A DNA stretch of 64,000 bases, taken from contig NC_043003.1 of assembly GCF_006345805.1 (NCBI RefSeq), positions 48,360,001-48,424,000 of the forward strand, written 5' to 3'. A program made the position numbers and the translations under genes. The stretch's first letter is position 1. Each line of letters starts with the position of its first letter. This document shows positions 1 through 64,000 of the stretch, in pieces. This stretch comes from Octopus sinensis. Lineage: Eukaryota. Under the pieces are notes generated by a model. The model did no database searches and was not told the origin of the DNA. It saw only the letters and a program-made list of their open reading frames with translations.

Positions 1-600
1 TACACAAAGTGTGCATGCTCTTACCATGAAGTGTATATTATTTTATGGCATGAGCACATAACCACATTTATGAATACATTCTGTCCATCTTTGCTTTCAT
101 AGCTCGATGCATGGTAGGCTCTGTTGGTACTGCTATAGTGCTGAAGAACAGGCTACATCATATATTGTGTTCGGAAACTTTTGCATCCTAGAACAGAACC
201 CACTCGAATTGAGGTTATTGTCAGAGACAACGAGAAATTAGGAACAACCACAGCAAATGTGGAACAGAGATATCTGCATGGTGCTGCAAAACACATCTCA
301 GTTGCAATCACTTGAAAAAGATGTGTTTTATATATGCCATCCATACATACACATATCCCAAACACTATTGCGAGATCATGGGTTCACTTCTTCAATTCTC
401 AGACTGGGTGGTGTGTTGTGTAATGAGCAAAACATTTCATCTTACATTGCTCTGCAACCACTGACATCTGGTGTGTGTCACACAGTACAGCTGTACAGGT
501 AATGTTGATTTGATCACTAAACTAATCATCTGTGCAGTTTGTTCAGCAAGAAATTGCAGAATCATCTTTCTCAGACTCAAAAGACTACCCTTATCCCAAA
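1..600 (-). pseudogene. Possible heavily decayed Tc1-like transposase fragment
   Basis: Scattered motif remnants in different frames on the minus strand (FSDQ ~ FSDE; IVFG...DG; SDNN ~ DDNA; PTE ~ PIE). Very degenerate. Confidence 0.3.
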
Positions 601-1792
601 CACACATACATACACACTCAAATGTGTGTGTGTGTCCTGAAAATGGAATGAAGAAGCATGACAAAGGGGAGGAGGAGTTGATAACCAATGCCAGTGTGGG
701 AAAGTAGACATAAAATATATATATGTAATATTTATGTAAAAACTGAGGGGCTGAGTAATGATATTTTGAAAATATTTTCAGCTTTCCATTCAAACTCTGA
801 ATTAAGGACAACCTATCTCAGCAACATTTATTTAGTAATGGGCAATAACATTACTAAGTCAGCGGTTTTGAATTTCAGTTAGACCATATTCTTGGAGTAT
901 GAGAAAGACATTAAAATAAAAAGTGTCAACTGCCAAAACCTGAGACAATATTATGAAGAACACGTTTAAATGAGATAACTCATCCAAGAGTAGAAACCAT
1001 ATTAGAAATGGTTTTTTCCAAAATCTTAATTTTGGAGTATTGGCACCTTATAGGAGGTACACAAAGATACAAAACCAAATTTATATAACAACAATGTAAT
1101 ATAGCTGTAACTGATCAAAGCAGTAGTCAATTTTTTTTTTAGCAAAAATCTTACAGCATAAAGAAAGAATCCCCTAACCAGCAGTTTGTTCAATCTTTCA
1201 TTTCTGAACTTGCATTTGGTACAAAGTATGTCAAAGCTGGCTGCATCCAATGTAATTTATACTAAATATGATGCATGCTAGAATTATCACAGGTGTCCAC
1301 AGACACACCAACCTAGATATGATAGTTTTTACTTTGTCTTTGCATTAGTCACTTGCCTAACATACTGAACGCAATAGTAGACTAAGAGAAAATGCATCAG
1401 TTTAGCAATCAAGGGCCGTTAGCTTAGTTTCAATTTCTATCAAAGGAAGACAAGGAGCTGACACTAGGAGTTACACACAAGTTAAACACAAACTAAACTG
1501 GTAAAAAGGTGCAATTAATTGAAAACTAACACAGGAAACACTTTGGAACCGAGAGTAAACACTGAAAATACACAGTAGTGAATAGAGCATTTTGAAGAAT
1601 ATGGTTTTAAGTATTAAGTTGCTTGCAGGGAAGAAAGTTAGGCAAACAGTTTAGCATATAGCAAAGTAAAAGAATATATATGTAAAAGAAAAAGAAAAAA
1701 AAAAAAGAAAAAAGAGGAAAAAAACTATTGTCACATAGTTCTATGCTGGCTGCGGTGTGCTGAGGAACAGGGCCAAAATGAACGTTACTTAC

Positions 1793-2471
1793 GAGGACAA
1801 GCAACTAGCCTAGTACATAGTCCCAATACTAGGTGACGTGACTTTTGTGAAAATGAAACCAGCAGGAGAGGTTATATTGCGTGGTCAGGGATTGACCATT
1901 GGTCAGTCGAATAATATCACGTAAAAGGTGCCATGTGTTGCACCTACACATGTTGGTATGAGAGGAGAGGGCTAGGGTTGATGGCCTTCGGACTCCTCAA
2001 TCGAGGGCTGGTTCGAAAGAATTGGTCTAGGTTAATGAGTACGGTTGTTGTAGTAGTAGTGGTAGTAGTAGTAGTAGTAAACTGGTGACAGATGTAGAAT
2101 TGGATTGGTCAGATGTAGATGTGGAGTCTAGTCTTCGGAGAGCCGTTACAATTGGTCTAGGATAACATGTACAGACGACTGACAACTGTAGCATTTGGTG
2201 TCTTTGGTAGTCTCCGCAGAGAGCAGGGGTCAGTCACTCAGCAACACTGAGTTTGTAACTCGGTGGAAAGTGAGACGCAGTAGGTCGTCCAGGAATGGAG
2301 TTGTACTGTTTGGAGACAACGGAATGCCAGATCGAAGACGCAGATCATGCGGCTGACTATGATTGGTGTGTAGCAGAAGTATCTGGTGGTAGATAGTGTG
2401 CGGAGGAGACGTGTGACGCAGTAGGAGGAGCGCCGTAGCACAGTGAGGACGCACGACTGTATGACTGATCC
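1793..2471 (-). other. GC/CpG-rich 679-nt exon-like block bounded by an acceptor (2473-2472) and a GTAAGT donor (1792-1787)
   Basis: About 25 CpG by eye versus about a dozen in 2.7-7.0 kb, and the splice signals coincide with both compositional edges. Downstream lie a long pyrimidine tract and a CCTAAC...ttcttccctgcaAG acceptor (1623-1622). Confidence 0.6.
2357..2471 (-). CDS. Candidate fourth-exon reading frame (R|DQSYSRASSLCYGAPPTASHVSSAHYLPPDTSATHQS*), giving a 150-aa protein without an RS domain; may instead be a premature-stop (poison) exon
   Basis: Acceptor tttgtctAG at 2473-2472 sits exactly at the edge of a GC-rich block. Phase-2 join to exon 3; TAG at 2359-2357. Confidence 0.55.
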
Positions 2472-5400
2472 CTAGACAAACATGGGCATACAAGCATATC
2501 AAGTAAATGGCAAAGCAAAACCTAAATCCATGGATGTCATAAAGGTGGTCACTTAACCACCAGCTGACGACAGAAATACTATATTTTACACTGGCTGCAG
2601 GGATCATAGTGGAAATTAGTTTTAGCCAAAATGGAGAGCTTCTAAATAGTGTCAATAAATTATTCTACAATTGGGGGGTGGGGTGAAAAATATTTCTTTG
2701 GTTATAAACATCTTTGAAAAGTACTTCCCTGTTCAGTTACCTATAAACTTGATTAGATGGTAAGAGTAAATATTTTGATATTTGTTTTAATTAAACATTA
2801 TAATTACAGACAACTTTACTGAATATCAGCATGATGATTGCACACATCAGCTTTTGGAGAGAAAGGCTGTTTTCTTTTTTTTTTGTCTTTGCGTATGTGA
2901 TAGACTGCATCTATTGATGTATAAGTGTGGAATAAGCCAAAGAAATAATACTCAGTGTCTTAGGGTATAACCAATAATGATTTCTAATGTAAGCATATTG
3001 CTTAGGGAAAGAGAATGTGTGATGTTCATGCTTTTCTCAATTGATGAATTAATTCAAAAGCAATTATTTTAAAATCAGTATCATACTAGTGAATGTACTG
3101 GTGGAAAATTGATTCCAATACTATGGTCTTTTGCTTAGGCAGAATACAGATAGTTGCAAAGGCAAAGTTTTGTTTGTTAGAGGATTCACACCAGCCAACA
3201 ACAAACCAATGAAAAAGCATTTATTTTTGCTAAGCTGCTTAGATATAGCAGCCAAACTTCCCTTAAATCACACTTTGCTGTCTTAGAAAAATAAAAGGAC
3301 ACAGAAGATAATGTAGTCCAAGGTAGAATGGCCACAACTGGAATGCCTTTCATTACAGATCTATTTAATCAGAATGGACATGAAGCTAAACAGCACTCAA
3401 AGAATAACAGTTTAAGTGTTTTTCATGTCTAGATTCCTGCTTCTCATGTAAATGTTACTACCCTACCTAAGCTTTACAACTCTTCCTTTCCAGGTTGGCT
3501 GCAGCACATTCAACTACCACCTATATACGGCTAACAAACTTATTCAAGCTAAATTCTTATTTCAATCATAATAACAATCCAGACACTAGTTTATAACCAA
3601 AAAAAGAAAGGAATAAAAAGAAAGAAAACTTCAGTACAAAGAGTTAGAAGAGTGGGGGAGATTCCATGCAACCAGTGTAACAAAATCTAGAAATAATATA
3701 GTTGGAATTCACTGTACTTAATGCTTCACTTTGGATAAAAAAGAAACAAATTACAAACAAAAAAATTACAAGTTTTCATTTACAACCAAATAAAAAAAAA
3801 TTGTATATTTTTTGAGTATATTATTTCTCATATCAGAACAGTACCTGCAATAAAAAGTGTACAGATTACTAATCAAAGAATATAGATAAGTAATAGACTT
3901 GTGATAAAGTAATTTGAAACAACATATGGGACCAGAAGCCCTGGGGAGTCGATTTTAGAATCTAGAGTTCAAAGTTTCCCAGTGAAATTGACTTTTGTAG
4001 AACTTTGCACTAAAGGAGATTAAGAATTATATAGTCAAATGTGATGATGAACAATCCAATATCATTAGAAAGAAATTATTTTATGACAATGCCAACATGG
4101 AATTTAAAGTTCTTCCCACTGAATTTAATGAATTAAATGGTGATAAAATTAGCATTAAAATTCCTTTAAATTTTTCTGAAAACTAGGAGATATTTCAGAT
4201 ATTGTAAACCCAGTAATTTAGCTAAATTAACAACAGAATACACCCCAACTCCTCAAAAAAAATTTAAGTTAAATTATTTTCTCAATGGAATGATTGTTAT
4301 TCTCTTAGAAAATATAAGATGTAAATAATTGTGACAGAAATACTTAAAGGTGTTAATAGACTAAAATTACTATGAGTAAAATTTTGTCTAAAATATTGTC
4401 CTGAAATTGATTTCTAACACACAGTTCTCAATAATAAAGAAAAGCATTTTAGTTACTAGACAACTAGAACTCACTGGAAGTCGCTTAGGTCAGTAATTAA
4501 AAAATTTCATGGGTTTGTTAACCTATAAATCACACACATCTGTGGAAGTGAAGTCCAAAGAATAAAAGTCATCATGCTGATTTGAAAGTTGAGAAATTTG
4601 TCAAAGAAGAATACACAAACCAACAACACAACATCGACAGAAATGCAAGAGAATATTTCATACATAAATGAACTGAACTTAAAAGAAAAATACTGTAACC
4701 TTTTTAATCTAAATATATGTCAGACAAGATATTCTAAATTTTGGTAACATTTACATGCAAAAGTTTAAACTAATTATTGTTCAGTTAAAATAAAACTATA
4801 TCCACAGCAGACATAACTGTAGTCTGCATTCTATCAGAGCATCCATTAGTGTGTTGACATGTCTGCAGGCCTAGGAAAACATGAATATTTCCAACATAAA
4901 GAACTCTGGCCAAAAACAGAATCTTATATTCCCAGGTTTCCCCGCTCTCTCTCTCTCTCACTGGCACATGTCAATCCAAACACACACACACATCTGTTTT
5001 TGGTTATGGGGAAGTAAAATGCTATTTTTCCATGGTCTAGAAATGCATACCGAGGAAAGATCCTTTTTTAAAGTAGTTTTTCCTCATTAGTGGGGGGAGG
5101 GAGTTGTGAAGATTAAAAAAAGTCGACAAATTGCCATGTTTAATAAAATAAACAGAATTCCCAACTTTTTAAACTTGTTTAAACCTCTTTGAAGAAAGAA
5201 GAATGGTATCAATGTAAATTCTAGTTTGTCTTCTCATTAATGATGAAGGAGACAAGGGCAAAAAAACTTTCGTTAATAGTTTGGTGGTATTTGTCATTTT
5301 GAAAATCAAGCCTTAAAATAATATCTAACTGAAGACTAGGTTTAGGATATTCAAGAAAAATTGATACACAAGAACCAAATCCCCCCCAAATCCTCACTTT

Positions 5401-7071
5401 TATTCAGCTGAAGCAATTTATGAATACTGATCAATAGGATTTGACCCATTCTTATCAGTCACAAGCTTTTATCTGCAAACAAAGTATTAATTGCAGGCTA
5501 ATAAAAGCTAATTTGAAATGTAAACCTGATAAAGTCTTTAAAAACATTTTTGGAATTCTGTTGCTAATTTCAGTTGGTAATTTAGATGTAAAGCCAATAG
5601 TAACTATTAAAAAATCATTTAAGCCAATTATACTATTCAATAATGGAGAAAAATGCCAAGAAGGAATGGAAGCAGTTTTAAGAATGTCACTAACCAATAA
5701 GAATTTCACTACCCAATATAAGGAGATGGTCTCTCCTCACTGCCCCAGGTGGCAGTGAACAGCTACAAGTACATAACTGAATACTTTTATTAGGCTACAT
5801 TGGTGCACTCCAAACAATTTACAGTGGTGTGAAAAAAAGTCTTGACAAGTTACCTTAATGTAACACTTAATGTCAAATTGTTAAATGCATATTCACTGAA
5901 ACAAGACATTTTACGTTCAAAGCTATGAGAAATGACACCAGCACCTTCAAATAAATTTCAATACAACTAAAAAAAACGTTACTTCAAAACAATACACTAC
6001 AAGTAGTCTCACCATTCAAAACCACTTAGAAAATGTATGAAAGTATCAGCCTCTCACATTTCATATATATGTCCCTCCTCTCAATGTAATTTGAATTAGT
6101 TTTGGCACAAAATATTTAAATTTTTATGTTCTAGCAACATACCTCAGCTAAGGATAGTTTACAGTCAGAAAAATGTATTTTGTAAAAAGTGTGTTCCAGC
6201 TAATTAAACCACCTAGCAAGCATATATACAACCTTTACTCAAGAATCTAGACAATATCTCTTGAGAGAAAATCCATGGTGAGTGAAAGCAATTTTTAGGT
6301 TGACCTTAGCATCAGAATTTTTACTAAATTAACACAGAATTATTGTAGAAGCCTTACTGCAATTTTTATAGAAAAGTGAGACAGTTAAAGAGAGTGGAAC
6401 TATCTCAACAAATATAATTGAAAACAAAAAAGTTGAGATAGATTTAATCTGTTATCATCAACAGTGTAAATAATGAGAAATATGTAACATCATACAGAAG
6501 AGTAACTACTTTATGTAACTCTTGATTTATCAATTTATTCAAAGTATTTTAGAATAAATTAAAATATTATGGTACAGTATCTGTAAATATCAATATTTAC
6601 ATGGAACTGCAGCTAAACATTAAATAGTGAACAGAGATTTTGTGGAATTACAGCTGAAGAGTAAATGGTAATAAAATTTTACAGACTTGAAGTTAATGGT
6701 AGAGTAAGTGAGCTAAATGGTTGGGATAAACTTACTACATCAAGAGGTATTATAGAGCTTTATCCACCTGAGAGAATCTAAGAATATCATAACCAATAAT
6801 ATCTCACGACAGACTGCTCTACACACATATCAGATGATCCATTAGTGAGCAGTCACTCACAAACACTCAGTTACTTCCATGTAAAAAAAAAAAAATGTTC
6901 AGGCAGAGCTGACAGGAGCTAATTAGCAGCATCAGCCAGCCATCCTAAAAATACCATATTCATTGAAGCCATATCAGATATGAAAAAATGCTGACATGGT
7001 TAGATGTAATCATAAATAACAGCGAAAAAGATTTAAGTTGACCTTTTCTTAGCATTCATAATCAGCATTAA

Positions 7072-7281
7072 CCCTTATATTCAGATTACTGTCAAATATA
7101 ATGCTTATTTATTCACATATTGTTTTGAATTAATCTGGTATTGTCTCAGCTTTGAGACCTCTAAGATGTGAATGTTTATTTTTAGAATGTCATTGTCAGG
7201 TAGGTGTGAGAGGCCATATCTGGCTAGTTTGAATATAAAACAATATTTTGGCTGGATATGGTAGGTTTAAATGCTAACGAC
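7072..7281 (+). mobile_element. Decayed piggyBac-like MITE (TTAA|CCC...|TTAA family)
   Basis: Starts ttaa-ccctt and ends atgctaacgac-ttaa. It is the reverse complement of the 3' part of the element at 21912-22277. Confidence 0.55.
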
Positions 7282-7813
7282 TTAAAGCCCTTTCAAAGCA
7301 CACATTATTAAGCATGTTTACATGACTGTCTTAAAGCATTTATGCAGTCCAACCCATGGCAGCATGGACAATGGATGTTAAATGATGATGCATGGTCTGT
7401 GTGAATCTACTTATTTAATGTTTCTTAAATAGCAGTATTTAACAAACTAAAGTCTCTGTTTGTTACTTTGAACATCATTTCATTTACAGCTAGCACAGAT
7501 TTCATAATCACACAAATAAACCAATAGTCCTTGTCATATGAAGTGTGAATTTGTCACAGTTGTTAAGGATAAAGTGTCACTACTGACAAGGTAGCATTAA
7601 GTTACATAAGTTTTTGTTTTTTTTAACCTAACATGAGATAATGTACCAGGCTCGTTATGCTCTTAGTTGGTATTTTTAGTTAGTAATTATCCTTTCTGGA
7701 ACCACAATGATCCATTTAGAGAAAGAGCTCACTAATATATACATTTGCTATTTTTGAGTTAGAAAGATGAAAGGATTTTTTCAAAAAATTTATAAATACT
7801 TTTCTGCCTACTC

Positions 7814-8110
7814 ATTCATCATCATTTAACATCCATTGTCCATGCTGGCATAGGTTGGATGGTTTGACCAGGGCTGGCAAGCTGGAAGGCTGCACCAGGT
7901 TCCAGTCTGTTTTGACATGGTTTCTACAGCTAGATACACTTCCTAATGCCAACCACTCAGAGCGTAACGGATTTTTTTTACGTGCCACCGGTGTCTGCCA
8001 TGACTGCAGATTTGGCTTGATGGGTCTTCTCAAGCACAGCATAATGCCAAATGGGACTCAGTCATTGCCTCCTCAAGGCCCAACACTCCAAGCCCGGCAT
8101 AGTGCCACAT
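7814..8110 (-). mobile_element. RTE-LINE-type 3'-tail repeat with (GAT)n tail
   Basis: catcatcatttaacatcc...ccatgctggcat...ggctgcaccagg...ttcctaatgccaaccactc is shared with copies at 17694, 35005, 50686, 57845, 58895 and 62865. Confidence 0.7.
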
Positions 8111-9195
8111 GGTCTGAACAATTTATATACACAAATTTTAAACTGCTTTATTTTGTATCTCGTAAAAATAGCTCCAAGTCTTGCCATTCTCTACTTGCAA
8201 TTGTGGTGACAACAGCATAAAATAGAGTTGAGTCTACAAACTAGATTCATGGAAACTATGCAAAATAGGTAGATGCATGGAAGTCCTATATACTGCTCTC
8301 CAAGTTATTCCCCAAATCACAAAAAGATTCATCAATTACAAGAAGTACTTCAATCTAAACACTGTATCAAATAAAGGAATGCCAACCTTTAAAATTGTAA
8401 AGGAATAAATATTAGACATACCTAAAGGGAGTTTATTACACAATCACTTTTATGTAACTGAAATGAATGCTCAACAAAATGAAACCAGAGATAATGAAAC
8501 CAGAGATATAGTCAACTTCTAGATTGTACATGGGAATCTCCAAGCTTAAACTGGCTTACTGTCACATGAATGCAAATGATTTATTGATTAACCAAACATT
8601 CAGTTATATTAACCAACTACAACATAAATAATTTAATTTGCATGAAGGGGGGGGGGGGTAGACAAAGTGTAATGGTGAGAATTTGCATGGTGAATGTTAT
8701 AACTTCTCTACAAGTCCTTTTTTTTTCCCTTTCTAAAATCCTTCACTTCTGAAATCCAAATGCAGTAAGAAAATTAAGAACTCTAAGATAAGAGTAAGCC
8801 TAATTAGCTAAATTACTGAACTATTCTAAACAAGTGAACTGTCAGGAAAAAAAAAGCATGTTTTGTAGTCTCATGTTGGTTCATATTTGACTATTTAATC
8901 CAATATCATAACAGCTAGCAACTGGAATAGAAACTAATTACAACCCAATTGTTTGGTCAACTAAACATTTTCATCAAATATTCTTAACTGGAGACAAATT
9001 TTTAGTGATAAATTCAAGTAATTATACATAAAACTGTATTTGACACACACACATCTGAACCATATGCACACAACCTCACATATGTAAATATTAAGGCAAG
9101 AACATATGCATGTACCTTTTTTATATTAATAAAAAATATATATATAGGTAAAAAAATAGAATGTTGAAGAAATTTACAGTTATGGATATACATAC

Positions 9196-9309
9196 CGACG
9201 CCAATGGCCTCCAGAATGACCCATGCCTCTCCGTCTAGAATTTCCTCTTGGTTTCCTTGTTTGGTATGGACGAGCATGTTCTACACGAACTCTTCGACCA
9301 CTAACAGAT
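9196..9309 (-). CDS. Third coding exon (114 nt; R|SVSGRRVRVEHARPYQTRKPRGNSRRRGMGHSGGHWR|R): end of RRM plus Arg/Gly-rich linker
   Basis: Acceptor tctctctcttttttttgaAG, donor TCG|GTATGT, phase 2-2. GRRVRVE matches the RRM beta4 strand of SRSF3/7 (GCRVRVE). Confidence 0.93.
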
Positions 9310-10537
9310 CTTCAAAAAAAGAGAGAGATTCAAGCAAAGTTTAAGTAAATTATGAGTTAACAAGAAATTATAGCATTAAATAATTGAGAGAGAGAGTGTG
9401 TGCATTCTGTCGATATTTCAGATCCCTAACCCTATAGCCACTGTTCCTCAACCATTACGTGTATTTCCTCCTAGTTCTCTATATAAATGCTAGGTATCCA
9501 TTGATAAAATCATACTCGTTAACCTCAAGTTATAAAACCAGTAAGTGATAGCACTGAGTTAAAAAAGTAAACAAATTCACTTAATTGGCATTTGTTTAAG
9601 ACAGGAATATGATATGGTGATTCTCAGTGAATCCTTTTCTCTCTCATTTCTTAATTTCACATCTGTTTCTACTATATTTGCAAACGTTTCATTGAATATG
9701 TATAAACATAATTGCTTCTGTGAAATCTGTCGCCTTATGTGACATTTTATTAATTTTCTTTAAACTTGACAAATGATTTACTTTAGCATTTTTTTCTTCT
9801 TGCAGCTGACAAAAATAACTTCCAAGTATTAATTCATTTGAAATGATTTTCCTCCACACAGGTAAATGGAGATTCAAATCTATTGTTACCCCAGCATTTA
9901 TCCACATCCAATTCTTAATTGTTTGCTTTCTCTCAACGACATTCCCGGTTGATTCCACTCAGAATATATTGGCTTGAAAACAGTTTACAATTTTGTAAGC
10001 CTAAAAAATAATTACTTAATTTAGGTGATGATCTGCTGTTAAGATATTCAAGATTTCATGTTTACCATTATTAGCTCCTACATTCAAATTCAAATCTCAC
10101 AAGTAACAGTTTTTACCTCTCAAGCATTCAGAGTGAAAATACATACTAAACATGAACTAGAATAACCACTTTTTATTTAAAAAAAAAAAACATCTTCAAA
10201 TTTGTGGTACTCTGTCAACACAAAAAAAATCACTTCATGCCATTGTCATAATATCCATGCTTACACGGAGGGAAATAAAATTTTCAGAACAAATTTTCTA
10301 CAACCAGATATGATTCCTAGCTCCAAGTAAGATATTATTTCCTCATGACTAGACATGTTCTCAATAAAGAATTGAAAAAAGGACACCGCTAGCATAGGAA
10401 TGACATTCATTTACAATTACCAAGCAAAGGCAAGAAGACTGTAACACACACACTCTTATGCACAGAGTCATCCAACCTGTACCAGCTTGGATCATGAATG
10501 TTAAATGATGATGATGATGTGTGTGTATGGCCATGAT

Positions 10538-10710
10538 CATGATGATAAAATAATGGGCTTCTTTCAGTTTCTATCAACCAAATCCATTCACAAGATTTTG
10601 TTGGCCAGCAGCTATAGTCAAAAACTCCTGCCCAAGGAATCCACGCAGTGGAACTGAACCTGAAACCATGCTGTTGAGAAACAAACTTAACCCACAGCCA
10701 CATGCATGTA
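10538..10710 (-). mobile_element. Partial tRNA-derived SINE
   Basis: Similar to the full copies at 22752 and 36422 (cttctttcagttt...ccaaatcc...gcagtggaactgaacc). Confidence 0.6.
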
Positions 10711-11633
10711 TGTATGTATGTACGTACACACATACACCAAGTCAGACAGGCATGCAATGGATTATTCAAGGAAATCTTCTCTGATGCAATCTACTTAGTT
10801 TTTCTTCATATATTTCCTACAAAAACATGATGACGAGTAACTTCTCAAATGTTATTACCATTATTGAAGTGTGATTTCAACTGTTTTAAACTGCATTGGA
10901 AATGGGTATTTAGCAACATCTGTAAAGATTTTTATTATTGCAAGAATGCTTTTTAGGTTTTCTTACAAATGTATTTTGTTTAGTAACTTCTTAAGACAAA
11001 CATAGGAAGCCATCTGTGTAGTTTCCCTCATTTCTGTCTCCAATAATGTACAAAGAAACATCCTTATTATATTTTACTGTTGAACATTAAAATACATTAG
11101 TTATTGCAGCCATCCAGTTTTAGTTTTTTCTTTGCCTGGTTACAAACCATATCAGGAATATTAGCCAGCCTTTAGTTCCTCATATTATATCATTAACTTT
11201 TTTCAAGCTATAGTTTCAAATCAAGTCAGCTAATAAAGCAAGAGATTATGCGACTTTGTATACCTTTCTTTTACAAGCTACTTCAAGACAAGATTAAAGC
11301 ATTCAATGATGCAGGTTATTTTGTCTTTTAAAACATAGAGCTGATTCAGTAACTCTATGCTCAAATCAATCCTATCCTGAGATGAAAAACCATTACCTAA
11401 AAGCAAGACTTCAACCATAAAATTCCAGCGAGATCACTACACAATAAGATTAACTTTCATTATTTCACTCTTTGTTAATAGCTCAACACTTTCTGAGTAT
11501 AATACAATAAAATAGCCTGAAATTCAGACAAAACCATTTTCACAATTTGAATATTATTTGAGTAGCTTATACAATAAATTTCTGAATTAACATTTGCAAC
11601 TGTAAGGTATGACAGAAACATAAAACTCCTTAC

Positions 11634-11711
11634 CTGCCATCAAGGTCTCTGACAGCGCGTTCAGCATCTTCTGGGTATTTGAAAACCAAAAATGCAAATC
11701 CTGGTGGGTTT
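11634..11711 (-). CDS. Second coding exon (78 nt; R|NPPGFAFLVFKYPEDAERAVRDLDG|R, RNP1 motif)
   Basis: Acceptor tgtatttAG, donor CAG|GTAAGG, phase 2-2. It continues the frame of exon 1 to give the diagnostic RNPPGFAF of the SRSF3/7 family. Confidence 0.95.
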
Positions 11712-12629
11712 CTAAATACAATAAAAAATTTATAGTAAAAAATAGAATGAAAAATTAAAACTGATGTGTAATAAAAGCAAAACAACAAAAAAAAATAACC
11801 ATCAAAAGAAGAATGTTGTAATATTAAACACTAGCAATATCAAAGAATCCTGAATCAAATGTGGAGATGCTGCCAGTGTGAGTGTGTGTGTAGGTTTTAT
11901 TTAGGCCAGGAAGAAGCAATGTCCATGATCTTTGAAATGTCCCTCCCAAACTGAGGGATGTCTGTAGAGAAATCATGGGCATGGAGGAAGGAAGGGAGAT
12001 CAAGATGGCTTTACGCCAGGAAAGAGAAGATGGAACAAAGTGTTTAGCATGGGATTTAGGAATAACACACAACAGAGGAGAAAAAGAGAAGCAAATGAGT
12101 TGGATGGGTCTAGTCTTGCCAATTCCAAAGAGCAGACATAGTTTTAGCAGAAGGGATAGAATGAACTAACAGGGCAATAGTGTGTTTTTTAGTGAATGAA
12201 CCTTGATGGTTTTCTTTTAGATGTGGTCCTAAATATGTGTGTGCGGCAGCAGCTTGATGATTCCAGGTGTAATCTCAATGCTAATGTTAATATTACCTCT
12301 TCAAAAGTACAGCAAATAGCAGCACTTCCAAGATAGTTAAACAATAGATAGCAATATAAGAAATGGAATGAGACAATGTTTAGAAAAGACATTAGGTCTT
12401 TTACCACTTTCAAATTATTCTTGCCACAGACAAATTTTTGAGTAAAGAGAACAGCTCTGGAGTTAAAAGGACAGCAACATTTCATATCAATTAATTACAC
12501 TTCTGTTATTGTTTAGTCTTCATTAAATGTGGTGATAATGGCAGATGACACGATTGCAGACAAGCTAACATTTGATGATGACCCACAGAATTAATCAGGT
12601 CCAACATGTCAGGCTCAGTTGAAACTTAC

Positions 12630-12787
12630 CGGTCAGTTAGCTTTCTAGTTACGAATTGTATTTCTGATGTTGGTGCTTAGTATTGTTGCTATTGCTGGTA
12701 TTAGTAATGTTGCTGTGGTGGTGGTAATGGTGGTAGTAGTAGTAGAGGTGGTGGTAATAGTGGTGGTGGTAGTAGTAGTTGGTATTG
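12630..12787 (-). other. Candidate 158-nt poison cassette exon in intron 1
   Basis: TACTAAG branch-like motif (12817-12811), cttgtttcttcattCAG acceptor (12790-12788) and CCG|GTAAGT donor (12630/12629). In-frame TAA at 12651-12649 when spliced after exon 1; length is not a multiple of 3. Confidence 0.65.
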
Positions 12788-14565
12788 CTGAATGAAGAAA
12801 CAAGATGTATCTTAGTATGTTATCTATACCTCTCTGTACTGGTTCATTAAGACAAGTTACTTAAGAAAACACATCTACCACATGAATTTTCAACCAGTTT
12901 CTTTTTCAGAGCTAGCAACTATACTTGGCCTACATTGGTGATGACTACTCTGTAGACAAATAACAGTAAGTAGTAGCAAGTGCTTTTAAAAAAGGAATAT
13001 TAGATATATTTGTGGTAAATCTAACAGTTTGCAATGATCACGTCCATATAGAGAACCTCTGCACATGTACAAGTGCAAGAATTGATTTATATAAGCCAAG
13101 TTGAATTCACTAAATGGCTGAAATACATAAGTATATAAAAAAATATTCAATAGAAACTACACACGAAACTTAAAGCTGGAAGGATGGGAAGAATACTTCT
13201 TAAACCAATCATAACAAAGAAGCTATTAAAACCAGTTGTATCTAAATGGTATTATATAAACAATAATATTATATATAAATCTACTCTAATCCAAAATCAC
13301 ACAAAAATAATCTGGAAATCCAACTAGGTTTTAAGAATAGCTGGGAAAATAATGTTTTCAGTAAGAAATGGTTATACAACAGCAAGGTAAAAAAATTGAG
13401 ATTTTTTTTTTTTCAATCAGCAAGCACTGAATTATAAAATACACAAGAGAGTAAAAATGTTTTTTTTAAATATCTGGTAAAAAAATTTCTTTTTCTCAAG
13501 TCAAAAACCAACAATTATATCCTCGGAGAAATATGGTTTTCAGGAAAACAAAAACAAATGAGATGATGATAACAGATCTAAAAATAAAGCTTATGAAAAT
13601 AAATTAATTTCTCTAAATAAGTGCAGTAAAGGATGTGGATAAATGAGAAAAAGGATTAAGTTCAAATAGGTAAGAAAAATTGGGTATGTATATAAAGTGC
13701 AGAGCTGGCTGGATAGTCAATCAGATGGTTCTCTGTTCAGTTTCACAATGTGGTACTTAGGGCAAGGTCTTCTGCTATAGTCACAGGTTGAGCAAAGTCT
13801 TGTGAATGGATTTGGTAAAACAAAACTGGAACAAAGCCTATTGCATGTGTGTATGTTTAGACTTGTGCTTCTCCAAAAATTCACTTAGTTGCAGACAGTG
13901 ACATTGCTGTCATTTCCCTTACCAATAGGTCATTTGTTGGCTTTGAGACTTCAAGAACATGTGAAATAACATGTATGGAGAGGTTGGTGCAACTTCACTC
14001 ACAAGATATTGGTCAATGAAGTGTTATATTAAAAGATAGCAGCTGACAGCATCAACAGCAACACCAGACCTTAACTACTAGGTCCTGAAATAAACTTCCT
14101 AACCTCACAGCTGTAACTCTCTCTCTCTCACTCACACACACACATGGTGAGTTCCTTAAAGTTCCAGTCTTACAAATTTCACTCACGGCAACAGTAAATG
14201 ACATCAGCCAAAAGCAAACCACACAGCAAAGAATGAATCTTAAACCACATCATTTATGAACTGAATTTCTTTGTAACAGCACATTCTGTTTTAAAGTAAT
14301 TATTTCTTCACAATCCTTTGACGAAAGTATATCCTGAAATGGCAGCTTATTCTGTTCTGTAGTGCCAATGCTGAATTGGGCAAAAGATCGTTAACTGCTA
14401 GCAGGTAAGAGATGGTGTTGCCCCCTGTGCATGCTTTATCCTTTGGTGAATTGTACTAATGATTCTGTCAGTCTGAATGGAGTGTAATCTATTGGCAATG
14501 GGAATGTTTGGTTCTATGAATCCAAACTGTAAAAGTTTTTATACAAAACAGCATTATTAATATTT

Positions 14566-14665
14566 GCAGGGATATGGTCCAGGTGGTGGGGTTCCAGACA
14601 GGTCTACGATCAAGCCTATGGCAGTGGAGACCCCTGGAACCCCACCACCTGGACCATATCCCTGC
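14566..14665. repeat. Perfect 32-bp GC-rich inverted repeat (arms 14566-14597 and 14634-14665)
   Basis: gcagggatatggtccaggtggtggggttccag is the exact reverse complement of ctggaaccccaccacctggaccatatccctgc. The 36-nt loop has a further ggtct/agacc pairing. Confidence 0.95.
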
Positions 14666-16440
14666 TCATTGATATCAGGGCAGAGGTGGCTATCCACACT
14701 TGCAGGCCCCACAAGTCAGAGTGACTGTTCCACTCTCTCACCACCCTCTGGGGCAATGCCTTTTCCATTTTGTCAGCTGGGACCAAGAGGTGGTCTGATT
14801 TACAGGAAATCCACGAGAATGTAAGAATGTTGTAGCTTACTACATGAGATTGGTCAGTATAAAGCAATTAGAATATTATTTATTGTAATAAATTAGTAAA
14901 CTTATGGTTGGAATTATATTGTAGATTTTATAATTGCTTCAACCATAGGTATAAGGCCACTAAATTTGGAGAGAGGGAAGAGTCAATTTATTATACAGAC
15001 CCATACAATGAGGAAAGGCAAATAGGAGATATACTAAATACTGCAAAAACATTTTATCCTCCTCAATATTTATCTTCCAGCCCACCACCTTTGATATTAT
15101 TCTCAATAATGAGAATATGAATAATGAACAGATCAGTAAATAAGGTGTGTTATTTCCTGACAGCATTTATTATCCCAGGATTAAGATTAATGAGAGAGGC
15201 AATGACCTCAGTCAATAATGTACTGAACAAACTGTGGAGACAGAGATATCAATGGTATTCTATCACCAACACTGTATTAGGTCTGCAACCAAGACATTTG
15301 TTCCAAACCACTCAGCAAAACTGATAAAAATCTTAATTTGCAGATTTCAGCTTGCCCTTCAAAGAGAGGGTTTTCTTTTTCTTTCCTTGTGGTCAAACCC
15401 AAAACCTCTGTCATGATACTCATCCTTAGAATTCATCCTATCACTCATCAGAATCACAGACTAGGACCTCTCCTCTTGTATCCATCTATCTAGGACAAAT
15501 TTGGCATTAAGTTCTTTTTCTGGTTACTGAAACCTATTTGGCAGGAAACAGCTTCAACAGGTACAAACATTTCCATACAAGACAATAAAAATTTCATGAC
15601 CGGTGCTAAAGCAGAAATGAATGAATGAATGAATGGCCAAGCTTAACAGGAAAGATATAAAATAAGCACACCTTCCCTTGAACAAACACAAAAGGATTAT
15701 TCTAAATATATTAAAAATAATCACTTAAGCATAATACTCAGCATGTATAAACATGTCTTTTTAGAAAAGTAGCTCTGTCTATGTATGTCACACACTAACA
15801 TAGCTTTATAAGTTACAGCTCTGCACAGATCAGAATATGAGAGAACACCTGTAGTCAGAAATGACCATGTATAATGAATGTATGGACAGAGTACATCTCA
15901 CACATTCCTAAAAAGATATATAAGCTACAGTAGACAAATAAATAGACCTTGTTAATACCTCCATCAGCCTTTCATGTATACAAAGCAGGAAACAACAGAG
16001 TGGATTATTACAAAACCCTATTACAATACTATCATATCACTATCATTCCTACTAGTAGTAGTAGACATATCTCCTAGCCTTGAGAACAATAACCACTGCT
16101 AGCTATCTCTAATATAGGTTAGCCAGTAGCTAAAATCTGGCTCTGGGTTGCTGTTGGTAACAGCATAACAATGACAAGCTCCCCCATCCACCCCACCGTA
16201 TCTAGTTCAGAGGGGTGGGGTCTGTCGTCATTAGTTCTTTTCAGGCTTTATTCCACTATTCCACCCCCTTTCAAACACATGACTATTAATATACAAATAA
16301 TAAAAAAATATATATAGAAACTTTGCATAAAACAATTCTATTGTATTGCAACAGTGATCAACAACCACTATCATTATCCATCACAGTGACCAAAATGACA
16401 AAGACCACCACATATGTACATGTGTGTGTGTGTGTATACA

Positions 16441-17671
16441 CACGGGTTGGACAAAATAATGGAAACACCTAGCATCATAATTTTGAAATATCTATAACAC
16501 TGTCAAAAGCTTGCTCTTTTTATGTTTTTTTAAATTTATTATTAGTGTTGCTTAATATGGTTTGCTAAAATTGCTGTTTCCTTTCAGATATCATCAGAAA
16601 AAGGTAATTAAAATTCATTAAAGAGGTCAAATTGTTGGTGCTCGTATAGCAGGTGCTAGCGTAACGAAAACAGCTGAAATGTTTGGTGTATCAAGAAGTA
16701 CTGTCTCAAAAGTAATGACAGCCTTTGAGAAAGAGGGAAACAAAACAAAACTCCAGAAGAAAACTAAAACTTTCAGATAGGGATCGTTGATCTCTTATGC
16801 AAATTGTTAGAAAGGATCACAAAATTGCAGCTCCCAAAATTACAGCAGAGCTTAATGACCACCTTGAGAACCCAGTTTCTACTAAAAACTGTTCGCCGGG
16901 AGCTACACAAAGCCGGATTTCACAGGAGGGCTGCAATTAGAAAAGCACTACTTTCAAAAACAAATGTTGCAAAGCATTTAGAGTGGAATAAAAACCTACA
17001 GAATTGGTCCCTAGAGCAGTGGAAGAATGTTATTTTCTCGGATAAGTCATCCTTTATCTTATTTCTGGCTCCCGTCCAAGTATACTTGTGGAGACAGCCA
17101 AAAGAAGCATTTAACCCAGACTGCCTTCTTCCAACTGTTAAACATGGAGGTGGGTCTGTGATGATTGGGGGGGGGGGCTATATCTTGGAAATCTGCTGGC
17201 CCAATGGTTTCCCTTCATGACAGAATTAATAGACAAGACTATTTAAGCATTTTATTTGATTAGATTCATTCCATGGTTGTGGAATTGTTTCCGGAGGGAT
17301 GTGCAATCTTTCAGGATGATAATGCACCAATTCATACAGCTAAAATTGTTACTGAATGACACGAGGAACATTCTAGTGAAGTTGAACATCTTATCTGGCC
17401 ACCACAGTCCCCAGATCTCAATATTATTGAACATTTATGGTGCATTTTAGAAAAACAAGGAGTTGATATTCTCCACCATCATCACTACAAGAACTGGAGA
17501 CTGTTTTAGCTGAAGAATGGACAAAAATTCCTTTGTAAACAATTCAAACTTTGTACGAGTCCATACCTCGTAGAATTCAAGCTGTAATTACTGCCAAAGG
17601 CAATCCTACCCCATATTAAAATAAATTTGCTTGAAATTTTAAGGCGTTTCCATTATTTTGTCCAACCCTTG
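16441..17671 (+). mobile_element. Near full-length decayed Tc1-family DNA transposon (DD34E)
   Basis: TIRs ca(c/a)gggttggacaaaataatggaaac(a/g)cc at both ends, TA after the right end. Frameshifted transposase with GQIVGAR...GVSRSTVS, WKNVIFSDKS, TVKHGGGSVMI, FQDDNAPIH and WPPQSPDLNIIEH. Confidence 0.93.
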
Positions 17672-17693
17672 TATATGTATATATGGGTATCAT

Positions 17694-17875
17694 CATCATT
17701 TAACATCCACTTTCCATGCTGGCATGAGCTGGACGGTTTGACTGAGGACTGGCAAGCCAGAAGGCTGCACCAGGTCCAATCTCATCTGACAAGATTTCTA
17801 CAGCTGGATGCCCTTCCTAACGGCAACCACTCAGAGTATAGTCAGTGCTTTTTATATGCCACCGGCACCGGGGCC
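17694..17875 (-). mobile_element. RTE-type 3'-tail repeat
   Basis: Same family as 7814-8110. Confidence 0.7.
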
Positions 17876-20800
17876 AGTCTCCCTGCAAATTGCTGGCATC
17901 ATTTAATTTAAAATCATTATTATTATTATTGTATTGAGTTAGCAAAAATAGCAAAAGACTAGTCAAAGTTCAAATCTAGTCATGGCTGCTTTATAATTCC
18001 CAGCAGAAATTTTTCCTATTAAAAATAAACTCACAATCTGACAATGCCTTAAAGGCTAGTCAAACTAAGTGCATCGCTTAAATACATACCACACAACCTT
18101 CAGCAAAAAACTTCTGATCCATGAGATAAACAAAAAAAAAAATTTTAATCACATTGTTACTGAGCATAAAACCCCACATATACAAAAGAGTTAAAAGTCT
18201 TATTGAAAATACAAAACATTTCATTAGAAACAGAACATCCACAACATGAATGAATGCATGATATTCTATCCACCTTACACTTATACTTCTTATTGAAACA
18301 CAGTATCCTAAATGAAAATTCAGAGGCAGAAAAGTAACAAGTAAATCCAAAAGTGTTCTAGTTACTGTAAATAGCTACCAGACAAATCAATGTTAAATTT
18401 TTTTTTTTTTAATATATAGCAGTATGATGGCAAATTTATCTTTTGCAACACACATTTTATATAGACTCACTCAAAAACTCAGTACAGCCCTCTCTGTCAT
18501 ACACACTCACACCCATATATGTATACCCAGTCCATCCTTCATCCACCAATATGAATCTATTCCTGTCATGGCAACATTCCAACTAGAGCCAATTCTAGGT
18601 ACATGTACCTCTCCCCATTTCCAAACATAAACACAGCTAAAAAGATATTCTATTTTCATTACCTTTTCTCAGAAAATATCAAGGAAAAGATAACTTATCA
18701 TCATCATCATTCCTACATAAAAGCCTTTGATTAAGGAACTGCTTTCCAATTCATTACTCTTTTCCATAAAACCACTCTAGATATAAGGGAGCAATGAAGT
18801 TTGTTTTTTATTCTCTACTATGCTAGTGTAGCAAACTTGCTCATATATTTGAAGTAAGGAAAACCAGAAGAAAAATTTATACAAACATCCATCCATCTAA
18901 TCAATGCTATGTTTTTACACACAGACTTACACATTAAGAGATAATCAAAACCAAATGTTAAAAACATTTTTCTTGTTTGTGAATAAGCTAAAAATACAAT
19001 TTTCAATAGTCAGGTCAGTAACACATTTTCCTTTGTTTCTACATCCATCTGCCATGCTAGTATGGGTTAGAGGAAGAATATTTTACTGAGGCATTATCTT
19101 ACATCCTGATGCCCTTCCTGTTGCTAAACCGTTCTTGTTTTTCATGTAAGAGATCTCTTATTCCACACCATCTTCAAAGGTGCAAAGCTAGTAGATCATT
19201 TGTTGACGAGAAATGGCAATGTTACTCTTTGTAGCTAAGCAATTTACAGAGAACAAATGTAATCAAACAAACATAAGTAATGGAAAAAGGGGTGCTTCTT
19301 TTAGTTTCTGTCAATCAGTTCTACTCTGAAAGCTTTGGTCAGCCCAGGGTTATACAAGAATATACATGTCCACAGAGCTGCACAGTGTGATTGAACATGA
19401 AATCCTATGATTGAAAAGTGGAACTTCTTAAGCACACAATCACACTTGCACCTTACAGAGCCAACTCTTAGTGATTTATTAAACATTAGTTCAAACAAGT
19501 GTTCCAACCATGACCATCCCATCTTATGTTATCAGATTTGTAGCATATAAGAACAAAAGTACTCCAATTCTGATTGTGGATTAGTGTTTATTTTTTAAAT
19601 TTTCCAAATATGACCATAGTTGGAATGTTTGATGAATCAATAACTACGTTTAGATTCCTTACTAACATGACCATTGAAATTTGCATACTTTCAGTGCATA
19701 TGGAAATAAAAGATGAAGTGGACTGATTTGCTTCAAGTTTGCAAAATTCCTGTTTCGGTAAAGAATACAAACAAATGAAATAGCAAACAACTTCATATTT
19801 AGTGCATTTGTCTGATAGAATAGCACGCTAAAACACTTTTTGAATCATTGCATTGTTCATACAGTAATCAGTATTCTACACCATATGTATGCCTGACTCC
19901 ACAAGTTTGTTTCAAAAAAAATTTTATTTATAGTATATAGCGAGAAATTTTGGCTGCTAGGAGCTCAATCCTATAACATTGTACTGAAATATCCATTGTT
20001 ATAAACTTCCTTATAATGAGACATTGTTCATTTAATAAGATTACAGCAAGAGATTAAAAAAAAAAAATGCTGTGCTTAAAAATTCATTATTCGTATTTGC
20101 TGTAATGGAATTTCGCGCACACGCATGCATGTGTGTGTGTAAGTAAATGAAAGTTTGAACAAGCTGGACTAATAGTCTACTGAACAAGTCTTAACAGTTC
20201 ACATCATATCAGGTGTCCATGACTTCAGACACTAAACCATCACAATATTATAGCCGACTTGCTGGGAACAGTTTCCAGTAGGTGAAATACTTTATTGCTG
20301 CAAGCTATTCAACTGACTTGAACACTTTCAAAAAATATAGCTTGAAGAGAATGTCTCACCACAGTGTAACATTTTTTTTTTTATAAATGAGGACACAATA
20401 AAAAAGCAACAAGGTTTTTCTCCCTCACATCTTTTTTTTTTTTTTTTGTAAACCTTATTCCAGGAAATGTCTTTACCCATTGAGATTTGAGTATAAGATC
20501 ATTAACTGCTACACACATTTTTTTCAATTTGTTATTATTATTATTGAAATATTAAAAGTTATTATAATTATGGAGGATGGCATTCATTGAGAAAGGGATT
20601 TGGCTTAGGTGTACCAACAACTGTTACTCTCTTCATGTTTAGAAGGTTCAACAAACATTAACAAGGAAGCAGTAAAACACACTGAAAAAAAAAAAAAACA
20701 GACCTGCTGTTATAGCAACAACCTGTTTTAGGGATTGGTCAAAGTAGGTAGGGTAGACAAGCAAGTATAGTAAGCTGCAAGCAGGAGATTTGACCCAATA

Positions 20801-21911
20801 ACAGAAATATGCCTCCCTTTTACTACCATTACATTTCTACAATTAAAAGTGCTGTAATCTACTGTGTGTGAGTGTATAAATATAATGTAATCTATGCAAA
20901 CATACACATTGTAGTATATATATAGTACATTACAAGTATATTCTGATTGTATAAACTGATACTTGTATACGTGAAGCATAGAGAATGGTACAGAGCAACA
21001 TATGAAATTACAAATTCAGGTATATAATAGTACTGATATAGAACAGGTATTCAGTGATATTAGTCATAACACACAACATACTATATCACCTGTTTCAATT
21101 ACTCTCCATGTTATACCACCAGCTATGATACATTGAGTGAAGGATAAAGCACATACTAAACCAATACTTGCATAAGTGATCTAAATATCTACAGAGAAAT
21201 CTTAAATGACAGTCCAAAGATAGTGATAATCCTGAAAAATTCTACTTCAATCAATCAATTTCATTTTTTCATTGACTTCTTATATAACATCAATGTGCCT
21301 ACTTATATCAGTCTTATCTTCATAATTCATCAGGTGATTTATGACATCATCATAATCAGTGTTGATGTATTTTTGCTCTTGTATAATTATGGTTGACTGG
21401 ATGGGCTTTCTTATGCAAGAAGCAATGCTGATTTCTCTCCTGCACAGAAACAAAGTCTCATATAGGAGAGGGAACAACTAAAATAATCTATGTCAGGATT
21501 TTCTCAACTCTAGTCTAGTCTGAAACTATGGCAAACTCATCTCACTGAAACTTTCTCAATTCATTACTTAACCAAGACTTTGGATATCCACCACCATATC
21601 TAATTCTTTCTCTCTCTCTCTCCCACTTTCTGTAAACAATATTACTAGGCTAAGTTAAGTAAAATAACAAGTGGAAACTGAAACTCAGTTACAGACCTAC
21701 TATTTAAATTAAATTAGATTTCTTACTAAAAAAATATCATACAAAACATCATTTAGACTGAGCCAACCTTGGTATGGTGGGTGATGGAGTTGATTGAAGC
21801 AGGGTCACTTTGTGAATGCTTATCACCACAGTAGGGCTTGAACTTAGCATTCTATGAATGCTCCTGCTACTTACAGTGGTAAGTTTGTAATTATTTATGG
21901 CACCTATTTAA

Positions 21912-22277
21912 CCCTTTTGCTACCATATTTCTGTTGAAATACACTTCCAATGTTTCAATTTAGAAATTAATGAAAAATTTAGTAAAATAACTACCATTAT
22001 TAAGCTGGTGTTTGGAGCATAAATCAACATGAAATTTTGATGGAAGGTTTTACTTCAGATGATTTAACTTGGCATTTAAACTGGCCATATCCAGCCCAAA
22101 TATTCTGTTTTATATTCAGACTGGTCACATTCAGCCTATCACACATACCCTACAATGTAATTCTAAAAATAAACAATCATCATAATCTCAAAGCTATGAG
22201 ATAACACATGACTAATTCTAAACAATATGAATAAATAATAGCCTTACATTTGACAGAGTAATCTGAATGCTAAAGGG
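21912..22277. mobile_element. piggyBac-like MITE, possibly composite
   Basis: TTAA|CCCTTTTGC...GCTAAAGGG|TTAA termini. Confidence 0.7.
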
Positions 22278-22751
22278 TTAAAACAAAAAAGTTTGCATTA
22301 TTGAACTAAGAGCAGGGTTTCAGGTGGATTGGTATCAGAAGGATTAAAAGTTAGGTAGATTGAGACAGCAAGGACTAAGTGTCCACCCAACAGAACAATA
22401 ATCAATACCCCACTGATGGGGTATTCAGCTATGGAAATCACACATTCATTTATGGATTCTTTAAACTTGTCTTTAGCTGATCTGGCCTATATACATGAAT
22501 GCAAATCTAAAAAACTATTACCATATTTAACCTATACAGGAAATAAACTTTTACATGAAAAAACCCAGTCTAGTGAACTGAAGAGTGAAGGGAGGGGGAG
22601 CTTCTAGTTTTAGAGACAAGAAAATAAAGATATTTGAAGAGGTTTTACCTTAATTGAAAGCTGTAAGCAAGCGATTCATATCATTCAGTCCCATACTTTG
22701 ATATTTGTGTAGCAATGACAAAATATCAATTACAGATCCAACATACAACAC

Positions 22752-23141
22752 TTTACTCTTTTACACTTATTTGTTTCAGTCATTTGACTGTGGCCATGCT
22801 GGAACACTGCCTTTAGTCAAGCAAATCGACCCCAAGACTTATTCTTTGTAAGCTTAGTACTTATTCTATCGGTCTCTTTTGCTGAACCACTAAGTTACAG
22901 GGGCGTAAACACACCAGCATTGGTTGTCAAGCGATGTTGGGGGTACAAACACAGACACACACATATATATATATATATACATATATGACAGGCTTTTCTC
23001 AGTTTCCGTCTACCAAATCCACTCACAAGGCTTTGGTCAGCCCAAGACTATAGTAGAAGACACCCAATGATCCACGCAGTGGGACTGAACCCGGAACCAT
23101 GTGGTTAGTAAGCAAGCTACTAACCACACAGCCACTCCTGC
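22752..23141 (-). mobile_element. Full-length tRNA-derived SINE
   Basis: Minus-strand head gcaggagtggctgtgtgg (A box)...gggttcagtccc (B box), with a central CA/TA microsatellite. Multiple copies in the window. Confidence 0.85.
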
Positions 23142-24967
23142 ACCTACTTAGTTAACTTTAGTTATTTTTATTAGTTTTTTTTTTCCTACACTTCATAAAG
23201 GTAGCAAAAGATAGAGATTAAAAACCACTCATATAACCAATAGAAAAAAACACACACACACAATGTTAAAAGCATAGGTGCAGAAACGGCAGTGTGATTA
23301 AGAATTTCACTTCTCAATATCATGAGGTCTCCAGTTCAGTCCCACTACATGGCATTTTGTGCCAGTGGTTTTTACTATAACCCAGCGATAACCAAAGCCT
23401 TGTGAACAGATATGGAAGGTAGAAATAGAACAAAGCCCATCACGTGAAAGAGTGAGTGTTTTCTTGACATCATGCACTAGTTGTCCAACATTGCTGTCAT
23501 ACAAGCAGTGTGAGTCATTAACAATTTCCCATGGAAAAAATCTGCCTCAACCTCATTTGACTTAAGCAAGCACTGAGTGGTGAACATCAGTATGACAAGG
23601 ACATTGATGACGTTTAATAATTCTAACAGATGACTGAAATATTCGACAGTAACAAACAAAATGCAACCTTACAGCAGTGAATAAATGTTTCTAGTAATAC
23701 AAACTTAAAAGTAAAGATGTAAAGTGTCATGGATCAGGCAAAGTGGTGATAATATCAATGATAATATATTTATGCTGATACTAGAGTATGTCAGTGGTTA
23801 TGATATCAGTGAAAACATATTCATGCGAAAAGTGAAGAAGTTTTGTCTGATCCAATAAGCTTTGTTGAGCGAGCAGTATATACTGAGCTAACTTGTATAT
23901 AAGCAACAGACACAAAAAAAAACACACAGGTCAAGAATGTTTTGAAAATCCACACTACTATTAAAACACTGTTGTATAGTAAAAAGAATACTTAAAACAA
24001 TGCACATGACAAATTTCACATTTCATAAACATATCCAAAGTTTAGAAATCCAAACATTGAAGAGGATACACAACATTATCAACTGATGTAGGAACAATAT
24101 GAATATTAAGAATTATGAGGAGTACATTTACTAAAAGAACTATTTCAATCTCAACATTTAAGTTTTCTTGTAATTTATCATCATCTTTATAAGGACAGCA
24201 ACTTAAATGCTGATCACCCATCCAATCAATGCCAGCAGAGAAAGAGCAGACATAAAATTATAAAATACAAGATCTCTGCAATTTACAGTATCTTCTTGCT
24301 GTCCATTAAATCTAACTGATTTAATTTCACATACTATCTTACTTGAAAACAAAGACCAATGTCAGAACAGGCATCTAGTCATAAAATAATACTACATCAA
24401 GCTGCCTCGTCTAACCCATAACAGAACAGTAAAAGTGAGTATAATAACAGTGGTGGTGATTGATTTTAAGACTAACATCACATAGTAAAATGCCTAATTA
24501 CTTTCATATGGGTTGAAGAAGCCACAGTAATTATAGAAGTAGATTTAATAGGCAATTTCCTATTAATGGGAAAAGAGATTTAGATAAAGTTTTCTATTAC
24601 TTCTTGAATCAAAATGTCAACAATTTTTACTGGAGCTGTATCAACTGGATTTTAGGAAGAATATGAAACAGCTGCAAATGTAAAAATGGTACTTGATAAC
24701 TTATTAAATCAGTGTGGCCCTTTTCATATGAATGGCAAAAAAATCATTTGGCAGAACAATCTTGCCACTAGCAAATCAGAATGACTCTCACAATAACTAC
24801 ATCTTGATGTATATTACTACCCTTGAAAAATGCTTTCCATTCCTGAATACCAAAAATAACAGTGATAAGATGTAACAACAGTAAACAACCAAACATTTTA
24901 TTCAACAAAGACTACCATTATACCAATACTATAGTTGACATTACAGATAAACCATTACACACACACA

Positions 24968-27049
24968 CAGTAATACCTTGCAGTACGTGTTTAATTTGTT
25001 CCAAGACCGAGGTCACTTTACAATTTACTTGTTTTACAAACCAATTTTCCCCATTAAAATTAACTAAAATATAATTAATCCATTCCAGCCCCACCAAAAC
25101 CACCCCAGAATAATTTTTTATAAGTTTTAAAACCGAAGAGGTATAGCTATGTAGTTACAAGTAAAATGACAATTATAAAAAAGAGAATGCATAAGAAATA
25201 TGTAAACAGGTTTTATTAACTGAATTGCCTTAAAGATGGGATGATTTGTGCATGTGGAAGAGGATAGAGCAAGGAGGAGGATTAGTTTGGAAGGAGAAAC
25301 TTTTTCCATTAAGACTTCATGAAGAACAATTTCTGACGTTTTCTCTCTCATCTCAATTTAGCCTTTTTGGACACACTTTCTTCACTTGTTTCACTTGCAG
25401 GTCATTTCATTAGAAACATCTCAAGAGAAGCCTGCTTTTTCCTGCCTTTCAAAATGTTATGAAAATGCATCAGAGCAGTGTCTTTAAATAAAGCAACTGC
25501 ACGACTTGTCGCTACTTTTTCAGGATGATAATTTTCTACAAATTCAGAAATATACTGCCACTTTGTCAACACTGCTTTTATGTCACTCGTAGAGATAGCA
25601 CTCTCCACTACACTGCCAGGCCATATCGATAATTTTCAGACAGTTTAGTGCTCCTTTCAAAACTCACAAAGGGTTAGATTTGTATTTTTGGTGACTTCAA
25701 AGCACTGACAAAACAGGTGTTTGGTGTACAATTTCTTAAAATTAGAAATCACTTGATGGTTCATGGGCTGCAAGATAGGGGTGGTACTGCATGAAAGGTA
25801 CATAACTTATATAAATCTAAATTCATCCAGGATATCTTCATGGTTAAGAGGATGAGCAGGAACACAGTCGAGAATGAGTAGGGTCTCGAGAGGAAGATTA
25901 TTCTCCAGAAGGTACGTTTTCACTGCTGGTCCAGAGACAAAAGTTGACCCACTCGGAGAATTACCTGGTGACTCAGGCTTTAACATTTGCCCCCCACATG
26001 ACCTCCAGCTTCTCCTGCAGGATTTTGTGACTCCAATGCTCATGAGTTTTCAGAATGGTAGACAAGAAACAGCTTAATCTTCAAGTCTCCATTTGAATTG
26101 GCACAAAGGGCTAGAATTAACCTATCTTTCATAAGCTTGTGGCCTGGCATTTTCTTCTCTGCAGTTATGCAGGTTCTTCTGGGCATTTTTTCCAAAGCAG
26201 GCCAGTTTCATCACAGTTGAATACCAGTTGTGTGATGTACCCCTCGGCTGCGATGAGCTGGTGGAATTCAAGTTCAAAATTTTCAGCTGTCTTCATGTCA
26301 GAGCTCACCGCTTCTCCATACATGATGGTGCTATGAACACCAGTCCTCTTCTTGAAATTATCAAACCAGCTGTGACTGGCCTGAAATGTGTCTGCTGATG
26401 TCTCCTCTGTTGATGTTCCAGGGTTCTGCTTCAGGGGATCCCCATACAGTACACATGCTTTTTCACAGACGATGGTCTCCGTAATCGTATCCCCTGTGAG
26501 TTACTTCTTGCTAATCCACAGAAGTAATTTTTCCATCCTTTCGTGGACAGATGTGCATTGCTTAGAGAGCCTAGAGGTACCCTTTGCTGTTGTAACGGCC
26601 TTGATCTCGTCCTTTTTCTTCAGGATGGTGCAGATCGTCAACATATTTTGGTCATATTGATGTGCTATGTCCACTACAAGCACTCCTCTCGCATTTTTAT
26701 GATTTCCTTCTTCAATTCTATCATAATCAGTTTTTTCCTTCTTTTCAGCACTCTCCTTTGCACTAACATTCTTAGGACCCATGACTAACACAACTAATTA
26801 TTATAAAATAATAGCAAAACATGCACAAAACTAAACAAAAACCCAACAAGATAAACATGTGAACTGAGCAAGTAGAGACTGCTCTTGTTGGGAGAGTATG
26901 TGAGATCAGCGCTGACTATTGATCGCTTATATGAAACTCGCTCATGCTGTGGATTTCTGCTAGTATTTCCAGACTAAAATTTGCACGAGCCTCACCTTAT
27001 ACAGTAAATTACTCATACAATGATGTTATTGTACTATGAGGTTCTACTG
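24968..27049 (-). mobile_element. Decayed Tigger/pogo DNA transposon
   Basis: Degenerate TIRs (cagtagaacctcatagtac at 27049, cagtaataccttgcagtac at 24968). ORF fragments show a CENP-B-like HTH (VVDIAHQYDQNMLTICTILKKKDEIK), a DDE_1 region (LLILDCVPAHP) and a Tigger C-terminus (KGRKKQASLEMF). Confidence 0.88.
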
Positions 27050-27265
27050 TATATAGTAGCTAGTGAAGTGCCCTCTATTGAGTGATTACTACTTCCGAGG
27101 TTCTGCTAGCTAGAAAACTTACATAGCTTGGATTATGCCGGCTCCATTTCTTTATATATATATATGCCACCTTTGGTGTACTGAATGGATCTAACAACAC
27201 AAAAATGGTGCCAGTGATCAACTAAGCACAGCTGAAGGAAATTTGATGGAATTATTTAAAACTCA

Positions 27266-28618
27266 CTGCATTCAAACTGTGCTACAGGGAATTTGTTGTT
27301 TCAAAGACCTATAATTGCTAGTCTAAGGCTATGTAGTTGGAACCTCTTAAAAACTGAAAGAGTAAACTACAATAGTCTCACTGATTGGGGATCGAACCAT
27401 ATATCAATCATTTGTTGAGATTGATGCTTATATCTATTACATTAATATGACACTTCAGATTTTATAAGGGAAAGGAGAACAAGATAACATAATGCTTGTA
27501 ATGTTCAGACTTTTCCTAATATGATGTAGTTGAATGGCAACCACAGACAGAGTCACTAATAGTGTATCAAACTATGAGCATCAACAGCTTACATTACTTT
27601 CCTCTAATGTACTGGCCTAAATAATGAATAAAATAGGAGGACAACCTGATACTCTTATTTTGTTACAATTAACCTCTCAAGTACACTACTTACACAAGCA
27701 GATACATAAAAGGTGAGTAACTGAGAGCAGTGTTCATGTTCAAATTAACAGCTAGCAGCTCAAGCAATTTAAACACACTACTCTGCCTTGTTAGAGATGA
27801 ACAAGTTAGAACTTGCAGCCTGCTATATTAAATACCAAGCAGTACAGTTGTAGTTCAAGTCTCACTGGAGTGAACTTGATCCTTCCAGGACTATATTATT
27901 TTTCACTACAAAAATTAACCGTTTGCCTTTTAAAACAACACTTGCTTTTACCTCAGATAAATCTGGTGATTAAAGTCACACCACACTACTAGCTGATATT
28001 AACACTGACTAACTATTGTGTGAAGGAAAAGTAATAAAATATACAGAGGCTATGAACTCACTCCAAACAAGTGATCCTTCCAAGACTATAGCATTCTTCA
28101 CTACAAAAATTAACCGTTTGCCTTTTAAAGCAACAATTGCTTTTACCTCAGATAAATTTAGTGACTAAAGTCACACCACACTACAAGTTGTTATTAACAC
28201 TGACTATCGTGTGAAGGAAAAGCAATAAAATATACAGAGGCTATGAACTCACTTGAAACAATTTCTTGGTAATGTTTGAAGATTGTCCCAAATCTTTTCA
28301 CTAATATTCTATTTTTATCACATTACTATGCTAGCTTGTTTTACACAAAATTTATTACTGAAACATTGCATATAAAATTTGTCATAAATGATGTATTGGT
28401 CAATTTTCAAGTAGCAGGATAAAGGAAACAGCAACTGTCTGCATTCAAATCCCTGTAGCAACTCTGTGCTACAGGGAATTTGCTGTTTCAAAGACCTATA
28501 ATTGCTAGTCTAAGGCCATATAGTTGGAACCTCTTAAAAACAGAGAGTAAACTACAATAGTCTCACTGATTGGGGATCGAACCATGTATCAATCATTTGT
28601 TGAGATTGATGCTTATAT
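27266..28618 (+). repeat. ~170-bp direct repeats (27266-27433 and 28439-28618) flanking a 195-bp tandem duplication (27877-28071 and 28072-28260)
   Basis: Direct sequence comparison. Confidence 0.9.
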
Positions 28619-31189
28619 TACCGACATTAAACTCTTGGTGGTTAATTCGTAATATAAGAAAGGTTTCAATTTAATTTCAACTATTAACATAGGAAGCACA
28701 GAACTTATTTTATTGACCCTAAAAGGAAAAAAGGGCACAGCCAACTTCAGCAAAATATGAAATCTAAATGTAAAGAGAAGTAATGAAATCATACATTTTA
28801 CTATTTCTAGCACTTAATAATTTACAACAGTCAATGGCTATCATACTACCAATGTTTTAAAACGCTAATATTAAATCATCATCAATGCACACAAGTCTGC
28901 ATAACAAAATCCCAGTAAAACCAATGTTTTTCTTCTTTTTTTTTTATTATTTACAGCAAAATAGATTAATAAAACATTTGTCATAAAATATTTTATTTTC
29001 AAAGTAAATTTGCCATTTCAGGAACGGCTTAAAACAAAATGTCAAAAACCCACAGTAAATATTTCACATTATATGACTTTTCTACTCATAACAGTTTGAC
29101 AGAAAATGGCAAAACAACTCATGAGGATGATGAGAACATATGACAAGCATATATTGACAGCATAAAGAAGCAAACTACCAAGACATCATAGTGGCACACA
29201 CAACATATGCTCATTTATAAGCATTTTAATGCAAACAGATAAATTCTCCCCTTCTTTAAGATATCAACAACTGAACCTACTAAGACTTGACAATAAAAAG
29301 CTACTATCAATAATAGAAATGTACTGAAGGTAATGATTTTAATAAGTTATATGTAATGATTCTCCACATCTATACTTAATCAAGTCAAGTATACAATATT
29401 CGTCTCTCAAAGTACGCCTTATGAGATATCACATTTCATGCAGAACAAAGAATTTGAGTGTACTCTTATCTGAAGCATGAACTTTCATACATGTTCAGGA
29501 ATAGGTTAGGCATTACCTTAGTAAAAACAGCACAAGCCCCAATTTATGTACAACATTTTGCTCCAACAATGGCTCACTGCCAAGAACAAAATAAATTAAT
29601 CATTCTCTAATAATCTCTTCATTTGAATATCAACAGCAAGGGTGAGTACCCAAAATACATAACAGGCAAGAGAACAAAACCATAATATTTTATCCTGGTT
29701 ACCAAGCTACATACTTTTTAACTTATATAAAAATTCATCATAGCCTTATGTTTCTTCTGTACATCATATACCTCTCAAAGTACACTGAGTTATTGGCTGC
29801 TAACAAAAACATAAGTGAAAAGAACTGTCACCAAGATATTCAATATAAAAAGGAAAATGAACACTTACAGATGCAGAGAGTGAGGCAAAGATACTGGACC
29901 CTATTAGTAGCATATGGACTAGAAAGTATGAAATAACTTTTTAAATGTTTGGCTTCAGTAGTGTTATTCACAAAGCCTAAAAGTGAATTAAATTTTACTA
30001 ATTACAAATAATATTTTGCAAACTCCTAGACTCCCAAAAGGTTAAACTGGTGTATAGTGTTTATTTTGTCCAGGATTCTAAGCAATGTAAAAGCTTAGTT
30101 CTCATGGAGAAAATCATAAATGATAATTAAGCTGAAAAAGTGAGAATGCTGCTGGTGAACAAAAACTGTTTATTACAATTCTAGACTTCTACCTAACAAA
30201 AGCAATCTCGTGACTAGTTTTAATTTTAGTTTTTTTTTTATCATATAAGAGAGAAACAAACAGGATGAGGTTAAGGTGCAACATTCTACTGTCTGTATAC
30301 AGCAAGACAAAACACTAACTGGCTCAAAAATTAATATCACTGTGCTGGTTGTGGTTCAGACAGACACAAAGATATTCAACATTAAATACACTAACTGCAT
30401 TAATTTATATTGAAATATCTTACTCATTCCCCATACACTCACAGGAAAAATAGAATAAAAAATTTTAATGAATACATTAAAAAACAACATAAATCAAATT
30501 AAAACTTCCACAGGATGTATACATCCTAATTATAATTTTAAAAATATAATTCTATAGGACTAAATCCTCATACCCTGAAGACCTGTTGTATATTTTCTTT
30601 TGATCTGTAACCATACCAACTAGCAAAATTCAATGATAGAACTATATATCATCAACAGCATTTTACATGTTTTTCATACTGGTATGGATTGAATATGTCA
30701 TCATAAACCAAGCACCTCCCATTGGGGGCTACCACTCCCAAAGACTAGGAACTCCTGTGCTATTTGTCTTGGTTTCCAAGGCTGCATTTTCTTGTTACAC
30801 CTACACTAGAGAGAGTGAATAGCCCTTAGTGAGACAGGGTTAGAGTTACTGCATAGCCCAAAACTTTCTCTGGTCACTTAGCTTTATAGGTTGTGGGAAA
30901 AGGGGTCAGACAGTAAACAAATTTGGAGGGAACAATGACACAGAAATAGGTATTTGAGAGATGGGGGGGAAAAGGAGTAAATCTAAATAAAGAGAGTACT
31001 CAAATTAGGGTGTGACCAAGGAGAGGAACTGAGGTGAAAAAAAGGGAAAGAACACTGACATCAAAAGGACCATAATGGGTGGAGGGTGAAATGAACATGA
31101 TGGGAAGAAGACAAGTATTGAATCATCCCATAAATAATGTGACTTTTTTCAAATGCATGAAACAGAAGTCAGAGGTGGATGGGATAAAC

Positions 31190-31546
31190 TACCTGCATCA
31201 ACAGAGAGGATGACATTCTAAAGGCCAGAGAAGTTTGAATGGGAAAAGATGCCCCATCCACCATATTCACCAGACATTGCCCCATCTGATTATCATTTAT
31301 TCTGCAATCTTCATAATCATTTGACAGAAAAAATATGAATTCTGTAGACGAGGCGAGAACAGTACTGGAGGAGTATTTTTCGTCACAGACAAGTGAATTT
31401 TGGAAGAAGGGCCTTGCAAGTCTACCAGAGAGATGGAAGAGCATTGTAGAAAATGGAGAATATATTTTAGATTAAAAAAGAACATTATCTTAATTTTGAA
31501 AAATAAAATAAGTATAAAAAACTGCATTATTTATGGAACGCCCCAA
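31190..31546 (+). mobile_element. mariner (DD34D) 3' fragment with TIR
   Basis: PHPPYSPDIAPSDYHLF motif; ends ...ttatggaacgccccaa|TA. Same family as 54061-54480. Confidence 0.85.
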
Positions 31547-34500
31547 TATATAGAGATTGCTGGGTGACAGAATGTGATTGGCAATAGTAAATGGACAAAA
31601 GTGTGGGTGAGAGGGGTGGCAAAACAAAAGTGGTTCAGAAAAGATAGAGGGTACTGGTTGGCAACCAGGACTGTAAAGTTAGAATGAGGGGGAGGTTATT
31701 GCAGTCTCCTGTCCCTGTATAAAAGCTTGAAGAGCAAGAGGGCAGAGTGATGAGGATGGTGCAAGCAGCACAGATGGTGGGAAGAGACGGAGAGTTAAGA
31801 GTGATAACTACATGGACAACAAATGCAAGAAGGGCTGGAAGATGTGGGTCTAGCAAGATACAAATATATGTGTAGACTTTTACTAAAATTCGGTGTCAAC
31901 CTCTACATTTCAATAATAGTATAAGCTTTTAAATTGTACAAATTTCATCCATCACATCTTGTAAGATACAACCTCTTAATGTAATACTATGATTTGAAAT
32001 GTATGATTGATAGTGTAATGATGTTACACACACAAGCATATACATATTTTAGTACTGTATTAAGTTCATTTAGCAAACTAATACTTTCAACAAATGCATA
32101 GAAAAAATAGAGCAAGAAAAGGAGGAAATGAGAGAGTGAGATAGCTAAAAACACAGTGGCATCACAAACTTTACTATGTATTCATATTCTTTTGTCTCCC
32201 CCACCATATCACTTTCACTGTCAACTTTCTTCCAGGTATTTTTCTTATATGTTTAACTCTACAAAGCCTCTCACTTCTTAGAATCTTGTCTTACCTTTTC
32301 TCTCTACCTCACTTTCTCATTATGATTCCAAAATTTATCTCCCTCCCTCTGAAGATTTACTAATAACTCTTTTCTATATTCTCCCATTTTTCTCTAGTTT
32401 TCTCTCCATCTCTTTATTGATTCTACAATTTCTACCTCTACTTCTCTCACTCACACCATCTGTTTTCTCTAACTTTCTATTTACTACTATGTATCTTTCT
32501 TCATTTACCATTATCAACATCACTGCCACCATCTCCACACCACTTCCATAACTAGTTCCATAACTAGTTTCTTTCTTACTCTATTTAAGTCTTCCCTTAA
32601 CATGACACAAAAGGTTGGTCAGTAGGAAGGAAGGAACAGTATTAATATGCAGATATCAGTTAATTTATAGGACTGTATGAGTAAATTAATATTATCAAAA
32701 CAGTAGAACATCAAACTAATACTTTGCAATATTTAGCTAGCTCTCTCACATCTGTTTTTAGCCCAAACCCTACCAAGTTTAACCAATTCCCTCACATACC
32801 TGATAAGGATTGGGAACAGTACTAAGTAACAATAATACAGCAAAGTTTATTCATTTATATAACTCTCTCGCACAAAATCTGCCATGTGCCTAACACATAA
32901 TTCAATTTACGTAAATTCCAGCCATGTGTGTTTGTGCTTGTATATGCAGACTATAAAAACACACACACATACATGCACAACATTATCTTAACTTTCCCCC
33001 AGGGTCAGTTCAAAACCTGAAATATTTTCCCACAAAAATAGCATGCTAACAACACACAGACAGAGAGAACATTTGGTTTTTATTTAAAAGGAAAACAAAC
33101 AAACATAACTATAGTAATCAAGATATCAAGTTGAATGACAGCAGCTAATAGAGAGAAGAAAAAGAAAAATTATTTGACTTTATTTTTTTTTTCTCCACAA
33201 CAGCTCACAGTTTAGGAGAATGAATAGAGTGAATGTATGTAAGTGAGAGGGGAGAAAATAAGACATCATCACTGAAGTAAAAGCAGAAACAGGAAATCTT
33301 GGAGTGAGGAATGCAAAATAAATATAAACTAAACAGATAAAATCTAACAGAAGTTACATAAAGAAGCCCTAAAGAATGTCATTTTCTCTACATTTTATTC
33401 ACTAATCAATTTTGCTGGCCAAACTTTTAGGCATGGCTGGTGCATTAAGGGAGCAAGCTAGGCTAGCAGCAAATTCCCAAAATGGTGGGAGCATACAGCA
33501 GGCACATGCAGTGAGAAACCATTATGTCTGATGTGGAAGGGGATGGGGGGAATTAAGCAAATTAGGACAGAGAAGGAAAAAGTGAGAGGTAGCATAGATG
33601 TTAAGTTTACAGACAGGGTTTAAACAGGTATTGTGTATATGAGGTGCGATTGGTGTAGTGAGAGAGAGAGAGAGAGCAGATAAAGTATGAGAAAAGGGTA
33701 CAGGAGAGAGAAAGGTATGAGAAAGTAGACAGAGAAAGGTACAGAAGAGAGAGAGAGAAAATAGAGGAAGGTGCAAAGATAGATATGATACAATTTGATT
33801 ATTTTCATAGCTTGTGAATGCAGTAAAATTGCAAAACAAAAAACGTTTGCATATATTAGTTTAATATTTACCATGCCTCTCCAGTGATCTCAGTAATTAA
33901 ATGGGTAAAGTAATTCTCAAATACAAAATATTAATTATACCAAAATACTGAATAATTCTAAAGATGAGAAGAACATTAAAAACATTAGGGCTTGACGATG
34001 TAATATCAAATATCTAAGTATGATGGATTAATCAAATTACAAACTCTTTTCAGGACATAAAGTTTACTTGAAATGTTTGATTACTCTCACCTGTTTTCAT
34101 ATGCTGTTCACTGATAAGCCTTCAAGCAAAATGAAAAGATAGTTGTTTTTAAACACCTATTCCCACGAGATTTACTTACAGTTCAACAAATCTACAGGAT
34201 CCATTAAATTGCAAATAGATCACAAGTCCTATCTGCAATAAAGTGAGTTGTACACAAGTAAATCCAAAAACTTAGTTTTCGGAATAATTATAATGTACAA
34301 ACTTTTCTTTTTCAAGCAGAAGCAATTGCGATCTATTTCACAATTCCATGCCAAGAATATTAGTAAATAACATTAGCGCATTCTACATCCTCCATTAGAG
34401 TGTGAAATCTTCCAAAATATAACTGATTTGTCCTGTAGTTCAACAAAACATCAGTAGCTAGCAAAACTTATTCTGCATTGATTAACAAGAGCAGAGATGG

Positions 34501-35004
34501 GCAGAATGTGTCTATAAATCCACCCACCATGAGATGCTTCGAGCCTTCATGAAAACCTGGTGTATGTACCATCAAGGTGATCTTGGAGCTCCTTTTTTTC
34601 TTTTTTTTAAATATAGATTAGGGAAAAGATCTGTCACCTTGGTATTTGCAGGACATCTGAGACCAGTATAGATATTCTTCTCAGACAACAGAAAGAAAAT
34701 TCTATGGGTGAAGTGATTAGTGAGGAACCTGTGGCAATGGGGTTTAATATGGGTAACAAGAGGAAGAAAGAAGACTGAATTAGTTAGCCTGATTGGTGGT
34801 GGCAGGAAACCAGCAAGCTTCAGAGAATCTTGTTAACTTTTCTACTCTGATCAAAATATGTTCCTATGCATTATTGTTTACACCATTTCCCAGAGGAATT
34901 AAATGGACACCAACACAAGATAGAGAATAGTGAATTGGAATTGATACTTTACACTGTTTTGTTTCATGCTTTCTGAATTTAAATCTTAGCATTTTGAAGA
35001 ACAT

Positions 35005-35230
35005 CCAGCTGTAAAAACCATGCCAAAGCAGACCTTGCTGGTGCCATATAAGAAGTACTCGGTCTATTCTGTAAAGTGGATGGCATTAGGAAAGGCATCC
35101 AGGTGTAAAAACCATGCCAAAACAGACAGTGGAGCTAGGTGTAGTCCTCTGGCATGCAAGATCCTGTCAAACCGTCCAAACCAGCATAGAAGACAGACGT
35201 TAAATGATGACTGAACAATTACCTTGGAAA
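35005..35230 (+). mobile_element. RTE-type 3'-tail repeat
   Basis: ggcattaggaaaggcatccag...ccagcatagaagacagacgttaaatgatga. Confidence 0.65.
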
Positions 35231-36421
35231 CAAAATAAGGAAGGCAGGAATGCATATCTTGTGCCTGATAAATAATAATACCATCTCCTGATAATTAAAA
35301 AGAAAGAATTTGCAATAGCTTCTCCCCATTAAAATGGAGATTTTCATTAAGTATATATTTAGATAAGCTCCATAACATAATGTACTTAAGGCTCCCTTAT
35401 CAAAGGAAATGAATTAACAGAAAGAGCAGGTAACCAAACTAACTGTTTCACATTTTGACAGACATTGACTTTTCATTGTTTTCTTTCCCCCATGAATAAA
35501 AAAAAGCTTTGTACACAAGTTATGACACTCTCACAAAAATTATCATTACAAGGAAAACAGGAAAGCTACAGTGATACGGTGTCAGTAGGAATAAAAAGAA
35601 AAATAAGTTAATCTGCATATTCACTGGGAGAAACAAAAAAGAGACCAAGATGTGGTCTGAATGACACATGCCAACTTGAGCAAGTGAGGACAGCAGACAG
35701 GCATCATCATGTGTGCAATGTAGATATTGACACAATTCAGTGGAAAAGGTTTTAACTTACATTTATGTAAAATAAAAACACAAATACAATGTATACACAT
35801 CAAATAATTTATCTCTAGTACAAGAACAGGCATGTCTTATTGCTATCTCACAATAACAAACCTGCTGATCTTGAAATTGAGGGGGGGGGGGAATGCAGAG
35901 TACAATGTTGTATTGTCTGCATTTTAGACAACTCTTATAAACAACATACATCTACAACAACATGACTGGAGGCCAAGTTACATTTGGAATATGAGTTTCC
36001 AAACTGCGTCACAAAAAAAAAAAAATGAAATTAAAAAGTGGAATAAAAGAAAATTCTAGCCTTTCACAGATTGGAAATGAAAACAAATTCAGCTAAGCAC
36101 TTTATTATAAACTCAACATCATAGTGTATAATTTAAAAAAACAACAAAAAGACTGATTATTAGCATACACGGTAGAGTTTAAGGAAATGTACACAGAAAT
36201 CTCCACAAACCAGAGTTTATATGCAGTCTTTCAAGCACTTAATGAAATAGCTCTCAAAGACAAGATTGATAGTCTATCACAGTTAACTTTCCTATAACAC
36301 CTGAAAAATATTAACCTGCAGTCTTATATTTAACTATTTCTCTTTCTCTCCCCTTCTCTATGAAATAAAGTCTATTTAATCAGCATGTGAGCCATTAATC
36401 CAACATATTCATTTACTCTCT

Positions 36422-36808
36422 CTTTACTCTTTTACTTGTTTCAGTCATTTGACTGCGGCCATGCTGGAGCAGCGCCTGTAATCGAGCAACTCGACCCCAG
36501 GACTTATTCTTTTGTAAGCCCAGTACTTATTCTATCGGTCTCTTTTGCCGAACTGCTATGTTATGGGGCCATAAACACACCAGCATCAGTTGTCAAGCAA
36601 TGCTAGGGGGCCAAACACAGACATACAAACACACACACACACATATATACAACGGGCTTCTTTCAGTTTCCGTCTACCAAATCCACTCACAAGGCTTTGG
36701 TCGGCCCAAGGCTATAGTAGAAGACACTTGCCCAAGGTGCCACGCAGTGGGACTGAACCCGGAACCATGTGGTTGGTAAACAAGCTACTTACCACACAGC
36801 CACTCCTG
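36422..36808 (-). mobile_element. Full-length tRNA-derived SINE
   Basis: Same family as 22752-23141. Confidence 0.88.
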
Positions 36809-37651
36809 TGCCATTTGGTCATTTTATATCTATAACTGCTTGAAAACATGCATGGGATGATAATTTAAGAACATTCAAAAAACTAAGATATTACTCTCAC
36901 ACAAATATCGCACTTACTATTGTATTTTGCATTCAAGTTTATACTCCTTTCCACTTTGTGTGTGTGTGTTATTTAATGCCCAATTTTCTGTGCTTGCATG
37001 GGTAGTACAGAGTTCATTTGAGGCCCTTTCTGTTGCTAACCCTCACCTGTTTCCAAGCAAAGTAATATTTCCTTATGGCCGGGCATTTCTTCCACACAAA
37101 GGTCACATCTATTATCGCCTATTCTTTAGGTTTTGCTTTACTAATTACTTCCTAAGCAATCGAAAATATTTTGTTACTAACTTTTAGTGCCCAAATTAGC
37201 TTACTAAGGCTGGTTGTATTCATTTTGTCCCTATTTCTAAATGAACTTAAATGACTGGCAATTCCCTATTTAAAATAACAGGAGCTAGCTCCTATATAGA
37301 AATACTCTGTATTCTCAGAGGTAATCTTACATCTGTATATGATATTTTTATGTCTACAATTAGAGTTAAGCAAACAAGACCCCGTTCCTTGCACAATCAT
37401 CTATGTGTGTGTGTGTGTGTGTGTGTATACACACACACAAACATGATAGGCTTCTTTCAGATTCCATATACAAGGCTTTCATCAGCCTGATGATTTAGTA
37501 GAAGAAACTTGCTTAAGATGACACATGGTGGGACTGAACCCAGAACCATATGGTTGGGGAGTAAACTTATCACATAGCCAGAACAAAAGTCCACACACAC
37601 ACACACACACACACAAAACAAAAGAAATTAGGTTAACACTTAGGTTGATAT

Positions 37652-37690
37652 GTCTTAACATTTCAGTTGTTAGTCCTTCATCAGAAAGAG
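37652..37690 (-). ncRNA. Degenerate minimal hammerhead-like motif (CTGATGA-AGGACTAACAACT-GAAATGTTA-AGA)
   Basis: Both core boxes are present. Stem II is only about 2 bp, and stem III would be the palindrome AACGTT with a CpG>TpG change. Confidence 0.3.
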
Positions 37691-38223
37691 AAACATAAAC
37701 AGTGTATAAAAAGGAATTTAAAAAATTTTTAAAGGGAAAGGGTGCACAAGGAAAGTAATAGATTACAGGCTATTATTTTAAAACCTATTGAATAATCTGT
37801 AAAACAAGACTAGGTTCTAATCAAGAAATTTTTAAATACATCTTATATTGGTAATAATAAGGTTAGTCTGAAGAAATGAAGGAATTGGTCTTTAATTTCT
37901 TAATACAGAAGTCTTGAAATTTTCTGCAGGAAATGAATATTTACATTATTGGCAAATACATTCCTAAATGTAATAAGATATGAATATTCTACTTTATTTC
38001 ATATTTCGTTCCATTTCATTTCCTTTGAAGACTTTTTGTACCTTTACATAAACTATGGAACAATGACTCATTTCTTCTGCTGTAACCTTATTATACTTAC
38101 TACCTATATACTATTCCATACTCTACCTAAAATTCAAACACACACAAAGCTTACAAGCCATAAATCTGAAATAAATACTCCAGGAAAGAAAGAAGGGAAA
38201 GATACAGAGATTCTCAAATGACA

Positions 38224-39175
38224 GTGGTCTGTTTGATTTAACACATCTGATACTGATAAATGCTGATGTCAAATATGCTGAAAAAGACCTTTAGATCATT
38301 AGTAGACAAATTACTTCATGGAGTGATGACGAAAACAGCAATCTGATCACATGAAGTAATACTGATAATATTAAACAGCTGTGGTGAAATTCAGATTACC
38401 TTAATCAAACATTTCCACCTGTCAAAAGTCTATTTCTGAAATAGACTGATACAATAGGTAATGACAGGGAAGTTGATTCAAGCATTTGAACTTTGACAAG
38501 ATATAGTACCAAAACAGCAAACTAAAGTTTACTTATAGCAGCAAGTAATTTCAAACCAATTAATTTTTTTGTAATTGCATCTGGCTCTATAATTGACAAA
38601 CACTTTCTTTTTAATTTATGAATACTTAGAGCAGAATAGCAGACACTATATTTCAAAATGCAAAGACTGCAAATATTAACAGATAATTTTGCCATGTCCA
38701 GATATTTTCCTACCTTGTTGAAAACACATTGATCTAACCAAGATTTGCAAATACAATAAATAACAGTATGATAGAAACTTCAAAGAAATCCCAATAATGA
38801 TACGACTAATATAATTAATATACATCAACCCTACCTCACTAATGTGTTAAAAAGTAGGTGAAACCATCATTATCAAACTTCTTGTTTCAAAGTTCATTCC
38901 TAGTGAAAGGGTATGGCTGAAACAAAAATGCTATATTACACTGGCCGAACATGTATGCATATGTTGCCTTTGTTAAAATAAAAATTTATCTGTTTTACAA
39001 TGACAAGAATTCACAAAAAAATGAAAGATGGGAAAAAAAGTGGTCAAGTGGTCAGATTGCTGTTTTCATCATCACTCCATGAAAGTAATTTGTCTGCTAA
39101 AGATCTAAAGGTCTTTTTCAGCATATTTGACATCAGCATTTATCAGTGTCAAATGTGTTAAATCAAACAGACCAC
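38224..39175. repeat. ~130-bp inverted repeat pair (38224-38353 and 39045-39175) with ~690-bp spacer
   Basis: gtggtctgtttgatttaacac...cagcaatctgatcacatg matches the reverse complement of the second arm with fewer than 10 differences by eye. Confidence 0.9.
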
Positions 39176-40902
39176 TCTGTACTAGAGTGGGCCATGGTAC
39201 CCCAGATACAACTAAAAGACTTCACCAGGTGGTGCTATTAAGTTAGGCATGGCCTGGCCGCCTATACTGGCCGAAATCTATCAAAGTCCCTCAGAGATTA
39301 TTAACCACAGCATCGGAGGCAGAAAGACAATCTTATATAACACAAACATAGGTTGTAACAAATAACCACTAAATTTACATAAAGCAGTATTTAAAATGTA
39401 TTAAACATTTGAACTTGAATGAGAAATATCTTCCAAATGGTAATGCTGGTCTATACACACACACACAACCCAGGGAGTTTAAACTTTTGGCAAATTATCA
39501 GAATGATAGCAGTCTACCAACCTTTCTACAGTTTGCAACACTGAAATTGAAAACTAGATATGTTAAATATACTTGGAGATTGGTGAAAAGAATTTATTGA
39601 AAGCAGAGCTTTACAAATCATTATTCCATGCTTTTATTGCTGATCTTCAGACAGTTATGCAGAACAGAATATAAAAGTTGGTATATAATGGAAATGTTCA
39701 AATGTCAGTGAATGCTGATTGACTGGCAAAAAAATATTAAATAAAGTAAAAACAAGGGAAAGGGGTACCTTCATTGGTAAAGATAAAAATATAAAAAGCA
39801 ACAGAATAGATATAACCATGTGTGTATATATGAAAAAATAAGTAAATATTTAAGTATTGGATATGTAGTAAGTTGATGAAGCACATTCACTGCCTGTGGC
39901 TATCTGACGTCATCCATGATATTAATACAATATTATTGCTGGATCTACATCGGGAATTCCTCAGTGTATGTTGAAAATATAACAAATGATAGAGACAGAA
40001 AATGGAATGTATGAGAAAATTTTTTGCTCACAACGATCATTTTGACGCATCCTGCATAGATCCCTCATGGGTGGGATACTGTACAACTGGTCATGGTTAA
40101 TCCCATGATGCAGACGCATGTTCTCAGCTGATGTTATAAGGGGTATTTTGATAAATAGACTATTTTGCTCAGTTTTAACACAGCATGTTGTTAGTGACAG
40201 TCTCAATCATTTGTTATATATGAAAAAATTCATATGCAATAATACAAAAATTATATTTATAAGAACTAATGACAGTGCAAGACAAATATCTTACGGCAGT
40301 TAGGGGTCTTTAAAGGTAGAGTAAAAAACATCATATTATTCAAATTCTGGTGAATTTTGCTGCTTCATACAACCATTTGAAGAAACAGAGACACTTCATT
40401 CAGCTGTCTAAAGGCACATAACTAAATTGCAGATTTGAATAAAAATCACCAAGTACACATCAGGGTAGCATGACAGAATTAACCACCGGATTTCAAGTGT
40501 CATAGATCCCATTTACTTTGCAAACAAAATTATATTTGAAGAAGCTTGCTCTAAATTTTTTTCAGGTGATAAAATAGATTTTTTTCTTAGAGTGTTAACC
40601 ACCACCCACTAAACAAGTTGGTGGAGGAAGGTAGTATCCATAACACGACACGTTTCAGGGCATCTAACGTTGGAAGGAAAGAAGGCAACCTCAGATTGGA
40701 TTTCTACCCTGAATGGACAATGCTACAAGCGCTCAAGTACCAGGTGGTGATTACAAACTAGGCCAAGGCATAAGTTTGCCACCCAAAATAAAAACAAGAA
40801 GTTTCTACAGTTTTCACTGCCAAATTTCATTCAGGAGCTCAATCTGAAGCTATGGCACAAACAATCGCTCTAGGTGCCATGCAGTGCAATTAACTGGAAA
40901 CA

Positions 40903-41110
40903 GAGTAGCTGCATGGTAAGTAGTTTGCTTACGAACCACGTGGTTCCAGGTTCAGTCCCACTGCGTGGCACATTGGGCAAGTGTCTTCTATAGCCTCGGG
41001 CCGACCAAAGCCTTGTGAGTGGATTTGGTAGACGGAAACTGAAAGAAGCCCGTAGTATATATGTATGTTTGTGTGTCTGTGTTTGTTCTCCCAACATCGC
41101 TTGACAACCG
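40903..41110 (+). mobile_element. tRNA-derived SINE, 3'-truncated
   Basis: ggttcagtcccactgcgtggcac...gggcaagtgtctt...gccttgtgagtggatttggtagacggaaactgaaagaagccc. Confidence 0.85.
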
Positions 41111-41497
41111 AAGACTAATATGGTAGTAAGATGCAGTAGATATAGCTAACATTTTAACTAGTCTTATAATCAACCAGAGCTGAGACTGCTCCATATCTAT
41201 GACATAAAACTTAAATGTGAAGTATTATGTTAAAAAATTAAAACCGCCAGCACAAACACTGTTTTGCTATGTTCCACACACCAGCTTGATAACAGGAAGA
41301 ATCAGTTATTTTATTAAACTACTTCAAGGTCTTATTTTCTTCGTATCCCATAAGAAATATCGTAACAAAGGGATTTTAAGCACAAAGGTAACAAGTTAGC
41401 CCAGAGTAGCCTTCCACTGTGACCCTCCTATTTCTGTAAATATTCTATAAGAATTGTTTGATAAGCGTGAAAAGCAACACAAAAACAATGGTTAAAG

Positions 41498-42061
41498 GGT
41501 TAATATCTAGATCCGCACCCGGTGGAAAAAATACATATATATACATACATATATATACATACACATATATATACATACACACACATATATATACATACAC
41601 ACATATATACATACACACATATATACATACACACACATATATATACATACACACATATATACATACACACATATATACACACACACACATATATATACAT
41701 ACACACACATATATATACATACACACACATATATATATACACACACATATATATATACACACACACACATATATATATACACACATATATATACACACAC
41801 ATATATATACACACACACATATATATACACACATATATATATACACACACATATATATACACACACACACATATATATACACACATATATATATGCACAC
41901 ACATATATATACACACACACACATATATATACACACATATATATATACACACACACATATATATACACACACACATATATATACACACACACACATATAT
42001 ATATACTGTTACACATTTGCGTTTCCATTTTTTCCACCGGGTGCGGATCTAGATATTAACC
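41498..42061. mobile_element. Young MITE with perfect 33-bp TIRs and 8-bp TSD, interior almost entirely (TA)/(CA)/(TACA) microsatellite
   Basis: TIR ggttaatatctagatccgcacccggtggaaaaa (41498-41530) has its exact reverse complement at 42029-42061. GGTTAAAG is duplicated at 41490-41497 and 42062-42069. Confidence 0.92.
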
Positions 42062-43858
42062 GGTTAAAGGTTAGATAAAATAGAAACGTTAACGTTTCGG
42101 ACATAAGCGCTCCACAAAGACTTTTGAAAATAAAATGGAAAAAAAAAACTTTGCCCATCTTCGTCTTGGTAAGAGATGAGATTTAAACAAAGAAAATAAA
42201 TAGCTTGGCAACAAGGAAACTTCTATTTAGCCATTTGACTTGCCCAGTGTCACAGTCAAATCTCTTTCAACGGTCCTACCATCTAATGGGAACCAGATGA
42301 TTAAATTCCTAAATCTAAACAGATCGTACAATTAAATCAACAATAGTTCAAAAACTAGGTAAGAAACAGACACAAAGGTTGGCAGCGTGATGACCAAAAT
42401 ATTATTTCCGATTGCCAAGATGACCATATACTTTATCTTGGAATACGTGAGACTACAATTATATATATAGTTAGGGTCATTCACAGATATACACGTTACC
42501 TATATTCGCGCATTTACACAATTCAGGTCTAGTCAGACACTTCCGCATACTCACAAAGTGCGCACATACACTTAAGGAAATGCGCACGCACACACAAGTG
42601 TCGCCCGCACACTCTGATATGTAGTCAGGCAAACACAATCAATAACATACGTAACCACACGTACACGCATTCAGGCAAGCGCGCATACAAACAGCACATA
42701 CAAAATCATGGCTACAGAAAGAGACAGAGGTAACACTATTAAATGAAAACTCCTAGCTGAACCTCGTTCTCTAGGTCATGTCTAGACGTCTTGCATTTTA
42801 ACCGACAAACGTTTGTACATGAACAGTATAGGAGTGTACCTGAGCCGTAAAGAAGACCACGTACAATTGTATATCTCTAGAAATAGAAACTACAAAATGG
42901 ATACTTAAATAGTGAATCGTCAGAGAAAGACACCGATCCATCATATTTATACGAGCGATAAAAAGGATAACTAACGGTCGATAGATGATGTAGACAGAAG
43001 TAAAAAAAAAATAATAATAAAACAAGTGCCAGTAGAAAGGAACGAGATATAGAATAGATACATACAATGATGCTATCAGTACTACCCGTCCTATTAAAAC
43101 TATTCCAAATACACACCCACACACATATCAATAAGGGCAGCATGCTAAACCGAAGGGTATGTATGGTGTAGTTGATAGACAAAAATAGATTACCATCAAC
43201 ATTATTTCCACAAAACTGGGTGTCTCCTACACCGCTACTTTTACTTCTAATGTTATTTATTCTCACTGAGTCGCGACTAGAGTTTTTGCTATTGTATCTA
43301 GAACTCTATTAGCTAATGAAAACCCGTGTTTTTTTTAAAGTCAACAGAGGGGAATTTAGGTTGCTATTTTTGGAAGGTCAAGCTTCTTTGGTGGGGGGGG
43401 GAGTTAACAAAAGGTGCGTAATCTTTAGCACTTGACAAAAATTTACCAAAACATTTTCCATAAGAAATCGAAATTAAAAAAAAAACCGCTAGATTTTTTT
43501 TTTCCAAATAAAAAGTGCAGGGGATAATGTTAACAAGACCATTTAAATCATATTTTAGAAAAACACAGTGTGTGTGTGTGTACGCATATATAACATTAAG
43601 CATATCGGGTTTATTATATAAACTCGAAATGAAAAAAAAAAAAAAACAGAAATAAGGTTTTGTGGAACACTAATTCTTTTCATGCGTACTGAAATGGTGT
43701 CTCCACTTCCGACGCGTTTGAAGAGAAAAAAAAAATGACGATTGCAGCCATGAAATGGGTGGTTTACCTTTTTTTCAAGCTTCCGTCTCGTAACATCAGT
43801 TACGAAACAGACTGGCAAAAGAGATCGCCGTAATAGACATTAACAAAGCATATATGCA

Positions 43859-43893
<35 letters not shown>

Positions 43894-44256
43894 TCCTACA
43901 TACACATATATATTAAATATTTTTTAAGTGCCAGTTTAAATTAAAAAGGGACTAAAAAAACCACCCACTCACTCACTCCTCTTTTAATGAAATCTTAGCC
44001 GTCAATTTCATATAGTACATGCACACAAACACCACCAATCTCAAGATAAAATGTTGAAAATTGACATTTTTCCGTCTGTCTCGCAGTCTCCAGGAACACG
44101 ATAAGTAAATAAATCTGAATATGGAGCATTCTCTCTCTCTCTTACCATTTTTTTGTGTTTTTTTTTAAATCACACACACACGCAAAAAAAAACATTTTTC
44201 TCATTAGCTTTACAATATTACAACATACACACACATATATATATACGCGCTCGCGC

Positions 44257-44294
<38 letters not shown>

Positions 44295-44956
44295 CAGGAG
44301 AGGCGAGTAGTTTAGGTTTCTATTGGAAACCTTTCGTCATATAAAAAAAAAAAATGTAAATTATTCCCTTGTTTGACTTTCTCACGACTTCTTAGTTTCT
44401 CCACCATGAAATTCTCTATATTTTATTTTTAAACATCAGCGGAGATAAAATATTTACACATAAATACGCACGCATTTTATATGTGCGTATTTTTTTTACC
44501 TGCTCCGAGATGCTAGAAATTTCAGAGAAACTCTCTTTCAGCATGTAATGAAATCGCGCAGCAATAAACATGTAATGACATCGAGGAATGGAAAAATAGA
44601 GATTAATGTAAAGAGAAGAAATAGAGACATAGATATATACAAAGAGGTAGAGGGCAAAAATTGTATAAGTATGAGACAGATATATATAAGATAGTTCGGG
44701 GAAGAGAATCGGCTCTGTGTAAAACAAGGGAATTAAAAAGAAACCCAAAAATAGAGTTAACGATATTTAGTATTAATAATAATAATGAGAGGATCAGCCA
44801 CAAAAGTAAAATATAGAAAAATTAGGGAAACGAGTCAAGGAAAAGAATTAAAAGATAGCAATAGGAGAATTGGAGGAAGACTTTAAGAAGAGATAGAGAT
44901 GGGGGGAAAGAATCTTGGTTGGGGTCGAAAAAAATGTTTTTTATTATAAACCTTAC

Positions 44957-45102
44957 CTGGCAACCCATATATCGGTTATGGGTCCAAACGACTTGAATTG
45001 CCTCTCTAATTCATTCTTGCCAATTCGACTGCCTAGATCACCTACAAAAATTCTGTAACCACCTCTAATGCGGTCAAGAACTGCACGATTTACCATCGTC
45101 AT
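44957..45102 (-). CDS. First coding exon of an SRSF3/SRSF7/RBP1-like RRM splicing-factor gene (MTMVNRAVLDRIRGGYRIFVGDLGSRIGKNELERQFKSFGPITDIWVA, RNP2 region)
   Basis: Hand translation matches the SRSF3/7 RRM N-half (cf. KVYVGNLG...[21 protein letters not shown]). ATG at 45102 (second ATG at 45096) with an in-frame TAA six codons upstream. Donor CAG|GTAAGG at 44957/44956, phase 2. A possible acceptor (tttcttcag, AG at 45130-45129) just upstream could indicate a further 5'UTR exon. Confidence 0.92.
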
Positions 45103-45392
45103 GAAGTTAGAGCGATATTACAGAGTAGCTGAAGAAATGGTGGTGGACAAGCCAAGGGAAGATAACTAATGGTAGGCTTAACAATGAAACTCTCCAGTTT
45201 AACGGGGGCTAATTACATTGTGATTCTTTTTATTTTAATTAACATTCTTTTCTTTTTATTAACTCCTAACAATCAAGTGCTATTTAATATCTAATCTCAC
45301 CTTAAGTCTTAGTCTTTGATATACTTTCTCCCAAAATAGAAAAGGAAAATTATTAGACCATATCTTAAATTTGTTATTTTATTTACTCAAAT

Positions 45393-47293
45393 TAATGTGT
45401 GCGTACGTTAAATGAAGAGCAAACATTTACTGCTGAAAGAATTCTGTACTATAGCAATGATAAAATCATTTCTGTTACACTGAGCAACCGAAATTTTGTT
45501 CGCTTATATGTGAAACATGTTTAGATTATTTTAGGACACTGTTTCCCAAAAATTACATTTTTTTTTCCTATCACGTTAACTTTTTTTATTCTGTAATATA
45601 TTCCCATTTTTAATAATAGCCTACCTACCTGACTTCAATGACACTAGCTAGCTCACATTTCAGTGTCTTGGAAGTTATACCTGTTCTTTAGTATATTAAG
45701 GCGTTCTGGTTCCAAACACGTCACTATTTCGGCTACATCTTTTCTAGTTTGAGAATTAACTGCAGACTCCTATATGCTGATGTATTCATTCATGCACTGA
45801 AATTAGGAACCCCAGCTGCACCTTGCATTTTGATCCCTTAGAAATTAGACATTCTTGAGATGTAGTTGAGACACATCAGTTTTGTTTTATTATCTCTAAT
45901 AAATATCAGTTATTTTGATACTAAAATAATAATATCATTGCTATTGCTATATGACATACTATTAAGATAACTACATAAACATCGTTTTATGTCTGCTTTC
46001 TATGTTGGCATGGGTTGGCTGATCACAATTATTAAATTAGTTTATTCCCTCACGAAAGCTTACAGTCAAGCTATTGAACTAAGAAGTGTCAGCTTTGACA
46101 ACGTTTACTGTAAGGCAAAGATCTTTTATGTCCACCACAACCATCCCTGGAAAAGCAAAAGGGCTCATAAAAAAATTCTAATTTCAGATTCAATAGGCAT
46201 CAATGAGTCATATGCACGGTCTTGGTTTGTTCTATTTATTTTAAAACTTTTTTGGCAACCGTTAAGCAGATTCTAAATTTGGAGAAGACATGCTTTCTAA
46301 TTTTAATAAGCTTAGCTGTAACAAGATTCAAAGCCCATTATCTCTACTGTCACTTAGAACACTTTCCAGTAAAACTTGATAATGTATGGGAAGATAAAGG
46401 TTTCATCAGAATATTAACACAATGAAGAGAAGGTGGAATGCACTCATAATGTTAAATTACAACTGGAATCTTCAATAAGACTGTCATGCATATATCTCAG
46501 TCTAGAAAGTCCTATACAAAAAAATGTCTTATGAATTGAGTGACTGATCATTTTATATGTTTCATGCTTATTTTTAAGCTACAGTTACTAATGCAGTACT
46601 GCATCTCCAAAGCTGAAGACGATCATGCAAAACTGGTGATAAATTTGGAATCAGTGTCTCATGTACCCAAGAATAAGGTGCAAGTTACAAACCAGCAGAA
46701 TGTTTTTGATAATAATAAAGTGGTTAACTGTTGACTTTAAGTTTCACCTCTCAATGTTCATTCAAACATGCATATACATGAAACTCAAGAAATAAAACAA
46801 TATTAAATGTGTGTGTGTGAGGGAGAGAGTATAGGTGAAATAAACATTAGAGATGTTTTGCCTTGTACTTAGAGATATTGCAAGTTCTTCTAAAAGTAAC
46901 AAAAACCACCACAATGGCAAAAACCTTTCCATATCATCAGGAGGTACCTCAGAGTCACAAGTGTTTCATGCCTTTTCTGTGTGGCCACATTGTTATGCTT
47001 CACTCAAGTGAAGCATACAGGCTAAGCATGAGTGAAGCATAACAATGTGGTCACACAGACATGGAAAATATCCAACAATACAACAGCCGTATTGCTAGGA
47101 ATATTAACAGCAATGTCATGAGACTTCTTAATGTGTGTGTACGTTAAATGATGAATAGCAAACATTTACTGCTGAAAGAACTCCATACTATAACAATAAA
47201 AATATCATTTCTATTACACTGAGCAACTGAAACTTTGTTTGCTTATATGTTTCCCAAAAATTACATTTTTTTTTCCTATCACATTAATTTTTT
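45393..47293 (+). repeat. Dispersed direct repeat, copies at 45393-45586 and 47129-47293
   Basis: tacgttaaatga...gcaaacatttactgctgaaaga...ttacactgagcaac...gtttcccaaaaattacattttttttcctatcac is shared; the second copy has an internal deletion. Confidence 0.88.
46977..47058. repeat. 30-bp inverted repeat (46977-47006 and 47029-47058) with 22-nt loop
   Basis: ctgtgtggccacattgttatgcttcactca versus tgagtgaagcataacaatgtggtcacacag; one mismatch, which is G:U on the + strand. Confidence 0.9.
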
Positions 47294-47429
47294 GTGTGTT
47301 TTTGCCATTACCAACACCATCTTTCACCAATACTTCATGGATGTAGTCTAGAGTCAAACACAGGCCTCTAATTCAGTATATCATAATCAAGCAGGTAGAA
47401 TCAATTACTACAAGTGAACAGTCCTTTGT

Positions 47430-47760
47430 AAGACTCAAGATCTCTCGTGGAAGCGTCATCCAACCAAAGTACAAATATATGGGAAATTACCACCCGTATC
47501 ATCTCTTGTGAAAGGTAGAAGAGTCCAGTTTGCTGGACATTGTTGCAGAGCTGAAAACAAGGTAATTTCTACTCTTCTCCTCTGGAAGCCATCTGCTCGC
47601 AATACCAGAGGGTGCACACTCTCCTACCCTGATGTAATCTCCAGGGATACAGGCATCCAGCAACAGGACCTCCGTAATGCTATGATGGACCGTGAAGTCT
47701 GGCGTAACATAGTAAATTCCATTGTCTCGACCACGGTTGAACAATGATGATGATGATGAT
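47430..47760 (+). mobile_element. RTE LINE 3' end (ORF C-terminus plus (TGA)n tail)
   Basis: RRVQFAGHCCRAE...LWKP...DLRNAMMDREVWR followed by tgatgatgatgat. Confidence 0.85.
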
Positions 47761-48682
47761 TGCAGGAACTTCCATTATTCTTTAGCTGACAACCTGAGGG
47801 TTTCAGAAGTACTCATATATTTGGAAGCTGGCAAAAGATGACAAATAGTTCTCTTTAAGTTCCACATTTTATGATGCTACTGCCAAAACCATTGGTTTCA
47901 AAAGAAAAACTCTAAGACTGGTTCAATGAGACCTCCAACAATGTCAGCATGTTCCTAAATGACTAACAGAGCAACTCTGGACAATCCTTTGTCAAATACA
48001 CTTAGGAAAGCAGTAGTAAGCCCTTTGAAGTGTGCTCCATCCACCCTCCATGCTGTGAATAACTAGCAGACTACTAAAAGCTCAGAAAATTCAGATGCAT
48101 TCAGAGAGATATAATACACAAGTTCTATGAGGCAACAAAATGGCCATAGGAAGTGTTTAATAGCACCAGTCAATTGATAAGATAGCACTTCAGAAAGACC
48201 AGTCAGCAGTAGTGAAATGGTCAGGAGACACTTCAACACGGTCATCATAATTATAATGATACAACTACTACATTAATCCTCCCTTCTAAACACATCTGAT
48301 ACATATGTACCTATGAGTATGTTTGAGTGGAAATATATGTGTGTATATATATATATATATATGTGTGTGTGTGGTGTGTGTGTGTATATATGTATGTTCC
48401 TCATGTATATGCAATATCATTCTTAAGACATAACTAAGATATATTGATTTTATAAATTACAATATTACTCCTGTTATAACTTTCTCATACCTCTGTTTAT
48501 ATTTATCTAATATGAACAATATAATGCATCTAATAATAATAATAATAATTGATTATTTTGTATGCATATACATGCAAATATGCATGTACATTTAAGTATA
48601 GGTATATGTATTTATGTATATGTATAAGTATGTATATGTGTGTGTATTTACATTTATAACTTAACCTTATGTACCTTCTAAA

Positions 48683-48806
48683 ATCTCTGACGAAGTCTAA
48701 AGAAACATCCAAGTACCTCAATTTCATCTACTAATTACTTCAGTCTATTGGAGAGATAAAGGGAGAATGAGGTATTTTTGCCTCTTGGCTGAAACAGCTG
48801 TAAGAT
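48683..48806 (+). ncRNA. Minimal type-I hammerhead ribozyme with complete core and an extended ~100-nt stem II (Penelope-element type)
   Basis: ATCT-CTGACGA-[AGTC...GGCT]-GAAA-C-AGCT-G-TA^-AGAT. Stem I is ATCT/AGAT, stem III has a palindromic AGCT loop, and the triplet is GUA. Inner stem-II pairing AGTACCTCA/TGAGGTATT. Confidence 0.7.
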
Positions 48807-49307
48807 ATTATCCCAGTTTCTATTCCTGTATGTTAATTATCCTTTTAGTAGATAAATAAATAAATTGACATAATATAATGTCTATAAGTTTTATTGCTCT
48901 ATAAATTAGAGGTAAAATAACTATTTACCCTCACCCATTTATTACACTCGGTAAAGTAATTGCCATGCAATAAAAAAAACACTTGTGTATTAATAATTGG
49001 GTATTCTACCAGTAGTATATTGGATAGATATTATCCCTTAGTTGGTTGGATTCACAACATCTAATCTCTTTGGAATTAAAGTATATATATATATATATGT
49101 ATGTAATGTATGTATATATATATATATATATATATACAAATTGAGATGGGGGTTGTAAATGCAACCCTCCATGGGATAACATATATCCAATATACTGCTA
49201 GTGAAGTACCCAACAAAGTTAATACATAAATGTTAAGAATTGCAATGCAATTAATTCATTTACTGTATTATATGGGCAAAGGTAAAATGTTTTACCACAA
49301 ATTAATA

Positions 49308-50172
49308 ATACAAAATAATAAAATGGAGAAATACATCTAAATCAATTATCAACTACCAGATAATACCCAATCACATAATTTATTAAACCACTACATATGA
49401 ACATTAAGGTCAAACATAATAATATAGAACAAAACAGTGTACATGAAGGAGTAATATGATACAATAAGTACAATATGTATCAGAGAATACAAATAAATAT
49501 AGATATAAATATAAACTACATCTTACAGCTGTTTCGGCCATGCAGATATGGGTGTCTCATTTTGCTCATATTAGCCATGTGCGATAGGTCAATATGTAGT
49601 TATAAATGAGACACTTACAAAAATATCCCAAGGCCTTTTCGGAGATTATGAAATACAAACTAAATTAAATATACACCCATACAAGTGTGGGTTCATACCC
49701 ATAATATATCATATACACATACATATGAGTGCATATACTCATACTCCTATACATATATACATATACATAATAATATAAATCAATATACATACATATGTTC
49801 CATATTCAATGTTACAGTTTTTCAACTTAATATTATGATATTACGATGTAGAAAACATACACATATTAATACTCAAATGCAGATATACAAAGTCAAGAGT
49901 ACATTATATTAATTTACAAAATGTCATTAATATTAACATCATTACTATTATCATTACCACTATTGCTATATTTATATCTATATTTATTTATATTCTCTTA
50001 TACATATTGTACTTATTGTATCATATTACTCCTTCATGTACATTGTTTTGTTCTATATTATTATGTTTTACCTTAATGTTCATATGTAGTGGTTTAATAA
50101 ATTATGTGATTGGGTATTATCTGGTAGTTGATAATTGATTTAGATGTATTTCTCCATTTTCTTATTTTGTAT
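49308..50172. repeat. ~205-bp inverted repeat (49308-49513 and 49967-50172), probably Penelope-type pseudo-LTR remnants
   Basis: 5 mismatches counted by eye. Arm 1 lies next to a minus-strand hammerhead half (GCCGAAACAGCTGTAAGAT, 49538-49520). Confidence 0.88.
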
Positions 50173-50464
50173 ATATATATATATGTGTGTGTGTGTAGCG
50201 TTACTTGCCATTTTGGGTCTTCTGGATACCAAAACTTCTCATATCATTGCTTCCTTGCTAATACAAGCACTTATTACAGGTAATGCTTATAGAATAGATA
50301 AACAATTCTTTGGCATCTCTCTTAAGGACATCCATATTCCTTCACAAAAAACTTTCCTCTCACTCCTACTCACCAATACTAAGGACCTTCCTATAGCTCT
50401 CCCTTTCCAAAATAACTTCTTATATTGAACTCTGCTATTTTCCTCGATTTAACTCTCTCATATC

Positions 50465-50512
50465 ATCTCTGATGAAGGGATATCCCTAATATCCCAGAAA
50501 CAGCTGTAAGAC
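50465..50512 (+). ncRNA. Minimal hammerhead ribozyme motif
   Basis: ATCT-CTGATGA-A-GGGATAT-CCCTA-ATATCCC-A-GAAA-CAGCTG-TA^-AGAC. Stem II is 7 bp with an A-A apposition at its base; stem I is 3 bp. Confidence 0.7.
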
Positions 50513-50685
50513 TACCTTTCTCTTTGTAAATGTCCTATAAATTTCACACTACCTTGGCTTTGTAGTCTCATTTTATTTAACACACACACACACACACATC
50601 ACATATTCACACACATACATATTAGGTCCCATGCTGGTGGCCCACAATAAGCACCATTCATGCATGGGCCAATGCCAGCCCCACT

Positions 50686-50884
50686 GCCATGACTGGCTCC
50701 TGTGCTGGTACCATGTTAAAAGCACCCACTACACTCTCAGAATGGTTGGCATTAGGAAGGGCATCCAGCTGTAGAAACCTTGCCAGATCAGACTGGAGCC
50801 TTGTGCAGCCTCCTGGCTTGCCAGTCCCCAGTCAAACCATCCAACCTATGCCAGCATGGACAGCGGATGTTAAATGATGATGAT

Positions 50885-50886
<2 letters not shown>
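50686..50886 (+). mobile_element. RTE-type 3'-tail repeat
   Basis: Same family as 57845-58268. Confidence 0.75.
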
Positions 50887-50915
<29 letters not shown>

Positions 50916-50952
50916 GTATATATCCATATGCATTATATGGCCTATATATATG

Positions 50953-50992
<40 letters not shown>

Positions 50993-51009
50993 TATAAATA
51001 CATATATAT

Positions 51010-51400
51010 AGGCCATGTAATGCATGTGGATGAGAACAGTGGCATCAAGAGGTGCTAATCTCTAATTGTAAAGGGAACATGTGGAAGAAATAGACCCAGG
51101 AAGACATGGGACAAAGTGGTGAAAAACAGACATTGGGACTCACAAAGGAGATGACAAGAGACCAAGACTCCTGGTTGTTTGCTCTGCTTGAAAAGCACAT
51201 CAAGCTAAGTAAAAGCATGGTTGCCCTTGCATACAGCCTTTTCCAGCTGAGCATCCCTAATCTTGTAGGCTCATAGGTGCTGGTACCACGTAAAATTACC
51301 CATGCCAGTGCTGCGTAAAAGCACCCACCACACTCTGTAAAGTGGCTGGCATTAGGAAGGGCATTCAGCCACAGAAACCATGCCAAAACAGATAGGGAAC
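51010..51400 (+). mobile_element. RTE LINE 3' fragment
   Basis: GHVMHVDENSGIKRC...GRNRPRKTW followed by the RTE-tail repeat. Confidence 0.7.
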
Positions 51401-51894
51401 AAAGAGCCTCTCCCTCAAAGTGAAAGACAGATTGTATGATACTTGTGTACAAACAGCTATGCTACACAGTAATAAAATGTAGGCTGTGATTTCAGAGAAC
51501 ATGTGAAGGATTGAAGGAAATGAAACCAGCATTCTCTGCTGGATGTACTCAGTCACATCTTCACCACCTTCTCTCTCTCTCCAACTGTGTAGTATATCCT
51601 CTGCTGCAAGATACCTATTTCCATCCCCCTATTCATGCTCTTGACTTCTCAATACCTGACACAAAGCCACTTGCCTCAATACTCCTCTTTCACTCAGTTG
51701 AGGAGTGTCTTGCCTTACAATTTACTTGGTGACTTCACTGAGGGGAGGAAAAATTCGTTTACATCAACCTCAGTGCTCAACTGGTACTCATTTCACCAAC
51801 CCTGAAAGGATGACAGGTAAAAATCAACCCTGGTGGCATTTGATCTCACAATATAAAGAGCCAGATGAAATGCTGGTAACAGATAACAGAGTGG

Positions 51895-52270
51895 GGAACT
51901 CTGTCGAAAGTTTTCTCCAGGTCGCCAAAAGCTAAGTACAATGGTTTACTTTTGACCAAATACTTTTCTTGAAACTGTCTCGCTAGGAAGATGGTATCTG
52001 TGGTACTCCCCACAGGAACAAAACAAGACTGCATCTCATTTAGTTAAATTCCTAATTCCTAATCAATTTAGCTATAATGCTCTCTGTAACTTTCATGACC
52101 TGGTCCAGTAGTTTGATGCCTCTGTAGTTGTTTCTATCTAAGGCATCACCTTTACCCTTGTAGCAGCTACTATAATACTATTACATCAGTCATTGGGGAT
52201 GATGCCTTCCTGAATGACTTGATTAATTATTCATCTGACATGATAATGATTCTGTCAGTTTGCTGTCTTA
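51895..52270 (-). pseudogene. RTE reverse-transcriptase fragment
   Basis: Frameshifted KGKGDA..RNNYRGIKLLDQVMKV...STTDTIFLARQFQEKY...LYLAFGDLEKTFDRVP. Confidence 0.85.
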
Positions 52271-52463
52271 TGATGATGGTATGATATATCACATATGTAT
52301 GACTGTGAGTGTGTGGTTGTGGTAAGAAGCTTGCTTCCCAACAATATGGTTCAGTCCCACTGTGTGGGACCCAAAGCCTTGTAAGTGGATTTGGTAGACA
52401 GAAACTGAAAGAAGCCTGTCGAATGTGTGTGTATACATACATACATACATACATACATACATG

Positions 52464-52519
<56 letters not shown>

Positions 52520-52724
52520 GTCATTTCAAATAACATAAAAAACGAAAAAAAGAAAGCAACAAACATAAGGACATACACAAGTATATTAGCTTGACACTCA
52601 GTGAAAAGAGAGAGTTTAACATTTCAAGCATAGCTCTTTGTTGGAAAGGAGAAAGGAAAAAGTCCAAAGGAGGAGAAGAAGAACTCGCCACTGAACCATG
52701 TGTAGTCGTATTGTTGAAGTATGA

Positions 52725-52759
<35 letters not shown>

Positions 52760-53441
52760 CATGTATGTATGTATACACACACATTCGACAGACTTCTTTC
52801 AGTTTCTGTCTACCAAATCCACTTACAAGGCTTTGGGTGCCACACAGTGGGACTGAACCATATGGTTGGGAAGCAAGCTTCTTACCTCAACCACACACTC
52901 ACAGTCATACATGTGTGATATATCATACCTATTTCTTTACTACCCACAAGGGGATAAACACAGAGGGGAGAAACAAGGGCAGATAAACGAATTAAATCAA
53001 TTATATCAACCCCAATGCGTAACTGGTGCTTAATTTATCGACCCCGAAAGGATGATAGGCCAAGTCGACCTCGGTGGAATTTGAACTCAGAACGCAGCAG
53101 CGGACGAAATACCACAAGGCATTTTGCCCGGCGTGCTAACGTTTCTGCCAGCTCGCCGCCTTATGTGTGATATATCACACCATCATCATAAGACAGCAAA
53201 CTGACAGAATCCTTATCATGTCAGATGAATAATTAATCAAGTCATTCAGGAAGGCGTCATCCCCAATGACTGATGTAATAGTATTATAGTTACCTGCTAC
53301 AAGGTTAAAGGTGATGCTTAAGATAGAAACAACTACAGAGGTATCAAACTACTGGACCAGGTCATGAAAGTTACAGAGAGCATTATAGCTCAATTGATTA
53401 GGAATAAGGAATTTAACTAGATGAGATGCAGTCTTGTTTTG
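52019..53441. repeat. ~500-bp inverted duplication (RT fragment + SINE + microsatellite) with ~200-bp spacer; right arm interrupted by a younger SINE
   Basis: 52019-52295 is the reverse complement of 53163-53441, and 52296-52512 of 52715-52929. Confidence 0.88.
52930..53162 (-). mobile_element. Young CORE-like tRNA-derived SINE with 19-bp TSD
   Basis: Head ggcggcgagctggcagaaacgttag...gagttcaaattcc and body catcctttcggggtcgataaattaag. TSD atgtgtgatatatca(t/c)acc at 52911-52929 and 53163-53181; CpGs retained. Confidence 0.8.
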
Positions 53442-53682
53442 TTGTGTGTATCTTTGTGCATGTGTTTGTCCCCCTTTCTGGTGTTGCTGTGTTTATGTCC
53501 CTGTCACTTAGTGCTTCTTGGCAAAAGAGACTGATAGGATAACTACCAGGCTTAACAACAAAATAAGTATTGAGGTCGATTCATTCAACTGAAACAATTT
53601 GTTCAAAGATGGTGCCTCAGCAAGGTCACAGTCTAATGACTTAAATAAGTAAAAGATATATATATATATATATATATAAAGA

Positions 53683-53943
53683 TCATTGATTAGAGAACAA
53701 TCATCAAATTTGGGCCAATGACTTTATATAACTCTACGCTTGTATACATTTCATCATATACAAATAATACCATGGCCTTTAACATATAAAAGAAATACAT
53801 ACATAAGCACAGAAGGTGCTTATGTATGTATTCCTTTTATATGTTGAGGACCATAGTATTATTTGTGTATGATGAAATGTATGGAAGCATGGGATCATAT
53901 AAAGTTGTTGGCCCGAATTTGATGTATGTTCTCTAATCAATGA
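53683..53943. repeat. Foldback element: two 128-bp arms around a 5-nt loop (agaag, 53811-53815)
   Basis: Arms are collinear reverse complements, ~85% identical by eye and perfect near the loop (atacatacataagcac/gtgcttatgtatgtat). Confidence 0.9.
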
Positions 53944-54060
53944 ATTTTTTGTCTCAGTCTCAATTTCATTAGGGCACTTTTTTTTGCAGTCTATATATCT
54001 TTTTTTGTTTCCATAAAAAGAAACGAAAATTATTTCTTGTCACACACACACATATATACA

Positions 54061-54480
54061 TTGGGTCATCCCGTAGATAATGTGGTTTTATTTTATTTTT
54101 CAAAATTAAGACAAACAACGTTATTTTTTAATCTAAAATATATTCTTCATTTTCTACAATGCTTTTCTATCTATCTGGTAGACTCGCAATTATTCTCTTC
54201 CAAAATTCACTTGTCTGTGATGAAAAATACTCCTCCAGTTCTGACCTTGTCTACAGAATTCATATTTTTTCTGTCCAAATGATTTTGATGACTGGAATAA
54301 AAGATAATCAGATGGGGCAATGTCAGGTGAATATAGTGGGTGGGGCACTGTTTCCCATTCAAACTGCTCCTGCCTTTGGAATGTCATCGTCGCTGTATGT
54401 GACTGAGTATTATCCTGATGGAAGAACATCTTTTGTCTTGTAATCAAAGATGGTCATTTTCCTTCTAGCTCTGACTTAAG
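54061..54480 (-). mobile_element. mariner (DD34D) 3' fragment with TIR
   Basis: FFHQDNTQSH...WETVPHPLYSPDIAPSDYLLF; TIR ttgggtcatcccgtagataatg. More decayed sequence may extend to ~54.9 kb. Confidence 0.85.
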
Positions 54481-55079
54481 CTGCTCAAGCTGCTTGCAGT
54501 AGATCTCCTTTGTTATCATTTGGTTTGGGTTTAAAAGTTCAAAGTGGACTAAACCTTTCATATCCCAAAAAGCAGATAACAACACCTCATGTGGGTGAAG
54601 ACCTTCTTTAGACTGGGTTGCTGGTGTTTCTCCTTTCTCTACCTACTGTCTTTGGCACATTTTTATCAAGAATCTATTTCTCATCACTGTTCAGTCCAAA
54701 AAAGGTTCATTCATGAGATGTGACAGCAAAGAAGAGCACACATTCACTCTCTACATGCGATTAGACTCTGAAAGTTTGTAAGGAATCCATTCACCCAATT
54801 TGCTGACTTTTCTGATGGCATGCAGGTATCGATGAATGGCTGAATGACCAAATTCAAGCTTCTCTGCTAGTTACTCAACAGTGACAATAGGATTTTATTC
54901 TACCAGGGTATGCAGGACATCCTTGCTGAGTTCTACAGATCTTACAGGATGAGGCTCATGAAATCACTGTTGACACTGGCTTACACTCATTATCCAATCC
55001 CCATATACTACATTAATATTGCTCACATTTTCCATTTAACATCCACTTCCCATGCTAGCAAGGGTTATTTATATATATA

Positions 55080-55458
55080 CTCTTTTACTTGTTTCAGTCA
55101 TTTGACTACGGCCATGCTGGAGCACCGCCTTTAGTCGAGCAAATCGACCCCAGGACTTATTCTTTGTAAGCCCAGTACTTATTCTATCGGTCCCTTTTTG
55201 CCGAACCGCTAAGTGACGGGTACATAAACACACCAGCATCGGTTGTCAAGCAATGCTAGGGAGACAACACACACACACACATATATATATACATATATAC
55301 GACAGGCTTCTTTCAGTTTCCGTCTACCAAATTCACTCACAAGGCATTGTCGGCCTGGGGCTATAGCAGAAGACACTTGCCCGAGATGCCACGCAGTGGG
55401 ACTGAACCCGGAACCATGTGGTTGGTTAGCAAGCTACTTACCACACAGCCACTCCTGC
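55080..55458 (-). mobile_element. Full-length tRNA-derived SINE
   Basis: Same family as 22752-23141. Confidence 0.88.
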
Positions 55459-55486
55459 TATACATACATATATATTTTCTCACACC

Positions 55487-55535
55487 GTCTTTTATGAAGG
55501 GATATCCATAATATCCCAGAAAAATGCTGTAAGAC
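55487..55535 (+). ncRNA. Core-mutated copy of the 50465 hammerhead family
   Basis: GTCT-TTTATGA-A-GGGATAT-CCATA-ATATCCC-A-GAAA-AATGCTG-TA-AGAC. Stems I and II are intact but CUGA has changed to UUUA. Confidence 0.5.
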
Positions 55536-55934
55536 TATTTCATTATAAATGTCCTGAAAACTCCTCACAGACTTGGCTTTTTTATCTTATTCTGCCTAAT
55601 ATATATACATACACCAGGCAAAATTGCGAGGATGATCCGGTTCTTGACTGAGGATAGAAAGCTTCAAATGACCTGTCGTTGCTTTTTTGTATCATGTATC
55701 TGGATGTTTTGCTGTCCCTTTTTGTATCACCTAGTTGTCTGGATGTTTTGTTTTTGATTTTGTCAACTACACAATATAGTATGGTCAGTTGGTCATGATC
55801 TGTGAGAAAAACAGCACCATGACACAATTCATTCTGCCAGAAATTTGGAAATGACATGCTGTAGTGCTTGGCATTCATGCTAGAAGCTTGAATATGAACA
55901 GATGGTGAATACACAGAACAACCATTGGCTTGCT

Positions 55935-56575
55935 GTGTCCCCAAAACATGTACTGAGAGTGATAAAAATCAAACATCCAGTTAACATCATGACATTTTGG
56001 AGTGATCACTAGTGATGATGACATTATGCCTCCATTCATCTTCCTCACCACCTCAGACTCAACACGGAGGCCTACATCAACTACTTGGAGGAGATAGTGA
56101 TGCTCTGGGTCAAGAGGGTGACTGCTGGAAGACCTATGTCTGGCAACAGCATTCTGCACTATGCCACACAAACAGGAGAACCCAGTCATGGCTGTCAAAC
56201 AATTTCTGCAACCACATCACCCCTAACATCAGGCCACCTAACTCCCCAGACTGCAATCCCCTTGATTATTATGTATGGGGTGCAGTTGCGCAAGAGACCA
56301 ACAAAACTCCTTGCAACACCAAAAATGAAATGAAGGTAAGGATTATAGCAGCATTCACCAAATTAAACAAAGAGACCATTCAAAAGAGTTGCAGGAGATT
56401 CCAAAGTTATCAGGAGGCCGTGGTTGAAGCCAATAGTGATTTTATTGAATAAATATACTCTTTAGTATTTTTAAGATATTTTAATGTAATTTTGGTAAAT
56501 ATATATATATTAAAATGAGATGTCAGTGTTATTTTCATTTTTGTGTAATTTAGAGGACAGTTTATTCACCACACC

Positions 56576-56578
<3 letters not shown>
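55935..56578 (+). mobile_element. DD37D (maT-type) Tc1/mariner 3' fragment
   Basis: YVWQQ(H)SALCH...PPNSPDCNPLDYYVWG, with 37 residues between the second and third catalytic positions. Ends caccctg followed by (TA)n. Confidence 0.8.

Positions 56579-56622
<44 letters not shown>
56579..56622. repeat. (TA)n microsatellite
   Basis: Pure TA run; similar runs at ~43862-43890, 44262-44292, 49082-49136 and 50900-51010. Confidence 0.95.
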
Positions 56623-56629
<7 letters not shown>

Positions 56630-57844
56630 AATTAATATAGAGACAAACACTGATAAACGAGAAATGAACAAGTAAGTTCTATTTTTTAAGGCATGATAAG
56701 TGCATTTCAGAAATATATTTCTGTTTTATAGATCTTATCAAGTCACAATGAAGGCATTTGAAAAATTTTTGAAATATTTTGTTTTTAAAACCAAGATTAA
56801 AATTGAAATGAAATACCTCAAAAAAGAAATTGGTCAGAAATGAAAGTGAAAAGTGCATAAGAACCATTTGAGTCATACATGATCTTGAATGCACTTATCT
56901 GTTGTTGTTATCTTTCTTATTCAATACATTTTGTATTTGCTCCAACTACTATTTTGACAAGTGTTTTTAAAATAAAAGAATCATCATCATCATTTAAGAT
57001 TCGTTCTCCATGATGACATGGGATGGATAGTTCAATAGTAGGCCAGAAAATTGGGTTAACCTCCAGTACCTGTTTTGATATGGTATCTCTGGCTGGTTGC
57101 CCTTTCTAATGTCAATTGCTTTTCAAAGTGTACTGGATACATTTTTTTATATATGACACTACACAGATCACCAAGTAGTTCATAAGACAAGAATCCTCAA
57201 CTGAAGCGGAGAGTAATATTGAGGGAGGATGATTTATACTAGGTGATGAGAGGGCAAAGTATGATAGAGTGACAGGAAACAAGTGTCTTGCTGTTGGGGA
57301 GATACATTGTTATCTCAGTTGGAAAAGCAAGAAATGAGAAGATATTGAATATTAGGAATCTTTTGAAATATTTTGTATGGGCATGTCTACATGATTAAGA
57401 AGTTTACTTCCCAATCATGTGATTTTGTGTTCAATTTCACTGCTTAGTACCCTGGGCAAGTATCTTTTACTAAAGCCCAAAGTAGATTTGAGAAGAAAGT
57501 AAGCTTTGGATGTAAAAGGTATGGAGAAATAAACTAGAGGAGATGAATTCTGGTTCTGTTGTGAATACATATTTTTGTAACTAGTAAAGTCTTCAGATAA
57601 TTTACTGTAGATGAGGAGGTTGTTGAGTTGGTGAAGTGCTTCTTACCTGTAGAGGTCAATCTGCCAGACCACAATAAAACCATTCTTATTGGTTGTTTTG
57701 ATGATGATATTATACCAGTTGCAGAGTTTCCAGAGAGCTCTGAGTTCTTAAATGGAAAATTTTAATCTCTCATGTTATTGTCTTTTTTAAATTGAAGCTG
57801 CCCAATTCATATTGACACTTTTAAAGAAATAGGTCATCAAATCC

Positions 57845-58268
57845 GATGACTGGCATCCGTGCTAGTGGAGCGCTAAGAGCACCATCTGAGCATGATCGTT
57901 GCCAGAGCAGCTAACTGGCTTCCGTGCGGTGACACGTAAAAAGCACCATTGATCGTTATCACATGAAAAAAAAACATTTGAGCAAGGTCGTTTCCAGTGC
58001 TGCTGGACTGGCTCCTGTGCAGATGGCAAGTAAAAAACACCATTTGAGTGTGGCCATTGCCAGTACCGCCTGACTGGCTCTCGTGCCGGCGACACGTAAA
58101 AGCACCCACTACACTCTCGGAGTGGTTGGCATTTGGAAGGACATCCAGCTGTAGAAACCCTGCCAGATCAGATTGGAGCTTGGTGCAGCCATCTGGTTCG
58201 CCAGTCCTCAGTCAAATCGTCCAACTCATGCTAGCATGGAAAGTGGATGTTAAACAATGATGATGATG
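57845..58268 (+). mobile_element. RTE-type 3'-tail repeat, long CpG-retaining copy
   Basis: Repeated cacgtaaaa(a)gcacc units, ggagtggttggc...aaggacatccagctgtagaaacc, and a (GAT)n tail. Confidence 0.8.
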
Positions 58269-58727
58269 AGGTCAAGCAAGACCTAAGTTGGGTGTCTTTT
58301 CAGTGGGTTAGACAGATAAAACACTTGGTATCAGCATGAACTTGTTTAGTCTCTTTTGAGGATAGGATGTAAAGTTTAGGCCTGTAGTAAGAGGGCTTCC
58401 GAGAGAGGAAGATCTCTCATGATAATGATCGGTGCAGATAATTTGGGGATCATTGTTATCTGAAGAGTAGGCAGAATTAATGATTTTTAGGCTGATCATT
58501 TGTGCTTAAATTTTATTGTATAGAAGCCTAATAGTGTTTAATATAAAATGATACACTCTTATTGATAGAGTCTCATGAGTGTGTGCAAATGTGAGTCTGT
58601 GGTAAATAAAGCTTTCATTCAAGCAGCCCCGTTTGACTAACTGCAATTATTATTACAGTTTTAAAAAAACAATAAACAAACAAAACAAAAAGCAACAACA
58701 ACAATGGTATTTCAACTGATATAAGGC

Positions 58728-59200
58728 ACAGGTATGGCTGAGTGGTTAAGAAGTTTGCTTCCAAACCACATGGTTTTGGGTTCAGTTCCTTTACATGGTA
58801 GCTTGGACAAGTGTCTTCTATTATAGAGCTGGGCTGACTAAAGCCTTGTGAGTGGATCTGGTTGACAGAAATGAAAAAGTCTATCATGTATATACCATCA
58901 TCATTGTTTAACATCTGCCTTCCATGCTGGCTATTGGTTAGATGATTTGAGAGGAGCCATCAAGTAGAAGACTACACCAAGCTTTTGTCTGTTTTGGCAT
59001 GGTTTTTATGGCTGGATGTCCTTCCTAACACCAAGCATCCCTGCAGAGCGGACTGAGAGTTTTTTTACGTGGCATTAGCATAGGCAAGGTCAGTTTTGGC
59101 ATGGCTTTTACAGCTGGATGCCTTTTTCCAAATGCCTACCACTTCACAGTGTGGACTGGATGCTTTTTATGTGGCACCAGCACAGGCAGGGTCACCAAGT
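58728..59200. mobile_element. tRNA-SINE (+, 58728-58880) joined tail-to-tail with an RTE-tail repeat (-, 58895-59200)
   Basis: Similarity to other in-window copies. Confidence 0.65.
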
Positions 59201-60056
59201 AACTTGCAAGACAAGGAATTTTTGAGAGGGGAGGGGGAATTGGAGGTGATCTTGTGTCAGAAGATGAAAGGTTAGAGTGTGTATGTATGTATGCATGAGT
59301 GTGTGTATATGTGTATGTGGGAGTGTGTTTGTGTCACCTTGTCTTGATATCATGTGGTTGCAGTAAAGGAAAGCTATTCTTTTACAATAGTTTGTGAAAA
59401 CATGTCTGGTAATAGGGAAATATTACCTTGCTTAGAAACAGGTAAGAATTGGTGACAGGAAGTGCATCCAACTGTAGAAATCTGCTTCAACAAACTTCAT
59501 CCAGAAAAGTGAACATTAAAAAGATGATGATGATGATGACGACAATGACAATGATGATAATGATATTAAAAAGGATTTTAAATAAAGAATGAAGCAATCA
59601 TTCTGTTGTTGAAAGGTCATTTAAGTCATTGAAAAATAATTTAACAATTGATGATGGCATTTTATGGAATTAAGAATTGCTTCACCATCTTAATTGAGTA
59701 AGTCGATGATAAAATATGTGTATGATAAGGAACATTAATGGCTCAATGGCAACAAGAAAGTGAGTTGAAATCTGAAAAATGTTATCTACGATGCAGAGAA
59801 GATGTAGAATTATATGTAAAATGTCTAATGCATACTAGACTAAAACTGGAATTACCTTTCACAAAGTAGAATTTCGATGCATGTGTTTCGGGATTCTGTT
59901 TAAGTAAAGAATTTAGGACTTTTCTTGTGTATATTTCTTGAATTTAGTGCAAATTGGAATGCAAGGAAAACAAAAGTAAATTCTACAATGTCTTTCTGAA
60001 AGGTGTATAGTATATTACATCTTTCTAACAGTCATTGTGACATTTACTTTTGTATA

Positions 60057-60760
60057 CAAGGGTTGGCTGAAAAGTTAATAGATTCACCAAGGTACTCGTA
60101 TGGAATGTGACCAAATGAGGTTTATTTTTCAAAATAGTCCCCCTTGTAGTCCACACACTTCTTCCAATATTATTGTAGTACTTGGATCCAGTTGGTGAAG
60201 AATCTTTCATCCTGTTGGTCAAAAATGTCATCAACAACAGACATGATGTTCTCATCACTGCGATACTGGTTTCCGGCCAAGTGATTTTTCATGTTGGGGA
60301 ACAAATGATAGTCAGATGGGGCCAAATCAGGAAAATTGGGAGACTGATCAACCAGTTCAAAGCCATAGTCATGCACAATAGCTTTTGAAAGAAAGGACTT
60401 GTGTGCCAGAACATCGTCCTGATGAAGCAAAACCTCTTTTGTCAGTTTTCCTGGGTGTTTGGCCTCGATAGCCTTTTGTAACTACCTCAGTAAGTTGGCA
60501 TAAGACTCTCTATTGATGGTGTGGCCCTTTTGAAGATAGTCAATAAACACAATATCTTTTGCATACAAAAGAACCGAGGCCATCACCTTCCCTTCTTTGG
60601 AGCAGGTGTGAAGGGTGTGTTTCTACAGAATGGATTGTTTCTTTGTCCAGCACTGTTGATGAAGCTGAAGCATCATCCTCTAATGTAGCAACCATGTCAG
60701 CATTAATGTCTTTGGGGGATAAACCCTTTTTCTGCAGATACTTGAGAACATGATGATGTC
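60057..60760 (-). mobile_element. mariner (DD34D) fragment with TIR
   Basis: LHQDDVLAHKS...SPNFPDLAPSDYHLFPNMK; TA|caagggttggctgaaaagtt terminus. Confidence 0.85.
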
Positions 60761-61122
60761 AAATTTTATCCATTTTCTAGAAAAGTTGTTACTAGTTGCT
60801 TTTGAAGTGTCCTTCAAACAGTTAGATGTCAGTTTACTTGGAAAGAAAGAATGCAGTTATCAATAAGAGCTGAAATTAATGCATTCTAGGTTTTACAGCT
60901 CTAGCATCACTCCTTCATAGTCAATCTATGAATCTTTTAGCCAACCTTCATAATGATAATGAAGGAATAAGCTCCAATAATTATGTGACACTACTATACA
61001 ATACTTCAAGTGAAAACAGACAGCCTTTGAGAAGATGATCACTTAACATGTAAGTGAGCTGTAGGAATACATACAATAAGAATGATACAGTATGCAAATG
61101 AAATCTCTCAATGCATGTTTAA

Positions 61123-61333
61123 CCCTTTCGTTACCGTATTTATTTTGAGAAGCTCTGTGTTTCTTTCAATTAATTTTAAATATAACAAAGAATTTACTAA
61201 AACAACTTAGTTATCATTAATCTAGTGTTAGGAATATAAATTGTGACTAAAGTTTGGTGGAAGATTTTATTTCAAGACTCATGTAAATAAGACATTTGTA
61301 CTCAGAGCCAGAGCCGGTTTGGTATCGAAAGGG
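61123..61333. mobile_element. piggyBac-like MITE (211 bp)
   Basis: TTAA|CCCTTTCGTTACC...GGTATCGAAAGGG|TTAA; TIRs match at 12 of 13 positions. Confidence 0.85.
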
Positions 61334-62864
61334 TTAAAATAACATAACATAACCCTCATTCAGATTTAAGTAACCAGGTGGCAGGTTACAAATAGTTTTT
61401 GTTGACAGTCTCAGAGAAAGATGCTGTGTATTAATTGGTTGACTAGTTGCTTCATTGTTGTCGAAGTCCTGGCTGTCACAGTCCAACCCATGCCCATTGC
61501 TAAGGGGATGCACTAGATAGGATTGCCCCCCCCACTCACTATTCAATGGTGCACCCTCAGATTTGCTCTACTTAAGCATTTTTATAAATTAGTGCCCTCC
61601 CAGAATATTTTGAAGCACCCCCAGAAACTAAAGTCTAGTGACAGGCCTGATCCACCTATACCTCAAGATAGATCGTTGGTTTTATGATATAAGCTTTAAG
61701 TTGGACCCAATGTTGCTTTCACATGTTATGCTCCATTTTGATCATGTACAGTGTAGGGCTCAAGATTGTGACTATAGTTCCTGGTAATGAATGCAGTCCA
61801 CCTGCAAAATTCTAAGTGAAAACTGGAAATCAAGTTACAGGTCCACTTGATTTCTTTTCATTCTGGCATTGAATTCACAACATCAGAATTTTGGTTGAAT
61901 TCCTTCTTTCAGATGTATATTTAATATAATTTAAATGCTTTATCTTGATACATAACTGCAATTTCACAAATCCCTTTCACTGAAATTTTTTTGCCCATGA
62001 TGAAAAAGCAGAATTTTGAGGAATTTCAGTTCAAATTTGTCTATTTATCACCATTTGCTGAGCATGGCTATGAACACAACTGTTTTAGAATTTTAATGAA
62101 CTTGTTTGCATTAAATTAGTTGTTTCTAATGTAATATTTCTTGAAACAGAATATTTGCACACCATGATCATGTTGTTAAGAAGCTCACTTTGCAACCACA
62201 TACTTCTGGGTCCAGTCTTGCAACAGCTTAGTCCCGTTGTTATCCAAAATGCAAAAGAAACAAAAGTAACATCTACATGAACTGTTAGAAAGACATATTA
62301 TGATAATAATAGTTTAACATTCTGATACAAAGCCTGCAATTCTAGGGGAAGGGGGCTTATCAATTACTGATCTCAGTACTCAACAGGTACTTATTTTAAT
62401 GACCCTGAATGGATAACAGTCAAAGTTGACCTTGGCAAAACTTTAGCATAGAATGTTAAGAACCAGAAGAAATGCTGCTGGCATTTTATCAGACATGCTA
62501 ATGATTCTCTCATGTTGATGTCTTAATGATGAGGAAAAAAGGAATGAGGTTCAGTAATTAGGTGATACTATTTTATAGCATGTCAAGTAACAAGAGACGT
62601 TTATGTGAATAATCACTGTATGTGTGTTTGAAAATATAATAAAAGCAATGTAATGTGCAAACTGACTCTCCCAGTTTCCATTTAAAGCAAAAACAACTGT
62701 TCTTAATGTTTGTTAATGCATATTAGTTGCCAAAATTTAGAATAAAGAGGCAGAACCAATTAACCAGAGATTAAGAAGTGTTATTTTGCAGAAATAGTGT
62801 TCCAGAAACATTAGTGCCTGACAATGCCAGAAAATTTCATGATAATGATTTGTGAATATGGCTT

Positions 62865-63200
62865 CATCATCGTTTTAATGTCCGTTCTCCATGCTAGCAT
62901 GGGTTGGACGGTTCGACCGGGGATCTGGGAAGCCAGAAGGCTGCACCAGGCTCCAGTCTTATCTGGCAATGTTTCTACAGCTGGATACCTTTCCTAACGC
63001 CAACCACTCCATGAGTGTAGTGGGTGCTTTTTACGTGCCACCTGCACAGGTGCCAGGCGAGGCTGTCAACGGCCATGGTCAGATTGGTGTATTTTATGTG
63101 CCACCGGCACGGAAGCCAGTCGAGGCTGTGCTGGCATCGGCCACGAGTCGGATAGTGCTTTTTACGTACCACCAGACCAGGGATCCTGGCTGGTTCAATT
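62865..63200 (-). mobile_element. RTE-type 3'-tail repeat
   Basis: Reverse complement of the 57845-58268 family. Confidence 0.8.
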
Positions 63201-63659
63201 CGATTTCGATAATAAATGTAAACCCATATAAACACCCCCATATTATCCAGAAGTAATTGGGACTCCTGAAAAAATAGTAACAAGTGTTAAAATAGGCTTC
63301 AAAGCTTACTTAGTAAGTAAAGGTATTATTAGTGCCTTTTTGAGTCACTAGATAATCCTGCTTTCTAAGGACTTTTAGTTTATTATCTTTGATGGATCCA
63401 AGTAACAATGTCTTATAAAACTGAAGCTACAGTTTAGTATTGAGGTAGAAGAAATGATGAATTACAAGCTAAATTTATTTCTCAAGGAGGCAATAGTGCT
63501 GCTGTGATTCTTAAAGAGTGAACAGGTAATGTCGATTAGCTTGTGTTGCTCAAATAAAGAATGACACAAATATTGACAGTAAACAAAATGTAAAGCCAGT
63601 CCCTCTAACTTTGAATGATATTCATTCAAGGCTCCATTCATAAAGATTGCGATATTCTT

Positions 63660-64000
63660 TTATTCTTTTACTTGTTTCAGTCATTTGACTACGGCCCTGC
63701 TGGAGCACCGCCTCACTTTTAGTTGAAGAAATCAACCCCAGGACTTATTCTTTGTAAGCCTAGTACTTATTCTATCAGTCTTTTTTGCTGAACCACTAAG
63801 TTACAGTGACCTAAACACACCAGCATTGGTTGTCAAGCGATGGTAGGGGGACAAATACAGACACACACATACACACAAATATATACATACATATAGATAT
63901 AAAATGGGCTTCTTCCTGTTTCTATTTACCAAACATACTCACAAGGCTTTGGTTAGCCTGAGGCTATAGTAGAAGACACTTGCCCAAGGTGTCTCACAGT
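63660..64000 (-). mobile_element. tRNA-derived SINE truncated by the window edge
   Basis: Same family as 22752-23141. Confidence 0.85.

What the first reader, a model, noticed from the sequence alone, without database searches (positions are those of the whole stretch)
1793..2471. Large CpG-retaining exon in the position of the SRSF3 poison exon
Seen: a sharply bounded GC-rich block with an acceptor at one edge and a GTAAGT donor at the other. Spliced to exon 3 it stops after 37 codons, 564 nt upstream of that donor. Known: vertebrate SRSF3 has an NMD-triggering exon (exon 4) after the exon that ends the RRM and Arg-rich linker and before the RS exons, and SRSF7 has a poison cassette at a comparable place. 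Inference: this is the cephalopod equivalent and the RS-domain exon(s) lie left of the window. Alternatively it is the true last coding exon with a 3'UTR intron (1792-1622), which could also make the mRNA NMD-sensitive. CpG survival in a methylated gene body suggests sequence constraint.
Basis: partly seen in the sequence, partly recalled or inferred. Interest (0 to 1): 0.75.

Follow-up and report, generated by a model that had tools for sequence, protein, structure and literature searches.

The report
Candidate poison exon in SR gene
A 679-base non-coding block inside a splicing-factor gene looks like a self-limiting "poison" exon of the kind known from vertebrate SRSF3 and SRSF7. Relatives in a clam, an acorn worm and other animals carry similar blocks in the same intron, but whether RNA actually uses this one could not be tested.

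Summary
On the minus strand, a unique 679-nt block (2471-1793) starts at tttgtctag|G and ends at CTC|GTAAGT. Spliced to exon 3 (ends 9196, phase 2), it gives TAG after 37 codons, 564 nt before the donor. The block has GC 0.48 and CpG o/e 0.74, against 0.07-0.25 in its flanks. It is the only region in 64 kb that is GC-rich, CpG-retaining and C>G on the sense strand.

Corrections:
- The host gene is not the SRSF3 orthologue. It belongs to a separate "VEHARP" clade of the SRSF3/7 family.
- The cephalopod origin is unverified.
- The 3' compositional edge lies about 50-70 nt past the donor.
- The exon side of the donor is poor.

New support:
- The homologous phase-2 intron in Mactra, Glandiceps, Capitella and a metagenome contig each holds a 203-427-nt AG...GT-bounded, C>G, stop-filled block.
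- One transcript contig carries a 419-nt stop-containing insert at that junction.
- These blocks share no sequence.
- No RS exon lies in the window.

Verdict: probably an alternatively included, PTC-introducing exon (about 0.7). Its use and its NMD sensitivity are untested. It is a new member of a known kind.

The parts
44957..45102 (-). Exon 1 of the SR-type gene. It starts at the ATG (45102) and ends ...GCCAG|gtaagg in phase 2. It encodes MTMVNRAVLDRIRGGYRIFVGDLGSRIGKNELERQFKSFGPITDIWVA(R).
   Evidence: tblastn with SRSF3/7, sequence, translation. The same exon boundary occurs in Mactra.
11634..11711 (-). Exon 2: (R)NPPGFAFLVFKYPEDAERAVRDLDG(R). This is the RNP-1 part of the RRM. Its donor is CAG|gtaagg.
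9196..9309 (-). Exon 3: end of the RRM plus the Arg-rich linker (...VRVEHARPYQTRKPRGNSRRRGMGHSGGHWR). It ends in phase 2 at GTCG|gtatgt, a weak donor.
   Evidence: Placement of the AAG acceptor follows the alignment to orthologues.
2472..2521 (-). 3' splice region of the block. There is a candidate branch point TTGAT about 28 nt upstream. The tract cttgtatgcccatgtttgtc is followed by TAG, with 14 of 20 pyrimidines, the best of the local AG sites.
1793..2471 (-). Candidate poison exon. It is 679 nt long (679 mod 3 = 1), has stops in all three sense frames and is unique in the window. GC is 0.48, CpG o/e 0.74, and sense-strand C/G is 1.96.
2357..2359 (-). In-frame TAG, 37 codons into the block and 564 nt upstream of the donor.
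1787..1792 (-). GTAAGT 5' splice site. The exon side is CTC, which is non-consensus.
1681..1786 (-). Downstream intronic flank. About 60 nt stay GC-rich with 2 CpG (down to about 1726). A run of about 45 nt of T follows (1725-1681).
1898..2157 (-). Cluster of four GACCAAT motifs on the sense strand. The block as a whole has six CCAAT, all in the same orientation. Short internal repeats include CCTAGACCAATT x2, TCTACATCTG x2 and CCTACTGCGTC x2.
2043..2079 (-). (UAC)n-CAACAACC tract, an array of overlapping WCWWC words.
2594..2596 (-). Alternative upstream acceptor ccctgcag|C. An exon starting at 2594 would also stop early.

Best explanation
The block 2471-1793 is most likely an alternatively used, non-coding cassette exon (a poison exon) of an SRSF3/7-family splicing-factor gene. 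The gene's RS-domain exons would lie beyond the left edge of the window.

Proposed mechanism:
- When the block is skipped, exon 3 joins the first RS exon in frame and the full SR protein is made.
- When the 2471 acceptor and the 1793 donor are used, a TAG is read 37 codons in. At least one exon junction would then lie 564 nt downstream of the stop.
- That mRNA would either be degraded by nonsense-mediated decay or give an RRM-only protein of 150 residues.
- Inclusion is probably promoted by the gene's own product or by related SR proteins binding the C-rich, G-poor exon. That would close a negative feedback loop, as in vertebrate SRSF3 exon 4.

Shown: the anatomy, the reading frame, the exon-like composition and CpG retention, the absence of RS exons in the window, and the recurrence of the same architecture in orthologues.

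Inferred: that the splice sites are used, that inclusion is alternative, that NMD follows, and that the regulator is the protein itself.
For: 1. Anatomy and frame.

2. Exon-like signature:
- Block: GC 0.48, CpG o/e 0.74, TpG/CpA o/e 1.18/1.35.
- Coding exons 1-3: GC 0.46, CpG o/e 0.82.
- Introns: CpG o/e 0.13-0.19.
- The gene's unmethylated-type 5' domain (42000-45500): GC 0.34, CpG o/e 0.98, TpG/CpA 0.91/1.09.

3. Uniqueness. The combined criterion (GC>=0.42, sense C/G>=1.3, CpG o/e>=0.6) picks only 2625-1726 on the sense strand of the whole window.

4. Non-coding. There are stops in all frames. The six-frame translation finds nothing among 5.8 billion proteins. No homologue covers the 37-codon tail.

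5. RS domain. All full-length relatives have an RS domain after the linker. The window has none.

6. Same phase-2 intron and same kind of block in other loci:
- Mactra L004, 33022-33389: 368 nt, unique, GC 0.42 against 0.29, C/G 1.64 against 0.96, CpG o/e 0.77 against 0.25, stop after 26 codons. The annotated CDS skips it.
- Glandiceps L013, 11850-12276: 427 nt, a strong pyrimidine tract, TAG|gtaaat, stop after 34 codons. It is the only sense-strand hit of the scan in 16.5 kb.
- L006, 1996-2414: 419 nt. T content drops from 25 to 10 per 60 nt at the acceptor and returns to 25 just past the donor. Stop after 43 codons.
- Capitella L012, 4243-4445: 203 nt, a weaker case.

7. Direct RNA evidence in a relative. 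Logan transcript L001 has introns 1 and 2 and the RS-region introns removed. It still carries a 419-nt stop-containing insert exactly at this junction.

8. Literature:
- SRSF3 promotes inclusion of its own 456-nt PTC exon 4 (PMC11193772).
[quoted passage not shown] This fits C/G ratios of 1.4-2.0 in all six blocks.
Against: - There is no transcript, junction or expression evidence for this genome. No protein from this gene is in the 5.8-billion-protein collection.
- No close relative could be aligned, so constraint rests only on CpG retention.
- The six blocks share no sequence beyond chance. Their homology therefore rests on position, phase and composition.
- I found the orthologue candidates with a compositional scan plus inspection, so some selection bias is possible.
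- The donor's exon side is poor, and equally good donors occur about every 600 nt.
- The 3' compositional edge overshoots the donor.
- SRSF3-type words (WCWWC, CAUC) are not enriched once the (UAC)n tract is removed.
- The L001 insert begins with GT and ends with AG, so it may be a retained intron rather than a cassette.
- EJC-type NMD has not been shown for this lineage.
Confidence: 0.7

Rival explanations
1. The block is the constitutive last coding exon. The protein would be a 150-residue RRM-only factor without an RS domain. The rest of the block and the sequence downstream would be 3'UTR, with or without a small 3'UTR intron (1792 to about 1622 or 1562), ending near the only AATAAA at 832.
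For: - The ORF closes in the block.
- No RS exon lies in the window.
- A single AATAAA/ATTAAA occurs on the minus strand between 2600 and 1, at 832.
- AAG acceptors are used in this gene: the exon 3 acceptor is one, placed by homology. The 1622 AAG site is therefore not absurd.
Against: - Every full-length relative has an RS domain after this junction.
- The annotated Mactra CDS skips its equivalent block and continues into RS exons 8.6 kb further on.
- The 37-codon tail matches no protein.
- CpG retention runs through the whole 679 nt, not only the 114 coding nt. It stops about 70 nt after the donor, and everything further down looks like intron, with CpG o/e 0.19.
Confidence: 0.1
2. The block is an intragenic CpG-island-like promoter or enhancer bound by NF-Y at CCAAT boxes. 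It might drive a transcript whose short first exon ends at the 1793 donor. It would not be an exon of the SR gene.
For: - Six CCAAT on one strand against 0.63 expected, with 0 of 1000 shuffles reaching that count.
- Four GACCAAT within 260 nt.
- Two or three of them fit the NF-Y flanks (CCAATCA, CCAATGG).
- The last one lies about 105 nt upstream of the donor.
- A CACGTCA element lies at about 1838.
- CpG richness continues past the donor, as it does downstream of start sites.
Against: - The TpG/CpA excess (1.18/1.35) and CpG o/e of 0.74 differ from this gene's own unmethylated-type 5' domain. That domain spans 3.5 kb, has CpG o/e 0.98, TpG/CpA 0.91/1.09, and no rise in GC.
- The block is narrow, and its 5' edge sits exactly on a good acceptor.
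- The sense strand is C-rich, not G-rich.
- The equivalent blocks in Mactra, L006 and Glandiceps have no CCAAT cluster yet share everything else.
Confidence: 0.1
3. The block is a unique, relatively young insertion or other compositional oddity (a non-autonomous element or a captured fragment). It would keep its CpGs because it is young. The flanking AG and GTAAGT would be chance, and the block would never be spliced.
For: - Splice-like motifs of this quality are common.
- An 8-nt direct repeat, GCAGCCAG, flanks the GC-rich span at 2598-2591 and 1753-1746. About 13 such pairs are expected by chance in that stretch.
- Most other GC-rich islands in the window are SINE copies.
Against: - The block is single-copy in the window, whereas the SINEs have 8-10 copies.
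- It has no coding capacity or protein match in any frame, no Rfam match and no poly-A tail in the right orientation.
- Four other genomes have a like block in the same intron.
Confidence: 0.07

Closest known systems
Vertebrate SRSF3 (SRp20) exon 4, the autoregulated poison exon
   Same: - A large non-coding cassette: 456 nt in human (PMC11193772: 951 against 495 bp) against 679 nt here.
- It lies between the exon that ends the RRM and linker and the RS exons.
- It has an early in-frame stop, which predicts NMD or a truncated RRM-only protein.
- The host is a single-RRM SR protein with the NPPGFAF motif.
   Different: - The host gene here is not the SRSF3 orthologue (42-44% identity).
- No sequence conservation was detectable between phyla, whereas the vertebrate exon is ultraconserved.
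- Inclusion, autoregulation and NMD are untested here.
- I did not check whether the intron phase matches human SRSF3.
Vertebrate SRSF7 (9G8) poison cassette exon
   Same: - The place in the gene is comparable.
- The nearest deuterostome relative of the window's protein (Glandiceps, P0006) has the SRSF7-type CCHC zinc knuckle, and it carries the same kind of block.
   Different: - The window's protein has no zinc knuckle in exon 3.
- The purine-rich GAYGAY words attributed to SRSF7 binding (from my memory) are not enriched: 1 against 0.5 expected.
Drosophila Rbp1 / Rbp1-like / XL6 feedback by unproductive splicing (Kumar and Lopez 2005, cited in PMC4274639)
   Same: - These are invertebrate SRSF3/7-family genes that hold their own level down by alternative splicing.
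- Their proteins bind CU-rich, G-poor RNA (PMC4274639).
   Different: I could not read the original paper, so I did not compare the fly event with this one. The window's protein is closer to the bivalve and hemichordate clade than to Rbp1-like proteins.

Membership tests
SRSF3/SRSF7 (Rbp1, XL6, 9G8) family of SR protein genes | A single N-terminal RRM with the WVARNPPGFAF RNP-1 motif | tested here: met
   tblastn. 786 homologues, all RRM_1, named SRSF7-like, SRSF3-like or RNA-binding protein 1. The columns W46 A48 R49 N50 P51 P52 G53 F54 A55 are invariant.
SRSF3/SRSF7 (Rbp1, XL6, 9G8) family of SR protein genes | A C-terminal Arg/Ser-rich domain | tested here: inconclusive
   No RS-rich open frame lies anywhere in the 64 kb. 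In Mactra the first RS exon is 19.2 kb after exon 3. The window offers only 9.2 kb after exon 3.
SRSF3 orthologue specifically | Closest to SRSF3/Rbp1 among family members | tested here: not met
   42-44% identity to human SRSF3 and SRSF7 and to oyster and starfish Rbp1-like proteins, against 62-67% to the clade with GGYRVF...VEHARP (Mactra, Mya, L001, Glandiceps).
Poison (PTC-introducing) cassette exon of an SR gene | An internal exon with its own 3' and 5' splice sites, lying between the RRM/linker exon and the RS exons | tested here: met
   The acceptor tag|G has the best local pyrimidine tract, and the donor is GTAAGT. The intron is homologous and phase 2 in five other loci. Only the sequence motifs are shown, not their use.
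Poison (PTC-introducing) cassette exon of an SR gene | An in-frame stop more than about 50 nt upstream of a downstream exon junction, and a length that is not a multiple of 3 | tested here: met
   TAG 564 nt before the donor; 679 mod 3 = 1. This holds only if a downstream exon exists.
Poison (PTC-introducing) cassette exon of an SR gene | Alternative inclusion, with a productive skipping isoform | not testable with these tools
   No RNA data exist for this genome. The only indirect support is the L001 transcript with an insert and the Mactra CDS that skips its block.
Poison (PTC-introducing) cassette exon of an SR gene | The inclusion isoform is degraded by NMD and responds to the level of the SR protein | not testable with these tools
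   Needs UPF1 depletion or cycloheximide, plus overexpression or knock-down.
Poison (PTC-introducing) cassette exon of an SR gene | Unusually strong sequence conservation | tested here: inconclusive
   Between phyla there is none. Within the lineage it could not be tested. The only proxy is CpG retention at the coding-exon level in a CpG-depleted gene body, seen here and in Mactra.
CpG-island-type promoter with NF-Y sites | An unmethylated signature (CpG o/e near 1, no TpG/CpA excess) over a kilobase-scale domain | tested here: not met
   The block has CpG o/e 0.74 and TpG/CpA 1.18/1.35 over about 740 nt. The gene's own 5' domain has 0.98 and 0.91/1.09 over 3.5 kb.
CpG-island-type promoter with NF-Y sites | Clustered CCAAT boxes | tested here: met
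   Six CCAAT and four GACCAAT, all on one strand. This cluster remains unexplained.
Interspersed repeat (SINE or DNA element) | Multiple copies, terminal repeats or a tail | tested here: not met
   There is no second copy in the window, whereas the SINEs have 8-10 copies. Genome-wide copy number could not be tested.

The most novel reading that the evidence does not exclude
The poison exon of SRSF3/7-type genes may be ancestral to bilaterians rather than a vertebrate feature. The same phase-2 intron holds a 200-680-nt, C-over-G, stop-filled exon in a mollusc-like genome (this window), a bivalve, an annelid, a hemichordate and an unidentified eukaryote. Its sequence would have turned over completely between phyla while staying under coding-level constraint within lineages. 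On this reading, the sense-strand GACCAAU x4 cluster would be a lineage-specific binding platform for the feedback regulator.
Probability: 0.3. Interest if true: 0.6.

Novelty: new member of a known kind. Interest (0 to 1): 0.42.

Why it matters
Poison exons of SR genes are best known as vertebrate ultraconserved elements, and I found no paper describing one in a mollusc or hemichordate. If this block and its counterparts in a bivalve, an annelid and a hemichordate are used as such, feedback at this intron of the SRSF3/7 family would predate vertebrates. It would also persist by position, phase and composition while the sequence itself is replaced. That bears on why the vertebrate versions are frozen.

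The work also gives a simple way to find such exons in unannotated, CpG-depleted invertebrate genomes. Look for a unique intronic block with exon-level GC and CpG and a C-over-G bias on the sense strand.

Tried and rejected
- **Protein coding in the block.** Six-frame translation of 1700-2560 against 5.8 billion proteins found nothing.
- **Structured RNA.** Rfam on the whole window found nothing.
- **Repeat element.** The block has no second copy in the window.
- **Nucleotide homology.** The block shows nothing significant against the L001 insert, the Mactra locus or L006. The only match is a low-complexity (YAC)n tract, and the window has a second such tract in intron 1.
- **SRSF3-type binding words (WCWWC, CAUC, CUCKUCY).** WCWWC looked enriched (21 against 14.4), but this vanished once the microsatellite was removed.
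- **Shared k-mers across the six blocks.** At chance level: 12 seven-mers occur in at least 3 of 6, against 13.3 expected. The window-Glandiceps pair (15 shared 8-mers against 6.7; 8 of 300 shuffles reach that) does not survive 15 comparisons.
- **Source organism.**
  - The search with exons 1-3 plus the tail gave no near-identical protein.
  - A search with two Tc1-like ORFs gave only unnamed ENA and Logan hits.
  - A metagenome scan with a 20-mer of the block found nothing.
- **Oyster and starfish Rbp1-like truncated isoforms (P0058, P0073, P0096) and Mya P0005.** Their loci are not on record.
- **Mactra CpG island at L004 28600-29500** (CRE and CCAAT motifs, CpG o/e 1.2-1.6). Considered as the counterpart and set aside in favour of 33022-33389.
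- **L005 and P0014 contigs.** These are genomic, with an intronless RRM, and are not informative.

Full report
**1. What is there**

The gene lies on the minus strand. Reading the DNA gave three exons with clean splice sites and matching phases:
- exon 1, 45102-44957;
- exon 2, 11711-11634;
- exon 3, 9309-9196.

Together they encode a 112-residue RRM plus an Arg-rich linker. Exon 3 ends after two bases of a codon.

The flagged block runs from 2471 (after ...catgtttgtctag) to 1793 (before GTAAGT). Joined to exon 3, it reads R, then 37 codons, then TAG at 2359-2357. The stop ends 564 nt before the end of the block.

**2. Is it more than chance?**

The splice motifs alone are not.
- By a rough donor matrix, 111 minus-strand GT sites in the window score at least as well as CTC|GTAAGT.
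- Several AGs lie nearby, including a good alternative acceptor at 2595/2594.

The composition is what stands out.
- The block has GC 0.48 and 26 CpG (o/e 0.74). The intron before it has o/e 0.13 and the 1.7 kb after it 0.19.
- Outside the gene's 5' domain, no other 679-nt stretch exceeds 19 CpG.
- At the acceptor, 50-nt bins jump from GC 0.38 with 0 CpG to GC 0.58 with 4 CpG.
- The 3' edge is softer. GC-rich sequence with two more CpGs runs about 50-70 nt past the donor and is followed by a 45-nt T run.
- The block is single-copy in the window, unlike the other GC-rich islands, which are SINE copies.
- A combined criterion (GC>=0.42, sense-strand C/G>=1.3, CpG o/e>=0.6) picks exactly one region on the sense strand of the whole 64 kb: 2625-1726.

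**3. Exon or unmethylated island?**

A 1-kb CpG map shows one unmethylated-type domain, 42000-45500, around exon 1. There CpG o/e is 0.98, TpG/CpA o/e is 0.91/1.09, and GC is only 0.34. Everything else is depleted.

The block differs from that domain.
- It is narrow and GC-rich.
- It carries the TpG/CpA excess of methylated DNA (1.18/1.35).
- It resembles the coding exons (GC 0.46, CpG o/e 0.82).

The argument rests on small counts.

**4. It is not coding**

- All three sense frames have stops.
- The six-frame translation finds no relative among 5.8 billion proteins.
- No homologue of the gene covers the 37-codon tail.
- Rfam finds nothing.

**5. The host gene**

The protein has the WVARNPPGFAF motif of the SRSF3/7 family. 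However, it is only 42-44% identical to human SRSF3 and SRSF7 and to oyster and starfish Rbp1-like proteins. It is 62-67% identical to a clade with GGYRVF...VEHARP. That clade contains:
- bivalves (Mactra, Mya);
- a hemichordate protein with a CCHC knuckle (Glandiceps);
- Logan transcript L001.

Calling the gene "SRSF3" is therefore too specific.

All full-length members of the clade have an RS domain after the linker. The window has no RS-rich frame on either strand. If RS exons exist, they lie left of base 1.

No near-identical protein is in the collection, and the source organism could not be established.

**6. Evidence from relatives**

This is the main new result. In every locus I could fetch, the exon that ends the linker stops in phase 2, as it does here. 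The following intron holds a comparable block.

| Locus | Block | Length | In-frame stop | Other features |
|---|---|---|---|---|
| Mactra antiquata (L004) | 33022-33389 | 368 nt | after 26 codons | 19.2-kb intron; bounded by ctattcag\|G and AACCAG\|gtattc; GC 0.42 vs 0.29; C/G 1.64 vs 0.96; CpG o/e 0.77 vs 0.25; unique in locus; skipped by the annotated CDS |
| Glandiceps talaboti (L013) | 11850-12276 | 427 nt | after 34 codons | about 4.1-kb intron; long pyrimidine tract; followed by gtaaat; the only sense-strand hit of the scan in 16.5 kb |
| Metagenome contig L006 | 1996-2414 | 419 nt | after 43 codons | introns of 285, 135 and 1192 nt; T content falls at the acceptor and returns just past the donor |
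| Capitella (L012) | 4243-4445 | 203 nt | after 19 codons | a weaker candidate |

Transcript contig L001 has its other introns removed. It still carries a 419-nt insert with a stop after 29 codons, exactly between the linker and the RS region. The insert has exon-like GC and CpG. It begins with GT and ends with AG, so a retained intron cannot be excluded.

All six blocks have sense-strand C/G of 1.4-2.0, and none has a length divisible by 3.

The blocks share no sequence beyond chance. The case for a common origin therefore rests on position, phase and composition. I found the candidates by scan plus inspection, which carries some risk of bias.

**7. Mechanism**

By analogy with vertebrate SRSF3, inclusion of the block would give an mRNA with a stop far upstream of an exon junction, or a truncated RRM-only protein. 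Skipping would give the SR protein. SRSF3 promotes inclusion of its own 456-nt exon 4 (PMC11193772).

The C-rich, G-poor sense strand fits the CU-rich, G-poor motifs reported for XL6, Rbp1 and SRSF3 (PMC4274639). Specific SRSF3 words are not enriched once the (UAC)n tract is set aside.

Lareau and Brenner (PMC4379411) showed that unproductive splicing in SR genes is both ancient and often re-invented. Either history is open here.

**8. Rivals**

- **Terminal coding exon with a 3'UTR (0.1).** Not excluded. One AATAAA lies at 832.
- **Intragenic promoter or enhancer (0.1).** It draws on a real and unexplained feature. There are six sense-strand CCAAT and four GACCAAT within 260 nt, against 0.63 and 0.04 expected. 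The methylation-type signature argues against it. So does the absence of such a cluster in the counterpart blocks.
- **Young insertion with chance splice motifs (0.07).** It fits poorly with single-copy status and with the recurrence in other genomes.

**9. Verdict**

The block is most likely a poison-type alternative exon of an SRSF3/7-family gene (0.7). That makes it a new member of a known kind.

The wider reading is that this exon class is ancestral in bilaterian SRSF3/7-type genes, with full sequence turnover. It is possible (about 0.3) and would be of moderate to good interest.

Noticed in passing
window 42000-45500: A 3.5-kb domain around exon 1 and the start of intron 1 has CpG o/e 0.98 and no TpG/CpA excess, with GC only 0.34. 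It is probably the gene's unmethylated 5' domain. The rest of the 64 kb, including the 18 kb upstream, is CpG-depleted (o/e 0.03-0.5).
   Followed up: partly
window 1898-2157 (minus strand): Four GACCAAT and, in the whole block, six CCAAT, all in the sense orientation. Short internal duplicates include CCTAGACCAATT x2 (130 nt apart), TCTACATCTG x2 and CCTACTGCGTC x2. This cluster is not found in the counterpart blocks of other species. Its role as a DNA-level (NF-Y) or RNA-level element is unexplained.
   Followed up: partly
window 12690-12785 (minus strand, intron 1): A second tract of about 100-130 nt of (UAC/CAC/AAC)n in the sense orientation, like the one in the block (2043-2079). It lies about 1 kb upstream of exon 2.
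   Followed up: no
L001 320-738 and L006 1996-2414: The stop-containing insert of transcript L001 and the candidate exon of contig L006 are both exactly 419 nt long, yet they share no sequence (129 identical positions against 137 +/- 27 for shuffles). Probably a coincidence.
   Followed up: partly
window 7816-7991; other copies near 17690-17865, 35075-35215, 50733-50883, 58086-58270, 58898-59074 and 62863-63042: A SINE-like repeat family of about 180 nt, 73-87% identical between copies. A second family has copies near 10553-10702, 22991, 36651, 40922 and 55305.
   Followed up: partly
window 16804-17220 (+) and 56012-56452 (+): Decayed Tc1/mariner transposase fragments. The best protein matches (60-72% identity) are unnamed ENA and Logan contigs.
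   Followed up: partly
window 41445-42078: About 600 nt of a compound (TA/TG/CA) microsatellite. It gives spurious ORFs of 164-206 codons on both strands.
   Followed up: no
L004 28600-29500 (Mactra intron 3): A 900-nt CpG-rich island (o/e 1.2-1.6) with several TGACGTCA motifs and CCAAT/ATTGG motifs, preceded by a G run. It is a promoter-like or mobile-element sequence inside the same intron as the candidate exon.
   Followed up: no
L007 1203-1280 (JGI metagenome contig Ga0256913_10119469): A genomic contig with an exon 2 orthologue, 82% identical at the protein level. It has CA/GT microsatellites like the window. This is the nearest relative found, but it is only 1.5 kb long.
   Followed up: no
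P0058, P0073 (oysters) and P0096 (Acanthaster): NCBI 'isoform X2' products of the canonical Rbp1-like genes end in short non-RS tails, or run into a long non-RS tail, right after the linker. A poison-exon isoform would give this pattern. P0096 contains TTNNTNQQQHHH, which implies an A/C-rich tract. Their loci could not be fetched.
   Followed up: partly
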